Shown piece by piece: positions 1 to 64,000 of a DNA stretch of 64,000 nt. Each line of letters starts with the position of its first letter. Within the stretch, counting starts at the first letter, position 1. Made by a program: the position numbers and the translations under genes. The notes below the pieces were generated by a model. It was not told the origin of the DNA. It saw nothing but the letters and a program-made list of their open reading frames with translations, and searched no databases. The stretch is from Candidatus Latescibacterota bacterium (GTDB lineage Bacteria; Latescibacterota; UBA2968): positions 3,456,001 through 3,520,000 of the forward strand of contig OZ242195.1 in NCBI GenBank assembly GCA_965205975.1, read 5' to 3'.

Positions 1-355
1 CACTCACCTGCCAGCCCAACCCCAAATGCCACTTACCCACACACGCCGTCGTATAACCCTCATCGCGCAACAGCGACGGCACAGTCATCCGCCCATCTTC
101 AAGCAACGGCTCAGAATAACCATTCAAAACCCCGCGCTTCAACCGCGACCGCCAGCAATAGCGCCCCGTCATCACCCCATACCGCGTGGGCGTACACACC
201 GCAGAATTGCTATGTGCATCCGTAAAAATCATCCCCTCAGACGCGAGTTGATCTGTATGCGGCGTAGAAATCTTCGAATCGAGATTCAAACAACTCACAT
301 CTCCGTATCCCCAATCATCTGCCAACAGGTAGATAATATTTGGCTTGCGCATCAT
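1..355 (-). CDS. Arylsulfatase, 5' part only (runs off window start)
   Basis: Not in ORF track; manual translation MMRKPNIIYLLADDWGYGDVS...NSAVCTPTRYGVMTGRY...GYTTACVGKWHLG with CxPxR and GKWHL sulfatase motifs; GGGAG RBS upstream. Confidence 0.9.
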   Translation of the reverse strand, partial: MMRKPNIIYLLADDWGYGDVSCLNLDSKISTPHTDQLASEGMIFTDAHSNSAVCTPTRYGVMTGRYCWRSRLKRGVLNGYSEPLLEDGRMTVPSLLRDEGYTTACVGKWHLGLGWQVS

Positions 356-401
356 ACAAACTCCCTTCATAATAAAGTTCGCCTCTTTCCTAACCTTATA
401 A

Positions 402-557
402 CTAATGTTACGCATAGGCCATAATATAATGGGCCTGTCATTTTGAGCGGAGCGCAGCGAAGTCGAAAAATCTATTACCAACGCAGGTGGAACAGATGCT
501 TCGGCTCCGTTCCACTTCGCTCAGCATGACAAAAACGCCTGACATGCGTAACATCAG
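402..557. mobile_element. MITE-like element with an internal REP-like hairpin
   Basis: 14-bp terminal inverted repeats (CTAATGTTACGCAT / ATGCGTAACATCAG, 1 mismatch); 7-bp flanking direct repeat CTTATAA (395-401, 558-564); internal imperfect palindrome GTCATTTTGAGCG...CGCTCAGCATGAC. Confidence 0.75.
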
Positions 558-581
558 CTTATAAATAAACTCAGAGGTCCC

Positions 582-1619
582 ATGACACAACCCCATTTTC
601 TCCAAACACTCCAGCGCTCCAAATCCAACCCCCTCTTAACCATTGACGACATCACCTGGGACTACAAAAAAAAGCGATCCATCATGTTTCCCAGCGTCAT
701 TGATATGCACGACAAACTGGACAACCCCATTGATCGCTACTACATGTATCTCGCCTCACACGGCGGCAGAGAAATCGGCTTTGCAACCGCGCCAACGCTC
801 GAAGGCCCCTGGACAATGCAAAAAGAAGCCGTCCTCCACATCGACAATTGCCCCGCCGTCAAGGGTCACCTCAGCTCGCCCGAAATCATTTATTACAACA
901 ACCGCTTCATCCTCTACTACCACGGCGGCTGTCCGCCAGAAGTCCTCGAAGAACAAAACCGCCGAATGCCCACCCACTACTATCAACGCATCCAGAACTC
1001 AGGCGCAGCCACCTCAACCGACGGCATCCACTTCGACATACACCCCGACCCCCTCCTCCTCCCCATCACCACACCCGATCACTGGCGTGCGGCCACCAAC
1101 ATGTATCTGCGCGTCGTGCCCACAGAAAACGGATGCCACGGCTTCTTCATGACCATGAGCCGAGAAGAAGCGGATTACAATGGTGAAACCAAAAAACTTC
1201 CCAAAGAACAACGGAGAGGTCGCCCCCATCCCACAAGCATCGGCCATGCCTATTCACCCGACGGATTAAACTGGACCCTCGACGAAACCGGTGCCATCCT
1301 CACCGCCGAAGAAATATATGGGGAACACCAGCGCATTCGCCATATTGGATGCACGCTCATCGACGACACACACATCCTGGCGACCTATTCTTGCTTTGCC
1401 AACATCAATGCAACCTGTGAAAGCATCTTCGCTGCCACATTACAAATCAATGGCCAGGCGGTACGCCTTGTTCAAAAACACGGTACAATCTTAACACCTC
1501 AAGGGGAATGGGAAAAGCGAAATGTGCGCGACCCCTTTCCCATATTTCACGATAAAAAACTCTATCTCTATTACGCCGGTGGCGGAGAAAAAGGCATTGG
1601 ACTGGCTATCAGCGCGTAA
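582..1619 (+). CDS. Five-bladed beta-propeller glycosidase-like protein (GH43/GH130/GH32 clan-like)
   Basis: 345 aa; KSNPLL, YYMYLASH, SSPEI, SxDG repeats, WEKRNVRDP..LYLYYAGGGEKGIGLA. Confidence 0.65.
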   Translation: MTQPHFLQTLQRSKSNPLLTIDDITWDYKKKRSIMFPSVIDMHDKLDNPIDRYYMYLASHGGREIGFATAPTLEGPWTMQKEAVLHIDNCPAVKGHLSSPEIIYYNNRFILYYHGGCPPEVLEEQNRRMPTHYYQRIQNSGAATSTDGIHFDIHPDPLLLPITTPDHWRAATNMYLRVVPTENGCHGFFMTMSREEADYNGETKKLPKEQRRGRPHPTSIGHAYSPDGLNWTLDETGAILTAEEIYGEHQRIRHIGCTLIDDTHILATYSCFANINATCESIFAATLQINGQAVRLVQKHGTILTPQGEWEKRNVRDPFPIFHDKKLYLYYAGGGEKGIGLAISA

Positions 1620-1670
1620 TTGAACGCAAAAACATCATTTCTTTTATTGATTGTATAACACGAGGTATTC

Positions 1671-3115
1671 ATGCCCAACAAACCAAACATCCTCTGGATC
1701 TGCACCGACCAGCAGCGCTTTGACACCCTCGGCTGTTATGGCAACCCATTCGTACACACCCCCAACCTGGACCGCCTTGCCGAACAAAGCATCCTCTTTG
1801 AAACCGCCTTCTCGCAAAGCCCCGTCTGTACGCCCAGCCGATCCAGCTTCCTCACCGGACGCTACCCGCGCACCACGCGCTGCCGACAAAACGGCCAATC
1901 CATACCCGGCGACGAAATCCCCGTCACCAAACTACTTCACGACGCCGGATACGTATGTGGCCTATCGGGCAAACTCCACATCTCGGTCTGCAATCCCAGC
2001 GCGTGCCACGGCACAGAACGCCGCATAGACGACGGCTATGACCAGTTCTTCTGGTCGCACGACCCCGCCCCCAGATGGCCCACCAATGACTATCACCAGT
2101 GGTTGCGCGACAAGGGCCTGAAGCGCGATGTCCAGCCCTTCCCGATTCTCGATACGTACAGACACTCCCCTCGGAAGAACACAGCCAGACCACCTATTGC
2201 ATCCAGCGCGCCATCACCTTCATCCGCCGATGCGCTGAAGAAAACATGCCCTGGACCTTCTCCCTCAACCCATTTGATCCACATCACGCCTTTGATCCCC
2301 CGCGCGAAGACCTCGAACGCTACCGCGATATAATCGACGACATACCCCTGCCCAACTACGTCCAGGGAGAACTCGACGACAAACCCGTCTGGCAACGCAT
2401 CGATCACAGCGGCTCCTACGGCGGCAAAGGCATGTATGCCTACGATCAAATGACCGACACCGATCACCGCTGGGTCACCGCGGCGTATTGGGCCATGGTC
2501 GATGTCATCGACCGGCAGATCGGCCACCTGCTCGACTGCCTCGAAGAAACCGGACAGCGCGACAACACCTATATCATCTTCACCTCTGACCACGGCGAAA
2601 TGCTCGGCGACCACGGCATCTACCTCAAAGGTCCCTTCTTCTACGAACCCGCTGTACGCGTCCCCCTCCTCATCTCAGGACCCGGCCTTCGCAACGATGG
2701 CTCGCGATCTTATGCACTCGTCGAACTCGTTGACCTTGCACCCACCATCCTCGAATGGGTCGGCCTCGACCGCCATCCCGCCATGCAGGGCCGCACCCTC
2801 CAACCGCTCCTGAAAGGCGACGCGCCCCTCGACCAGCACCGCGACGACATCTACTGCGAATATTACAACGCCATGCAGGGCCACAAAAATCCGCCAGCCC
2901 ATGCCACCATGGTCCGCACCGACCGCTACAAACTCGTCGCCGCACACGGCACTGGCGGAGGCGAAGTCTATGACCTCGAAACCGACCCCACTGAAACGCA
3001 CAACCAGTGGAACAATCTCGACTACACCACCGTAAGACTCGACCTCATGACCCGCCTTGCCGACCGCATGGCCTGGACCGTCGATCCCCTGCCCCCGAGA
3101 GAAGCGGGATTTTAA
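1671..3115 (+). pseudogene. Sulfatase split by a single-base frameshift near 2135-2145
   Basis: N-half (PNILWICTDQQR, CTPSR, GKLH) in ORF 1671-2333 and C-half (DPHH, FTSDHGEMLGDHG, YDLETDP) in ORF 2099-3115; one extra C at CCCTTCCCGAT restores ...VQPFPDSRYVQ... Confidence 0.8.
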
Positions 3116-3128
3116 TAAGGAGCATTTC

Positions 3129-4913
3129 ATGCCCGAAACGCAGCCGCGCCCCGAACATCCCCGTCCGCAATTTCAGCGCACCACATGGTTGAACCTCAAC
3201 GGCATCTGGAACTTCGCCATTGACTCTGGAAAATCCGGCGAAGCCAAAGGCTGGCCCCAAAATCCCGCTGATTTAGACCGCGCCATCACCGTCCCCTTCT
3301 GCCCGGAATCCAGCCTCTCGGGCATACAACACACGGACTTCATGCCCTCGGTCTGGTATCACCGAACCCTCGACATCCCCGACGAATGGACGGACAAGCG
3401 CGTACTCCTGCACTTCGGCGCGGTCGATTACCACTGCAAAGCCTGGGTCAACGGTCGGCTCATCGGACAGCATTACGGCGGCAGTTCATCCTTCACTTAT
3501 GACATCACAGACGCACTCACGTCTGGCGCGAACCACCTCGTCGTCTGTGCCAATGACGACACGCGCTCTGGCGACCAGCCATCGGGCAAACAATGCCCCG
3601 ACCTCTATTCCCGCGGCTGCCACTACACGCGCGTCACGGGAATATGGCAAACCGTCTGGCTCGAAGCCGTACCCGAATCGCGCATCGAAACTGTACGCAT
3701 CGTACCCGACCTCGACAGCAGCCGCTTTATACTCACCCCCACATTCAAAAACGCGCATCGCGGGCACACCTTTCGCGCTGTCCTCCTCAACGGCAAAGAA
3801 GAAGTCGCGATCTCCACCATGCCCGCCACGAGCGGCGCTGCCATGTCCTTGCGCATCAAAAACCCACAACCCTGGTCGCCCGCCAACCCCCATCTCTACG
3901 ACCTCCGCTTCGAACTCTGCGATGGCGACACCACCATCGACACCGTCAACAGCTATGCCGGCCTGCGAAAATTTCACATCGAAGGCCACAAATTCTACCT
4001 CAACAACACCCCCATCTTCCTGCGCCTTGTACTGGACCAGGGATTCTATCCCGACGGAATATGGACCGCCCCATCCGACGAAATGCTCAAAAGCGACATC
4101 GAAAAATCGCTCGCTGTCGGCTTCAACGGCGCGCGCCTCCACCAAAAAGTCTTTGAAGAACGCTTTCACTACTGGGCTGACAAACTCGGCTATCTCACCT
4201 GGGGCGAATACTGCGACTGGGGCATGAACTTCGGCTCACCCCAATCCATACACAACCAACAGCGCGAATGGAGAGAAATCGTCCTGCGCGACCTCAACCA
4301 CCCCTCCATCCTCGCGTGGACCCCATACAACGAAACCCGAGGCGGCGCAACCAACCACTTTGAAGCACACCGCCGTGCCGTACAGGAAACCTACGACCTC
4401 ACCAGAGCACTCGACCCTTCTCGCCCCTGCCACGACACCAGCGGCTACGTACACGTCTGCACGGACATCTACACCGTACACGACTACGAACAGGACCCCG
4501 TCAAATTCAAAGCAACTTATGCACCCGTATCCCCCGACGACTGGAAAAACACCCCCATCCGCTTTCCCGAACTGAATGTGCCCTATCAGGGCCAACCCTA
4601 TGTCGTCGATGAATACGGCGGCACATGGTGGGACCCCAATGCCGTCGAAACAGAACAGGCCGCAGACCGCAAAAGCAGCTGGGGCTATGGCAAACGCCCC
4701 ACCGACATCGAAGAAGTGTATCACCGCATCGAAAAACTCACAGCCATACTCCTCAACCACCCCAACATCGCGGGGTATTGCTACACGCAACTCACCGACA
4801 TCGAACAAGAACAAAACGGCATCTACACCTACGACCGCCAGGAAAAATTCGACGCAAAACGCCTGAAAAAATACTTCGGCGCCCCCGCGGCGATTGAACG
4901 AATAGACGAATAG
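3129..4913 (+). CDS. Glycoside hydrolase family 2 (beta-galactosidase/glucuronidase-like)
   Basis: PRPEHPRPQF, LHFGAVDY, GIWQTVWLE, NHPSILAWTPYNE, DEYGG, YTQLTDIEQE; AAGGAG RBS before ATG 3129. Confidence 0.9.
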   Translation: MPETQPRPEHPRPQFQRTTWLNLNGIWNFAIDSGKSGEAKGWPQNPADLDRAITVPFCPESSLSGIQHTDFMPSVWYHRTLDIPDEWTDKRVLLHFGAVDYHCKAWVNGRLIGQHYGGSSSFTYDITDALTSGANHLVVCANDDTRSGDQPSGKQCPDLYSRGCHYTRVTGIWQTVWLEAVPESRIETVRIVPDLDSSRFILTPTFKNAHRGHTFRAVLLNGKEEVAISTMPATSGAAMSLRIKNPQPWSPANPHLYDLRFELCDGDTTIDTVNSYAGLRKFHIEGHKFYLNNTPIFLRLVLDQGFYPDGIWTAPSDEMLKSDIEKSLAVGFNGARLHQKVFEERFHYWADKLGYLTWGEYCDWGMNFGSPQSIHNQQREWREIVLRDLNHPSILAWTPYNETRGGATNHFEAHRRAVQETYDLTRALDPSRPCHDTSGYVHVCTDIYTVHDYEQDPVKFKATYAPVSPDDWKNTPIRFPELNVPYQGQPYVVDEYGGTWWDPNAVETEQAADRKSSWGYGKRPTDIEEVYHRIEKLTAILLNHPNIAGYCYTQLTDIEQEQNGIYTYDRQEKFDAKRLKKYFGAPAAIERIDE

Positions 4914-4992
4914 ACGAATAGACGAACCCCGCCCCACCACCCAAAGTCAGTGCTAATCCCGATTCGCTGATTCGTAGATTCGTAGATTCGCG
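4901..4992. repeat. Short tandem repeats (ATAGACGA)n ... (GATTCGTA)n forming a hairpin; related copy at 52805-52908
   Basis: Direct reading; same arrangement at both sites, both at gene 3' ends. Confidence 0.7.
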
Positions 4993-5009
4993 CTTTTACA
5001 GGAGACCCC

Positions 5010-6929
5010 ATGGACCCCCGATGGCAAAACCTCTCGCACACCAACACTGAATTTACGCCCGCAACATATCCCGACCGCGAAACCTGGGAACGAGAAAAGG
5101 CGAGACTCAAAAAGCAAATCCTCTTTGCCGCTGGCCTCTGGCCAATGCCCGAAAAACCCCCGCTCGACATCCACATCTACGACCGCATTGAACGAGACGG
5201 GTACACCATCGAAAAAGCCTACTTCCAGAGCTTGCCCAACTTCTACGTGGGCGGCAGCCTCTTTCGCCCCCTCAACCCACAACCCAAAAGCCACCCCGGC
5301 ATCTTAAGCCCACACGGACATGCACAACTGGGCCGCCTGCAACACGGGGACACATCTTACCCGGGCCGGGGCATCACCTTTGCCCGAATGGGTTGCACGG
5401 CCTTCATGTGGGACATGGTCGATTACAACGACAGCGCCCGACACCTCTCCGGCGCATACCAGGAAGAAACCTACAGTGTTGTACACCGCGCACCCTGGCC
5501 CCACAGACAGGACGACCGCATGCTCTGGAACATCGGCATCCTGGGCTTTCAACTCTGGAATAGCATCCGCGCACTCGACTTCCTCTGCGAACTCCCCGAA
5601 GTCGATACCAACCGCCTGGGCTGCACGGGCGAATCGGGCGGAGGCACCCAAACCTATAACCTCTATGCCGTTGACGACCGCCTGCACGTCGCCGCACCCG
5701 TCTGCATGGTTTCCGCCTACATGCAAGGCGGTTGTGTCTGTGAAAACGCCCCTCTGTTGCGCATCGACACCAACAACGTCGATATCGGCGCCACCTTCGC
5801 ACCCAAACCCCTCATTCTCGTCAGCTCTTCACAGGACTGGACACAACACACACCCGACGTCGAATACCCCGCCATCAAACGCATATACGACCTCTACGAC
5901 GCCGACGACCGCATCTCTCAAATCCAGATAGACGCGCCCCACGGCTACAATCTCGAAATGCGCGAAGCCGTGTACCGCTGGTTCGCCCGCTGGCTCGACC
6001 TGCCCTTTGGCGACGACTTCAGCGAACCCCCCTTTGAAGTTGAAGAACACAAAAACATGCTCGCCTTTTTCGATGGCCTGCCCGACGGCGCAATCACCCA
6101 ACACGAAGACCTCATCCGCCAGTGCATCGCCGCATCCAAAACAGCGCTGGAAACCTATCGCCCAAACACCCCCGACGCACTCGCCACAAATCGCCGCATC
6201 CTGGGCGAAGCACTGCGTATAACTGTCGGCTACGACCATAGCACCGTCACATATCAACACAACACGAAAGAAAACGGAACACTCATCGGCAACCGCCGCA
6301 ATGTGCGCGTCCCCATCCGCACCTTCACACCTGAATCCCCGTCCGACACATCCACCCTCTTAATCCACCCGCACGGCATGAACGCCCTGTACTCCCCCAT
6401 CATCCACGCCCTCCTCGACAAAAATCACACTGTCTATGCCATAGATCCCTTTGGCACGGGCCAAAACACCGGCCAGGAAAACCCCGAAGAACCGCGCGGA
6501 GGCGAGAACTTCTTCAACACCTTTAATCGCACCGACGACGCCGAACGCATATACGACATCGCACTCGCATTGCGCCACATACCCAGTGGCCCGGCAAACA
6601 TCGTCGGCTTTGGCAATGCCGGACTCTGGGCCATAATCGCAGGTGCAATCACAGAACGTACCAACCTGCAAATCGCATCCGACATCAACGCATTCAACAC
6701 CGCAACCGAGAACGATTACCTCAAACACCTGCCCATCCCCGGCATACTCAAAGCGGGTGGCTTGCCCAACGCCGCCGCGCTCATCACCCCAAATAACTTG
6801 CTCTTACACAACACGGGCGATACCTTTGACACCTCATGGGCAGAAGCGGCCTACGCGCTTCATCCCAAAGCGACCCTGACAGTAAAAAATGACCTTGCAA
6901 AAAACGATGACCTGATCGATTTCTTATAA
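5010..6929 (+). CDS. Alpha/beta-hydrolase, acetylxylan esterase-like, two-domain
   Basis: 639 aa; LSPHGH, RALDFL, GESGGG nucleophile elbow, GGCVCE. Confidence 0.8.
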   Translation: MDPRWQNLSHTNTEFTPATYPDRETWEREKARLKKQILFAAGLWPMPEKPPLDIHIYDRIERDGYTIEKAYFQSLPNFYVGGSLFRPLNPQPKSHPGILSPHGHAQLGRLQHGDTSYPGRGITFARMGCTAFMWDMVDYNDSARHLSGAYQEETYSVVHRAPWPHRQDDRMLWNIGILGFQLWNSIRALDFLCELPEVDTNRLGCTGESGGGTQTYNLYAVDDRLHVAAPVCMVSAYMQGGCVCENAPLLRIDTNNVDIGATFAPKPLILVSSSQDWTQHTPDVEYPAIKRIYDLYDADDRISQIQIDAPHGYNLEMREAVYRWFARWLDLPFGDDFSEPPFEVEEHKNMLAFFDGLPDGAITQHEDLIRQCIAASKTALETYRPNTPDALATNRRILGEALRITVGYDHSTVTYQHNTKENGTLIGNRRNVRVPIRTFTPESPSDTSTLLIHPHGMNALYSPIIHALLDKNHTVYAIDPFGTGQNTGQENPEEPRGGENFFNTFNRTDDAERIYDIALALRHIPSGPANIVGFGNAGLWAIIAGAITERTNLQIASDINAFNTATENDYLKHLPIPGILKAGGLPNAAALITPNNLLLHNTGDTFDTSWAEAAYALHPKATLTVKNDLAKNDDLIDFL

Positions 6930-7045
6930 AAAAAACCTTCTGGATTACTGGCGTTGTGCCTTCGGCGTGGCGGCTGACACCATACCGCGATGACGGCTTT
7001 ATAACACCTGAAAGCTGACCGCTGAACACAAACAGGAAAACAACC

Positions 7046-8281
7046 ATGAACGACCAGATGCAACACGCCCGCGACATTGCACTCGGCATCCTCAAACCGT
7101 CACAGCGCGACCTGGAACACGGCCTGGAACTTCACGAACACGCCCTCGTCATCGAATCCTACGGCCTGGGCCTGCGCTCACCCGTCGATCCCGACCCCGT
7201 CAACGCAGCCATAGCAGCAGGCGCGTCTGACCGCGAACTGCAAGACCTCACCGAAGACATGGGCATGACCCGCTGGGCACTCACACCCGAACTCCGACGA
7301 GAATACCGGGAAATCTGGCGTGCCTCTGGCGTCACCTGCACCTTTCAAAACGCAGGCGAAGAATGCAACGACCCCCTGCGCCTCATCAAACGCCTTGCTC
7401 GACACACGTACAACACCGACGCCATGCCCGACTTCCTCCAGCGCGCCACCACGCCCAACGACATCGTTGCAGCGCACAAAGCGGGCAAACGCTGCACCTA
7501 TCTCACCTGCAACGGCATCCCACTCGCCGGCGACCAGACCAACCCCGAAGAAGAACTGCGCTACATCCGCGTCTTTGCACAACTCGGCGCACGCATGATG
7601 CACCTCACGTACAACCGCCGCAACCCCATCGGAGACGGCTGTGGCGAACCCAACGACGCGGGCTTGAGCGACTTTGGACACGCCACAGTTGCCGAAATGA
7701 ACCGCCTCGGCATCATCATAGACATCTCCCACACCGGCTGGCAAACCTGCCTCGACGCGGCAAAAGCATCCGCACAACCCGTCGTCGTCAGCCACTCCGT
7801 CGCCTGCACCCTCAACGAACACATCCGAAGCAAACCCGACAACATCATCCGCGCGGTACTCGACACCGGGGGCACCATGGGCATCACCAATGTACCCGCA
7901 TTCCTCGGCGGCAGCGGCGACATCAGTGCCTTCCTCGACCACATCGACTACGTCGTCAAAACCTTTGGCACCGACGCCGTCACCATCGGCACGGACCGAG
8001 GCTACCCCTCTCAATACATCGCCGAAGCCAACCGCAAACTCAACCCCCGTCCCAGACAGCGCAACCGCTGGGAAGCACTCTGGCCACCAAGAGACCCGCT
8101 CCATTCCTCCGAATGGCGACAACCCCACCAGGAACAGAGCCTCACCTGGACCAACTGGCCCCTCTTCACCGTCGGCCTTGTGCAACGGGGCTATAGCGAC
8201 GACGACATCGCAAAAATCATCGGCGGCAACATCCTTCGCGTAGCACGAGACGTATGGAAAAACTCAGCTTACGCGGTCTAA
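7046..8281 (+). CDS. Membrane dipeptidase (peptidase M19) family protein
   Basis: LTYNRRN, GLSDFG, EMNRLGIIIDISH, SHS, DHIDY, IGTD, KIIGGNILRV. Confidence 0.88.
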   Translation: MNDQMQHARDIALGILKPSQRDLEHGLELHEHALVIESYGLGLRSPVDPDPVNAAIAAGASDRELQDLTEDMGMTRWALTPELRREYREIWRASGVTCTFQNAGEECNDPLRLIKRLARHTYNTDAMPDFLQRATTPNDIVAAHKAGKRCTYLTCNGIPLAGDQTNPEEELRYIRVFAQLGARMMHLTYNRRNPIGDGCGEPNDAGLSDFGHATVAEMNRLGIIIDISHTGWQTCLDAAKASAQPVVVSHSVACTLNEHIRSKPDNIIRAVLDTGGTMGITNVPAFLGGSGDISAFLDHIDYVVKTFGTDAVTIGTDRGYPSQYIAEANRKLNPRPRQRNRWEALWPPRDPLHSSEWRQPHQEQSLTWTNWPLFTVGLVQRGYSDDDIAKIIGGNILRVARDVWKNSAYAV

Positions 8282-8303
8282 TAAATAAAAAGGGAGGAAA
8301 ATC

Positions 8304-9431
8304 ATGAGCAAAGCGCGTCAAATCTACGAAGACCTGGGCGTTGTGCCTGTAATCAACGCATCGGGATATCAAACCGTCATCGGCGGGTCGCGTGTGGGCA
8401 CAGAAGTGCAAGCCGCAATGGACATAGCGAATCGCTACTTTGCGGACATGGAAGAATTGCTTAAAAAAACCGGCGCACTCATCGCCGACACCCTCGGCGC
8501 AGAAGCGGCAATGGTCACACCCGGATGCGCGGCAGCATTAGCCCTCAGTTCAGCCGCCTGCATGTCGGGCAGCGACCCCGAAAAAATGGAACAATTGCCC
8601 GATACAACAGGCATGAAACATCACATTTTGATACAAAAAAAACAGCGCTATCACTACGACCCGGTACTAACTGTTTTCGGCGCCAAACTCATCGAAGTAG
8701 GCGATGAAAACGGAACAACCGAAGCCCAACTCGAAGCCGCCATATCAGACCAGACCGCAGCCATCCACTATTTCGCCCCCGGAGGCCAGGCAGACGTCTT
8801 ATCACCCGAAGACGTCGTCCGCATCGCCCACGCCAACGGAATCCCCGTCATCGTCGATGCAGCCAGCCAGGTCTATCCCCTCGAAACCATGCTAAAATAT
8901 CCCGACATGGGTGCAGATCTGATCGGCTACGGCGCCAAATACATAGGCTCGTGTCACTCCACAGGCATCTTGTGCGGACGCAAAGACCTGATCGACGCCG
9001 CCTTTCTCCACTCCTTCATCGGTTATGAAACCAGCCCCTACGATACCATAGGCCGCCCGCTCAAAGTGGATCGACAAGAAGTCATCGCCGTCGTCGTTGC
9101 CCTGCGCGAATGGTTCAGCATGGACCACGAAGCGCGCCTATCCGGCTACAAACGCAAAGCCGAAGCGCTACTCTCAAACCTGAAGGACATCCCCCACATC
9201 ACAGCCAAATTCTCGGCAGACGCGCGCAGCCTGAGCAATGGCGTACACATCACAGTTGATGAAACCGCATTGGGCAAAACCGCGGTGCAAATAATCGAAG
9301 AACTTCGACAGGGCAACCCATCCGTATGGACACGCGGCAGCGCAAACACCTTTCGCGTCGCCGTAACCAATTTCATCGAAGACGACCAGGAAATCGTCAC
9401 CGCACGCCTGCGCGAAGTATTGACTAAATAA
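8304..9431 (+). CDS. PLP-dependent SelA-like / DgaE-family enzyme
   Basis: PVINASG..TVIGGS, AEAAMVTPGCAAAL, IVDAA, YGAK (PLP lysine), GILCGRKDLI, IGRPLKV. Confidence 0.85.
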   Translation: MSKARQIYEDLGVVPVINASGYQTVIGGSRVGTEVQAAMDIANRYFADMEELLKKTGALIADTLGAEAAMVTPGCAAALALSSAACMSGSDPEKMEQLPDTTGMKHHILIQKKQRYHYDPVLTVFGAKLIEVGDENGTTEAQLEAAISDQTAAIHYFAPGGQADVLSPEDVVRIAHANGIPVIVDAASQVYPLETMLKYPDMGADLIGYGAKYIGSCHSTGILCGRKDLIDAAFLHSFIGYETSPYDTIGRPLKVDRQEVIAVVVALREWFSMDHEARLSGYKRKAEALLSNLKDIPHITAKFSADARSLSNGVHITVDETALGKTAVQIIEELRQGNPSVWTRGSANTFRVAVTNFIEDDQEIVTARLREVLTK

Positions 9432-9454
9432 CTCGCCACACACATTCCCAACAC

Positions 9455-9490
9455 AAAAAACGCCATCAGCTATTTGCCGATGGCGTTTGT
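9455..9490. terminator. Intrinsic terminator, probably bidirectional; near-identical copy at 15037-15071
   Basis: AAAAAACGCCATC-AGCTATTTGCC-GATGGCGTTT hairpin between convergent genes at both sites. Confidence 0.8.
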
Positions 9491-9504
9491 GCTCATAACC
9501 TCTC

Positions 9505-10290
9505 TCAAGCCCGTGCGAGATCGCGATATGCCCTGAACAAATCTGAATAATAAGCCACAAACATCCACAGATCGCCCACCCCCTTATCGGGCCGTCGCTC
9601 TGTCTCTGCCGACATGTATCCCTCATATCCCTTCTCGTGCAACAGCCGGAACAACTCGCGATACGGATAGCCCTGTCCAGCCAGATCGTGCATATGCACG
9701 TGGTCCAGCCAGGGCCAAACCGTATCCAGCGCCTGTTTCACAGACCCATCAACCACATCTTGCGGCACCGAATTCCAGACCAACCCAAAATTCTCGTGAT
9801 CCACCTGCTCAGCCACTGCCCTGCACGCCTGCCAATCGAACTCCCCGTGCAACTCCAGACACGGCTTCACCCCCTTCTCAGCACCGTAATCACACAGCGG
9901 CTTCAGCGCCTCTGCCACCTGAGCAATCGTCTGTTCTCTGGGCACCTCTGCTGGAAAATTATTCCCAAACACGCGCACCCGAGGCGCACCCAGATCCGAT
10001 GCCAGATCCATCCGAACCATCGTCTGCTCAATATGATCCCGAAGATCATCCGAATTCGTATCGTGATACCGATTGCCCGTAGCAACACTCATAATATCGA
10101 TCCCCATCGCCTCGCAATCTGCCACCACCTGCTCTCGCTCTGATTCGTCAATCGACGCCTCCACCCCGTGCCCATGCCCCGCATCCGTCCGAAACTCCAC
10201 CCCTTCAAACCCGTGATCCTTCAACATCTGCAACAAATCCCGTCGGGAAAGCGCCTTCAAAACACCATAAGTCATCCACGAAAGTCTCAT
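9505..10290 (-). CDS. Sugar phosphate isomerase/epimerase (xylose isomerase-like TIM barrel)
   Basis: GFEGVEFR, VRVFG, LELHG, HVHMHD, MSAE; GGAG RBS before ATG 10290. Confidence 0.85.
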   Translation of the reverse strand: MRLSWMTYGVLKALSRRDLLQMLKDHGFEGVEFRTDAGHGHGVEASIDESEREQVVADCEAMGIDIMSVATGNRYHDTNSDDLRDHIEQTMVRMDLASDLGAPRVRVFGNNFPAEVPREQTIAQVAEALKPLCDYGAEKGVKPCLELHGEFDWQACRAVAEQVDHENFGLVWNSVPQDVVDGSVKQALDTVWPWLDHVHMHDLAGQGYPYRELFRLLHEKGYEGYMSAETERRPDKGVGDLWMFVAYYSDLFRAYRDLARA

Positions 10291-10395
10291 TCTGATTCTC
10301 CTATTAAATTGAAGTGGTACTCTATTGTTCACCCGCCTCGTTACCTATGCAGATCAGTGCGTCAATATAAAAGGCTGAAGGTAGGATGCGACAAC

Positions 10396-11211
10396 TTATT
10401 CCAGGTCGGGAAGTTCGTCGCGGGACAGAAGCAACTTGATTGAGCGCGGTTGGCGGGGAATTCTCGATATAAGACCTCGTTTTTCCAGGGTCTTGAGCAT
10501 GCTGTTGACGGAAGGACCTGTGATGCGAAAATACCTCTGTATATCCGCCTGGGCTGGGGGATAACCGTTCAACTTCGTGTAATAATAGATAAATGTCAGA
10601 TATTGTCCCTGTCTATCGGTATATACGAGTGCCTTCTCGCGCTTAAAGACCTTGTAGAAGTCGAGAAAAGACAGCATCCGATTGCTTTCCTCAAGATCAA
10701 AATTCTCGGGATCGAATGGCTCTCCAATCCACTCTGAATACATTTCATGCTCTGGATGATTTTTGTTTTCAAGCGCGCTTAAAAATTCTTCGTACCCCCA
10801 AATTCCACCCACATCCTCTGGTGGGCATGCGCGTTTTCCCGTCAGACATACAGGATAAAACACCCCGGCTTCTGGCTCCTTGATTTGTTCAACCCGAATC
10901 ATGTGTTCCCAGCTATCGCCGAAGTCATATTCATATATAAATTGTGCCCCAACCTCAACGGCGACCTGCTGAAGGGTGATTTCAGTTGCATCTCGGATAT
11001 CCTCCATCATTCCCCAGTCTTCCATGCCTGGATAAGGGGTGCTATAATAGGTATCGTTGATAATGAACTGGTGAAGATGAGCATCTTCCCACCCCATCAC
11101 AATCTGAATCACCTCATGTAGTTCTCCAAGTGAGAGGTTGCCATCAACCTCAACCCGCCGCCATATCGGCGGCCTGGAACCTCTTAGCGTAATTTTGAGT
11201 CGGTAGATCAT
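10396..11211 (-). CDS. pRiA4b ORF-3 family protein with C-terminal LexA/MarR-like wHTH
   Basis: PPIWRR, HLHQF, YEYDFGDSWEH, ACPPEDVGG; tail TDRQGQYLTFIYYY..PPAQADIQRYF..LEKRGLISR. Confidence 0.88.
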   Translation of the reverse strand: MIYRLKITLRGSRPPIWRRVEVDGNLSLGELHEVIQIVMGWEDAHLHQFIINDTYYSTPYPGMEDWGMMEDIRDATEITLQQVAVEVGAQFIYEYDFGDSWEHMIRVEQIKEPEAGVFYPVCLTGKRACPPEDVGGIWGYEEFLSALENKNHPEHEMYSEWIGEPFDPENFDLEESNRMLSFLDFYKVFKREKALVYTDRQGQYLTFIYYYTKLNGYPPAQADIQRYFRITGPSVNSMLKTLEKRGLISRIPRQPRSIKLLLSRDELPDLE

Positions 11212-11245
11212 AATGTATTCTTTTTTTAAATTGGTGTAATATCCG

Positions 11246-11563
11246 TTATTTTATACCCGCAGGTCTTATTTCTTCAAGTTCGTCTTTCAAAGATTGCTCT
11301 ACGCGCCACAAATCACAAGCTTGTTGTAGGCGTAACCAGAGTCCGGGACCGTTGCCTACAAGCTTACCGATTCTAAGTGCCATTTCTATCGTAACCGGAT
11401 GCGTACAGGCCAGAACGCGATGCAACTGTTGACGGGAAACACCAAGTCGCCGAGCGGCTTCACTAACCGATAACTCAAGCGACGGCAATACATCTTCGCG
11501 CAGAATCTCACCCGGATGAACAGGCGCGCGCTCCAACGGACGTTTGACAGAATATTCGGCCAT
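11246..11563 (-). CDS. higA: HigA family antitoxin (HTH)
   Basis: PVHPGEILRED, EAARRLGVSR, MALRIGK, WLRLQ. Confidence 0.9.
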   Translation of the reverse strand: MAEYSVKRPLERAPVHPGEILREDVLPSLELSVSEAARRLGVSRQQLHRVLACTHPVTIEMALRIGKLVGNGPGLWLRLQQACDLWRVEQSLKDELEEIRPAGIK

Positions 11564-11570
11564 TGTCACC

Positions 11571-11846
11571 TCAATGATATTGCTCAAGATTGACCCTTAG
11601 TGCATCACCATCTTGCCATTCGAACGTAATACACCATGGACCGTTTACGTGAATACTATAACGTTTGGGTAATCCTCGCAGACCGTGAAAGTTGAACCCC
11701 GGTACATTCAAGTCTGTCAATGATTCCGCTTGATCGAGAACTTCCAGACGACGTAAGCAGCGCCTTTGCAAATCCCAACGCATTCGACGACTGCGACCGC
11801 GTTCAAAAAGTTCGACAAGTCCTTTATGCTTGAAACTTATGATCAT
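11571..11846 (-). CDS. higB: HigB (RelE/ParE-like) toxin
   Basis: MIISFKHKGL, FHGLRG, YSIHVNGPWCITFEW, LEQYH; toxin-first order. Confidence 0.9.
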   Translation of the reverse strand: MIISFKHKGLVELFERGRSRRMRWDLQRRCLRRLEVLDQAESLTDLNVPGFNFHGLRGLPKRYSIHVNGPWCITFEWQDGDALRVNLEQYH

Positions 11847-11893
11847 TTATAAAAATGTAACATACTTTGTTACACTGTCAACAATTATAATAT

Positions 11894-12073
11894 ACGTCAT
11901 GTGTGACTTTGTATAAAGGTCAGCAAAACAAGCGCACAGATATAGCCTACAGAGCACAAGAGCGGTCAGCGATCAGCAGTCAGCAGTCAGAAAAACCAAA
12001 AACACAGGTTTTCTGCCTGTTATCTGTATTTATCGGTATTATTCTGTGGCACTCTTGAAGTCACACATCGCGT
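11894..12073. mobile_element. MITE with IS982-like ends (same TIR family as 27633-28091 and 39841-40064)
   Basis: ACGTCATGTGTGACTTT ... GAAGTCACACATCGCGT; subterminal sequence similar to 39841-39885. Confidence 0.75.
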
Positions 12074-12180
12074 AAAACAATATCTTCAAGTGACACAAAG
12101 CCAATATATAGTATATTGGCCGGGAATCAACACTCAAAATCTTCGACAAAAGGACTTGAAATTCAACAAAGGATATATCT

Positions 12181-13926
12181 ATGAGCAAATCGAAAAGTGC
12201 CGCAGACATTAACATTCTCGACGCTGCCGAAAAATGGAAACAGCAATGCCTTTTGGATGGTGGATCGCTATTCTCGGAAGAATCTCTCTGGACCCGAGGA
12301 AACTTCGAACAACTCCGCATCCACTTTGTCCAGAATCCTGATAAAGGATCGGGTAAATTCTACGAGAAACTGGCGCAACAACTGGAACATGCTCCCCCAG
12401 AGGCGAAGCGTCTATGGGCTGAAATGACATGGGTACTTTTTTTAATCGTCTATCGCGGCGTGCTTAAACCAGAGACAAAACGCGCTCAGATCAGGCAAGT
12501 CTGGGAATGGTCGGGGTCGAAACTTCCGGATAATCATTGGGCACTGGGCGACGTCTTAGCAAAAGGGGTTACAAATCCAGGCCAAGCTTATAATACTTCC
12601 CGTTGGCGAGAATGCCGCTTCTTCATCACCACGATGATGAGCTGGTTTTCCCATTCCTCAGAGGATCGAAAATCGCTATTGACCGATCCCTGGGACTTTG
12701 CCGAATGGCTCGACGCTCAGGAGTACTGTCAAGGCCGTCAATTTCGACATGCTTTTCTGTACCTTCTGTTTCCGGATGCGTTTGAAGCAATTATGAGTCA
12801 AGGCCATAAAGAAAAAATAGTCAACGCTTTCTCAAAAAAATGGAATGAGAATCTGCTCACTAACGACGGGGATAACGTCGCTCTCGATCAAGCATTATTG
12901 AAAATTCGGAAACGCCTTAAGGACGAATACCCCGACACGGGAATCGACTTCTACAGTGCGCGGTTCAAGGATATTTGGCAATCCAGTCAGCCGCCTCCAC
13001 CACCGCCGCCACCGGAAGTGAGGGAAACAGCATTTCTTTTTGTTTCCTATTCCATAGAAAACATCCTGACAGAAGGCTGTTTTCTTCAACGAGAAAAACT
13101 GGAAACAATCCTTCAACGCCTCCGCGACAAGAAAAATCTAATCCTGCAAGGGCCTCCGGGCACGGGCAAAACATGGCTGGCAAAAAAGCTGGCCTTCGCC
13201 TTAATAGGTGAACGCAAAGAAGACAAAATACGCCCTGTGCAGTTTCACCCCAATCTTTCTTACGAAGATTTTGTCAGAGGATGGCGACCATCAGGCGACG
13301 GCAAGCTGGATCTGGTTGATGGCCCCTTTCTTCAGATGATAAACACCGCAAAAGACGATCCAGAGTCACAATATGCGATCATCATTGAGGAAATCAATCG
13401 CGGCAACCCCGCACAAATTTTTGGCGAGATGCTCACGCTACTGGAATCGGACAAGCGAAAAGAGACCGAAGCATTGGAACTGTCTTATCGAAAAAGAGAA
13501 GGCGAACGGGTTTACATTCCCGAAAACCTGTATGTCATCGGCACAATGAACGTTGCCGACCGCTCAATCGCTATGGTCGATTTCGCCCTTCGCAGGCGAT
13601 TCGCCTTTGTTGACCTTGAACCCATATTTGGCAATGTCTGGCAGGACTGGGTACATAATCAGTACAAAATAGACGAGGAATTTCTGCTACAAGTAGCAGA
13701 AAGAATGAATGTGCTGAACGAACAGATAGCTGGGGATGCTAATCTCGGTGCTCAATTCAGGGTGGGACACAGTTATGTAACGCCTTCCGCTGGGGAGATT
13801 GATGATTCCCATGAATGGTTCAAACAAGTAGTCGAAACCGAAATCGGCCCCTTGCTGGACGAATACTGGTTTGATGCGCTGGATACAGCCCAAAAGTCCC
13901 GAGAAAAACTACTGGAAGGGTTATAA
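12181..13926 (+). CDS. mcrB: McrB family AAA+ GTPase (type IV restriction)
   Basis: GPPGTGKT, QFHPNLSYEDFV, IIEEINRGN, GTMNVADRS, ALRRRF. Confidence 0.93.
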   Translation: MSKSKSAADINILDAAEKWKQQCLLDGGSLFSEESLWTRGNFEQLRIHFVQNPDKGSGKFYEKLAQQLEHAPPEAKRLWAEMTWVLFLIVYRGVLKPETKRAQIRQVWEWSGSKLPDNHWALGDVLAKGVTNPGQAYNTSRWRECRFFITTMMSWFSHSSEDRKSLLTDPWDFAEWLDAQEYCQGRQFRHAFLYLLFPDAFEAIMSQGHKEKIVNAFSKKWNENLLTNDGDNVALDQALLKIRKRLKDEYPDTGIDFYSARFKDIWQSSQPPPPPPPPEVRETAFLFVSYSIENILTEGCFLQREKLETILQRLRDKKNLILQGPPGTGKTWLAKKLAFALIGERKEDKIRPVQFHPNLSYEDFVRGWRPSGDGKLDLVDGPFLQMINTAKDDPESQYAIIIEEINRGNPAQIFGEMLTLLESDKRKETEALELSYRKREGERVYIPENLYVIGTMNVADRSIAMVDFALRRRFAFVDLEPIFGNVWQDWVHNQYKIDEEFLLQVAERMNVLNEQIAGDANLGAQFRVGHSYVTPSAGEIDDSHEWFKQVVETEIGPLLDEYWFDALDTAQKSREKLLEGL

Positions 13927-15038
13927 TGGACACCGTTCTAGAAAACGACAATCTGGGGTACATCGGAGAAATTCCAGTCAGAAATCTCTGGCTACTGATG
14001 CTTTATGCGTCCCAACTATTCCGACAGATAAACGATTTGCAAAAGAGAAAGGTTGAAGACAATCCCGACGACATCCCCGACCTGGTGGCTGAAATCCTGT
14101 CGTGGACGGTAGAACGTCGCTTGAGGCGAAACCTGAGCTTTGGCTACCAGCCCAAACAAGCTATCCTCAGCAGGGTGCGCGGCAGAATCGACCATATCCA
14201 TACAGAACGCCGCCAACTGCTGCACAGAGGTCTTGTTGCATGCCGGTTTGAAGAACTAACAGTAGATACACCACGCAACCGCTATGTTCGAGCGGCATTG
14301 GAAAAGTCGGCCAATATGGTACGAAGCGTTGACCTATCCCATCGATGTCGCGTCCTTGCCATCCGTTTAATGCACATGGGAGTGAATGGGGAACATCTTA
14401 TCCGACATGCCCCATCGGTAAATCTCACTGGTCGGATAGACACCGCTGACCGGCAGATGCTGGCTGCGGCACAACTGGCCTTCGATTTGGCACTGCCCAC
14501 CGAAACCGCTGGCCCCAGGAATTTATCTTCACCATCCCGCGAACCCCAATGGGTACGGAAACTTTATGAAAAGGCCATCGCCGGATTCTACGACGTCACG
14601 CTTACACAACGAAGGTGGAGAGTTCATCCCGGGCGACAACTCGATTGGTCCAAAGGTAAGAAGACTAAGGGTATTGATAACATCCTCCCAAAAATGCTCA
14701 CGGATATCGTTATAGACGATGTAGTTTTGGATCATCGTATCATCATAGACACTAAATTTACATCCATCCTTAAACCCGGAAATTACCGTACCCAAACATT
14801 GGCCTCACCCCATATATACCAGATATACGCCTACTTGAGATCCCAGGAAGGTTTGGGTGATCCTCTGGCGGACACGGCATCGGGCATACTCCTGTATCCT
14901 GCTATTAATTGCTCAGTTGACGAATCGGTTGACATACAGGGTCACAACATACGATTCGCCACCGTAAATCTCGACGCAACTCCTGGAGAGATCCGGCACA
15001 GGCTCCTTGAATTGATTGATCCCGCCCTGGTAAAATAA
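13926..15038 (+). CDS. mcrC: McrC restriction subunit (PD-(D/E)xK)
   Basis: IPVRNLWLLMLYA, TDIV..IIDTKF, IYQIYAYL, GILLYP; coupled to mcrB. Confidence 0.93.
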   Translation: MDTVLENDNLGYIGEIPVRNLWLLMLYASQLFRQINDLQKRKVEDNPDDIPDLVAEILSWTVERRLRRNLSFGYQPKQAILSRVRGRIDHIHTERRQLLHRGLVACRFEELTVDTPRNRYVRAALEKSANMVRSVDLSHRCRVLAIRLMHMGVNGEHLIRHAPSVNLTGRIDTADRQMLAAAQLAFDLALPTETAGPRNLSSPSREPQWVRKLYEKAIAGFYDVTLTQRRWRVHPGRQLDWSKGKKTKGIDNILPKMLTDIVIDDVVLDHRIIIDTKFTSILKPGNYRTQTLASPHIYQIYAYLRSQEGLGDPLADTASGILLYPAINCSVDESVDIQGHNIRFATVNLDATPGEIRHRLLELIDPALVK

Positions 15039-15147
15039 AAAAACGCCATCAGCTATTTGCCGATGGCGTTTATGCTTATCTTTGGTGCTTTCAAAGATCG
15101 TATGGTATCGCTAATTCCTCAGGGAGTTTTCGCAGATAGGCAGTACC

Positions 15148-15519
15148 CTACTGTTCTCCCACCCCATTGCCCATCTCGATGGATTGGGCGTTCGCAAGCG
15201 AAGTCACAAAATCAACATCTTTTGCATCCTTGCTTTTGATCAGGATAATTGGCTTATCAAGGGCAGATGCCATTCCAGCTTCATAGTTCACCCATTGTGA
15301 TTTGGCACTATTCGGCGTGACAATAATTACTACGTTACTCGCGCTACACATCTGTTGCTTTATCGCCTCCCGAACATCGTCACCAATCTTGGTATCTACG
15401 CGAAGATCAATAAACGACATGTCGTCGGTATCGTGACCAGACTTCTTCAATAATCTGGACACCTGTTCTGCAATATCACGGTCCTGATAAGCATAAGAAA
15501 GGAATACTTTTTTACTCAT
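15148..15519 (-). CDS. Stand-alone TIR-domain protein
   Basis: KVFLSYAYQD, SAKSQWVNYE (catalytic Glu), KPII. Confidence 0.85.
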   Translation of the reverse strand: MSKKVFLSYAYQDRDIAEQVSRLLKKSGHDTDDMSFIDLRVDTKIGDDVREAIKQQMCSASNVVIIVTPNSAKSQWVNYEAGMASALDKPIILIKSKDAKDVDFVTSLANAQSIEMGNGVGEQ

Positions 15520-15642
15520 TCTCGCGCTCCTTATCCCGCCAGATATATTGACAAACGGGCATGTTGATCTATAATATACTGAAAGGGAAGAAATCCGAGG
15601 GATTTTTCATATCTAAAACCATCTAAAATCTCACTGCATAAA

Positions 15643-18135
15643 ATGATAGATATCAATAGACAACGCAATATACTGAGCCAGGTTGATCTTCTTAGATATA
15701 ACCTCGTTAAAAAGAAAAAAAAGAAAAACCACCTTGGCCAGTTCTTTACGCCTGCTCCGATAGCTGAGTTCATGGCACAGATGTTTCGCATATCAGAAGC
15801 CTCTGTTCATTTGCTTGATGCCGGTGCTGGAATAGGCTCTCTTTCTGCTGCTTTTGTCGATTATGTCTGCACACAGAAGCAGACCCCCAAGGAATTTACA
15901 ATCACAGCCTATGAAATTGATGCTTCATTGACGCCATTTTTAGAAAATACATTGAACGCCTGTCGCTCAAAATGTGAGCAACTCGGCATTCATTTTAGCT
16001 ACAAAGTGATCAATGAAGATTTTGTCAAAGCTGCTACATCTGCACTCAGACAAGATCTGTTCTCTCCTCCTGCCAAGAAGTTCAATTATGCTATTCTCAA
16101 TCCCCCCTACAAAAAAATCCAGAGTGCTTCTGAACACAGAAAATTATTGCGTCGCCTTGGGATTGAAACGAGCAATCTTTATACAGCCTTTCTGGCGATA
16201 ACAAAAAAATTGCTGACTGAAGAGGGACAACTCGTTGCAATTACACCGAGAAGCTTCTGCAATGGACCTTATTTCAAAGCATTTAGAAATGACTTTCTCG
16301 AAGAAATGGCATTAAAGAGAATTCACATCTTTGAATCCAGAAAAAGGGCCTTCAGCGACGATGGTGTCCTGCAAGAAAACATCATTTTCCATGCGATCAA
16401 ATCTAAGGCAACGCCATCAAAGATAGCGATCTCATCTCATTCATCTCCAAGAGATCCTCTATTCTGGAGAGATGTGGAATATAACCATGTGATACATCCA
16501 CAGGATCCTGATAAGTTCATTCACATCATTACAGATGAGACAGACCATCAAATAGCTGAAAAGATGAAGCATTTTCAATCAACTCTGGAGGAACTCGGCA
16601 TCTCGGTATCAACGGGCAGAGTTGTTGATTTCCGGGCGAACAAATTCTTGAAACAGGTACCAAATAAGAAAACAGTGCCCTTAATTTATCCCATGCATTT
16701 CCAGCAAGGTTTTGTTGAATGGCCCTCCAAAAACATTAAGAAGCCCCACGCCATTATTTCTTCAGAAGAATCCAAAAATTTATTGGTCCCTTCTGGCACG
16801 TATGTTTTGGTAAGGCGTTTCTCCTCAAAAGAAGAAAAACGCAGGGTCGTAGCTGCTATCTACGATCCAGAGCGAATAAAATCAGAAACAGTAGGCTTTG
16901 AAAACCATCTGAATTATTTCCATTGCAATGGAAAAGGGCTGCCTGCACATCTTGCAAAAGGGCTGGCAGTTTTTCTTAATTCAATGATGGTTGACGCTTA
17001 CTTCAGATTGTTCAACGGCCATACGCAGGTAAATGCTACGGACTTGAGAAGTCTTAAATACCCTTCAAAAGAAAAACTCGAATCTCTGGGGGCAAAAATT
17101 AAGGACAGATTACCGAATGGTGATGCGTTGGATGATTTAATTGAACAAGAGGTCTTTAATATGGCAAATGAAAGCGGGAAACCAGATCCAATCAAAAGAA
17201 AACAGAAGATAGAAGCAGCACTCGCAATTCTGAAATCTATTGGTATGCCAGGTGCCCAGCAGAATGAGCGTTCAGCATTAACCTTGCTGGCATTGATCGA
17301 TGTAAAATCTGAAACACAGTGGGAGGATGCGAATAATCCTTTGATTGGCATTACACCCATCATGAATTTTGCGGCTGATCATTATGGGAAACAATACGCA
17401 CCAAATACGAGAGAGACCGTTAGAAGACAGACAGTACATCAATTTTTGGATGCTGGCATTATCCGCATCAACCCCGATGACCCTGATAGACCGACCAATA
17501 GCCCTAATACGGTGTATCAAATTGAAAATTCTACTCTTGACCTGATTCGGTCTTATGGCAGTGCAAAATGGAATGACGAGTTAGAGAAATTCCTGCAATC
17601 AATAGAGACTTTGCAAGCGAAGTATGCACAGGAGCGTCAGGCAAGAAAAATCCCCGTTGATATTTCAAACACAACCCAGGTAAACCTCTCTCCTGGGGGA
17701 CAGAACGAGCTTGTTAAGAAAATCATTGACGATATGTTTCCCAATTTCGCACCTGATGGTACGGTAATCTATCTTGGGGATACCGCCAGCAAATTTGCCT
17801 ATTTTGACAGGAAAGCACTTGAAATGTTAGGCGTGGATATTGAAGACCACGGTAAGATGCCAGATGTAGTCATTCATCATAAGCAAAAAAATTGGTTGCT
17901 GCTTATTGAAGCTGTAACCAGTCATGGCCCTGTTGATCCAAAACGTCGAGGAGAGTTGCAACAACTCTTTGCAACCTCAAAAGCAGGACTTGTTTTTATT
18001 ACAACATTTTTGACTCGAAGAGATATGATGAGATATCTCTCTGAAATCTCCTGGGAAACAGAAGTCTGGATCGCTGAATCTCCAACACATATGATACACT
18101 TTGATGGGGAGAGGTTTCTGGGGCCTTATGAATGA
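15643..18135 (+). CDS. Fused N6-adenine methyltransferase + BsuBI/PstI-family restriction endonuclease
   Basis: GQFFTP, LDAGAGIG, ILNPPY, FENHLN; C-half YAPNTRETVRRQTVHQF, HGKMPDVV, IEAVTSHGP, WETEVW, GERFLGPY. Confidence 0.9.
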   Translation: MIDINRQRNILSQVDLLRYNLVKKKKKKNHLGQFFTPAPIAEFMAQMFRISEASVHLLDAGAGIGSLSAAFVDYVCTQKQTPKEFTITAYEIDASLTPFLENTLNACRSKCEQLGIHFSYKVINEDFVKAATSALRQDLFSPPAKKFNYAILNPPYKKIQSASEHRKLLRRLGIETSNLYTAFLAITKKLLTEEGQLVAITPRSFCNGPYFKAFRNDFLEEMALKRIHIFESRKRAFSDDGVLQENIIFHAIKSKATPSKIAISSHSSPRDPLFWRDVEYNHVIHPQDPDKFIHIITDETDHQIAEKMKHFQSTLEELGISVSTGRVVDFRANKFLKQVPNKKTVPLIYPMHFQQGFVEWPSKNIKKPHAIISSEESKNLLVPSGTYVLVRRFSSKEEKRRVVAAIYDPERIKSETVGFENHLNYFHCNGKGLPAHLAKGLAVFLNSMMVDAYFRLFNGHTQVNATDLRSLKYPSKEKLESLGAKIKDRLPNGDALDDLIEQEVFNMANESGKPDPIKRKQKIEAALAILKSIGMPGAQQNERSALTLLALIDVKSETQWEDANNPLIGITPIMNFAADHYGKQYAPNTRETVRRQTVHQFLDAGIIRINPDDPDRPTNSPNTVYQIENSTLDLIRSYGSAKWNDELEKFLQSIETLQAKYAQERQARKIPVDISNTTQVNLSPGGQNELVKKIIDDMFPNFAPDGTVIYLGDTASKFAYFDRKALEMLGVDIEDHGKMPDVVIHHKQKNWLLLIEAVTSHGPVDPKRRGELQQLFATSKAGLVFITTFLTRRDMMRYLSEISWETEVWIAESPTHMIHFDGERFLGPYE

Positions 18136-18166
18136 TGTTGTATTGTTTTGAACACCTTCATAGAAC

Positions 18167-19276
18167 CTACAACCTATCCACCTGCGTCTCTCCGCGCTTC
18201 AGCTCTTCCATAAGCTCATCGTATCGATCCCGATCAACCGGCATCGCGACTTCCTCTTTTCGCAGGGCCGAAAGCACAATCGCGTTAATCAGTTCCAGTG
18301 TTCGCCGCGCTGTCACCCCATCTGTAATGGCCTCTCCCCCATCCAGAATCGCCGAAACAAAACTCTCCACCAGTGTTGGTCCCCCCTCATCGGACGGCAC
18401 ATCCTCCCAGCTAATGTTTGGCTGATGCCCCTTTGCCCCCTTTATAAACGCCCGCATAGGCGCTTCGTACCGCCCCAATCGAAACACATCGGGCACCTTT
18501 GAATTGGCATTCTTCTCATCTCGAAACTCAATCGTACCCAGATCCCCTGAAATCTGCCTGTAATTCAATCGCCTATCGCACGTACTCAACTGCACATTCG
18601 CATGGGCACCACAGGCAAAACGGATATTGGCAACAACCGTATCCTCAATCTCCACACGATGACCCCAATTGCACATCATCGCAGAAACCGCAACCGGATC
18701 ACCCACCATCCAGCACAGCAAATCCAGATCGTGACTCGTCTGATTCATCAGCACCCCACCCCCTGCGTGCTCCCAGGTACACCGCCATATATCCCGGTCG
18801 TAATACACCTCTGGCCGCGTCTCAATCCACATCCACAGCACCCGGTAAATCTCTCCCAACGCCCCCTCATCAATCAGCCGCTTCAGCGCGCGATTGCCGG
18901 GAAACGTGCGATAATTGTGCCCCACAGCCAACTTCAAATCCCGCGCCTGTGCCGCCTCGATCATCCTATCCGCTTCGGAAACCGTATTCGCAATCGGCTT
19001 CTCCACAAAAGTATGCAACCCCACCTCCAAACAATCCAAACCCATCGGCGCGTGGAGATGGTGCGGCGTCGCAATCACCACCGCATCCAGATCCTCGGAC
19101 GCGATCATCTCCCGGTAATCCCCCCAGGCGCGCGCACCCCGTTCTTCTCCCACCTGCCGCGCATAATCCAGATCCAAATCAGCCACCGCCACCAACTCCG
19201 CCCGATCCAGTCCTGAAATCTCCCGCACATGTTGCCCGCCCATGCCCTTCAAGCCGACCACACCGAACCTGACCAT
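18167..19276 (-). CDS. Gfo/Idh/MocA family oxidoreductase
   Basis: GVVGLKGMG, IATPHHLH, VEKP, GGGVLMNQTSHDLD. Confidence 0.92.
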   Translation of the reverse strand: MVRFGVVGLKGMGGQHVREISGLDRAELVAVADLDLDYARQVGEERGARAWGDYREMIASEDLDAVVIATPHHLHAPMGLDCLEVGLHTFVEKPIANTVSEADRMIEAAQARDLKLAVGHNYRTFPGNRALKRLIDEGALGEIYRVLWMWIETRPEVYYDRDIWRCTWEHAGGGVLMNQTSHDLDLLCWMVGDPVAVSAMMCNWGHRVEIEDTVVANIRFACGAHANVQLSTCDRRLNYRQISGDLGTIEFRDEKNANSKVPDVFRLGRYEAPMRAFIKGAKGHQPNISWEDVPSDEGGPTLVESFVSAILDGGEAITDGVTARRTLELINAIVLSALRKEEVAMPVDRDRYDELMEELKRGETQVDRL

Positions 19277-19285
19277 AGCTCCTCC

Positions 19286-20758
19286 TTAAATCACCTGTTG
19301 AAAATTCTCAAACGCCTCGTCCCAGGCATCCGTATCCGTCGGGCTATACGTCTTAATCTCAGTAGAAGCGCGCACAACATCCCGGAGCTCATCCAGAGAA
19401 CCAATCTGCCCCTTGCCCATTGCCTGCATCAAAAGATTGCCCATTGCAGTCGCCTCAGCCGGACCTGACAGCACCACACGCCCTGTTGCAGAAGCGATAA
19501 ATTGGCACAAAAGCGTATTGTGTATGCCCCCACCCACAATATGAATATCCCCCAGCGTCTTGCCCAATACATCTTCGAGCTGACCCAGAACATAGCGACA
19601 TTTGAGCGCCAGACTCTCCAGTGCCGTGCGAATAATATCCCCCTCACTATCGGGCAGCCGTTGACCAGTGCGCTTGCAAAAATCCCGAATGCGAGACGGC
19701 ATATCCCCTGGCGTACCAAAATCGGCGTGATCCGGATCGATAAACGACGCGAGCCGAGCCGATTCCATCGCCAGTCCCATCAACTCTTCCCACGAATAAT
19801 CTTTCCCCGCCAACGCCCACACGCGGCGGCATTCCTGCACAATCCACAGCCCCGAAATATTTTTCAGAAATCGAATCGTATGATCAACACCGCCCTCATT
19901 GGTAAAATTGTGCGCGAGCGCGCGCTTATTAATCGCGGGTTCAGGCAATTCCGCACCCATCAACGCCCACGTACCACAACTGATATAAACCGCATCGGGT
20001 GAAGAAAGGGGCACAGCCGCAACCGCCGACCCCGTATCGTGACAAGCCGGTGCAATCACATCAATCGGTGCAATACCCATCTCATCCGCAATGCTCCTGC
20101 GCATGGGACCAAGCACCGTGCCTGGCGACACCACATCCGGAAGCATATCCGTGGGAATATCGAGCGCATTGAGCATCGATTTTGCCCAGGCATTCTCGCG
20201 CGGATTGTAGAACTGCGTAGTAGTTGCATTGGAATACTCACACACCTTCATACCTGTGAACCAAAAATTGAACAAATCGGGCATCGTGAGAAACGTGCGC
20301 GCAATATCGAGCTGGGGCGATTGCGACAGACCCTGCGCGAACAACTGATACAGCGTGTTAAGCTCCATAAACTGAATACCCGTCTGCTCAAAAATCTCCT
20401 CGCGAGAAACGCGCTCAAACGCGACATCCATCATCCCCTGAGTGCGCGCATCGCGGTAGCAAAAGGGATTGCAGAGCAAATTGTCCTGTGCGTCGAGCAA
20501 GCCATAATCGACCCCCCACGTATCACAGCCCATACCATTGAGCGGTTCCCCAGACCGAACAGCGAGACGCAACCCCGTACACATCTCGTCAAACAGCCGC
20601 AGCGCATCCCAATAATAATGATTGCCAATAGGTATTCCCTGATTGGGAAACCGGTGAATCTCTTCAATATCCAGACGCGAGCCATCAAAACGCCCCAAAA
20701 CAGCCCGGCCGCTGGACGCACCCAAATCATAAGCGAGATAATTGGTCGTCGATGCCAT
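19286..20758 (-). CDS. rhaB: Rhamnulokinase-like FGGY carbohydrate kinase
   Basis: LAYDLGASSGR, DTWGVDY, HDTGSAV, FTNEGG, LKNISGLW, EATAMGN. Confidence 0.88.
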   Translation of the reverse strand: MASTTNYLAYDLGASSGRAVLGRFDGSRLDIEEIHRFPNQGIPIGNHYYWDALRLFDEMCTGLRLAVRSGEPLNGMGCDTWGVDYGLLDAQDNLLCNPFCYRDARTQGMMDVAFERVSREEIFEQTGIQFMELNTLYQLFAQGLSQSPQLDIARTFLTMPDLFNFWFTGMKVCEYSNATTTQFYNPRENAWAKSMLNALDIPTDMLPDVVSPGTVLGPMRRSIADEMGIAPIDVIAPACHDTGSAVAAVPLSSPDAVYISCGTWALMGAELPEPAINKRALAHNFTNEGGVDHTIRFLKNISGLWIVQECRRVWALAGKDYSWEELMGLAMESARLASFIDPDHADFGTPGDMPSRIRDFCKRTGQRLPDSEGDIIRTALESLALKCRYVLGQLEDVLGKTLGDIHIVGGGIHNTLLCQFIASATGRVVLSGPAEATAMGNLLMQAMGKGQIGSLDELRDVVRASTEIKTYSPTDTDAWDEAFENFQQVI

Positions 20759-20853
20759 AAAAAACTCCATTTTTCGCATTGTGTTCATACACTTCAGTGG
20801 CTATTATAGGACGCAGTTGGGAAGTGTCAAGTATTTCGTTATCAGGAGTGTGT

Positions 20854-22482
20854 ATGATGAGCAAAGAATTGAAAGCAGTTTTTCATTTTTGGAAGCGTTT
20901 TGCGTGCCAAAATGGCCTGAATCGCCGCGATTTAATCAAAGGCGTCGCCACCGCAAGTCTCGGTCTGGCAGCCGGAACCTTCGGCGCGCCACAGCTCTAC
21001 GGAAATTCAAACGTATCGAAATCAAAACGACGTAATCGTATCCAACTCGAAAACGCCAAAAAAGGAACGCGCGACTGGTTGCTCACTAAGACCGACATCA
21101 ACGACATCGAACCGGTGGCGTTGTGGCGTTCCCCGCGAATCGAGGGCTACTGCTCCGAGACGAGCGTGAGCGCTGGCGACACGCTCAAGATCATGGTGAG
21201 CACGAATCCAGTGTCCCAGTTTGATCTGGAGATCTTCCGCACGGGTTACTACGGCGGAACCGGCGGTCGTTTCATGAAGCGCTTTGATTCTATACAGGGC
21301 AAAACCCAGACCGATCCGTCGATAGGCGAAAACCGTCTGCGCGAATGCCAATGGGAACCTTCCGTAGAATTCGAGATTCCAGACGATTGGCTGAGCGGCG
21401 TCTATCTCGGGAAACTCACTGCCAAGGAGGGCGACGTGCAAAGCTACGTCATCTTTATTGTGCGCGATGATCGCCCCTGCGATTTGCTCTTCCAGTGCAG
21501 CGACATGACCTGGCAAGCCTACAATAGCTGGCCTACCAACGAGTGGTCTCTTTATCACAACGACGAGAATGGCTACACGGGATATAAGAAAAGGAAAAAG
21601 TGGAGCACCAACGCAAACGATACCGGGTGGGTGAGTTTTGACCGTCCCTACGCGCAGTTCTGCCAGGATCATCTTGTCAAGAATCCCAAGTCCGTGGGCA
21701 CGGGCGAATTTCTTCTTTGGGAATTCCCCCTCTCCTATTGGATAGAGCAGCAGGGCTACGATGTGTCGTATATCTCAAATGTGGATACACACAGACACGG
21801 TCCGAGATTACAACGCGCGAAAGGCTTTATCTCGGTAGGGCACGACGAGTATTGGACCCGGGAGATGTACGACAACGTCAGCGCGGCTCGGGACGCCGGT
21901 GTCAACCTTGCGTTCCTGAGTGGTAATTCGGTTTGGGGTGTGGTGCCCTTGCTGCCCTCTGCCGAGGGGCAGTTCCACCGAATCATGCGACGCGAAGATA
22001 AGTTCCTTGGCGAGGAACTCAGCAAGATGTTGAACAAGAGACGCGGCACCCCCGCCAAGTATCCAGCGGGGCCGGACGCGGCGTTGCTCATGGGGGGACG
22101 CACCGCCGGCATTGGCGGAGGTGACTGGACCTGCACCCAACCCAATCACTGGATCTATAATGGGAATGGCATGCAAAAAGGTGACACCATTGATGGACTA
22201 ATAGGCTGGGAATGGCATGGATCGCCTGCTCTCGAACTGCCTAACTTTGAGGTTCTGGCCGAGGGACCGATGCTACCGAAGAGGTACAGTCCTCATGCCG
22301 CTACGATCTACGATGGGCCGAAGAATAATGTCGTATTCAACGCCGGGACGATCTGGTGGGCGCAAGGCTTGTCGTCGCCTCCCGGCCACGTATTGCCCGC
22401 ACACAGGCATGCCAAGCCGAAAGGCCCTGACTCGCGCGTGCAGCGTATGATGACCAATGTGTTCGATCGGTTTATCAAGTAA
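20854..22482 (+). CDS. Tat-signal protein with N,N-dimethylformamidase beta-subunit-like domain
   Basis: NRRDLIK twin-arginine motif, IEGY, GYYGG.GGR, TWQAYN, VSFDRPY, SVGHDEYW, NLAFLSGN; exact start uncertain. Confidence 0.8.
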   Translation: MMSKELKAVFHFWKRFACQNGLNRRDLIKGVATASLGLAAGTFGAPQLYGNSNVSKSKRRNRIQLENAKKGTRDWLLTKTDINDIEPVALWRSPRIEGYCSETSVSAGDTLKIMVSTNPVSQFDLEIFRTGYYGGTGGRFMKRFDSIQGKTQTDPSIGENRLRECQWEPSVEFEIPDDWLSGVYLGKLTAKEGDVQSYVIFIVRDDRPCDLLFQCSDMTWQAYNSWPTNEWSLYHNDENGYTGYKKRKKWSTNANDTGWVSFDRPYAQFCQDHLVKNPKSVGTGEFLLWEFPLSYWIEQQGYDVSYISNVDTHRHGPRLQRAKGFISVGHDEYWTREMYDNVSAARDAGVNLAFLSGNSVWGVVPLLPSAEGQFHRIMRREDKFLGEELSKMLNKRRGTPAKYPAGPDAALLMGGRTAGIGGGDWTCTQPNHWIYNGNGMQKGDTIDGLIGWEWHGSPALELPNFEVLAEGPMLPKRYSPHAATIYDGPKNNVVFNAGTIWWAQGLSSPPGHVLPAHRHAKPKGPDSRVQRMMTNVFDRFIK

Positions 22483-22737
22483 GGTCCAACAATGGGAAAA
22501 GGAAAAATATGAGCGAATGAGGCTGGGTAAATTGATGGCAAATGATAAACCCACTGAAGAACGCCTTAAGCAAGATAATTGGTTGTTGATGCCTTCAAAA
22601 AACTCCGCGATCTGATTTTTCGCATTGTGCTTACATCACTCATTTGCTATTATTAAGGCATAGTAGTAACGCGTCAGATATTTCATTTTTTAGAGTGAAT
22701 TATAGGTGAAATTGATAGGACAATAAGTGACTAACCC

Positions 22738-22938
22738 ATGAAATTAGAATACGATTTCTCCAGAGCTGAAAGAGGAAAATTTTATCGCAAGGGCGCTGAA
22801 ATCCGGCTGCCAATTTACCTCGATGCGAAACTCCAGCATCAGCTTGAAAAGATCGCGGAGAAGAGAGGGAAAGATTTGGGCGAGATGGTGCATCAACTAT
22901 TGAAAAAGGAAGTGGAACGCGTTGGTGCATTGCCCTGA
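22738..22938 (+). CDS. Small BrnA/CopG-like antitoxin (no adjacent toxin seen)
   Basis: MKLEYDFSRAERGKFY...IYLD...MVHQLLK. Confidence 0.65.
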   Translation: MKLEYDFSRAERGKFYRKGAEIRLPIYLDAKLQHQLEKIAEKRGKDLGEMVHQLLKKEVERVGALP

Positions 22939-23119
22939 TGTGCATAGGAATATATAGCTGTGAGTAGCTCCACATATAAGAGAATTTAAAACCCCTGGAG
23001 AGATATGCTCTTCAGGGGTGATTTGTTTGTATGGATTTGGGTTCCAAAAGGCGGGAAGCGTCTGGAGACGGATGCAGGTAGTTTAAGACATTGGTCTCTC
23101 AAAAATAGACAAAGACCAC

Positions 23120-23605
23120 TCAGGGAACTGGAACTTTCAATATATACGTCACAAACCCCAACGCGATTGTCAAAAAAGCAACACCAACTGTGACAGTCCA
23201 AAAAATACGTTGACCTATACCCTCAATTTTATCATCAACATAGTTTCTCAATTCTATTTGACCCTCTTGAATGCTGCTGATCGTCTTGTCAATTTTATCA
23301 TCAACATGCATTCTCAATTCTATTTGACCCTCTTGAATGCTGCTGATCGTCTTATCCATATTCTCAATAAGTGTTTCCAGCCTGACAAGACGCTTATCGA
23401 GCTTGTTGATCGCCCTTTCGTTCTGCTGAATACGCTCTTCATTCAGGTCTATTCGTTTATCCAACCGTTTCAAAGTCTCACGATGATCTATATCATGACC
23501 TTCTAACCTCTTGAGTATCTCAATTTGAGTCGCCTGATATTCTTCCGAATTTTTAACATACCGCTCAAGGATGGACACATCCGGCCCTTCTTGCGTGGCA
23601 GCCAT
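23120..23605 (-). CDS. Coiled-coil protein with C-terminal hydrophobic helix and a 66-bp internal tandem duplication
   Basis: Repeated DKTISSIQEGQIELR.(H/Y)VDDKI; ends IFWTVTVGVAFLTIALGFVTYIL. Confidence 0.65.
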   Translation of the reverse strand: MAATQEGPDVSILERYVKNSEEYQATQIEILKRLEGHDIDHRETLKRLDKRIDLNEERIQQNERAINKLDKRLVRLETLIENMDKTISSIQEGQIELRMHVDDKIDKTISSIQEGQIELRNYVDDKIEGIGQRIFWTVTVGVAFLTIALGFVTYILKVPVP

Positions 23606-23729
23606 ATCGCACCTCTGCAATAATGGAAAAATCAACCGTAATGAAACCAAACAGCGTATAATAATGACAAGATAGCAGAAAATAACATGCTAACAAAGCA
23701 TTTTCTGCCAGATAAGCACCTGACTATGA

Positions 23730-23854
23730 GGGAGCTGAAATCTGACCGCCCATTTACCTCAATGCAAAACCCCAGCACCGGCTTGAACACATCGCTCAGA
23801 AAATAGGCGAAGATTTGGGCGAATGGTGCATCAAATCTTGAAAGCGGAAGTGGA
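23730..23854 (+). pseudogene. Degenerate partial copy of the 22738-22938 antitoxin gene
   Basis: GGGAGCTGAAATC...ATTTACCTC...GATTTGGGCGA..GGTGCATCAA...GGAAGTGGA aligns with about 22791-22916. Confidence 0.75.
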
Positions 23855-23883
23855 TTGAAATTTTAAGCGCACGATGTTATACT
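23855..23883 (+). promoter_or_regulatory. sigma70 promoter of the CARF-bEBP gene
   Basis: TTGAAA-N17-TATACT with TG extended -10. Confidence 0.7.
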
Positions 23884-23919
23884 ACAAAAGTCAATGGAAT
23901 GTCTCAAGAGGATAATGAT

Positions 23920-25563
23920 ATGCAACATAAATTGGTCGCTGTAGTCGGCAGCACACCGCAAGTTATGACAGAAACTTTCTGGGCATTGCGTGTCCAGCGC
24001 AAAGTGCCCATTGATGAAGTATTTGTGATAACGACAACCGTAGGTAAAGAAACCTGTCAGAAACGCCTTTTGGATGAAGGCCGCTTTAAAAAGATGTTGT
24101 CAGATTACAATATCGATCCCAATACTGTCGCGTTCGGTCCCGATCATATCCAGGTATTTGAAGATGCTGAAGGTAATCCTTTAGACGATATCCGCACCTC
24201 GGAAGACAATCGCCTGGCCCGGGATCAACTTTTCCACTGGATTGAGAACTGGACGCAGAATGTTGATGTCGCTTTACACTGCTCGCTCGCAGGCGGACGG
24301 AAGTCAATGGGATACTTACTCGGTGCTGCTATTCAATTTTTTGGTCGGCCACAAGATCGCCTGTATCATGTGCTGGTCACACCGCAAGCAATTGAAACAA
24401 ATCGCGATTTCTTCTTTCCACCTGTGCGCGAAGCGCAAATCCCCACATCAGACGGGCAACACATTTCTACTGCTGATGTGCGTATTGAGTTGGCAGAATT
24501 GCCCTATGTATCGGTAAGAGATATATCCGCATTTGACGATGAAAACTATGACCTGATTCTACAGAAAACACAAGCAGAAGTGCGACGTGTTCCACGTCTA
24601 AAAGCAGAAAACAAGCGACTGAGAGAAACATCGGGCAATGCTGGCGGCTTGATCGGAAATAGCTTTGCAATGCAGAAAAACAAAGACCAGATTCGGCAAG
24701 CTGCTGATGCAGATGGTGCAACCGTGTTGATTTTGGGTGAAACGGGAACGGGTAAAGAACGGGCAGTTGAAGCACTACATGAACAGAGTGTGAGAAAGGA
24801 TAAATCATTCATAGCGATTAACTGTAGTGCATTTCCAGGTGAACTTTTGGATGTAGAGCTATTTGGTGCAGTTGAAGGCGCTTATAGTGGACAAGCCGGG
24901 CCACGCGAGGGTGCGTTTCGCGCAGCCGAAGGTGGTACCCTTTTCCTCGATGAAATAGGAGACTTATCACATGAAGGACAGGCGAAGCTATTGCGCGTAT
25001 TACAAGAAAAGAAAGTGCGTCCGCTTGGCAGTGATGAACAAGAGAAAGAAGTTGATGTACGCATTGTTGCGGCAACCAATCGCGATTTGAAGGCCATGGT
25101 TCAAGAAGGAACTTTCCGAGAGGACCTATTGTATCGCCTCAATGTTTTGACCATTGACATGCCGCCGTTGCGAGAACGACGCGAAGATATACCGGAGTTA
25201 ATCGACCTGTTTTGTGAACAGTTTAATGAGAAATACAAACGCAATGTTGTGGGCTTTGATACCCCAGCCATAGAAGCCATGTGTCGCTATACCTGGCCGG
25301 GCAATGTGCGCGAGCTTGAAAATGAAGTTGCGCGCATCGTCTCTGACTCACCACAGAGTGCATTTCGGGTGCATAAGGAAGACTTAGCCAAGCGTATTAT
25401 TGAATCGACAGATTTAGACACGGGTAGTGGTACGCTCAAAGAATTAGTGGCGCAATTTAAGAGGCATACGATTCAGGAAACATTGGCGCGAACACAGGGC
25501 AATGTTAAAAACGCCGCGAAGATACTGGGTATTGACGAATCAACGGTGAGACGAAATCGGTAG
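23920..25563 (+). CDS. CARF (NE0113/TIGR02584-like) + sigma54-interacting AAA+ + Fis-type HTH enhancer-binding protein
   Basis: VVGSTPQVMTET, LDDIRT, LHCSLAGGRKSMG, DRLYHVLV; GETGTGKE, ELFGAVEGAYSGQ, FLDEIG, RIVAATNRDL, FREDLLYRL, WPGNVRELEN; GNVKNAAKILGI. Confidence 0.92.
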   Translation: MQHKLVAVVGSTPQVMTETFWALRVQRKVPIDEVFVITTTVGKETCQKRLLDEGRFKKMLSDYNIDPNTVAFGPDHIQVFEDAEGNPLDDIRTSEDNRLARDQLFHWIENWTQNVDVALHCSLAGGRKSMGYLLGAAIQFFGRPQDRLYHVLVTPQAIETNRDFFFPPVREAQIPTSDGQHISTADVRIELAELPYVSVRDISAFDDENYDLILQKTQAEVRRVPRLKAENKRLRETSGNAGGLIGNSFAMQKNKDQIRQAADADGATVLILGETGTGKERAVEALHEQSVRKDKSFIAINCSAFPGELLDVELFGAVEGAYSGQAGPREGAFRAAEGGTLFLDEIGDLSHEGQAKLLRVLQEKKVRPLGSDEQEKEVDVRIVAATNRDLKAMVQEGTFREDLLYRLNVLTIDMPPLRERREDIPELIDLFCEQFNEKYKRNVVGFDTPAIEAMCRYTWPGNVRELENEVARIVSDSPQSAFRVHKEDLAKRIIESTDLDTGSGTLKELVAQFKRHTIQETLARTQGNVKNAAKILGIDESTVRRNR

Positions 25564-25597
25564 AGCATCGAAAATCCCAAAATATGAATTGAAAGGC

Positions 25598-25630
25598 GTG
25601 CAGAATTGCACAGCCCGTGCAAAAATGCAC
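25598..25630. promoter_or_regulatory. Putative enhancer (UAS) pair 1
   Basis: GTGCAGAATTGCAC (25598-25611) and GTGCAAAAATGCAC (25617-25630). Confidence 0.8.
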
Positions 25631-25695
25631 GTTTAAACATATTGCTGTTTATTTCCTGTTTCAAAAAAATATCACACAACCTGTTGTTTTTTTTG

Positions 25696-25724
25696 ATCTC
25701 TGAGGAAATTTCGGAGATTTTTTT
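25696..25724 (+). terminator. Hairpin plus U-tract just upstream of P1
   Basis: ATCTCTGA-GGAAATT-TCGGAGAT followed by a T run. Confidence 0.5.
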
Positions 25725-25728
25725 GTGT

Positions 25729-25745
25729 TTGGCACGCGGATTGCA
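25729..25745 (+). promoter_or_regulatory. sigma54 promoter P1 (cas6)
   Basis: TTGGCACGCGGATTGCA, GG-N10-GC. Confidence 0.9.
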
Positions 25746-25792
25746 TATACAATGAGTGCTATCGCAAAAATCCAAATACAAAGGAGATATTG

Positions 25793-26752
25793 ATGTTTGA
25801 TCTGAAATTCGCGTATATGCGCTTGCACTTCAAAGCGCGGGGCCATCTGCGCCTGCCATCTTATAAAGGCTCCACATTTCGCGGGGCTTTTGGCGTGGCA
25901 TTTAAGCGCGCGGTCTGTATTGTGCAACACGGGGAATGCGAGCGGTGTCTGATTCGGACGCAATGCGTGTATCCATACGTATTTGACACACCAGTAGATA
26001 ATGCACAGGGCATATTTCGCGGATATAGCGAAGCACCCCATCCCTATCTGATCGAACCCCCGCTGGAAACCAAAACCGATTATGCACCGGACGATGAATT
26101 TGCGATTGGCCTGACCCTGATAGGCCGCGCACTGAATTACATGCCCTACTTCATCTACACATTCCAGCGCATGGGAGACACAGGTATTGGACGCGGACGC
26201 GGCAAATGCGACCTCATCTCGGGCGAAGCACTGCACACCGATGGGACATGGCAGGCGGTGTACGACGGAGCGAGCGAGATGTTGCAACAAGATGTACCCC
26301 ATCTGACCGCGCAGGATCTGATGCACAACGAAATAGGATCCCGGATTCGCCTCTCATTTGTAACGCCCACCCAACTCAAAGCAGACCGAATATTACAGCG
26401 CGGACTGGATTTCCCCGTACTCATACGCGGGTTATTGCGGCGGTATTCGGCATTGGCCGCATTTCACGCAGACGGACCGCCAGATATAAATTATGCCGAC
26501 TATGTCGCACAAGCAGAGAATATTCAAACCACATCCCACAATTTGACCTGGCGCACATGGGAACGGTATTCAAACCGCAAAAACCGGCGTATGAGCGTAA
26601 GTGGTTTTACAGGAGACGTGGTCTTTGAAGGCGACATGACACAATTTCACCCCCTGCTGGCACTGGGCGTGCCAATGCACGTTGGCAAATGGACCAGTTT
26701 TGGGATGGGACAATACGCTATAGAAGGAAGAAGTGTGAAGGAAGAAGTGTGA
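25793..26752 (+). CDS. cas6: CRISPR RNA processing endoribonuclease Cas6
   Basis: YKGSTFRGAFG, C-x5-C-x2-C, PHPY, G.GRGRG, HVGKWTSFGMG glycine loop. Confidence 0.92.
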   Translation: MFDLKFAYMRLHFKARGHLRLPSYKGSTFRGAFGVAFKRAVCIVQHGECERCLIRTQCVYPYVFDTPVDNAQGIFRGYSEAPHPYLIEPPLETKTDYAPDDEFAIGLTLIGRALNYMPYFIYTFQRMGDTGIGRGRGKCDLISGEALHTDGTWQAVYDGASEMLQQDVPHLTAQDLMHNEIGSRIRLSFVTPTQLKADRILQRGLDFPVLIRGLLRRYSALAAFHADGPPDINYADYVAQAENIQTTSHNLTWRTWERYSNRKNRRMSVSGFTGDVVFEGDMTQFHPLLALGVPMHVGKWTSFGMGQYAIEGRSVKEEV

Positions 26753-26777
26753 AGAAGGGCAGCATATAGCCAAATAA

Positions 26778-26812
26778 GTGCAAAATTGCACAGAGGACGT
26801 GCAGAAATGCAC
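26778..26812. promoter_or_regulatory. Putative enhancer (UAS) pair 2
   Basis: GTGCAAAATTGCAC (26778-26791) and GTGCAGAAATGCAC (26799-26812). Confidence 0.8.
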
Positions 26813-26909
26813 GCTTGAACATGTTGGTGTCAATTTGATTTTAGAAAAAATATCGTATAACATATTGTTTTCTCGTAAATTAAAAAATAAATTCAAATTT
26901 TCTTCTACT

Positions 26910-26926
26910 TTGGCACGCGGATTGCA
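26910..26926 (+). promoter_or_regulatory. sigma54 promoter P2 (DUF1232 gene, possibly cmr operon)
   Basis: TTGGCACGCGGATTGCA, identical to P1. Confidence 0.9.
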
Positions 26927-26989
26927 TAGACAAGAGGTGATCGCAAAAAAGTTTTTTAATCCGCAGTAAAAACCAAATGGAGGAAAACC

Positions 26990-27340
26990 ATGAAAAATCG
27001 AAACAAGCAGGGATATGGGAAATATTATTCTCAGGACAGCTTCTGGAAAAAGTTGCTCAAATTCTCACGCACCGCAGGACGGGAAGTCGTCGAGCAAGCC
27101 CTATCGCTCTACTACACCGCGCAGGCTCCTGATACACCGGCCTGGGCCAAAACAGTCATCACCGGGGCACTGGGGTACTTTATTCTTCCGGCCGATGCAA
27201 TTCCCGACCTGATCCCGGCCGTCGGTTACGGCGATGATCTGGGTGCGCTGGCCGCAGCACTCGCAGCCGTGGCGGCCCATGTAACGCCGGAGATCAAAGC
27301 CCGTGCAAAGGAAAAAGCAGCCGAGTGGTTTGGTGAGTGA
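26990..27340 (+). CDS. DUF1232 / YkvA-family small membrane-associated protein
   Basis: SFWKKL, ALGYFILPADAIPDLIPAVGYGDDLG; GGAGG RBS. Confidence 0.88.
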   Translation: MKNRNKQGYGKYYSQDSFWKKLLKFSRTAGREVVEQALSLYYTAQAPDTPAWAKTVITGALGYFILPADAIPDLIPAVGYGDDLGALAAALAAVAAHVTPEIKARAKEKAAEWFGE

Positions 27341-27632
27341 AGTGTAATCCGCAGAAAAAAACGCGAATAATTTGAGCGTTTTTCGCAGATGACGCAGATA
27401 AATAAAGAAGGGCTGCGGTTTGGGTGAACTGACCACTGACCGCTAAAAAATGAAGTGTGAAATGGTGTATAACTGGCTACAGTCCAGGCCTGTTCACGGT
27501 GAAGGGGGATAAACTGCGTAACCTATTGCGCTATTTCTACCGATATTGTATCCTGCGTAATTCACAGCATCATGGCCGGGTTAGTTGCTCGATTTTTGAA
27601 GGTGGAGTGATCTGCTGCGGTTATAAGAATCA

Positions 27633-28091
27633 ACGTGATGTGTGACTTTAAATAGACAAAAAGAGGTTCCTCGGCTATCTTGGATTGTCCGTAAAACAAG
27701 AAGCCATGCAACGAAAGGAACCTCCAATGTATAATTTAGCCCTTTTTGTCATTACAATCTACTGTTTTATTGAAGACGACCTCTATCCAGCGTATTGTGA
27801 GGTGCATGGCAAGCCGCGTCGGGCAGGCTTTGAACCCGGTTTAAGTGATGTGGAATGCCTCACCATAGAAATTGTGGGTCACTTTTTGGGGTATTCAAGC
27901 CAGAAGAAACTTTATGAGCAGATGCGCGAACACTTTTTGCGCGCATGAAAGTGCGAGATGCTTGGCATCTATTAAACTTGTGGCATACCAAAATCTTAAC
28001 CCATACCATGTGTGTCTTTCTAAATATCATCAATTACAGAGACCCGCTGGATTTTGACGGCCTCGTAACATTTTGAAGTCACACATCGCGT
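27633..28091 (+). mobile_element. Internally deleted IS982-family element with truncated transposase (about 27727-27948)
   Basis: TIRs ACGTGATGTGTGACTTT / GAAGTCACACATCGCGT; 9-bp flanks TAAGAATCA / TAAGAATAA; ITIYCFIEDD..RRAGFEPGLSDVECLTIEIVG typical of the IS982 transposase N-terminus. Confidence 0.8.
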
Positions 28092-28159
28092 TAAGAATAA
28101 AGTGTATAGAAACCCATACGTGTGGGGACAATACGGTTTAATTTGAAAGGAGAAGCGTG

Positions 28160-29011
28160 ATGAATAGGACAGTGTTGAATCTTGAAACCGTGACACCAAT
28201 GTTTCTACATGGAGAGAATAGTCGAAATCTCGAACTTCGACCACCGCCATTCAAATCACTGATGCGTTATTGGTGGCGAACTGTGCAGGATTGCAACGAG
28301 ACATTTCTTCGAGAAAAAGAAGCAGCGTTATTTGGTAGTACAAAAGGTAAATCACCATTTTCAATTCGTATTTTAGGAGAAACGAAACTGGACTGTAGGA
28401 ACTATAAGCCGTTGCCTCATCGAACCGATAATCGTGGTTTTTTCGCAGATGCTTATAAAGAGGGACAGTCATTTGACCTGTATCTGATTATAACGAATGG
28501 CTCAAATGTCCCGAATTATGCACAGATTGCAAAACTTGGCTTACTACTCGGTGGTGTTGGCAATCGCTCTCGACGCGGATTCGGTTCGATCCGGGAAACA
28601 AGCTGGAATTTCACAAATGTGTCCAATCTGCGACAGGAAATTTTGGATACTCTCAACACTGTCGCAGACAATGATCGTTTTCAGATGAAGGGCAAGATCA
28701 TTGAATCCAAACTCACCCATTTCCCAAGCTATCCTGTTATTCAGTGTATATTTTTTGGCAACCCAACACCCGATGTTGACACCCTATTAAGAAAAATCGG
28801 ACAGGCGACACATGAAGCAAAGAGAAAAAATCGTGACCATACACTCGGAGAAGGTACGCCGCGTATGGCATCGCCTGTGATCGTTAGAATCCAAAAAGTT
28901 GGAAATAAATTTATTCCGGTTGTCACGCAACTTCACTCGATTTATCCGCAATACACGCCAAATAATTTTGAGCAGAAGCAAAAGGATTTTATTAACGCGA
29001 TCATTACGTAG
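28160..29011 (+). CDS. cmr1: Type III-B RAMP Cmr1
   Basis: LETVTPMFLHG, ELRPPPFKSLMRYWWR, EAALFGS, GGVGNRSRRGFG, RMASP. Confidence 0.92.
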   Translation: MNRTVLNLETVTPMFLHGENSRNLELRPPPFKSLMRYWWRTVQDCNETFLREKEAALFGSTKGKSPFSIRILGETKLDCRNYKPLPHRTDNRGFFADAYKEGQSFDLYLIITNGSNVPNYAQIAKLGLLLGGVGNRSRRGFGSIRETSWNFTNVSNLRQEILDTLNTVADNDRFQMKGKIIESKLTHFPSYPVIQCIFFGNPTPDVDTLLRKIGQATHEAKRKNRDHTLGEGTPRMASPVIVRIQKVGNKFIPVVTQLHSIYPQYTPNNFEQKQKDFINAIIT

Positions 29012-29022
29012 GAGGTATCCCA

Positions 29023-30906
29023 ATGAGTGGCAACCAGTCGAAACGTCTCATGCTCATGTTTACAATTGGTCCTGTACAATCGTTCATCGAAGCAGCCCGG
29101 AAGACAGAGGACTTGTGGATGGGGAGTTATATTCTGTCTTATCTCATCGCCAAAGCAATGGACAAAGTTCGAGGCGACGATATTGAGCTAATATATCCTG
29201 CTATTGGCAACCAATCGCCATTTGATTTTTGGCAGCAACAAGATTTCGCAACCCCATCTTTTCCCAATCTCTTTTTAGCAATTGGTAAAGGCACTGAGGT
29301 TTCTCAGGATGCGTTGGTCGAACTCGCAAAAGACGCTGAACGTACTGTAAAAACTGAATTTGAGCAAATGGCTAAATGTGTGATTGATGAAGCATTCAGC
29401 AAGTGGAGTGGCACTTATGTTGAGGAAGTGTTCAAACGACAAATCTCGGATTTTTTTGATATATATTGGGTGATTACTGAAGAAACAGATCAAAATTATG
29501 GGGATTGGTACGCCCACACCGCAGGTAGTCTTGCAGCTATCAAAAACTGCCGGACATTTGCACAAATCTGTGAGTTTGGACGAAAGTGTTCACTTGATGG
29601 AACACGCGAAATTCTCCATTTGAGGCAAGACGAACCTGTGCGAGAAGCAATGAAATGGTGGCAGGGTTTTGCTGAACGCGAACCAAAGTATTGTCGCGGA
29701 GAAGAGGCCCTCTGTGCTGTCTCACTAACCAAGCGAATGGGAAGACATTTTCTGGAGACCCAATCGGAATTTTCAGACGATTTTTCAGGCCAACCTCTGA
29801 GCTTTCCATCCACATCAGAGATAGCGACAGCGGACTTCAAAGAACAATTTCAATACAATATTGGGGCCTTAGGCATTTATGGAGATTTCGTTAAAGAAGT
29901 TAAAAAACTGAGGGCATTGGACAACAAACCAGCAGATATTCCAATTGTTCAACCCTTGCCAAAAGTCGGGATGCTCCAGGGGAATATTGACGGCGAATGG
30001 CTGTACGAAGAGACATGGAGCGAGTCCTATCTGAGAGGTTACTACAACATTGATGCAAAAAACGAGAAGAAGCAGATTAGTACTTGTAAGAGATTGCGTC
30101 AAAAACTTGTCCAATATCTCGGTGAACCGGGGCGATATTATGTCGCCATTGCACTTGATGGAGATAACATGGGCGAGAAGATTCGGGAAGCTAAAAGCAA
30201 GGAAGATCACAAAAAACGTAGCGGTGATCTGATTCAATACACGGAAGATGCTCGTCGGATTATTGAACAGGATCATCTCGGAAAGTTGATATATGCGGGC
30301 GGTGACGACATTCTTGCACTCACAAATCTTAAAGACCTCTTGCCTATATTGAAAGGGTTGCGTGAGAAATTCCCCAATTTCACGACAGCTTCGGCAGGCG
30401 TGTGTATTGCTCACAACAAGGTTCCGCTTGGAGATGTACTTCAGCAAGCGCGTCGGATGGAGAAAGCAGCGAAAAATGAAGGTGAACGTAATGCATTTGG
30501 AATCACACTGTTCAAACACTCTGGAAATATTAGCCAGGCGGTAACAAAGTGGACACACGGCGATTTGGATGTGCTCGACATCAGTGAGGAGTTGCTCAAC
30601 TTGTTGAGCGATAATGAAATTTCCAAGCGTTTTTTGTACGCTTTCCGTGAGACATTTGCAAAATTAATTGAAGACAAAGATGATTTTGGAGAACTGGGCC
30701 GTCACCTTATTCAAGCTGAGTTTGAACGGATTATGGAACGAGCACAGTCGAACAAAAAAACAGAATCCAAAGAGAGTCAACAAACCATCCATACACTTAC
30801 TCAACTCATCTATCATATCCAGCCTTTCTCTCACTTTCTCGGGTATTTAGAAATTATCAATTTCATTGCGAGGATAAAAAATGAAACTGTTTCTCCAACC
30901 CAATGA
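29023..30906 (+). CDS. cas10: Cas10/Cmr2, cyclase-competent, no HD nuclease domain
   Basis: IGPVQSFIEAARKTEDLWMGSYILS at the N-terminus, ALDGDNMG, IYAGGDD. Confidence 0.95.
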   Translation: MSGNQSKRLMLMFTIGPVQSFIEAARKTEDLWMGSYILSYLIAKAMDKVRGDDIELIYPAIGNQSPFDFWQQQDFATPSFPNLFLAIGKGTEVSQDALVELAKDAERTVKTEFEQMAKCVIDEAFSKWSGTYVEEVFKRQISDFFDIYWVITEETDQNYGDWYAHTAGSLAAIKNCRTFAQICEFGRKCSLDGTREILHLRQDEPVREAMKWWQGFAEREPKYCRGEEALCAVSLTKRMGRHFLETQSEFSDDFSGQPLSFPSTSEIATADFKEQFQYNIGALGIYGDFVKEVKKLRALDNKPADIPIVQPLPKVGMLQGNIDGEWLYEETWSESYLRGYYNIDAKNEKKQISTCKRLRQKLVQYLGEPGRYYVAIALDGDNMGEKIREAKSKEDHKKRSGDLIQYTEDARRIIEQDHLGKLIYAGGDDILALTNLKDLLPILKGLREKFPNFTTASAGVCIAHNKVPLGDVLQQARRMEKAAKNEGERNAFGITLFKHSGNISQAVTKWTHGDLDVLDISEELLNLLSDNEISKRFLYAFRETFAKLIEDKDDFGELGRHLIQAEFERIMERAQSNKKTESKESQQTIHTLTQLIYHIQPFSHFLGYLEIINFIARIKNETVSPTQ

Positions 30907-32056
30907 TACCTTCTTTTTTCGCGACGGGCGTCCTTTTACAAAAGGTGAACAGTCTGAAGGTCATTCAATTTTTCCACCCCTTCCCTCGACAGTTCTCGGT
31001 GCGTTGCGTACTGCATACATCGCTGAATTTGGTGATCTATCGCTTTTCTATTCCGGCGGGATGCGAGAGACGATTGGTACGCCGGAATCATTGGACAATG
31101 CTATTCAAGTGCGCAGTGTTTTTCTTGCAAATAAGCGAAACAATCAGATGGATCGAATGGAAATATTTTTTCCGGTGCCCCTTGATCTGGTATATAAAAA
31201 AACAAAAACTGAAAAGAGAGATGATCATACCCTCCTTCATTTACTGGTGCCGCAATCTAAAAATTTTGTGTCGAATGGGATAATCAGCACGCCACTTACA
31301 TGGCTAAATTCCGAGTCTATTGATTTCGATGCAGATGGATTGTTGCGACTGGGGGCAATCACACGATACTTACAAGGAAACAGTCAGAACCTGCTTCTTA
31401 CAAATCGGGCAACATTGGTTAAGCGCGAAACCAAAACGGGCATCGCGCGGGATAGACACACTTTGTCATCCGAAGAACACATGTTGTATCGTGTTGATAT
31501 GTCCAGATTTAAAAATAGAGATGGCAATTACGGCTTTTTGGTAGAATATGAATGCTCCAGGAATTTGCCACAAAAAGGACTTTTGAAATTAGGTGGAGAA
31601 GGCAAAGGTTTTGTCTATCAGCACAGCAACTATGATATTGATCCACTGTCCAGCCGTCTTGAGGCAGTCAAACGTGCCATCCAATCAACAAACAGATTCA
31701 AGCTATATTTTGCAACGCCGACCATATTCCGGAACGGATGGTTGCCTTCATGGTTGAATAGCGATACGCTTTCGGGTGAATACCCACTGGAGAATACGGC
31801 ACCAATTTCAATCAAATTAATCACCGCCGCGGTTGGTAAACCTGTTCCTGTTGGCGGATGGGACATGGCAAAAGGTGAGGCAAAACCCACTTATCGCGCA
31901 GTACCTGCTGGTAGCGTCTATTACTTTGAACTGATGGATAAAAATCGAATTGATGATTTAATCGCCGCTTTTCACTACCAAAACATCAGCGAGGAGCGTT
32001 CTGAGGAGGGATTTGGACTTACTCTTATCGGGGTCGCAAAGGAGGGAAATGCATGA
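30881..32056 (+). CDS. cmr3: Cmr3
   Basis: FFRDGRPF, PPLPSTVLGALR, LGGEGK, GGWDM, AVPAGSVY, EGFG. Confidence 0.95.
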   Translation: MKLFLQPNDTFFFRDGRPFTKGEQSEGHSIFPPLPSTVLGALRTAYIAEFGDLSLFYSGGMRETIGTPESLDNAIQVRSVFLANKRNNQMDRMEIFFPVPLDLVYKKTKTEKRDDHTLLHLLVPQSKNFVSNGIISTPLTWLNSESIDFDADGLLRLGAITRYLQGNSQNLLLTNRATLVKRETKTGIARDRHTLSSEEHMLYRVDMSRFKNRDGNYGFLVEYECSRNLPQKGLLKLGGEGKGFVYQHSNYDIDPLSSRLEAVKRAIQSTNRFKLYFATPTIFRNGWLPSWLNSDTLSGEYPLENTAPISIKLITAAVGKPVPVGGWDMAKGEAKPTYRAVPAGSVYYFELMDKNRIDDLIAAFHYQNISEERSEEGFGLTLIGVAKEGNA

Positions 32057-33324
32057 AGACTCTTATAACACCAGTCGGCACATCGCTCTTTACAAACTAT
32101 CTTGACAAGAATGGAGACAGTGCCTTTAGCCACAATTATGAAACAATCGGAAAATCTCCTGCTTCGGAATGGAATGCGTATGATTATGAAATTGAGGATC
32201 TAAAAACGTCCAGTCTTGAATTTATAAAACAAGAAAAGGATTCCGCATCTGCCGAACTTCAGAGTATCACTAAAATTCAAGACAAACTGAAAGAGGACCT
32301 CAAGGTTCGTCTATTTGCCTCAGACACAATTGCTTCGCGATTGGCTGCGGAAATTTTGGCGGATGATACAGTGGCTTCGGTTTTAGGCGATAATATCTCT
32401 GTCGAATTTGATACGCAAACAGATATGATCAAGGGGCTTCAGGTTGAAGATCCCAAAGTCTTTTCGAATGAAGGCATGACCAATCTGATACGAAAGATAG
32501 ACGAAAATGCTGGAGGGTACTGGCCAGCACTTGCGATCAATATCACCGGAGGGTACAAAGCCACCTTGCCATATCTGACGATTTTAGCACAAGTCAAGCG
32601 AGTTCCGCTTTACTACAACTTTGAGGATACTGACGCACTCATCAAAATTCCGCAGTCACCGTTGGTTATTGATTTTGGCTTGATTGAACGCCATTCGGAC
32701 ATTCTCATGCAAATCCATGAGGGGATAGAAAATTGGTCGCAATTCAGAAGCCAACATTACCAAGCTGTTCAAGATTTGGAAGCATTTATTGAAATTGATG
32801 GAAACTACGCTCTCTTGTCACCCATTGGCGAAATTTTTTGGGAGGAGCATCAAAGATACTTTATCGTCGAATTGCCAGGAGGAAGTTATTATAGCTATGA
32901 TGGAGACAAACGTCAGTTAATCGATGCAGCTATTAAAGAGCTTTATGGACGGTTAGATACTGTTCTATCTGATACCTGTCTATTAGACAGTGACATGAAT
33001 CTTATACCTGACAAATGCTACCAAAAAATCCGCAATTTGGGACACAATGACGACTTGAATCACGGTGGACAAATTCCAAACCCGACAAAGCCAAAAAATT
33101 TGGATCGGGAAATCTTCATTTTCAAAGCGACAGGTGGAGTTCATAGACGCTTACTATATAACTTCGAGGTTAAGGAACAAAGGACTACTCGACTTAGAAT
33201 ATTCGATACCCTTTGTGAAGATTTCGATCATAACACGTATATTGCCGATTGGAAAAATAAATTTGGTGATGAAAATTTTCCTGATATCAACTTTGTCACA
33301 CACACATTTGAAATTCCTTCATAG
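32053..33324 (+). CDS. APE2256-type CARF protein with C-terminal RelE-like region (Cami1-like effector candidate)
   Basis: TPVGTS, SAELQSI, SDT, INITGGYKA; C-terminal IFIFK..RRLLYNF..LRIFD..DHNTY. Confidence 0.8.
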   Translation: MKTLITPVGTSLFTNYLDKNGDSAFSHNYETIGKSPASEWNAYDYEIEDLKTSSLEFIKQEKDSASAELQSITKIQDKLKEDLKVRLFASDTIASRLAAEILADDTVASVLGDNISVEFDTQTDMIKGLQVEDPKVFSNEGMTNLIRKIDENAGGYWPALAINITGGYKATLPYLTILAQVKRVPLYYNFEDTDALIKIPQSPLVIDFGLIERHSDILMQIHEGIENWSQFRSQHYQAVQDLEAFIEIDGNYALLSPIGEIFWEEHQRYFIVELPGGSYYSYDGDKRQLIDAAIKELYGRLDTVLSDTCLLDSDMNLIPDKCYQKIRNLGHNDDLNHGGQIPNPTKPKNLDREIFIFKATGGVHRRLLYNFEVKEQRTTRLRIFDTLCEDFDHNTYIADWKNKFGDENFPDINFVTHTFEIPS

Positions 33325-33350
33325 GTTTTATTTAAAAAGGAGAAGCCAAA

Positions 33351-34313
33351 ATGTTTAAACAAGCTAAACCCCTCTTTCTTATCGTCGAAACTCCACTCCA
33401 CGCTGGCAGCGGCAATGATCTTGGCATCGTTGATCTCCCGATCCAGCGGGAGAAGCATACGGATTATCCAAAAATCGAAGCATCCGGACTGAAGGGCAGC
33501 ATACGTGAAATTTTTAATGCTCAAAAAAATAAATCTGAAATAGAACTTGTATTTGGTTCTGAGCAAGGTGACTTACACGCAGGTGCTTTGGGATTTACCG
33601 ATGCACGTCTCTTGCTTTTTCCTGTCAAGTCGGTCAAAGGCGTGTTTGCCTATGTGACATGTCCCGCAGTTTTAGAGCGTTTCAAATACGACCTTTCCAT
33701 CTGCCAGCCGAACATTGTATTTGCTGACGATCTTCCCGGCAGTGATACGGTAACGACAGGGAGCGGACTCATTGTGGAAGATAGAAAAATTGTGCTGGAA
33801 GAATACACATTCGCGGTTAGTGAAAGCCAAGAATGTGATGCTGTTGCAGAGTGGATTGCGAAACAGGTTCTGCCACCGGATTCGGGCTATAACTATTGGC
33901 GCGATAAGATGAAACGGGACCTCGTGGTATTGAGCGATGATGATTTCCGAGATTTTGTGACGCTTTCGACAGAAGTCATTGCCCGCACCAAAATCGACAG
34001 TGAAACCGGTACCGTTGCAAAAGGTGCGCTGTGGTACGAGGAATACTTGCCGGCTGACTCTATTCTCTATTCGCTCGCCTTGACCACACCCATCTTTAAG
34101 GAAAATGACGCCGATAAAGGTATTTTCCAGTTGACCGATCAGGATAAAGAAAAGAAACACGATGAGTCGGAAAAGGTAATGGACTTCTTTGTGGATGGAT
34201 TGCCGAATGTCATTCAGATCGGTGGCAATGCAACCGTGGGTAAGGGTATAGTTCGGACACACGTTTATCAAAATGGAGGAGAAAACCATGCCACAAACTC
34301 CAACAATGCGTAA
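33351..34313 (+). CDS. cmr4: Cmr4 (target RNA cleavage subunit)
   Basis: TPLHAGSG, IVDLPIQRE, DARLLLFPV, LWYEEYLP, QIGGNATVGKG. Confidence 0.96.
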   Translation: MFKQAKPLFLIVETPLHAGSGNDLGIVDLPIQREKHTDYPKIEASGLKGSIREIFNAQKNKSEIELVFGSEQGDLHAGALGFTDARLLLFPVKSVKGVFAYVTCPAVLERFKYDLSICQPNIVFADDLPGSDTVTTGSGLIVEDRKIVLEEYTFAVSESQECDAVAEWIAKQVLPPDSGYNYWRDKMKRDLVVLSDDDFRDFVTLSTEVIARTKIDSETGTVAKGALWYEEYLPADSILYSLALTTPIFKENDADKGIFQLTDQDKEKKHDESEKVMDFFVDGLPNVIQIGGNATVGKGIVRTHVYQNGGENHATNSNNA

Positions 34314-34686
34314 GGGAATTGAACAAGGGCGTGCCAAGTATGCTTTTGAGGCAGTAAGCAGTGTTAATGGTGATAGATTGAAGAAAGAGTATAAATCCGC
34401 TGCAAAGAAACTCCCCGTTTTAATAAAAACGAATGGACTTGGGCAGTCTTTGGCATTCATAAAAAAAAGGAATAATGGGCACGACAGGCTATACGAACAA
34501 ATTGGAAACTGGCTCCAAGCCGTAGATACCAAACAGTTGGTTTCGACTGGCGAACTTGTGGAACAAGTCATCGAACTCAAATCACCCGTCTATCGACAAG
34601 TTACAGTCGAAACCCTCGCGCTACTCAATTGGATTCGCCGATTTGTCGATGGACTCATGGATGATGTGGAGGAGAATGATGCTTAA
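34288..34686 (+). CDS. cmr5: Cmr5 small subunit
   Basis: EQGRAKYA, LPVLIKTNGLGQSLAF, WIRRF. Confidence 0.93.
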   Translation: MPQTPTMRKGIEQGRAKYAFEAVSSVNGDRLKKEYKSAAKKLPVLIKTNGLGQSLAFIKKRNNGHDRLYEQIGNWLQAVDTKQLVSTGELVEQVIELKSPVYRQVTVETLALLNWIRRFVDGLMDDVEENDA

Positions 34687-35761
34687 TTTCCATCCATTGG
34701 ATACGAGGGAACTGGTTCGCTCAAATAATCAGATTGATAATTTCGCGTTGCGTTACCGACATTCCTTGCAGATTACTCGCGATGGTGAAAAATACAAATT
34801 TCAGCTTTCCGATCCGACGTTTAGTAAATCTTATGATGAATTGATTGAGCAGTTGCTGGAACGGCAAACAGAGCAACTCCTGCAATTTGTTATGCGTGGT
34901 ATCATGCTTTACTGCGTTGATGCAAGGGTTGATTGGCGACTAATTGTTGGCCTCGGCAGTGAGCATGTTCAAGAGACAAATATGACACTCCATCATATCT
35001 ATGGCATTCCGTACATTCCCGGAAGTGCTGTGAAAGGCGTGTTGCGGCATTGGTGGTTGCAAGAGAATTTCGACAATAACGAAAACAGAGCACTGAAAGA
35101 TGAAAATTTTCTCGCTCTCTTTGGAAGTCAAAACCGGCGCGGAGAAGTGCAATTTCTCGACGCTTATCCCGAAGAAGTCCATTTTGCGAAAGATATTATG
35201 AATCCTCATTATCCCGAATATTACAGTGGTAGCGCACCTCCAACAGATTCTCAAAATCCAAGACCTATAAATTTTTTAACTGTTGAGAAGACCGCCTTTC
35301 GGTTCGCTTTCTTAGCGAAGAAACAGGAACTTCTCGATAAACTTAAGGCGCGATTTGAAGATGTATTAGAACTGAAGGGCATCGGTGCGAAAACAGCGGT
35401 TGGTTATGGATATTTCCGAAATTTTGAAGATCAGACCGACAAAATTATTGACACATTCAAGCGTCAGCAACAAGCTGAACGGGAAGAAGCGGAAAGACAG
35501 CAAGAAGCCGAGAGATTGGCAAGTCTTTCTCCTGTTGAACAACTTGTCGAAGAATTGAACGGTCTCGCTGACAATTCTGTGGATGAAGCGCGTGTTACCG
35601 ACATCTACAACACAGAACTTCAATCTCTTGAAGGTGATGAGCAAATGATGGTCGCACAGGCATTGAAAGCTTATTGGGAACGTATCAATAAGTGGAGTGG
35701 CGGTTCGAGGAAACAGAGAACAAAGGTGCAAAAGGTTAAGTCAATTTTGGGAGAGAGCTGA
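34679..35761 (+). CDS. cmr6: Cmr6 with C-terminal helical extension
   Basis: RLIVGLG, GIPYIPGSAVKG, FLDAYP, DIMNPHY, GIGAKTAVGYG. Confidence 0.95.
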   Translation: MLNFHPLDTRELVRSNNQIDNFALRYRHSLQITRDGEKYKFQLSDPTFSKSYDELIEQLLERQTEQLLQFVMRGIMLYCVDARVDWRLIVGLGSEHVQETNMTLHHIYGIPYIPGSAVKGVLRHWWLQENFDNNENRALKDENFLALFGSQNRRGEVQFLDAYPEEVHFAKDIMNPHYPEYYSGSAPPTDSQNPRPINFLTVEKTAFRFAFLAKKQELLDKLKARFEDVLELKGIGAKTAVGYGYFRNFEDQTDKIIDTFKRQQQAEREEAERQQEAERLASLSPVEQLVEELNGLADNSVDEARVTDIYNTELQSLEGDEQMMVAQALKAYWERINKWSGGSRKQRTKVQKVKSILGES

Positions 35762-36497
35762 CTATAGTAATCTGGCAAAAATTTTTGGTGAACGGGTGCG
35801 TGAAACAGGAGCAGACTTTTGTGCGATTAACGCGACAGGTGGCTATAAAGCCCAGATCGCCATTGCCGTTCTGATGGGCCAGGCACTCGACATTCCCGTA
35901 TATTACAAGCATGAACGCTTTGATGCCATTATTCCTTTTCCACCTATGCCTGTAGCACTCGATTTTTCGATCTGGCAACAGGCCAGTGGCATGTTTATGG
36001 TACTCAGCAAGGAGGGCATTGTTTCCTGGGAACAGTACCGTGAGGATTGGGATGAACGCTTTGAACCACTGGTCAACCGCGAGGAAATCGATGGCGAGGA
36101 CTATCTGGAACTCTCGGCGACGGGCCAGATCTTTCACGAGACCTTCCGAACCCGTTTTCAGCAGATAAAGGCCCATAGTCTTCCGCGATCAGCAACAGGG
36201 AATGAGAAGCAGACTCCCAATCTGGGCCACCATGGATACGGACAAGCACGAACTTCCATTTTGCGTTTTCTGCAAAAGCTCACAGATGAAGTGCCTTACG
36301 TCCGCTTTTGCCACTCAACGTATTGGAACCCGGACCTGCCTGAATCAAATCGGTTTCGGCCATCGGGTGGGGAAGTCCAGGGCATATACTCCAATGGAAC
36401 CTATTGCGTGAAATTTAAGGTGCATACAACATCAGATGATCAGGATGTATTACCCGGCATTGTGGCCGATCTCAATGACTGGATAGAGAAAGTTTAA
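35762..36497 (+). pseudogene. N-terminally truncated second APE2256-type CARF gene
   Basis: Begins mid-domain (NLAKIF..CAINATGGYKAQ..PVYYKHERF); lacks the VGTS N-terminus and a plausible RBS/start. Confidence 0.7.
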
Positions 36498-36499
36498 AA

Positions 36500-36834
36500 G
36501 CGCGTTCGCAGGGGTGTCAGACCTGTCTTGCTTCAATTAGAACAAGTACCTATTTTGCAAGTTATAGACCCATTCAACCCGGTGGATGCGACCCACCTGC
36601 GCCGGTCAATGTCACACTGGCAGTTTGAGCGTGTAGAAAACAAGAGGCGTGAGGATTAGAGGTATTTCCTCATGTTCTGGTGGGTCGCAAATTTCTAACT
36701 TTTTGCAGGAGTGTGTATTATGAACAGAGAATCGAAAGCAATTTTTCATTTTTGGAAGGATTTTGTATGTCAAAATGGCCTGAGTCGCAAACCGCCTTGT
36801 AACTATCTGCAACAGAGGGAATAACACAGACGGT
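36500..36834 (+). promoter_or_regulatory. CRISPR leader region
   Basis: Non-coding region 5' of the first repeat; repeats end ATTGAAAC on + and degenerate copies lie at the far end. Confidence 0.7.
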
Positions 36835-39800
36835 ATCAGGAAGGATTACCCGACTACTGGGGTATTGAAACCGTATCTTCGAGATGGATCGACATGGGGC
36901 GACTGTAATTGTAAATCAGGAAGGATTACCCGACTACTGGGGTATTGAAACTCATTGTCAAGAGGTGGGGCATCTGTGTTGGGGTTGATTGTCCAATCAG
37001 GAAGGATTACCCGACTACTGGGGTATTGAAACTCTACTTGTCCCCGTCAATCACGCGGACGATTGTTGCGTATCAGGAAGGATTACCCGACTACTGGGGT
37101 ATTGAAACTATCTCGGCATTGCGACCTTGCCACATAATTTGTCTCTTCATCAGGAAGGATTACCCGACTACTGGGGTATTGAAACTCTTTTGAGTTTTTG
37201 TGCAAATCAAATAAGGTTCTGTGTATCAGGAAGGATTACCCGACTACTGGGGTATTGAAACATATCAACGTTGAATTTGATCGTAAACAGGTGGCATTGT
37301 GTATCAGGAAGGATTACCCGACTACTGGGGTATTGAAACTTAGAACACGTCACAGAATGCCCCCAGGGGCACAGAAACATCAGGAAGGATTACCCGACTA
37401 CTGGGGTATTGAAACTTATATATCCTTTTTGATATTCGTGCTTCTCTACGTCCATCAGGAAGGATTACCCGACTACTGGGGTATTGAAACCGGATAGCTT
37501 TGTTGTTGATCGTGGACTTCGTCTGTTCCGATCAGGAAGGATTACCCGACTACTGGGGTATTGAAACGTAAAGTCTAATCGTCAAAGTTGGACCTTCTGA
37601 GTATATCAGGAAGGATTACCCGACTACTGGGGTATTGAAACGATTATCGGTCACCGTCTATGCACCCTTGAGTGGTTGGCCGATCAGGAAGGATTACCCG
37701 ACTACTGGGGTATTGAAACTCATTCTTCTGTCATTCGCCATACAATGTTCCCCTTTATCAGGAAGGATTACCCGACTACTGGGGTATTGAAACCAGTCCG
37801 ATCATTGTAAAAGCCATTCATGATGTCTTTATCAGGAAGGATTACCCGACTACTGGGGTATTGAAACGAACAATGAGGCAATTTTCCAAACTGATCGGGG
37901 GTCAAAAACATCAGGAAGGATTACCCGACTACTGGGGTATTGAAACTATCCAGCAACTCGCCCCAACTTCACTCTGAACCTTGCGCCAAATCAGGAAGGA
38001 TTACCCGACTACTGGGGTATTGAAACCTCTCTATTGTCGCCGCACCTGATTGTCGTTGAATCCATCAGGAAGGATTACCCGACTACTGGGGTATTGAAAC
38101 TTAAATCTCTCATCACGCGACCTCATTACGCCGTACCACATCATCAGGAAGGATTACCCGACTACTGGGGTATTGAAACCAAACGTTGCCGCGCGCCGTT
38201 CTTGCACAATTTGACGCATCGATCAGGAAGGATTACCCGACTACTGGGGTATTGAAACCTGCGATTATTGCGTCGTGATCGGTCCAATGGTCGTTCGCTG
38301 ACATCAGGAAGGATTACCCGACTACTGGGGTATTGAAACTTGACTGCGATAAGACAGGCGTTGCCTGATTACGTGCGCTCATCAGGAAGGATTACCCGAC
38401 TACTGGGGTATTGAAACTTGACGGGTTAGCCGCATGCAAGCGGTCGGCTGCCATTATCAGGAAGGATTACCCGACTACTGGGGTATTGAAACCGGTTCAG
38501 CATCCGAATATCCCCCATAACGCCATGCAATATCAGGAAGGATTACCCGACTACTGGGGTATTGAAACTCTGTCGCTGCTGCTCACGCATAATCTGTGCC
38601 ATACCAATCAGGAAGGATTACCCGACTACTGGGGTATTGAAACTCAGACTACGAACTTGTAGGCCAGAGTGTTGTTATTATCAGGAAGGATTACCCGACT
38701 ACTGGGGTATTGAAACTTGTCCCAGAAGGGGCCACTTGGGCAAGCCCTGGACAACAAATCAGGAAGGATTACCCGACTACTGGGGTATTGAAACAATACT
38801 CAACTTCGTTCTTCATCACCCACAACCTTCAATCAGGAAGGATTACCCGACTACTGGGGTATTGAAACTTATGCATGCAGCGAAAGCCATAATAAAGGCG
38901 ATTTCGTCATCAGGAAGGATTACCCGACTACTGGGGTATTGAAACCGACCCCTTGCCGTCGCCATACCCACTGCCATCATCGTATCAGGAAGGATTACCC
39001 GACTACTGGGGTATTGAAACTTTGTGTGGGCTGAAACCAACACAACAGAAAGTTTTGACATCAGGAAGGATTACCCGACTACTGGGGTATTGAAACTCAC
39101 GCAGACCATCTAAGCTGTCGCACATCTCCTCGCCATATCAGGAAGGATTACCCGACTACTGGGGTATTGAAACCAAACTCTCGACCGAGCAAAACTCCCC
39201 GACGTTTTGGCTAATCAGGAAGGATTACCCGACTACTGGGGTATTGAAACCTTTTTTAATGCTCGGAAACCCTTGTTTTTCAACATTTTAATCAGGAAGG
39301 ATTACCCGACTACTGGGGTATTGAAACTTTTCAGGATGTTTTTCTTTCTTTGTTTTCCAACTTTTTCAATCAGGAAGGATTACCCGACTACTGGGGTATT
39401 GAAACTGATTTACGCGAAAAACTGCCCGTATGTTTTCGTTTTTTAATCAGGAAGGATTACCCGACTACTGGGGTATTGAAACTATTCGGCATATAGTGCT
39501 GGGAATATTGACCCAGTCATCAGGAAGGATTACCCGACTACTGGGGTATTGAAACTCGAGTTGCCCGGCTCAAAAAGCGGAAAGGAATACATGCATCAGG
39601 AAGGATTACCCGACTACTGGGGTATTGAAACCTTTGTTCGCGCAGGCTTATTCGCTGTTGATCGCTGTTGATCAGGAAGGATTACCCGACTACTGGGGTA
39701 TTGAAACTCACTTCTCAACCCACGCTTTGCGGCGGCGTTGCACCGCTGCATCAGGAAGGATTACCCGACTACTGGGGTATTGAAACAGTATTTTTTGATA

Positions 39801-39840
39801 TATGCCCGAATGGCCGTGCGTTCCGCTATATCAGGAAGGA
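36835..39840 (+). CRISPR. Main array: 39 identical 37-bp repeats, 39 spacers of about 36-44 bp, then an 11-bp partial repeat cut by a MITE
   Basis: Repeat ATCAGGAAGGATTACCCGACTACTGGGGTATTGAAAC counted manually from 36835 to 39786; partial ATCAGGAAGGA at 39830-39840. Confidence 0.98.
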
Positions 39841-40064
39841 ACGCGATGTGTGACTTCAAAACCGCCACATAGAAATACCGATAAAGTAGGTATAAGAAAG
39901 TCAAAACCACTGGATTACTGGCGTTGTCCTTGCGCGTGGCGGCTAACACCCTGCCGCAATGACGGGCGAGGCATGCCTCGCCCCTACAAAAATCCTTATT
40001 GCGCTGACAGCTGACCACTCATTGCTTGTTTTCTTGACCATTATTCAAAAGTCACACCTGACGT
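39841..40064. mobile_element. IS982-end MITE inserted in a CRISPR repeat, carrying a REP copy
   Basis: ACGCGATGTGTGACTTCAAAA ... AAAAGTCACACCTGACGT; flanks CAGGAAGGA / CAGGCATGA. Confidence 0.8.
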
Positions 40065-40074
40065 CAGGCATGAG

Positions 40075-40111
40075 GTCAGGAAAGATTACCCGATTACTGG
40101 GGTATTGAAAC
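40075..40111 (+). CRISPR. Degenerate trailer repeat (3 mismatches)
   Basis: GTCAGGAAAGATTACCCGATTACTGGGGTATTGAAAC. Confidence 0.85.
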
Positions 40112-40122
40112 TGTGCTCGGAT

Positions 40123-40156
40123 GTGCGTTTTTGCACAGATGCGTGCATTTTTGCAC
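40123..40156. promoter_or_regulatory. Putative enhancer (UAS) pair 3
   Basis: GTGCGTTTTTGCAC (40123-40136) and GTGCATTTTTGCAC (40143-40156). Confidence 0.8.
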
Positions 40157-40228
40157 ATCTGTTTCCACCTGATGAGCACCTGTTTGGGATCTTTTTGCAA
40201 AAAAACCGCGAAAAAGGAACAAAAAAAG

Positions 40229-40257
40229 AAAATCCTCATTTTTTTGAGGATTTTTTT
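40229..40257 (+). terminator. Hairpin plus U-tract just upstream of P3
   Basis: AAAATCCTCA-TTTTTT-TGAGGATTTT followed by further Ts. Confidence 0.6.
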
Positions 40258-40259
40258 CT

Positions 40260-40276
40260 TTGGCACGCTTTTTGCA
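40260..40276 (+). promoter_or_regulatory. sigma54 promoter P3 (mini-array)
   Basis: TTGGCACGCTTTTTGCA, GG-N10-GC; predicted +1 near 40287, about 6 nt before the repeat. Confidence 0.9.
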
Positions 40277-40292
40277 TATAAATAGGGCGATC

Positions 40293-40405
40293 ATCAGGAA
40301 GGATTACCCGACTACTGGAGTATTGAAACCTGGGCGAGGCATGCCTCGCCCCTACATCCACACCAACACCAGGAAGGATTACCCGCTTTATTGGGATCGT
40401 GAAAT
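40293..40405 (+). CRISPR. Mini-array: repeat (1 mismatch) + 38-nt self-matching spacer + degenerate repeat
   Basis: Repeat 40293-40329; spacer CTGGGCGAGGCATGCCTCGCCCCTACATCCACACCAAC 40330-40367; ACCAGGAAGGATTACCCGCTTTATTGGGATCGTGAAAT 40368-40405. Confidence 0.88.
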
Positions 40406-40413
40406 CTTTTTTC

Positions 40414-40442
40414 TTGACAAGTGAACATTTGAGCACTAATTT
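40414..40442 (+). promoter_or_regulatory. Possible sigma70 promoter for CAPP-cas1-cas2
   Basis: TTGACA-N17-TAATTT. Confidence 0.5.
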
Positions 40443-40538
40443 TTGGGTTAAAATTAAAACCGCCCAAAAGAGTAAGGTAAGCCACAGGTTCCCCCCGCAT
40501 GTGGTTATATTTTTCTCCAAATAGAAAGGAATCTCCCC

Positions 40539-42464
40539 ATGACAACCCCTGCGATTGAACAGTCCCCCACATCTCTCGTAGATACCCTCTGTGAAAAAGC
40601 ACAGGTGCTTTTGGAAAAAAACAATGTGGATGGCGTAGAGGCACTCGCATCAGAAGCCAGTGCGCGCGACCCGGCGTGCAACCGCGCACATCAATTGATG
40701 CTCCGCGTAGCCCTCATCCGAGACGAACAGGACAGGGCACAAACATTGCTCAATCGGTGGCGCGATTTGCCGGTAGATGATGCGTTTGGTGAATGGGGTG
40801 TACTCGCAGAAGAAATGAACGACATACAGGCAGCCGTTGAAATCTATCAGGCGCACCTATCCCAATGTCCTGACGATGCCAAATCCCTATTTGGACTGGC
40901 AATGCTACACGCAGACCGCAATGAAACGGGCCTCGCGCAATCGCGCTTGCAAATCCTCATACAGCACCATGCAGACCATACAGAAGGAATCTTTGAACTC
41001 GCGCGCCTGTACGAAGAAGACGGCATGATGGGCCTCGCGCAAGAACTCTACGCACGGGTACTCGAACTCGACCCGGACCATGCGGGCGCACTTGCGGGCA
41101 AACAACTCGTCGGCGCACAATTGCAAACATCCCAAACCTTACCAGATGCAGAAATCAAAAACCACCCCGATAGTGCCGCCCTGATCCTCCGGCTATTTGC
41201 CGCGCGAAAAGACGTGTACGCACGCCAATGGATTGATGAAGACGGAAAAACCGGCTATGTCCCCGTGCGCGAACCCCTCACAGAAGACGCGATCCAATCC
41301 CATCTCCGGGGAGATACAACTGTAGGCGTCTATCCAATTTTTGACCGGGACAAAGCACAATTTTTGGCCCTGGATATCGACATCAAAAAAGAAGCCCTCA
41401 ACACAGCGCAGCAAAACAACACCTTAATGGATGCGTTGCGCGAACAAGTATGCAAAGACATCCGACGGGTTTGCGCGGGCTTCGCATCCCTCAACCTCCC
41501 CGTTCACATCGAAGACAGCGGAAACAAAGGCGCGCATATATGGCTCTTCTTTGAAAAACCCATCCGCGCATGCGACCTGCGCGCTTATGGCCACGCATTT
41601 GCAAAGCGATTTGGCCCAGCATCAGAAGATTTACAGTGGGAGTGGTTTCCCAAACAAGACGCCGTTGGGGAAGATGAACTTGGCAACCTGATCAAACTAC
41701 CACTCGGCATCCACCGCAAAACAGGACGCCGCGCGTTATTTATCGACACAGAAGGACACGCACTCGCAGATCAAGATCGGGTATTGCGCGACATCAAACC
41801 CATAGACACACAGGCTTATGACCATGCGGTCTCCCGCCTGGGCGGAGGAGAGACCCACACGCCCCTGAAACAAGTTGATCTGAAAAAAGCATTTCCAGAA
41901 TTTCAACCCATTATGCAAGGCTGTGCAGTCATTCGCGCACTCACAGAAAAAGCCTTTGCAACCGCCCATCTGGTACACATTGAACGCCATGTCTTAAAAT
42001 GCGTATTTGGGCATCTCGACGACCAGGGGCGCACCTTCTTACACGCGGTAATTGGCGCGTGTGCAGACTACAAAGCCGAAATAACCGATTATCAGATCGA
42101 ACGCCTGCATCCGCATCCCATTGGCTGTCCGAAAATCCGCAAACACCTGCCCGACCTCATTGAAACCGTCCCCTGCAACTGCGAATTTGACCTACCAGAA
42201 GGCGGGTACCCCTCTCCCTTGCTACATATCGACCCGGCATTTACCGCTGGCATGGGACGTGTGGATCAACCGCAAAACCGCGAAATAGTAGATCGCTACA
42301 TCACACTGCGCCAGCAAGCCGCACAGGTAATGGCCGACCTATCGCGTACAGAAGATGAAATGCGCGACATATTGCGCCACCGCAAAGGCAAAATCTCCAC
42401 AGGCGTCTGGGTAGTCACAGCGGATGACGCTGGACGATTGCAAATAGGCATTGAGGCGGTTTAA
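40539..42464 (+). CDS. CRISPR-associated primase-polymerase (CAPP): TPR + AEP + Cys-rich PriL-like C-terminus
   Basis: TPR repeats; YARQW, ALDID, EDSGNKGAHIWLFF, FPKQ, GNLIKLPLGIH; GCAVI..HIER..C..Y..GCPKIR..CNC..YPSPLLH; directly upstream of cas1. Confidence 0.9.
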   Translation: MTTPAIEQSPTSLVDTLCEKAQVLLEKNNVDGVEALASEASARDPACNRAHQLMLRVALIRDEQDRAQTLLNRWRDLPVDDAFGEWGVLAEEMNDIQAAVEIYQAHLSQCPDDAKSLFGLAMLHADRNETGLAQSRLQILIQHHADHTEGIFELARLYEEDGMMGLAQELYARVLELDPDHAGALAGKQLVGAQLQTSQTLPDAEIKNHPDSAALILRLFAARKDVYARQWIDEDGKTGYVPVREPLTEDAIQSHLRGDTTVGVYPIFDRDKAQFLALDIDIKKEALNTAQQNNTLMDALREQVCKDIRRVCAGFASLNLPVHIEDSGNKGAHIWLFFEKPIRACDLRAYGHAFAKRFGPASEDLQWEWFPKQDAVGEDELGNLIKLPLGIHRKTGRRALFIDTEGHALADQDRVLRDIKPIDTQAYDHAVSRLGGGETHTPLKQVDLKKAFPEFQPIMQGCAVIRALTEKAFATAHLVHIERHVLKCVFGHLDDQGRTFLHAVIGACADYKAEITDYQIERLHPHPIGCPKIRKHLPDLIETVPCNCEFDLPEGGYPSPLLHIDPAFTAGMGRVDQPQNREIVDRYITLRQQAAQVMADLSRTEDEMRDILRHRKGKISTGVWVVTADDAGRLQIGIEAV

Positions 42465-42521
42465 GAATTAAAAATTAAGAATTAAGGGGATCTCACGTCT
42501 TACCGGCTTTCGGGGTTTAAT

Positions 42522-43523
42522 ATGGCCGTACTCTACGTCACAGAAACCGGTGCCCAGGTGCGCCGCGAAGGCGAGCGATTGGCCGTGTGGAAAGGCAAGA
42601 AAAAACTCCACACATTGCCTGCGTATGACCTGCACCAGATGGTCTTATTTGGCAACATCGGAATAACACCTGCGGCAATGCACACCGCGCTGATGCAGGG
42701 CATCGACCTCGTATTACTCAGCACCACGGGCAGTTATCGCGGGCGACTCGTCGGACCGCAGGGCCGCAACGTAATACTGCGGCAAATGCAATACCGTCGC
42801 TACGAAGATGAAGATTTTCGATTGGGTGCTGCACGGGGATTTGTATCGGGCAAAATCCGCAACATGCGTACCCTCATCATGCGCCTTGCACGACGCCGAA
42901 ACCGGGACATTGCCCACACCGCACAGCGACTGCGCGCACTCTTAAAACAGATAGACCGCATTGACAATGCCGATGCACTGCGCGGAATCGAAGGTGCGGC
43001 AACAGCGACTTACTTCGGTGCGCTGAGCCAATTTTTACCCTCAGCATTTCCCTTTGTCAAACGCACGCGGCGCCCGCCCAAAGACGCGGTCAATGCCATG
43101 TTGAGCTTTGGCTATACGCTGCTGTCTTCGGACATGGAATCGGCTGTCTTGCGCGTGGGATTAGATCCCTATATCGGTTATCTGCATCTCGTGGATTACG
43201 GACGTCCCTCGCTCGCGCTGGACATGATGGAAGAATTTCGTCCGGTAATTGTAGATGCAATGGTACTGGACCTGCTAAATCACGGACAAATCAAAAAAGA
43301 GGACTTTGAACAGCGCGATGGGGGCGTATTTTTATATGGCGATGGACGACAGCAACTAATCCGCGCCTATCAGGACCGGGTCGCAACTGAAGTTCAATAT
43401 CTACAACCCAGTGGACAGGTACAAAAAGTGCCCTATCGCCAGTGTTTCGAGTTGCAAGCTCGCCGTCTCATCCGCATGTTGCGCGGCGAAGACGCGGCAT
43501 ATCAGCCATTTTTAATCCGATGA
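42522..43523 (+). CDS. cas1: Cas1
   Basis: LRGIEG, RRPPKDAVNAMLSFGY, GLDPYIGYLH, SLALDMMEEFRP. Confidence 0.97.
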   Translation: MAVLYVTETGAQVRREGERLAVWKGKKKLHTLPAYDLHQMVLFGNIGITPAAMHTALMQGIDLVLLSTTGSYRGRLVGPQGRNVILRQMQYRRYEDEDFRLGAARGFVSGKIRNMRTLIMRLARRRNRDIAHTAQRLRALLKQIDRIDNADALRGIEGAATATYFGALSQFLPSAFPFVKRTRRPPKDAVNAMLSFGYTLLSSDMESAVLRVGLDPYIGYLHLVDYGRPSLALDMMEEFRPVIVDAMVLDLLNHGQIKKEDFEQRDGGVFLYGDGRQQLIRAYQDRVATEVQYLQPSGQVQKVPYRQCFELQARRLIRMLRGEDAAYQPFLIR

Positions 43524-43541
43524 GTATTGGAGATCAACGCA

Positions 43542-43823
43542 ATGCTTGTGGTAGTAGCCTACGACATAGCCGACAAACGCCGATTGCGGCGGGTGATGAA
43601 ACTCATGGAAAACTACGGATCGCGCCGACAGAAAAGCGTTTTTGAATGCAACTTGAATGAACGGCGATTTCTCGCGTTGCGGTCTAAAATGTCGGAATTG
43701 ATTGACCCGGAAGACGATCGCATCTGTTATTATCATCTATGTGCAGCATGCGAAAAGCGGGTTGAAGGTATATCCAAACGCGAACATCCCGTGCCAAAAC
43801 GCGAGGATTATGTGATTGTGTGA
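43542..43823 (+). CDS. cas2: Cas2
   Basis: VVAYDIAD.RRL, RQKSVFEC, EDDRICYY. Confidence 0.96.
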   Translation: MLVVVAYDIADKRRLRRVMKLMENYGSRRQKSVFECNLNERRFLALRSKMSELIDPEDDRICYYHLCAACEKRVEGISKREHPVPKREDYVIV

Positions 43824-43835
43824 GCAGATACTTGT

Positions 43836-44987
43836 ATGAGGAAATACATGAAACCTGTCGTCGCGCACAGTGCCAACCCCTATTTACCAGCCACAGCGAC
43901 CTGGATATACGACCAGATCCGCGCATTGAAACGATATCGTCCCATCGTCCTCACACAAACGCGCCAGAACCTGGATCGCTTTCCCATAGAACCCGTCTTA
44001 TCCGCCGAAGATATCTCGCCCATTCGCAGAACAACCCTCCGCCTCATTCGCAAAATGCGCGGCACATACGCGGGCTATGAAAACTGGCTTTGCAAACACA
44101 ACGCCGCCCTCATCCACGCGCACTTTGGGCAAGAGGGATACCGATGTCTCTCCGCAAAACAGCGCACAGGCATCCCCCTGATCACCACCTTTTACGGCCT
44201 GGACGTATCGGCACTACCCCGGCAAAAAAAATGGCAAAAACGATACAAACGACTCTTTGCCGAAGGCGACCTCTTCCTCGTCGAAGGACCCTTCATGGGC
44301 GAACAACTCATCGCACTGGGATGCCCTGCCAACCGGGTAATCGTACAACATCTGGGCGTAGATCTCGACAAAATACCCTTCAGAACAGACCCCACACCCA
44401 AACAACCCATCGTATTGACATACAGCGTATTTCGAGAAAAAAAAGGATTGAAATACGCAATCCAGGCTTATGCGAAAATAGCAGAAAAATATCCGGACGC
44501 CCAACTGCGGATGATCGGCGACGGACCTTTGCGTCCACAACTACAAGCCGAAATACGAAATCTACACCTTGAAAACCGCGTAAAAATGCTCGGCCTGCTT
44601 CCCCATCCCACCGCACTTGAAGAACTAAAACGCGCGACAATCCTCCTCTATCCCAGCGTCACAGCATCAGATGGCGACACCGAAGGCGGTGCCCCTGTCG
44701 CCCTCATCGAAGCCATGGCAATGGGTATCCCCATCGTATCGTCTCAACACGCCGACATCCCCGAAGTCGTCATCGACAAAACCTGTGGCCTATTATATCC
44801 CGAACGAGATGTCGCGGGCCTCGCTGAGGGACTGGACACCCTCCTCAACTCCCCCGAACAATTTGGCCGCGCTGGCCGTGCCCATGTCGAAAAACAGCAC
44901 AACCTAGAGAGACAAGCCGAAAAATTAGAGGTGATTTATGATCGGGTTGTGATGAACCAGCCCCAAGCCCCAAAGTATAATCCTTGA
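43836..44987 (+). CDS. Glycosyltransferase family 4 (WcaL-like)
   Basis: IHAHFG, EKKG, IGDGPL, DGDTEGGAPVALIEAMAMG. Confidence 0.92.
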   Translation: MRKYMKPVVAHSANPYLPATATWIYDQIRALKRYRPIVLTQTRQNLDRFPIEPVLSAEDISPIRRTTLRLIRKMRGTYAGYENWLCKHNAALIHAHFGQEGYRCLSAKQRTGIPLITTFYGLDVSALPRQKKWQKRYKRLFAEGDLFLVEGPFMGEQLIALGCPANRVIVQHLGVDLDKIPFRTDPTPKQPIVLTYSVFREKKGLKYAIQAYAKIAEKYPDAQLRMIGDGPLRPQLQAEIRNLHLENRVKMLGLLPHPTALEELKRATILLYPSVTASDGDTEGGAPVALIEAMAMGIPIVSSQHADIPEVVIDKTCGLLYPERDVAGLAEGLDTLLNSPEQFGRAGRAHVEKQHNLERQAEKLEVIYDRVVMNQPQAPKYNP

Positions 44988-45051
44988 CATCAAAAACTAT
45001 TGATACAATTTTTGGCAGTGTTATTTCCACGCATTTAAAACGGAGACAAAG

Positions 45052-46425
45052 ATGCCTGAACACCCCAACCTCGTATTTGTATTCCCCGACGAATATCGCA
45101 AACAGGCCATGGGATTCATGAACGAAGACCCCGTAATAACCCCCAATATCGACCGATTTGCGTCTGAAAGCCTCGTATTAACCGACGCCGTAAGCACCAG
45201 ACCCGTATGCAGCCCATATCGGGCAATGCTCTTCACCGGACAATATCCCCACGCCAACGGCGTACTCAGCAACGTCAACTCCACCACAGTACAATACGAA
45301 AACTACCTGCGAGAAAACGCACGGTGCTTCTCAGACGTCTTGCACGACGCTGGCTACAACCAGGCGTACCTGGGCAAACTACACCTCGATCCCCCCAATG
45401 AGCAATATCAATACACAGAAGGACCGAGAGGAAATGGCGTCATCTGGGACTCATACACCCCACCGGGACCGCGCAGACACGGATATGACTTCTGGTATTC
45501 CTACGGCTGTTGCGACTGGCACTTCAACCCCCACTATTGGACCGGCAATGACCCCATTGAAAAGCGCATTGAACCGCGGGAATGGTCTCCCAAACACGAA
45601 ACCGACATCGCAATAAACTACATCCGCAACAAAGGTGGCAAATACAGAGATCCCAAAAAACCATTCTCACTCGTCATATCCCACAACCCACCGCACATGC
45701 CATTCAAACAAGTACCAGAAAAATACGTCGCCCAATACGGCGATGCCACCCATGAAGACCTCTTAACGCGCCCCAATGTCCCCGCAGACACAAGCGGCGA
45801 CAGCGCCCGCGAAAACGCGAAACACTACTTCGCCATGGTAACCGGCGTCGATGAAAACTTTGGACGCATACTGGACTGCTTAAAAACAGAGGGACTGGAA
45901 GAAGATACCATCGTAGTCTTCACCTCTGACCACGGTGAAATGATGGGCAGCCACGGCCGCATCGGCAAAACCGTACACTACGAAGAATCCTTCACCGTAC
46001 CATTTATCATCCGCTGGCCCGGCAAAATCACACCCGGCACAGATAACCTGTTAATCGGCACACCCGACTTAATGCCCACATTGCTCAACCTCATGGGCGT
46101 GGAACAGGTCCCCGACAGCGTCCAGGGAACGGATTACTCCGACATCCTCCTGGGTAAAAAAGGCACGCGCCCGACATCTGCACTCTACCTCAACGTAATG
46201 CCCGCCGACCCCGCTGGCGGATCGCGTGGCGTGCGCACACACCGGCACACGTATGTCGTCACGCGGACACCCGAAAGCGAAGAAACGATCCTCCACGACA
46301 ATGTCGCAGACCCCTATCAACTCCAAAACATCGCTGGCGATCATCCCGGCCTTGTGGCAGAACTTGAGGACGAAATGAACAACTGGTTGGAAAAAACTGG
46401 CGACCCATGGTTAACCCAAAAATAA
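45052..46425 (+). CDS. Sulfatase
   Basis: CSPYR, GKLHL, NPPH, FTSDHGEM. Confidence 0.92.
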   Translation: MPEHPNLVFVFPDEYRKQAMGFMNEDPVITPNIDRFASESLVLTDAVSTRPVCSPYRAMLFTGQYPHANGVLSNVNSTTVQYENYLRENARCFSDVLHDAGYNQAYLGKLHLDPPNEQYQYTEGPRGNGVIWDSYTPPGPRRHGYDFWYSYGCCDWHFNPHYWTGNDPIEKRIEPREWSPKHETDIAINYIRNKGGKYRDPKKPFSLVISHNPPHMPFKQVPEKYVAQYGDATHEDLLTRPNVPADTSGDSARENAKHYFAMVTGVDENFGRILDCLKTEGLEEDTIVVFTSDHGEMMGSHGRIGKTVHYEESFTVPFIIRWPGKITPGTDNLLIGTPDLMPTLLNLMGVEQVPDSVQGTDYSDILLGKKGTRPTSALYLNVMPADPAGGSRGVRTHRHTYVVTRTPESEETILHDNVADPYQLQNIAGDHPGLVAELEDEMNNWLEKTGDPWLTQK

Positions 46426-46435
46426 GGAGCAATAA

Positions 46436-47746
46436 ATGGCAGATTCCCCAAACCTCCTCGTCATACACACCGACGAACAAAGTTGCTGGACATTGAGCGC
46501 ATATGGCGGAACACTCGTCGAAACGCCCCACATTGACTCCCTGGCAAACGAAGGCGCAATCTTGACAAACTTCATGGTCAACGTCGCCGTATGCACCCCA
46601 TCCCGAGGCGTATTCCTCACCGGACGCTACGAACATGTACACGGCGCGTATCGCAACAACATCCCCCTCAACCGCGATGAAATCACATTTGCCCAGGCAT
46701 TAAAAGACCGCGAATACGACACCGGATACGCGGGCAAATGGCATCTGGACGGACCCCCGCGCCCCGGCTGGGTACACCCCGAACGCACAATGGGCTTTGA
46801 CGACGCCGAATACATGTTCAATCGCGGACACTGGAAAAAAATCGAAGACGTCGATATGGGCGATGTACAACCCACAGTGTTTAACTACAAAACCATGGGC
46901 GACGCAAAAACCTATCCAACGGACTGGCTAACCGAAAAAACCAACGAATTTTTGACTCGAGATCGAGAAAACCCGTTTTGTTTCATGCTCAGCATCCCCG
47001 ACCCCCATCCGCCATTTCCTGTACGCGCACCCTACGACACCAGGTACAACCCCGCAGACATGCCATTGCCCGACACGCGCAACGAAGAAAATCAGCCCAG
47101 CTGGGTACCCAAAAAACAGGCTCCGAAAGATGATATCTTACGCAAACACATGGCCCAATACTGCGGCATGGTCAAACTCATAGACGACTGCGTAGGCAGA
47201 ATGCTCGATGCACTGCGCGAAAAAGGCATCCTGGACAACACAATAGTCGTATTCACATCCGACCACGGCGAATACCTCGGCGAACACGGATTGATGGGCA
47301 AGAATCAACTCTATGAAACGGCGTATCGCGTCCCCATGTTAATCCGCTGGCCCGAAAAAATTCCGGCTGGCACGCGAATAGATCGCCTGGTTGGCTCCGT
47401 CGATTTCATGCCCACCATCCTGACCCTCATGGGATTTGAACCCTGTGGACGCGAACACGGACGAGATGCATCTGCACTCTTGCGCGGCGAAGAAACCGAA
47501 TGGGACGACATCTGTTATATACACCACGACCCGAACAGAGCCGGCGTATTCACCCCCAATTACGAACTCGCCTATGTAAAGGACCACGACGCCATTCTCT
47601 TTGATCGTCAAAACGATCCCGACCAGGTGAACAACCTGTTTGACGCCCCCGAACACCGGGAAATGATCGCAGCCATGACCGCCGACCTCGCCGCACATCA
47701 CGCATCGGTCAACTCGCCATCAGCAGAATGGTTGAAGGAACTATAA
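46436..47746 (+). CDS. Sulfatase
   Basis: CTPSR, GKWHL, DPHPP, FTSDHGE. Confidence 0.92.
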   Translation: MADSPNLLVIHTDEQSCWTLSAYGGTLVETPHIDSLANEGAILTNFMVNVAVCTPSRGVFLTGRYEHVHGAYRNNIPLNRDEITFAQALKDREYDTGYAGKWHLDGPPRPGWVHPERTMGFDDAEYMFNRGHWKKIEDVDMGDVQPTVFNYKTMGDAKTYPTDWLTEKTNEFLTRDRENPFCFMLSIPDPHPPFPVRAPYDTRYNPADMPLPDTRNEENQPSWVPKKQAPKDDILRKHMAQYCGMVKLIDDCVGRMLDALREKGILDNTIVVFTSDHGEYLGEHGLMGKNQLYETAYRVPMLIRWPEKIPAGTRIDRLVGSVDFMPTILTLMGFEPCGREHGRDASALLRGEETEWDDICYIHHDPNRAGVFTPNYELAYVKDHDAILFDRQNDPDQVNNLFDAPEHREMIAAMTADLAAHHASVNSPSAEWLKEL

Positions 47747-47757
47747 CGGGAGGATCT

Positions 47758-48237
47758 ATGGCATTTGATTCACGGCTGCAACGAGACATAATGGGGCGGT
47801 TTGTAACGGGTGTCACCGTCGTCACCACGCGATACAAAAACGGCGACATAACCGGCATGACAGCCAATGCCGTCATGTCATTATCGCTGGACCCACCGCT
47901 CGTCGTGGTATCGGTCGATAAATCAGCCACCATGCACAGCGCCTTATCTGACGCACAGTGTTATGCAATCAACATCCTCACCCGAGAACAGGAACATCTA
48001 TCCAACCGATTTGCCATACCGGGACCAAAGGACTTTTCCGATCTGACATTGCGCGAAAGCAAAACAGGTGCGCCGATCCTGGAGGGAACACTGGGATATC
48101 TCGACTGCAAGATAGTGAACATCTTGCCAGCAGGCGATCACGACATGTTTGTAGGAGAAATACTGACGGGAGAATTGGGAGAGGGGAACCCGTTGCTCTA
48201 TTATGGAGGAAAGTATCGAAGTCTGGCAGTAGAATAA
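47758..48237 (+). CDS. Flavin reductase (HpaC/DIM6-like)
   Basis: GRFVTGVTVVT, SLSLDPPLV, GDHDMFVG, PLLY. Confidence 0.93.
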   Translation: MAFDSRLQRDIMGRFVTGVTVVTTRYKNGDITGMTANAVMSLSLDPPLVVVSVDKSATMHSALSDAQCYAINILTREQEHLSNRFAIPGPKDFSDLTLRESKTGAPILEGTLGYLDCKIVNILPAGDHDMFVGEILTGELGEGNPLLYYGGKYRSLAVE

Positions 48238-48239
48238 GC

Positions 48240-49955
48240 TCAGGTATGAACATACATATCCAAAAACCGCTTTTCTCCTTCCGAACTGCCAATAAGGAGA
48301 ATTTCCGCTGCTTTTGGTAGCGGTTTATTGGGATCGGGATTGAGTTGCATTTCATGGTTATCGTTAAGTGCGATAATCGTGCATCCCGTATTCCTGCGAA
48401 TAGCTGAATTAGCAATCGTCTTTCCAACAAGAGAAGAGGGCATTTTCATCCTGAACACGCTGATATCCTCACTAAACACGCTCAGGCTCTCTGCCACCAT
48501 CAGGGTATCACTGCGTTTTAAGAAATTGAAAATTGCATCTGCGCCCATCGACGCATAAGACATGACGAAATCCGCGCCCGCGCGGTGCAGTGTTGCGATA
48601 TTTCTCTCTTGCGTAACGCGGCTGATAATCTGAATTTCCGGATTTAATCGCCGGCAATAAACCGTGAGATAAACATTGATATCATCGTCGTGCGTCGTAA
48701 TAATAACCGTCAACGCATTCATAATCTCGGCTCTTTTTAAAACCTCAAAATCTGCGGCATTGCCCACAATACAATTATCGAGCCTCTGAGCCTGGTCTGC
48801 ATCTTTTTCCACAATCCGATAGTCGATACCTTGTTCCACAAGCGTGCGCGCAGCCTCCATGCCAACACCACCACCACCAATAATCACAACGGGAGCATTT
48901 GAAACTTTGTAGATACAGAACAACTCGTTAAATCTATCCAATTGACTCTGTGTCCCCGTCATAACCAGCACAGTGTGGGGACCAATACGGGTATCGGGCA
49001 ATGCCGACTGAAAAATACCGCGTTCCCAAACGCCGACCGCCGTCAGACCCAGTTCTCGGCGCAGGCCAATCTCCTCGAGAGTTTTGCCCACAAGAGGCGT
49101 ATGGGCCGCCGTGGTCTCGGCAATTAACAAATCGTCGTACTGACCAATCACATGCGCTGCGGTCTCCCCGCTCTGGGTGCGTCGCGCAAGAGATGAGCCG
49201 AGCATCTTGTCAAGTTGAAGCACATGGTCGCATCCCGCCAATTGGAGAATATCCACAGAATCGGGATCGTCTGCTCTGGCAATAATCGGCACAGTGGGAT
49301 TGAGATCGCGTACAGTAAATGCGATATGGGTATTAATCGGATCGGTATCTGTTGCCGCAACAAGCGCCGCTTGCTCAATCTGCATTTTTTCATAGGTATC
49401 CGGATTGTCCAAATCCCCAACCACAACATTGATACCCTGATCGTAAAGTTGCTGTGCATGCGCCAAATCTGGCGTGAGGAGATAATAAGAATAGTGGTAG
49501 CGATCCAGCTTGTTGATAAGCGCTTGTGTAATGGGGTCATGGTGGGTCAAAAGAACATGCTCTCGCGTACCGCGGGGCAACTGACGCGGCGCGCGGGCTT
49601 CGGATTGGGCTTGAATCCACGGTGCGTAAAAAAACTGAATAAAAGTAAATGGCAGAACAATGAGCAAAAAAATCATACCCGTCAGCAAAACCAGCATGGA
49701 GAATAAACGCCCCAGATCCCCCTGAAAGGTAATATCGCCAAAACCCAATGTTGACATAACCGTAAGCGTCCAATAAAAACCCGTAAACCAGCTAAACTCC
49801 TGGCCCTCACGGAGCATGATCAAATGAAAAAGAACGCTAAAAATTGTGACAATCACAGAAAAGGCCAGCAGCAATTTGAACAGCACACCGAGATTTCGCC
49901 GAGCTGTGCGCTTTCCCAATAAAAAGGCGAGTTGTGGGGCAAGGCCTTTGAGCAT
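48240..49955 (-). CDS. Potassium channel with TrkA-N/TrkA-C (RCK) domains
   Basis: YWTLTVMSTLGFGDI selectivity filter, two RCK units (IIGGGGVG); start MLKG at 49955. Confidence 0.92.
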   Translation of the reverse strand: MLKGLAPQLAFLLGKRTARRNLGVLFKLLLAFSVIVTIFSVLFHLIMLREGQEFSWFTGFYWTLTVMSTLGFGDITFQGDLGRLFSMLVLLTGMIFLLIVLPFTFIQFFYAPWIQAQSEARAPRQLPRGTREHVLLTHHDPITQALINKLDRYHYSYYLLTPDLAHAQQLYDQGINVVVGDLDNPDTYEKMQIEQAALVAATDTDPINTHIAFTVRDLNPTVPIIARADDPDSVDILQLAGCDHVLQLDKMLGSSLARRTQSGETAAHVIGQYDDLLIAETTAAHTPLVGKTLEEIGLRRELGLTAVGVWERGIFQSALPDTRIGPHTVLVMTGTQSQLDRFNELFCIYKVSNAPVVIIGGGGVGMEAARTLVEQGIDYRIVEKDADQAQRLDNCIVGNAADFEVLKRAEIMNALTVIITTHDDDINVYLTVYCRRLNPEIQIISRVTQERNIATLHRAGADFVMSYASMGADAIFNFLKRSDTLMVAESLSVFSEDISVFRMKMPSSLVGKTIANSAIRRNTGCTIIALNDNHEMQLNPDPNKPLPKAAEILLIGSSEGEKRFLDMYVHT

Positions 49956-49992
49956 ATCGGTTATTCCTGAAAAAGGGACTGGGATCTGACCG

Positions 49993-50030
49993 CTGGGCGA
50001 GGCATGCCTCGCCCCTACATCCACACCAAC
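49993..50030. repeat. GTAG-type REP element; exact match to the mini-array spacer
   Basis: Perfect 20-bp palindrome GGGCGAGGCATGCCTCGCCC followed by CTAC; core also at 39964-39988. Confidence 0.9.
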
Positions 50031-50050
50031 CACTAACTATTTGTTTTTCA

Positions 50051-50079
50051 AAAATAGGCTATCGCAACAGTTGTGTCAA
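50051..50079 (-). promoter_or_regulatory. Possible sigma70 promoter of the K+ channel gene
   Basis: Minus strand TTGACA (50079-50074)-N17-TATTTT (50056-50051); would place the REP in the 5' UTR. Confidence 0.55.
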
Positions 50080-50109
50080 TTTGGTTCTCAGAACAGAAAG
50101 GAACTCGAA

Positions 50110-51540
50110 ATGCCATCCAGATACAATATCCTGCTCATAATCTCAGAAGACAACGGGCAACATATCGGTTGTTATGGCGACCCTTATGCACAAACGCCGC
50201 ACATAGATAAACTCGCCTCTGAAAGCGTGCGATTTGAAAACATGTATGCGACGCAGGCCGTATGCAGCCCAGGGCGGGCGAGTATTCTAACCGGATTATA
50301 TCCGCACCAGAATGGTCAGTTCGGATTGGCAACCCACAAGTACGCACTGTACGATGAATTTCCCAACATGCCCCGCCTGTTAAAAAACGAAGGATACAGA
50401 ACCGGACTCATCGGCAAATTGCACATCAATCCCGAAGACGCCTTTCCCTACGACCTGCGGTGGAATCCGAAAGAATTTATCAGCTTTGCCAACCGCGACG
50501 TACGCAAAATGGCCGAAGTAGCAGGTGAATTTATGAAACCATCGGACGAGCCGTTCTTTTTGCAAATCAGTTTTCCCGACGCACACCTGCCATTCCACCG
50601 CCAACAATTCGGTGTACCTGAGCACCCACAGGAAGGCAAAGACGTCGAGACGCTCCCATTTGTCGGCATTGACACGCCCCGCCTAAGAGAGGAAACCGCG
50701 GACTATTACAACTGCATGTCCAGATTGGACACCGGCATAGGACTGGTCTTAGAACAACTGAACGCTCTCGGAAAAACCGAAAATACACTCGTAATTTTTA
50801 CGACCGATCACGGCGCCCAGTTTTCACGGGGAAAAACATCAATCTACGAGGGCGGATTGCGCATACCGCTAATCGTGCGATGCCCCGGTATTGGCCTTGA
50901 AGGTCACACACGCAACGAATTGGTATCACAAATCGACATCTTGCCAACTGTAACAGACATTTTGGGAATTGCGTGCCCCGCAGGAGTGGCGGGCGCATCC
51001 TTTGCACCCCTATTAAAAGGACAAAAAATTGAATGGCGCACCCATCTATACGCCGAATGGGGAAGCGGTGGCGTCGTCACGTACTTCCCACAGCGCTCCG
51101 TGCGAGATGGTCGATACAAACTCATCGCCAATCTCCTCCAGGACCGCCCAAGCCCGAGCGCACTGGGATATTCGGACAGAAACCAAAAATGGACATCCGG
51201 CGCAACACAAGAGGAAATTGCCGGTTCAGATAAGCGCATCCGGACAGCTTATGAACTCTATGAACAACCGCCAAAATACGAAGTCTATGACCTGCAAAAC
51301 GACCCATGGGAATTTGAAAATCTATCCCATAATCCGGCATACCACAACATCTTGCAGGCATTAAAAAATCGCCTTGAGACCTGGCAGAAAGAAACCGACG
51401 ACGCCCTGAGACATCCCGAAAATCTGCATCGACTCACCCAAAAACACGACGAAATTATGGAAAAATACTACGCGGAAAGTATATGGGGCAGTTCTCGGGA
51501 TTACGAATGGGACTACACCGAATACCTCTATCACCAATAA
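50110..51540 (+). CDS. Sulfatase (heparan N-sulfatase/SGSH-like)
   Basis: ISEDNG, CSPGR, GKLHI, DAHLP, TTDHG, YDLQNDPWE. Confidence 0.9.
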   Translation: MPSRYNILLIISEDNGQHIGCYGDPYAQTPHIDKLASESVRFENMYATQAVCSPGRASILTGLYPHQNGQFGLATHKYALYDEFPNMPRLLKNEGYRTGLIGKLHINPEDAFPYDLRWNPKEFISFANRDVRKMAEVAGEFMKPSDEPFFLQISFPDAHLPFHRQQFGVPEHPQEGKDVETLPFVGIDTPRLREETADYYNCMSRLDTGIGLVLEQLNALGKTENTLVIFTTDHGAQFSRGKTSIYEGGLRIPLIVRCPGIGLEGHTRNELVSQIDILPTVTDILGIACPAGVAGASFAPLLKGQKIEWRTHLYAEWGSGGVVTYFPQRSVRDGRYKLIANLLQDRPSPSALGYSDRNQKWTSGATQEEIAGSDKRIRTAYELYEQPPKYEVYDLQNDPWEFENLSHNPAYHNILQALKNRLETWQKETDDALRHPENLHRLTQKHDEIMEKYYAESIWGSSRDYEWDYTEYLYHQ

Positions 51541-51549
51541 GGAGAAAAC

Positions 51550-52800
51550 ATGGCAAAAACACACCTGACAATTGAAGGCGAAAAATTTCTAATAAACGAG
51601 AAGGTGACATATTCAGAAATCGATGGAACGAGACCCGGCGCCCATGGACTGCTAATGAATGCTCGATTCATCCAGGGTATTTTTGACGACGCGATGGAAC
51701 CCGAACGCTTTGCGCGGTGGGGCCACAGCGAATGGGATCCCATGGCCAATACCGAGCGCCTCATTGCGGCACTGCCCGAATGGTATCGCTATGGACTGCG
51801 CGCATTCACAACCGGATTCCAGGGTGGCGGCCCGTGTTTTACAGCACCAAATCACACGATCCAGAACAATCCCTTTGGCGAAGACGGCCTGACATTAGAC
51901 GCCGACTACGCCGAGCGGATGGACAAATTGATCCGAGGAGCAGATGCAGTTGGTATGATCGTCATCGTCAGCTTCTTTTACGGCTCGCAAACCCGCTGGC
52001 TAAAAGATGAAAAAGCCATCCGCAACGCCGTAACAACCGCCTCGCATTTTGTGAAAGAATATCCCAACGTCATCATCGAAGTCGCAAACGAGATGAATAT
52101 TGGATCATTTGCAAATCATCCCATCATTCAAAAACCCGAAGGAATGGTAACTTTATTGGACCTTGCAAGAAAAGAATCGGGCGGCTTGCCCTGTGGGTGT
52201 AGTGGAGGCGGCAGCTATCGCAACCGGGAAGTCGCAGAAGCCAGCGACATCATCCTCATTCACGGAAATGGCTGCACGCGGCAGCGATATCACAACATGA
52301 TCCAGGAAGTGCAAAGCTGGAACCTGAACCGCCCCATCGTGTGCAACGAAGATTCCCAGGCCATAGGACAACTCCAGGTCGCCTATAAAACGCAAACCTC
52401 GTGGGGATATTACAACAACATGACCAAACAGGAACCACCCGCCGACTGGGGAATCACCACCGGAGAAGACACCTTCTTTGCACACCGAATGGCAGAAGGC
52501 ATAGGAATCGACACAGACCCGATTGATGACCAGTACTACCTCCAGGGCTTAGAACCCCATTGGGAATATCAGGGCCAGCGCTGGCTTCGACTCGCCAGCT
52601 TATATCCCGAAACAATCAGCTATGTCGATTTCTATCGGAATGGCAAATTCTACGATACCGCGTATGACGAACCCTTTTCCCTGCACTTTCAGACCAACTG
52701 GCGGCAAGGCGGCATCGAAGTTCAAGACAATGACCGGGAATGGAAAGCCGTTATCCACTGCGGCGATGGGGAAGTGATTGAAAAAACGGTTCAATGTTGA
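51550..52800 (+). CDS. Conserved hypothetical protein, probable clan-A glycoside hydrolase TIM barrel
   Basis: IIEVANE and PIVCNED motifs. Confidence 0.55.
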   Translation: MAKTHLTIEGEKFLINEKVTYSEIDGTRPGAHGLLMNARFIQGIFDDAMEPERFARWGHSEWDPMANTERLIAALPEWYRYGLRAFTTGFQGGGPCFTAPNHTIQNNPFGEDGLTLDADYAERMDKLIRGADAVGMIVIVSFFYGSQTRWLKDEKAIRNAVTTASHFVKEYPNVIIEVANEMNIGSFANHPIIQKPEGMVTLLDLARKESGGLPCGCSGGGSYRNREVAEASDIILIHGNGCTRQRYHNMIQEVQSWNLNRPIVCNEDSQAIGQLQVAYKTQTSWGYYNNMTKQEPPADWGITTGEDTFFAHRMAEGIGIDTDPIDDQYYLQGLEPHWEYQGQRWLRLASLYPETISYVDFYRNGKFYDTAYDEPFSLHFQTNWRQGGIEVQDNDREWKAVIHCGDGEVIEKTVQC

Positions 52801-52899
52801 AAAAAGACGAATAGACGAATAGACGAATAGACGAACCCCGCTCCGCCACCCAAAATCGCTACGAGCTTCGATTCGTTGATTCGTTGATTCGTTAATTCG

Positions 52900-54102
52900 T
52901 TAATTCGCATTTAAAAACTCATCCAGCGCATTCACCGCCTGGTCAATATGTTCTTTCTCAATCACCAGCGGAGGTAAAAAGCGCACCACATCTGGCCCTG
53001 CGACACATAATAGAATATCGTTATTTTCCCGAATCGCATTCATCGCATCCGCCGCCGGTATCTCCTTCAGCACTGCGCCTGCGATCAACCCACTGCCGCG
53101 AATTTCCGTCACCCCCTCGGCGTGTTTGTCTTTCAGTGCATTCAACTTCCCAAACAAATACGCACTCTTCTCCTGGATACCCGCAATAAATTCGGAATCA
53201 GATATCGTCTTAAACACCTCAATCGCCACCGCACACGACACGGGATGCGCCCCAAATGTCGCGGCATGATCCCCCGGCTCCACTGCATCGGCCACATCCT
53301 GCGTCACAAGCGTCGCCCCAATCGGCAACCCGCCAGCCAAGGGTTTCGCAAGCGTCATAATATCTGGTGCCACGCCGTACTGCTCATAGCAAAACAGCGA
53401 ACCAGCCCGCCCCAAACCGCACTGAATCTCATCGAAAATCAACAACATCTTCATCTCATCGCACAGGGCGCGCACACCCTCCAAAAATGCCGGATCTGCC
53501 GAATGAATACCCCCTTCTGCCTGTAGCGGCTCCAGCAACACAGCCACCGTCTGCCCATCTGCTATCTTCTCCACCGACTCCAAATCGTTCAAATCGGCAA
53601 ATTCAATACCCGGCAGCATCGGCCCAAATCCCTGGTGATATCTGGGTTGCCCCGTTGCAGAAATCCCGCCATACGTTCGCCCGTGAAAAGAATTATTCAT
53701 CGCGATAATTTTATTCTTAGGCGCATCTTCAAAATTCTTATACCCCCACTTGCGCACAAACTTCAGCGCAGCCTCAATGGACTCTGTCCCGCTATTGCAA
53801 AAAAACACGCGATCGGCAAACGAATGCTCGCACAACAACTGCGCCAACTGAGGTGCCGGAATCGTGTGATACAAATTTGAAACATGGATCAACTTGCCCA
53901 ACTGCGCGTTGGCAGCCTCTTGAATCATCGAATTGTTATATCCCAAAGCATTGACAGACAAGCCACTCACAAAATCGAGATAGTGCTTCCCATCCGTATC
54001 CACAATATGGACCCCATCGCCCTTTTCCAGCACAAACTCGGGCCGTCCATAGGTCTGCAAAATGTACTTCTGTTCTAAGTCAACAATTTCTCGAGTCGTC
54101 AT
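52900..54102 (-). CDS. argD: Acetylornithine aminotransferase
   Basis: NSGTES, SFHGRT, DEIQCG, TLAKPLAGG. Confidence 0.95.
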   Translation of the reverse strand: MTTREIVDLEQKYILQTYGRPEFVLEKGDGVHIVDTDGKHYLDFVSGLSVNALGYNNSMIQEAANAQLGKLIHVSNLYHTIPAPQLAQLLCEHSFADRVFFCNSGTESIEAALKFVRKWGYKNFEDAPKNKIIAMNNSFHGRTYGGISATGQPRYHQGFGPMLPGIEFADLNDLESVEKIADGQTVAVLLEPLQAEGGIHSADPAFLEGVRALCDEMKMLLIFDEIQCGLGRAGSLFCYEQYGVAPDIMTLAKPLAGGLPIGATLVTQDVADAVEPGDHAATFGAHPVSCAVAIEVFKTISDSEFIAGIQEKSAYLFGKLNALKDKHAEGVTEIRGSGLIAGAVLKEIPAADAMNAIRENNDILLCVAGPDVVRFLPPLVIEKEHIDQAVNALDEFLNAN

Positions 54103-54125
54103 GCTAAATCCTTATGGTTAAAAAT

Positions 54126-55016
54126 TTACTGCACAATTTGCGTACCAATACCCTCGCGGGTAAAAATCTCCAGCAAAAGCGCGTGCGGAACACTGCCATC
54201 AATAATATGCGTCTTGTGAACACCGCCCTTCACAGAACGCTCACACGCACGCAACTTGGGAATCATCCCCCCGCTGGCAATACCTCTCTCAATCAGGGTC
54301 TCAACATCATTGACATGCAGTGTTGAAATCTGCGTATCCGGATCATCTGGAAACCGTCGGATACCATTCACATCCGTCAAAAACACCAACTTCTCCGCTT
54401 GCAATGCCCGCGCAATCTCACCTGCCGCCGTATCGGCATTCACATTATAACTCTCGCCCTCTGGCCCCAATCCAACAGGTGAAACAACGGGAATCATGCC
54501 CTCTTCACAAGCCAGACGGATGGGTTCGGGATCAATTCGGGCGACATCGCCAACATAGCCAATATCGACCCTCTTCGTCTCCCCATCTGCCTCCTCTACC
54601 GTCGCAAAATGCTTTGTCACATACATCACGCCAGCGTCTTTTGCCGACATACTGCGCGCGCGTCCATCGAGTATCTCCAAACCATCGACAATACGCCGGT
54701 TCACTTCGCCAAATAACGTATCTTCCACCACCTGCATCGACGCCTTATCCGTCACCCGCAAACCATTGACCCACTGCGATTCAATACCCGACGCCTCCAG
54801 ACGCCTGCTAATATCCTTCCCCCCGCCATGTACAACCACAGGACGCATACCCACGGTCTCCATAAACACCAGATCGGCCATTATCGTAGGAGAACCGCCC
54901 GCTTCGGGCTGTGTGCTACCGCCGTACTTCACCACAATAATTTTGTCGCGAAACTCGCGAATATACGGAAATGCCTCAATCAAAATTTCAGCCTTTTCAA
55001 TGATACTGTGATCCAT
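54126..55016 (-). CDS. argB: Acetylglutamate kinase
   Basis: VVKYGG, VHGGG, GLRVTD, NVNAD, GGMIPK, LLEIFT. Confidence 0.96.
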   Translation of the reverse strand: MDHSIIEKAEILIEAFPYIREFRDKIIVVKYGGSTQPEAGGSPTIMADLVFMETVGMRPVVVHGGGKDISRRLEASGIESQWVNGLRVTDKASMQVVEDTLFGEVNRRIVDGLEILDGRARSMSAKDAGVMYVTKHFATVEEADGETKRVDIGYVGDVARIDPEPIRLACEEGMIPVVSPVGLGPEGESYNVNADTAAGEIARALQAEKLVFLTDVNGIRRFPDDPDTQISTLHVNDVETLIERGIASGGMIPKLRACERSVKGGVHKTHIIDGSVPHALLLEIFTREGIGTQIVQ

Positions 55017-55017
55017 T

Positions 55018-55233
55018 TAACTCTCCAACGTGCGATATCAGTAGCGATAAACCTCGCAAAATCCCATAGATTCATATATATGACGTGCGGGTGAGTTATC
55101 TTCCTCAACTTGTAAATAAGCCATATTTGCGCCCGCCTTGCGATCGAATTACCCACCCATCGTGGAGCACTTGCTGCATTGGCGGACAAGCGTTTAAGCA
55201 TCTTTCTTCTATATCTCGGATCACATCGATCAT
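55018..55233 (-). pseudogene. Internally deleted GNAT acetyltransferase remnant
   Basis: MIDVIRDIEERCLNACPPMQQVLHDGWVIR joined out of frame to AYLQVEEDNSPARHIYESMGF.EVYRY*YR. Confidence 0.7.
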
Positions 55234-55239
55234 GCGGAC

Positions 55240-56172
55240 TCACCCCGTCTCAATCCCATAAAGCCGCGGCAGAGCCTGCATCAAATTCATATTTTCCACA
55301 GCCTGGGTAGCTGCGCCTTTTTGCAAATTGTCTTCCAGAGCATTGATATAAGCAAAACCGTCATCAACCCCCAGCTTAATGATCAAAGCGTGTGTCCCCA
55401 CCACATCGCGCGTACCCCACCAATGCGCGTCGGAATCTTCAACCACCTGCACCAGATCGTCAGCGCCATAAGCACTTACAATCGCCTCGCGCAACTGCGC
55501 AGCGGCATCTTCATTCGCCAGCGCTTTCAAATCATCAACCAGTTCAACTCGAATATTTGCATTAATACCCGCAAACACCGACCGCAGCACAACAGGCGTA
55601 AAATTCACTTCAAACCCCGAATACAAGACCATTTCGGGCACGTGTTTGTGTCGCTTGCCATAGCTATACGCAATCTCATTCGACACATCCTCCACCTCGG
55701 CTCGCGCACCCGAATTGCCCGAAGTCGCCACAATCGTCGCTTCCCCCTGCACGAGTGCTTTGAGGGGATACAAAGACAAAATAACACTCGTGGGATAACA
55801 CCCCGGATTGCCCACCAGACGCGCCACAGCAATCTCTTTGGCAAACAAAGCCGGCATGCCATAAACCGCTTCTTTGAGCAACTCAGGCGCCGTATGCACC
55901 AGGCCATAACCCCTTTCAAACGCCTCTCTCGGCAACCGAAAAGCACCGCTCATATCGATCACCTTCGCACCGGCGGCCAGTGCCTCGGGCGCAAACTTCA
56001 TCGACTCGGGATCCTTCGTCGCCAAAAACACCACATCGCAATCGGTCAAATTGCCATCCCGGCGCCTCGAATTTTGTCGAAACGCGATATCTACCCGATC
56101 GTGGTGCTTTAACACCTTTTGGATCTCCTGCCCCACCATCCCCGTATCGCCGTAAATGCCTATTTTGATCAC
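55240..56172 (-). CDS. argC: N-acetyl-gamma-glutamyl-phosphate reductase
   Basis: IDMSGAFRL, NPGCYPT, HKHVPE, DNLQKGAA. Confidence 0.93.
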   Translation of the reverse strand: MIKIGIYGDTGMVGQEIQKVLKHHDRVDIAFRQNSRRRDGNLTDCDVVFLATKDPESMKFAPEALAAGAKVIDMSGAFRLPREAFERGYGLVHTAPELLKEAVYGMPALFAKEIAVARLVGNPGCYPTSVILSLYPLKALVQGEATIVATSGNSGARAEVEDVSNEIAYSYGKRHKHVPEMVLYSGFEVNFTPVVLRSVFAGINANIRVELVDDLKALANEDAAAQLREAIVSAYGADDLVQVVEDSDAHWWGTRDVVGTHALIIKLGVDDGFAYINALEDNLQKGAATQAVENMNLMQALPRLYGIETG

Positions 56173-56184
56173 AGCATAACCCTT

Positions 56185-56619
56185 TCAAGGTACTAAAATC
56201 TGATCTGAAATATCTGGGTAAACAGCCTTAAAATCTCGTTCATTAAAAGTTATCAAATGATCAACCTGAATCCGGTAAGCGGTATCTGCAATCAAGGCAT
56301 CGTAGGTTGCACCACCTGTAATGCCTTGTTGAGCGAGATGCACCAAAAGCGTTTTATATTCATTACCATCTGATGCAATTATTTCAAATGTGGAGACGAC
56401 ATTTTCCTGGATAAGTTGCAGTGCAGTGTTCGAAGAAATGCGTGGTTGTACTGGTAAACGCGTTAAAACAGCGTACAACTCAGCAAGTGTATGAGCCGCA
56501 ATATAGGCAGAAACATCGTCTTGTCTTGCTCGCTTTAACCATGTTAGTGCTCGAGCGTGACTGGGATGGGCTTCAACCATCGCAGCAATAAGTACAGACG
56601 TATCCAACAAAATTTTCAT
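56185..56619 (-). CDS. vapC: PIN-domain (VapC-like) toxin
   Basis: LLDTSVL, LAELY, YDALI, TFNERDF. Confidence 0.9.
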   Translation of the reverse strand: MKILLDTSVLIAAMVEAHPSHARALTWLKRARQDDVSAYIAAHTLAELYAVLTRLPVQPRISSNTALQLIQENVVSTFEIIASDGNEYKTLLVHLAQQGITGGATYDALIADTAYRIQVDHLITFNERDFKAVYPDISDQILVP

Positions 56620-57272
56620 AAACCAGATGTCTCCGCCAGCCCTTTCAACCGTGCTTCGCGACTTTGTTTTAACGTATTCCCAAGTGGTTGAAGTGCTTGT
56701 GAACGAATGACCAGAACATCTTCTTTACGAACTATTGGTGGATTTTCATTATTTGCAGATTTTGCCCCAACATCGCTTACTAATTGATTTGTAGATGAAG
56801 TCCTCATGTGTACCCAAATACTTTTTTCAAGACCCTGACATGCTTCTGGTGAGCGACAAAGAATAAAAATGGTATTTTCGCCAGCGAGTGTTCCAGCAAC
56901 TTCTGCCCATTCTGCTTGATCAATTGCTTCACAAACACCCTGAGCGTGTCCAGTAATTGTCTTCAAAATCAGCGTATGAGCCACTGATTCTACACCAATA
57001 ACAAAGTCTCGCAACTCACGCCTCAACAGATCGTCACCCTGTAACGACATCCGTTCTGAACCTATGGAAGTCTCTGGAATTTGATATCGAAAACCTCCTT
57101 CGCCATCAGGCACTTTTGCAATGCCCAGTTCTTTAATATCTTTTGACAGGGTCGATTGCGTAGTCGAAATCCCAACATCCTTCAACGCAGCATTCAGTTC
57201 TTCCTGGCGTGTGATAGGTCCCTCAGTAATCAGTTCTATAATTTTTTGATGGCGTTCTCTTTTTGCGCTCAT
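56616..57272 (-). CDS. argR: Arginine repressor with a C-terminal extension of about 65 aa
   Basis: RQEEL, TQSTLSKDIKELG, LKTITG, GTLAGENTIF; ATGA overlap with vapC. Confidence 0.9.
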   Translation of the reverse strand: MSAKRERHQKIIELITEGPITRQEELNAALKDVGISTTQSTLSKDIKELGIAKVPDGEGGFRYQIPETSIGSERMSLQGDDLLRRELRDFVIGVESVAHTLILKTITGHAQGVCEAIDQAEWAEVAGTLAGENTIFILCRSPEACQGLEKSIWVHMRTSSTNQLVSDVGAKSANNENPPIVRKEDVLVIRSQALQPLGNTLKQSREARLKGLAETSGL

Positions 57273-57356
57273 AATTTTCCTCCATGTTCCGAGGTACTTT
57301 TGCCTGCATTCCGATTCTAAATGGCTGAAAAAAATATACCAGAAACAAACACAAGT

Positions 57357-57394
57357 CAAGAATAAAAATTCAAAAAAATGAATTTTTATTCCTT
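57357..57394. promoter_or_regulatory. Tandem ARG boxes upstream of argR
   Basis: AGAATAAAAATTCA (57359-57372) and TGAATTTTTATTCC (57379-57392) resemble the TGAAT-W4-ATTCA consensus. Confidence 0.7.
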
Positions 57395-59725
57395 TTTAGC
57401 GTACTTATCCAACCACTCTGACATCTCCCACAAAACGTGCATAACCGACTCGCGCGCCCGATAGCTGTGGCTCTCGTGCGGCAACATCACCAATCGACAG
57501 ACAGCACCGTGTCCCTTGAGCGCGTTGTAAAATCGCTCGCTCTGCATGGGAAACGTACCCGAATTATTATCCGCCTCACCGTGAATGAGCAGCAAAGGCG
57601 CTTTAATTTTTGGCGCATGATTAAACGGAGACATCGTCGCATAAACATCTGCTGCCTGCCAGAACGTGCGCTCTTCTGCCTGAAAACCAAAAGGCGTCAA
57701 CGTGCGGTTATACGCGCCACTGCGCGCAATACCACAGCAAAACAAATCGGTATGCGCCAGCAAATTCGCCGTCATAAAACCGCCGTAGGAGTGTCCCCCC
57801 ACCGCCACTTTTTTGGGATCGGCCACGCCCAAACGCACCAGTTCATCAACCGCGGCCTTTGCACTATCGGCAAGCTGCTCGATATAAGTATCATTTGCCT
57901 CGCGATCTCCCTCCCCCACAATCGGCATCGCCGGACCATCCAGCACAGCATAACCCCGCGCCAAAAAAGGCAACGCGCCGTGCTGACTGATACGCACAAA
58001 TCGAAAAGGAGAATCCTTCACCTGACCCGCGGCATCTGCACTCTTAAATTCGCGGGGATAAGCCCACATCAGCACAGGCAACGGACCATCGGCTCTTTTA
58101 TATCCGGGCGGCAAATACAACGTCCCATTCAACTGCACCCCATCTTTGCGCTGGTACTGAACCAGCGACTTCTCCACCGCCTTCAACTGCGGCATCGGAT
58201 GAACAAAATGCGTGAGCTGCCGCATATCATTGCGCTGCAAATCCCGCACATAATAATTGGTCGGCTCATCAACACTCTCCCGGCTCATCAACACCGTATT
58301 GGCATCTATCATCGTCGTTGGCCGCTCGTAAAACGGCGCCTGGGAATGCATGAGACGTTCCGACTTACCCGTCTCCAGATCATAGCGGTCCAAAAACGGG
58401 CGATCGCCTTTGGGCGACGCACCATCACCTGCAAAAAACATATAGCGTTGCGACGCATCGGTCAGCAACACAGACCGCCCATTGGGCAACCGCGTAAACA
58501 CAGGTGCGCCCGGCGCGCCATAGCGATCTTCCCACGACCGATCAAACAACACCTGCGGTTCAAAATCCGAATCATCCGGGCGAATGCGCCACGTACGCAC
58601 GCGCCGCGTCTTCCACCAGCGCTCTGAAACCAACGCGAGATCACCCGTCCCCCACGAACACCCACCATAGCGCATCGCCAGCGACATAAGCACGCGCCCA
58701 TCACCCTCATAAGGCGCGTCGAGCGCATATACAATATCCCGTACCGCCACATCCACCTCGGGATCGCCGCCATCCTGTGCCACAACCCACGTCACGGTCG
58801 CAGGCGCGTCTGCGCGCCACCCAAACGAACGCGCACCTTCGGGCACGGCATCATAAGCAATCGGAATAGACTCGGCCAATGGCAAATCGACAAGTTCGCG
58901 CACCTCGCGCCCGTCCAGACCCCAGATCGCCACCTTTGTCGGAAAACGATACGAAGGCACCAGATACGAAAACGGTCGGTGAAAAGTCGATACCAGCACA
59001 TAACGACCATCTGGCGATGGATCGGCGCGATAGATCAGCCCGGGAGAACCCAGAGGTCTCACATCGCCATTCAGGCGCACAAGAGCAACCTGCGAAGTAG
59101 CATAATATTCAAATAACAACTCATCATGGGCATTCTTCAACAAATCTTGATACGTGCGCGATGGTGCTGCCCGTTCGCCCACATTTTCCTGAATCACCGG
59201 ACCTCTGGGCACATGCGAAGCCTCGGGCGGCTCACCCCGACCATCACACACCGCGCGCACCAACAGCCCCGAACTATCCGGCAACCAGACCATAGCCCCA
59301 CCAAAAACCTGATTCAATTTCACATCGCCAACCGGATGCGCCCTGCCAGTCTCCGAATTGCCGACCCACAGATCAATCCCATTATCACCTGTCAACGAAA
59401 AAGCAAACCACTGTCCATCGGGCGCCCAATAAGCCCGTCCAATTCTCGCATCCTTCGGCAACCCCGTCACAGGTAATTCACGACCATCGGCAACCCACTT
59501 GAGCGTCAGCCCATTGTAAAATCCCACGCGACTTTGCCCATTCACATCCGGATCCAGGCGCAAACCCGCCAGACGCAACTCGGACTGCGACACCTCCTCA
59601 ATAGACGGTGCGCCCGGACGGTGCATCAACAGCAGCACTGTCCTCGTCGGATCAATACTAAACGAAGGCGTCAAAGGCGCGTCAACAATCGCGGCGAGTT
59701 CCTCGGGTGGCATCTCGTAAGACAT
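57386..59725 (-). CDS. S9 family (prolyl oligopeptidase / glutamyl endopeptidase-like) peptidase
   Basis: WAYPREF, GGHSYGG, IARSGAYNRTLTPFGFQ, HESH. Confidence 0.92.
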   Translation of the reverse strand: MSYEMPPEELAAIVDAPLTPSFSIDPTRTVLLLMHRPGAPSIEEVSQSELRLAGLRLDPDVNGQSRVGFYNGLTLKWVADGRELPVTGLPKDARIGRAYWAPDGQWFAFSLTGDNGIDLWVGNSETGRAHPVGDVKLNQVFGGAMVWLPDSSGLLVRAVCDGRGEPPEASHVPRGPVIQENVGERAAPSRTYQDLLKNAHDELLFEYYATSQVALVRLNGDVRPLGSPGLIYRADPSPDGRYVLVSTFHRPFSYLVPSYRFPTKVAIWGLDGREVRELVDLPLAESIPIAYDAVPEGARSFGWRADAPATVTWVVAQDGGDPEVDVAVRDIVYALDAPYEGDGRVLMSLAMRYGGCSWGTGDLALVSERWWKTRRVRTWRIRPDDSDFEPQVLFDRSWEDRYGAPGAPVFTRLPNGRSVLLTDASQRYMFFAGDGASPKGDRPFLDRYDLETGKSERLMHSQAPFYERPTTMIDANTVLMSRESVDEPTNYYVRDLQRNDMRQLTHFVHPMPQLKAVEKSLVQYQRKDGVQLNGTLYLPPGYKRADGPLPVLMWAYPREFKSADAAGQVKDSPFRFVRISQHGALPFLARGYAVLDGPAMPIVGEGDREANDTYIEQLADSAKAAVDELVRLGVADPKKVAVGGHSYGGFMTANLLAHTDLFCCGIARSGAYNRTLTPFGFQAEERTFWQAADVYATMSPFNHAPKIKAPLLLIHGEADNNSGTFPMQSERFYNALKGHGAVCRLVMLPHESHSYRARESVMHVLWEMSEWLDKYAKKE

Positions 59726-59739
59726 AGTTTCCCTCTCCC

Positions 59740-60867
59740 CTAAAACCATCTCTTGTAATAAAACGGACTATTTTCATCCTCATTCAACTGCTTCACCACC
59801 TCGTAGAACCACATATCCAGCGGCATCTCGTGTGCATCCAATCGCGGAAAGGGATTAAAATCATCGGTCGCCAGCGTCTTGCCAATCGTATCCAGCATCC
59901 CCAAACCCAACTCCGGCACATCCACGCGCTGGATACCCGCCTTCTCCATCAATTTATCATACACATAAGACATCGTCGTACCGCCCGGAATAAACGGCAA
60001 AGCGCGCGTCCGCATCACTGGAAAAAACACATTCACCACCTTCCGGTCTGTACCATAAGCCTCAGAAGTCGCCGCTTGAATCGCATCCTTGGGCAAATAC
60101 AAACTCGTCGAATACGCGCCATTGCGCCCGTATTCCACCGCTGCTGGATCGCGACTCGGCTTATCCAGACTACCGCGCCAATCGCAAAAAGCCGTCACAG
60201 CCACGGAAATTCCCGAATCCATCAGCACATCTGTAAACTGCACAGCCATATCGCCCATCACAAATTTGGTCGCCTCAACAGCCCGCTCAGACAAAGGCGT
60301 CAACTGCCACTGGAACAAACCCTCTGCATCGACATCCTTCACAAATGTCGGGGGATAACCCGGCAAAATCCCCGAACTCGCTGCTGCCGTAGAATTGACA
60401 TAAATCACATCCTCTGCATCGGCTGCTTTGAGCGCATCCACAATTTTATCCAACGCCCGTCCCTCCAATGCGTACCCATCATTAATCCAGTGAAAACGGT
60501 CGCCAAAACCAGTTGCGCGCATCTGCATCTCCTCACCCGTCGCATATCCCAGCGACCTCGACAAATCGCGTGCCACCACCGTCAGACTACCACTTTCGGC
60601 AACCAGATCGAGCAACGCAGTCGCCACCGAACAACCAATGCCCAACCCCGTCCCCCCAACAATCACAAAATGTCGTCCCTTTGCCCAATCGAGCGCGTAC
60701 CGATCCACAGCAACGCGCTGTGCCGACTGCCGCTGATCCAGCAATTTAACCGCCTCTGCCGGAAATGCCTCAACCTCTTCTTTGCTCGGTCGCGAAACCG
60801 CCGGCGCGCCTTCCACGACACGCACACCCGGCATCGGATTTGCAAACGGACTTGGAAATTCACTCAT
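59740..60867 (-). CDS. Hypothetical Rossmann-like protein
   Basis: 375 aa; IVGGTGLGIG glycine-rich loop; GGAG RBS. Confidence 0.6.
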   Translation of the reverse strand: MSEFPSPFANPMPGVRVVEGAPAVSRPSKEEVEAFPAEAVKLLDQRQSAQRVAVDRYALDWAKGRHFVIVGGTGLGIGCSVATALLDLVAESGSLTVVARDLSRSLGYATGEEMQMRATGFGDRFHWINDGYALEGRALDKIVDALKAADAEDVIYVNSTAAASSGILPGYPPTFVKDVDAEGLFQWQLTPLSERAVEATKFVMGDMAVQFTDVLMDSGISVAVTAFCDWRGSLDKPSRDPAAVEYGRNGAYSTSLYLPKDAIQAATSEAYGTDRKVVNVFFPVMRTRALPFIPGGTTMSYVYDKLMEKAGIQRVDVPELGLGMLDTIGKTLATDDFNPFPRLDAHEMPLDMWFYEVVKQLNEDENSPFYYKRWF

Positions 60868-60886
60868 AATTATTTCTCCTGGTAAC

Positions 60887-60940
60887 GGGCGGGTTTCGAG
60901 CGTTGTACAACTGCGTAGCAGTTCAACCCGCCCCTACATC
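60887..60940. repeat. Second GTAG-type REP-like hairpin
   Basis: GGGCGGGTT...AACCCGCCCCTAC. Confidence 0.6.
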
Positions 60941-63448
60941 TCACCGATTATTCCACTCAATTGTAAAACCCGTACTTTCTTCAAACGCTATCGTGCGTGT
61001 ATCGGCATCCTCTGGCACCATCGCCACCGGCACCACCACGCGATTTTCATTCAGATAAATTTTCGCCGCACCGCGCACGACACATTCTTCCGGTGTCATT
61101 GCCCGCGCTTCCCGGGCAATCTCATCTTGATTGGCAGACGGACGTACCCGAATCTCCCACCCGATCCTCTCGCCCACCACGTCTAACACCTCCCGATAGC
61201 GTTCGCCCACCTGTTGGGAAATAAAAGCCACCTCAATATATGAACCGCTCTTCAGACCCATCTTTGACGGCGCGTGGGGTTGATCCCCAAATGCCCTTCG
61301 GATCTCGCTATATGCTTTATTAATCTCCCATGCATCTGACCTCTTCTCTGGCATTGCGACTTCTGTCTTTACACCCCCTGGCCAATCCAGTATCAAATCA
61401 AAACCCGTCTTTGCCTTAAAACCCGTCGTCGCATCACCGCTTACCCGCTCCCAATCATCCGCCCCATCCTTAGACACGTCAACAGCCAACACCACCGCCT
61501 TTTGATCCAGATGCAGCGCAGGTGCCTTCAAAACCCTTGCACCTGCGGGCACAGCATCTCGCGCCTCTTCAAAAAGCTGCCCCTGATGTGGCGTCTCCCG
61601 CAACCTGAGCGACCAGCCCGTTTCATCCTCTAATTTGGCAAGCATCTCGCCATACTGCTCTCGAACCACATCGGGAAAATAAAAAGCCAGTTCATACACA
61701 CCCTCATCTATGTATGCGCTGCACTTAAACAATCCCGCCTCGGGCGGAAAAATCGACATAATATGCGCGCGGGCCTCATTCATCTCCATCGGCCCGGCTT
61801 CTGACACCTCTTTTGGATGGAACAAAAACGCACGCCGATAATCCGGCTCAAAAAACGCCCTCGAATCCGCCAACAACAACCGAAAAGCCTCCACCTCTGA
61901 AGGCGTCGTCATCTCCGTACCGAACCACATCTCCGCCAATTCCTGTGCGCGAAACGGCCCCTTCGCGCCCGTTTCCAACACATAATTGTGTACCTCCGCA
62001 AGCGTATCATCGCTCAGCGCTCTTCCGCCTGCAATACCCGCCCGTGAAACGCGCCGACCATAGCCGCGTTGTCGCATCGCCCCCATTGCCTCCACGGAAT
62101 ATGCACCGCCATTTTCTGGCAACTGCACGCCCTCTGGCAAATACACATCCACCATCGAAGACAGTGCGCCGCGCGCCTCTGCATCGCCGTGTACCAGAAA
62201 ACAGGTACGCGGTTTCAACCTCTGAACCAACCCCGTCAGTTCACCTCCATCTGCATGCGCCGAAAGCGAATAGGGTTCTACCTGACACGCCACGGATATG
62301 CGCTGCCCATTCAGCATCAACGCCCGCTCTTCGGAATCCTTCGCCTGCATCAGATCCAACAACGCACGCCCGGGAGACTCCTCATCCTGATACCCCGTTA
62401 TAGCAATCAAATTCGCCGCATCGCTGGCCAAATGCTCGGCATAAAAACTCGACGCGCCTCCGATCAACATCCCCGAAGACGCCACAATACAACACGGCGG
62501 CCCCGACAAAACACGGCGGCGATCAGCCGGTGACGACACCGCTCCCACAGCATCCGAATAAAAAATATCCTCATCTCGCGCCACCCTGCGCCGCACCGCT
62601 GGCGCGAGATCATCGCCAAACGTCGAATACACCGCATTGACCGACCGCACCATCCCATCGACAAACACGGGAAACTCGGGAATCTGCTTGCGCCGCATCG
62701 CCCGTGCCAAAATTAGAATAACCTCCTGAGAACGCCCCACAGCAAAAGCGGGAACCAGCACCTTGCCGCCCGCTTCAATCACCTCGGCCACGCGCAATGC
62801 AAGCGCGGCCTCTTGCTGGGCGCGATCTGCATGTTGACGATTGCCATACGTCGATTCCATCACCATCACATCGGGTCGGCACTGCGGCACAACCATACCC
62901 GGAATCGTCAGCTGATTGGCAACCGACACATCGCCCGTCATCAAAACACTTTCCCGCACCCCCTCAATATAGATCAACGCCGCACCCAGAATATGCCCGG
63001 CGGGAATCCACGTCGCGGTCAACGCGCCATCGCAAATCGGCACTGTTGCAAGCCACGGCACATCCACCATACGCCCCAAAGCCTCATCGGCTGCCTCGGG
63101 CGGATAAAGCGGCAACTCGCCATCCCGGTCTTGCGCCATCAATTTCACGGCATCTGACAACAACACCCGTGTAATCGCCTGCGTTGCAGGCGTACAATAC
63201 ACCTTCACACCCGCCGGCAAACTATTCACCAAAACCGGCAACGCACCCGTGTGATCGGTATGCGCGTGTGTAAGCAGCACCTCATCGGGCATACCCACAT
63301 CGTCCAGCACAGAAAAATTGGGCAACTGCGATCCCTGTGCAGCACCCATTCGAATACCCGCATCCACCAGAATGCGTCGCCCTTCGATCTCAATCAATGT
63401 GCAGGAAGCACCGACCTCGTCGGCACCGCCCAAAAAGTGGAGTTTCAT
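60941..63448 (-). CDS. MBL-fold beta-CASP ribonuclease with a C-terminal extension of about 370 aa
   Basis: LGGADEVGASC, THAHTDH, AGHILGA, ESTYG, FAVGRSQE, SAHAD, LVHGD. Confidence 0.9.
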   Translation of the reverse strand: MKLHFLGGADEVGASCTLIEIEGRRILVDAGIRMGAAQGSQLPNFSVLDDVGMPDEVLLTHAHTDHTGALPVLVNSLPAGVKVYCTPATQAITRVLLSDAVKLMAQDRDGELPLYPPEAADEALGRMVDVPWLATVPICDGALTATWIPAGHILGAALIYIEGVRESVLMTGDVSVANQLTIPGMVVPQCRPDVMVMESTYGNRQHADRAQQEAALALRVAEVIEAGGKVLVPAFAVGRSQEVILILARAMRRKQIPEFPVFVDGMVRSVNAVYSTFGDDLAPAVRRRVARDEDIFYSDAVGAVSSPADRRRVLSGPPCCIVASSGMLIGGASSFYAEHLASDAANLIAITGYQDEESPGRALLDLMQAKDSEERALMLNGQRISVACQVEPYSLSAHADGGELTGLVQRLKPRTCFLVHGDAEARGALSSMVDVYLPEGVQLPENGGAYSVEAMGAMRQRGYGRRVSRAGIAGGRALSDDTLAEVHNYVLETGAKGPFRAQELAEMWFGTEMTTPSEVEAFRLLLADSRAFFEPDYRRAFLFHPKEVSEAGPMEMNEARAHIMSIFPPEAGLFKCSAYIDEGVYELAFYFPDVVREQYGEMLAKLEDETGWSLRLRETPHQGQLFEEARDAVPAGARVLKAPALHLDQKAVVLAVDVSKDGADDWERVSGDATTGFKAKTGFDLILDWPGGVKTEVAMPEKRSDAWEINKAYSEIRRAFGDQPHAPSKMGLKSGSYIEVAFISQQVGERYREVLDVVGERIGWEIRVRPSANQDEIAREARAMTPEECVVRGAAKIYLNENRVVVPVAMVPEDADTRTIAFEESTGFTIEWNNR

Positions 63449-63506
63449 GAAATAGTTGTCCCAAAAACTAAAATACGCTATTTTTTCCAGACAGGAGGTA
63501 ATCGCT

Positions 63507-64000
63507 TTGATCGACATTCAAATCCAAAAAGAGAAAACACTTCCCGAAGAACCCGTCACAATCGAGCAATTTCTGGCCTGGTGTGAAGAAGACATTTGGG
63601 CCGAATGGGTGGATGGAGAAGTCATTATCATGTCGCCAGCATCGCGTAAACACCAGCAAATTGCAGATTTTTTATCCGCCATTCTTCGGATCTTTTCAGA
63701 AACCAAAAACCTGGGCCTCGCCATCAGTGCGCCCTTCTCCATGCGCCTCGATGAACCCTCCGCAATTCGAGAACCCGACCTGCTATTCATCAGCACAGCA
63801 AATTTGCACCGTCTCAAAGAAAGCTATCTCGACGGCCCGGCAGATATTGCAATCGAAATCGTCTCGCCTGAAAGTATTGAACGCGACCGAGAAGACAAAT
63901 TTACCGAATATGAACAGGCGGGTATCTCAGAATACTGGCTCATCGATCTCGTTCACGAACAAGCCGAATTTTATATTTTGCAACAGGGAAGATATCATCT
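63507..64000 (+). CDS. Uma2 family endonuclease (runs off window end)
   Basis: Manual translation ...FLAWCEEDIWAEWVDGEVIIMSPASRKHQ...EPDLLF...IEIVSPES...EYWLID; GGAGG RBS, TTG start. Confidence 0.88.
   Translation, partial: MIDIQIQKEKTLPEEPVTIEQFLAWCEEDIWAEWVDGEVIIMSPASRKHQQIADFLSAILRIFSETKNLGLAISAPFSMRLDEPSAIREPDLLFISTANLHRLKESYLDGPADIAIEIVSPESIERDREDKFTEYEQAGISEYWLIDLVHEQAEFYILQQGRYH

Follow-up and report, generated by a model that had tools for sequence, protein, structure and literature searches.

Organization of the type III-B locus

The window (the whole 64,000-nt stretch of DNA analysed here, from whose first base positions are counted) belongs to a 5.56-Mb Candidatus Latescibacterota genome, hereafter G000, and several sequencing runs that contain part of it are labelled as sponge metagenome. 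Its type III-B CRISPR locus is laid out in the order CARF5-AAA-HTH activator, cas6, DUF1232 gene, cmr1-6 (with a CARF7-RelE gene among them), a second CARF7 gene that is shortened at its 5' end, array, P3 unit, CAPP (TPR-primase/polymerase), cas1 and cas2. The cmr1-6 genes (28157..35761, + strand) include a Cas10 of 627 aa in which GGDD is present and an HD domain was not matched. Inside this stretch lies the CARF7-RelE gene (32053-33324, +), the top structural matches of which are 8PHB and 8PHJ, entries that we take to be Cami1. Cami1 is described as a CARF-RelE protein that is switched on by cA4 and arrests translation (PMC11229360). The second CARF7 gene (35697-36497) lacks its 5' part in both G000 and G008, while relatives encode about 375 aa.

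The main array (36835..39840, +) comprises 39 perfect 37-nt repeats, 39 spacers of 36-44 nt and a further repeat cut after 11 nt, and is preceded by a conserved leader (36500-36834), an 83-nt piece of which (36706-36788) is repeated with 87 % identity at 20843-20925, at the start of a DMFA2-like gene. The last repeat is split at 39840/39841 by a dispersed, MITE-like element of about 224 nt (39841..40064) with a REP core at 39964. One dispersed element end is copied at 11884-12073, 27623-28092 and 39835-40064, and one element copy surrounds a transposase-like fragment between DUF1232 and cmr1. Beyond the element lie a variant repeat R' (40075-40111, +), the P3 unit and the CAPP, cas1 and cas2 genes (40539..43823, +). 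A potassium-channel gene with TrkA_N/TrkA_C and Ion_trans_2 domain matches is located further downstream (48240..49955, - strand), and a McrB-like AAA gene with a partner, together with a BsuBI/PstI-type restriction-modification fusion, sits immediately upstream of the CRISPR locus (12181-18135). Rfam returned six matches, every one below the gathering score.

Three predicted sigma54 promoters and a CARF activator

The first gene of the locus (23899..25563, +) encodes a CARF5 (NE0113-type)/sigma54 AAA+/Fis-HTH protein (Pfam PF09623, PF00158 and PF02954; PADLOC: CARF5 1e-73, RtcR_PspF2 2e-102), an architecture for which a PADLOC profile exists. Its close homologues come from Candidatus Latescibacterota; among the best 120 matches listed to residues 1-260, the first 100 or so are CARF-AAA fusions and the remainder stand-alone CARF proteins. 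The CARF domain had a weak match alone among solved structures (E value 0.08). Walker A/B and R-finger motifs are conserved across the homologues and the AAA motifs are intact here; the sigma54 loop is mostly GAYTGQ or GTYTGQ (pattern found in 66/120 homologous proteins) and takes the variant form GAYSGQ in the present protein. CARF-AAA-HTH proteins have been predicted to act through sigma54 (PMC4012209), and rpoN was found in the genome.

Three putative promoters share one design and align with each other: P1 (25598..25745, +), preceding cas6 (25790-26752); P2 (26778..26926, +), preceding DUF1232 and the cmr genes; and P3, each with tandem enhancer sites and a sigma54 -24/-12 site. The two P3 enhancer sites (GTGC-N6-GCAC; 40123..40156, +) stand 118 and 138 nt upstream of its -24/-12 site (40261..40276, +). 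The tandem motif occurs three times in the 5.56 Mb, each time 112-138 nt 5' of a -24/-12 site in the locus; the genome has 157 loose sigma54 matches, none of which beyond P1-P3 has an exact enhancer site upstream. An earlier note on this DNA had proposed a sigma54-driven P3 starting about 6 nt before a repeat, and the -24/-12 consensus, its spacing, the tandem sites, the activator and rpoN all fit such a promoter, with a predicted start at about 40287. We propose that the activator is an enhancer-binding protein that senses cyclic oligoadenylate (cOA) and that P3, whose most likely target operon is CAPP-cas1-cas2, probably opens these genes in a cOA-inducible manner. The three-promoter CARF-sigma54 regulon is the conserved, more interesting and also the newer feature of the locus, and seems to make spacer acquisition answer to the alarm signal of the type III system.

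The repeat-spacer unit behind P3

P3 lies between two repeats, R' and R1, which border it directly. The segment so enclosed (40112-40292) is bounded exactly by repeats in G000, G016, G019 and G020, like a captured spacer of 181-185 nt. R1 (40293-40329, +) has the sequence of the 39 perfect array repeats except for one change, G27A at 40319, which breaks the C16-G27 stem pair. It is followed by a 38-nt spacer (40330-40367, +), bases 3-22 of which form a perfect 20-nt palindrome, a degenerate repeat R2 (40368-40406, +), whose 3' half is common to the solitary repeat of G016, and, right after it, a T6 run (40407-40412, +). The unit thus has the outline of a regulatory mini-array, repeat-spacer-degraded repeat with its own promoter. 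The repeat, spacer, degenerate repeat and T run agree with the earlier note, as do the stem change, the palindrome and a hairpin between main array and unit. The latter is A/T-rich (40226-40257, +), folds with a z score of -3.25, is kept in 5/5 P3 copies and may stop read-through from the array. The account of the array context was incomplete, the unit being there as described but R' and the element splitting the last repeat having been overlooked. The T run, likewise, is present but was not called a terminator, and a conserved TTGACA stands next to it; terminator calling found none between P3 and CAPP. This TTGACA (40414-40419, +), with a weak -10 in a feature that extends to 40442, scored below the threshold of the promoter scanner and is a possible basal sigma70 promoter of the adaptation genes.

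An assembly error at the unit is unlikely, because two contigs from run X2 (a different sample from the study with the best-matching run) match both junctions with 0 differences, over 40024-40359 and 40338-41300; each enters the spacer by 30 letters, our rule for bridging being 31.

The spacer matches the predicted 5' UTR of a host gene

The spacer is identical over 38/38 bases to 49993-50030 (- strand), as the earlier note had stated, and this is its sole other copy: at 0-3 mismatches the 38-mer has two sites in the genome, compared with 33 exact sites for the 24-nt REP core that it contains. The match fills the space between R1 and R2 exactly, without a base to spare on either side, and 14 unique flanking bases (2+12) link the 38-mer to this single site, 9.6 kb from the spacer. 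The chance of a random host 38-mer covering such a core is about 2e-4, and capture was therefore either biased toward the hairpin or selected. With its normal length, exact repeat borders and unique chromosomal source, the 38-mer has the features of an acquired self-spacer.

The protospacer, a REP plus flanks, falls in the predicted 5' UTR of the potassium-channel mRNA, between a sigma70-like promoter directed into the gene (TTGACA-17-TATTTT, 50079-50051) and the ATG at 49955. The -35 block of this promoter is retained in 10/10 aligned genomes, an anchor script having extracted 10/20 target loci (the 38-mer survey covered all 21 genus genomes). The target RNA is predicted to be antisense to the guide, i.e. 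the orientation fits. Between the 8-nt tag and the target flank, the mismatches reported earlier at -1, -2 and -3 are there; further differences at -7 and -8 and identity at -4, -5 and -6 had been omitted.

The same note had aimed the guide at REP-containing transcripts in general, which is unlikely. We compared 26 sites within six mismatches of the first 32 guide bases; the 24 other REP sites all mismatch position 1 and/or 2, and all mismatch within positions 27-32 as well. TtCmr is reported to need the 5' guide positions for cOA production and to have its seed at the 3' end (PMC8376896). Broad REP silencing was rejected on these grounds.

The guide looks disarmed

Across 10 genomes, base G27 is invariant in the 461/461 repeats that stand before a spacer of normal length; the 4-bp stem is intact in 456 of them. 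For R1 in its context, stem pairs 16-27 and 17-26 have a probability of 0.00-0.01 versus 0.83 with the consensus base, suggesting poor processing by Cas6; the upstream repeat thus lacks the Cas6 stem that a regulatory mini-array keeps. The guide itself is predicted to fold into a hairpin of -16.5 kcal/mol over bases 3-22, more stable than that of any of the 38 main-array guides it was compared with (lowest value -14.3, median -4.6), and the target RNA folds into the same hairpin. The predicted guide-target duplex, at -87.9 kcal/mol, is far beyond the hairpins, and the 8-nt tag is intact. Both caveats that had been attached to the self-guide, the stem change and the palindrome, are therefore strong ones: the stem is broken, the guide is folded and, on these folding models, the guide looks disarmed. 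The R1 change is also the kind of nearby sign of inactivation expected of an acquired self-spacer, its effect on Cas6 being predicted. Two lone repeat-like stretches lie 100-310 kb from the locus (G000:C1:3144660-3144698 and 3353805-3353843), one of which shares the G>A of R1.

The P3 slot in related genomes

The P3 segment was found at 83-90 % identity in four other genomes, i.e. in 5/53 of the order; the compared genomes are kin and the counts not independent. All five are among the 8/31 genomes with the CARF fusion, and CAPP is directly downstream of P3 in each. In 5/5, a repeat starts at a distance of 17-18 nt from the -12 site and a T run comes after it, so that the position is conserved, and the canonical stem is kept in 1/5 of these repeats. 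The content of the slot varies: seven P3 copies hold one repeat without a spacer (four), a small ORF, a host repeat element, or the 38-mer (G000 alone). A solitary degenerate repeat with the spacer absent follows P3 in G016 and G013. The slot of G020 contains a 174-nt insert with a 55-aa hydrophobic ORF, and that of G019 a 104-nt insert that is largely another dispersed repeat. In contigs of runs X6 and X7, which belong to two further studies, the sequence continues past the unit with 77 and 76 nt missing; both runs also contain the target, which, in metagenomes, is not assignable to the same genome as the P3 contig. Run X5 does not span the slot.

The 55-aa ORF of G020 (G020:C1:5213775-5213948, minus) directly follows the last base of the post-P3 repeat and was seen in 1/21 genomes. 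The host repeat in the G019 insert, also carried by G015, has more than 40 matches in each of five genomes searched; as a self-guide this insert was rejected, its first 17 bases matching nothing outside the CRISPR locus among the matches listed. In G015 the G019-type insert is present, P3 is absent and CAPP-cas1 is broken, and in G019 P3 is retained although cas1 is deleted. Two more distant genomes have the activator, of which G047 has CAPP without P3, and in G048 CAPP was not matched. Scans of JGI metagenomes yielded 0 hits to the exact P3 pattern and, with CAPP, 0/44 candidates.

The 38-mer occurs in 3/21 genus genomes, twice only in G000; G003 and G008 have the target without the spacer, and the direction is therefore from target to spacer. 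Judging by this distribution, the spacer is younger than a REP insertion restricted to a few species, and the 3' half that R2 has in common with G016 suggests an older two-repeat slot in which content was gained and lost. The earlier note had proposed to look for P3 with a self-matching mini-array in relatives and named a recent REP insertion or unrelated spacers as the contrary outcome; it is this contrary outcome that relatives display, their slots being either without a spacer or filled with unrelated inserts. A conserved self-targeting guide is not supported, with the 38-mer in 1/7 P3 copies and the target REP in 3/21 genomes: spacer and target are not a pair conserved in related loci, and non-conservation across species is what an acquired self-spacer would display.

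Transfer of P3-CAPP from a G016-like donor was considered and rejected, the gap in identity between CAPP (95.6 %) and the flanking genes (91.5-94.3 %) being too small. P3 as a second acquisition leader was also rejected; it bears no resemblance to the true leader, which is conserved at the 5' end in the 7/7 genomes shown.

Gene-sized inserts of 1167 and 648 nt lie between intact repeats in G013 (G013:C168:17616-18782 and 19204-19851), the 648-nt one consisting of a ribosome site, an ORF and a stop, and the 1167-nt one containing a homologue of that ORF and another ORF that is truncated where the repeat begins or ends. Long-spacer capture by CAPP-Cas1-Cas2 is a possible origin; of 11 candidates for a viral origin of the long insert, none was confirmed. 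At the trailer ends of G016, G019, G015 and G047, a reverse-transcriptase element/group II intron, transposase/IS sequences, PIN-type TA pairs and other genes stand between decayed repeats, labels that rest on ORF sequence.

Self-spacers as background

Perfect self-matches are not confined to the P3 slot. The main arrays of G016 and G020 each hold one (40/40, with 12/35 spacers searched, and 41/41, with about 28/75 searched); none was found in G008 (about 19/31 searched), and none of the 39 main-array spacers of G000 is a perfect match. Both are in sense orientation, judged by the reading frame in G016, where the target gene is presumably DnaA from a motif, and by the G000 homologue in G020, and should therefore be harmless to an RNA-targeting system. 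Less regular cases include spacer 1 of the G016 array (L051:12679-13600), which matches the G000 chromosome over 39/39 bases with no G016 match listed; spacers 3 and 12 of that array, which look like joins of two host pieces; and main-array spacer 26 of G000 (38795-38831), with 94 % identity over 33 nt, with a gap, to G000:C1:2776146-2776178.

In one type III-A system, most new spacers are reported to be host-derived, favouring hairpins, promoters and 5' UTRs (PMC8860593), and type III self-targeting is reported to be escaped through repeat SNPs or through excision of the spacer plus one repeat (PMC7951960). Both escape states are seen at P3 slots. The spacer fits the class of acquired self-spacers and is most likely incidental.

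Interpretation

We consider it probable that P3 is a cOA-inducible promoter for the spacer-acquisition genes and that the self-spacer is a strain-level, disarmed passenger. P3 would then be the third promoter of a small CRISPR regulon. A type III complex that meets foreign RNA makes cOA, as is established for the family, Cas10 needing 5' guide pairing for this synthesis in the account of PMC8376896. The CARF5-AAA-HTH protein would bind cOA and, as the exclusive placement of the tandem enhancer sites suggests, act from these sites to open the three sigma54 promoters, i.e. cas6, DUF1232 with the interference genes, and P3 with CAPP-cas1-cas2, so that infection would lead to more spacer acquisition; CAPP is reported to work with Cas1-Cas2 in adaptation (PMC8211822). 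The P3 transcript would start in a decayed array trailer holding one or two leftover repeats and read through into CAPP-cas1-cas2. Cas1-Cas2 presumably captured 38 nt of a nearby hairpin-bearing host 5' UTR and placed them, by whatever route, between the leftover repeats, where the spacer would owe its persistence to being disarmed, with a promoter that is silent by default, a disrupted Cas6 stem in R1 and a guide closed by its own fold.

Several observations fit this reading poorly. TTGACA suggests that CAPP has a promoter of its own, and the P3 RNA could terminate at the T6 run. G019 keeps P3 without cas1. The spacer is still 38/38 and antisense, unlike the sense self-spacers of the main arrays, and the P3 segment is unlike an array leader, which makes spacer entry at this slot hard to account for. 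A preference for hairpins is known from one type III-A system and may not extend to CAPP-linked Cas1-Cas2. Finally, the activator has the variant loop GAYSGQ, and its cOA binding is a prediction.

The opposite view, that the guide is active, we regard as unlikely. The P3 guide, produced once a phage had triggered cOA and acting against the potassium-channel mRNA, would keep Cmr making cOA without phage and hold the regulon on. Speaking for it are the 38/38 match with its exact borders, its antisense orientation to a predicted 5' UTR (10/10 aligned genomes retain the -35 block), the flank unpaired at -1 to -3, the intact tag and a duplex far stronger than the hairpins; moreover, a Cas10 with GGDD and no HD match would spare self-DNA, and a CARF7-RelE effector is present. 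Against this, the 38-mer is in 1/7 P3 copies, its target REP is confined to 3/21 genomes, the stem is broken and the guide folded, the flank is identical to the tag at -4, -5 and -6, and P1 and P2 would already supply positive feedback without a self-guide. The outcome, dormancy through the Cami1-like effector or a knock-down of potassium transport, is improbable to a like degree. Of the inducible self-targeting crRNA with cOA feedback put forward in the earlier note, P3, the activator and the self-spacer hold up and a conserved guide and general REP targeting do not; a version with one target survives as an outside chance. It is similarly doubtful that P3, captured between two repeats like a 181-nt spacer, forms a self-sustaining alarm with a guide against an ever-present host mRNA; that the first phage detection would lock the cell into making cOA, arresting translation in the manner of Cami1 and acquiring spacers seems hardly more convincing, and we give as little credence to the weak repeat and folded guide being a throttle and relatives using other cargo, e.g. 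a small membrane peptide.

We find it slightly less plausible still that the position is an inducible cassette slot, in which the adaptation machinery drops cargo (a spacer, a small gene or a repeat element) behind P3 and selection keeps what is useful during infection, the self-spacer included. The hydrophobic 55-aa ORF of G020, present from the first base after the repeat in 1/21 genomes, the gene-bearing 648- and 1167-nt inserts between intact repeats in G013, and the repeats on both sides of P3 in G000, G016, G019 and G020 would all be accommodated. However, 4/7 slots hold no cargo, and the one cargo that lineages share, the insert of G019 and G015, consists mostly of a dispersed host repeat with over 40 matches in every one of five genomes searched; in addition, trailer ends accumulate debris, including a group II intron, IS elements and TA pairs.

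It is very unlikely that the 38-mer came without Cas1-Cas2, copied by REP insertion or gene conversion or produced by a wrong assembly. The REP core does have 33 exact copies and host repeats do insert at the array end; nevertheless, the match extends over unique flank bases (2+12) and is delimited by the repeat border on either side, its length is normal for spacers (36-44 nt), X2 carries both junctions with 0 differences and G003 and G008 have the target without the spacer. In addition, a Y1/RAYT transposase (PF01797) was not found in G000 (98 % complete), the control being positive in 6/14. Least credible is a decoy, a short solitary-repeat RNA from P3 that would titrate Cas6 or Cmr subunits and dampen the response irrespective of spacer content, a negative feedback of the kind ascribed to solitary repeat units, since the constant position of the repeat 17-18 nt after the -12 site in 5/5 genomes, with a T run next, is set against repeats that decay differently, a canonical stem lost in 4/5 and a terminator that was not called.

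Comparison with known systems

CRISPR mini-arrays and cr-like regulatory RNAs (CreA, scaRNA and tracr-L; PMC10120712) share with the P3 unit, in outline, the plan of an intact upstream repeat, one spacer, a degraded repeat, an own promoter and a host target. As described there, they are conserved, belong to types I, II and V and pair partially at a promoter next to a PAM. The P3 unit, in contrast, is type III-B, with a perfect match, an RNA target and an unconserved spacer; its match is to the potassium-channel 5' UTR rather than a partial one to a cas or cargo promoter. It fails three defining tests, namely conserved pairing, an intact upstream repeat and a partial promoter match. The same account judges type III mini-arrays to be unconserved, target-less and probably non-functional, and differs from the present case in that here the position is conserved and the content is not (PMC10120712). 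Accidental self-targeting spacers, as reported in PMC6990116, PMC7951960 and PMC8860593, resemble ours in being strain-level and host-derived, from a hairpin-bearing 5' UTR, with a mutated repeat adjacent and relatives without the unit; the P3 spacer differs in lying outside the main array and behind a separate inducible promoter.

For the regulon, the closest parallels are Csa3a/Csa3b, in which CARF likewise links cOA to adaptation and cmr transcription. Csa3 is described as an archaeal CARF-wHTH protein, Csa3b repressing adaptation (PMC7480081), whereas the protein predicted to activate adaptation in the present locus is a bacterial sigma54 enhancer-binding ATPase. RtcR/PspF-like CARF-AAA-HTH proteins have the same domain order of CARF, NtrC-like AAA+ and HTH; RtcR is described with a divergent CARF, in RNA-repair control or near restriction systems (PMC4012209), in contrast to the CRISPR-type CARF5/NE0113 of the present activator, its type III locus and its three predicted promoters, all within that locus. 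CalpL-CalpT-CalpS also leads from cOA to transcription via a sigma factor, there through a protease that releases the sigma factor and, in that account, no sigma54 activator (PMC11229360). In CAPP-TPR adaptation operons, too, a TPR-primase/polymerase adjoins cas1 and cas2 within a type III locus; the sigma54 control predicted here does not feature in the description of those operons in PMC8211822. By analogy, the regulon would work like Csa3 or CalpLTS, with a sigma54 activator instead.

The literature titles and abstract openings searched contained no type III-linked CARF-sigma54 regulon, although the CARF classification behind the PADLOC names may list the fusion, and no inducible type III self-guide or natural feed-forward cOA amplifier. 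Type III adaptation is inefficient, and we know of no priming step for it; if the activator senses cOA, phage detection would be coupled to new spacer acquisition in bacteria. A working self-guide would amount to feed-forward amplification of cOA in nature, while a non-working one would make the locus a clear natural case of a tolerated antisense self-spacer. The three promoters, with their enhancer sites and the activator, are delimited sharply enough to go straight into a reporter assay.

Congeners retain the sigma54 frame (activator, P1-cas6, DUF1232, array and P3-CAPP) and differ in the type III effectors inside it, with cmr in G000 and G008 and other GGDD-Cas10 sets in G013, G015, G016, G019 and G020.
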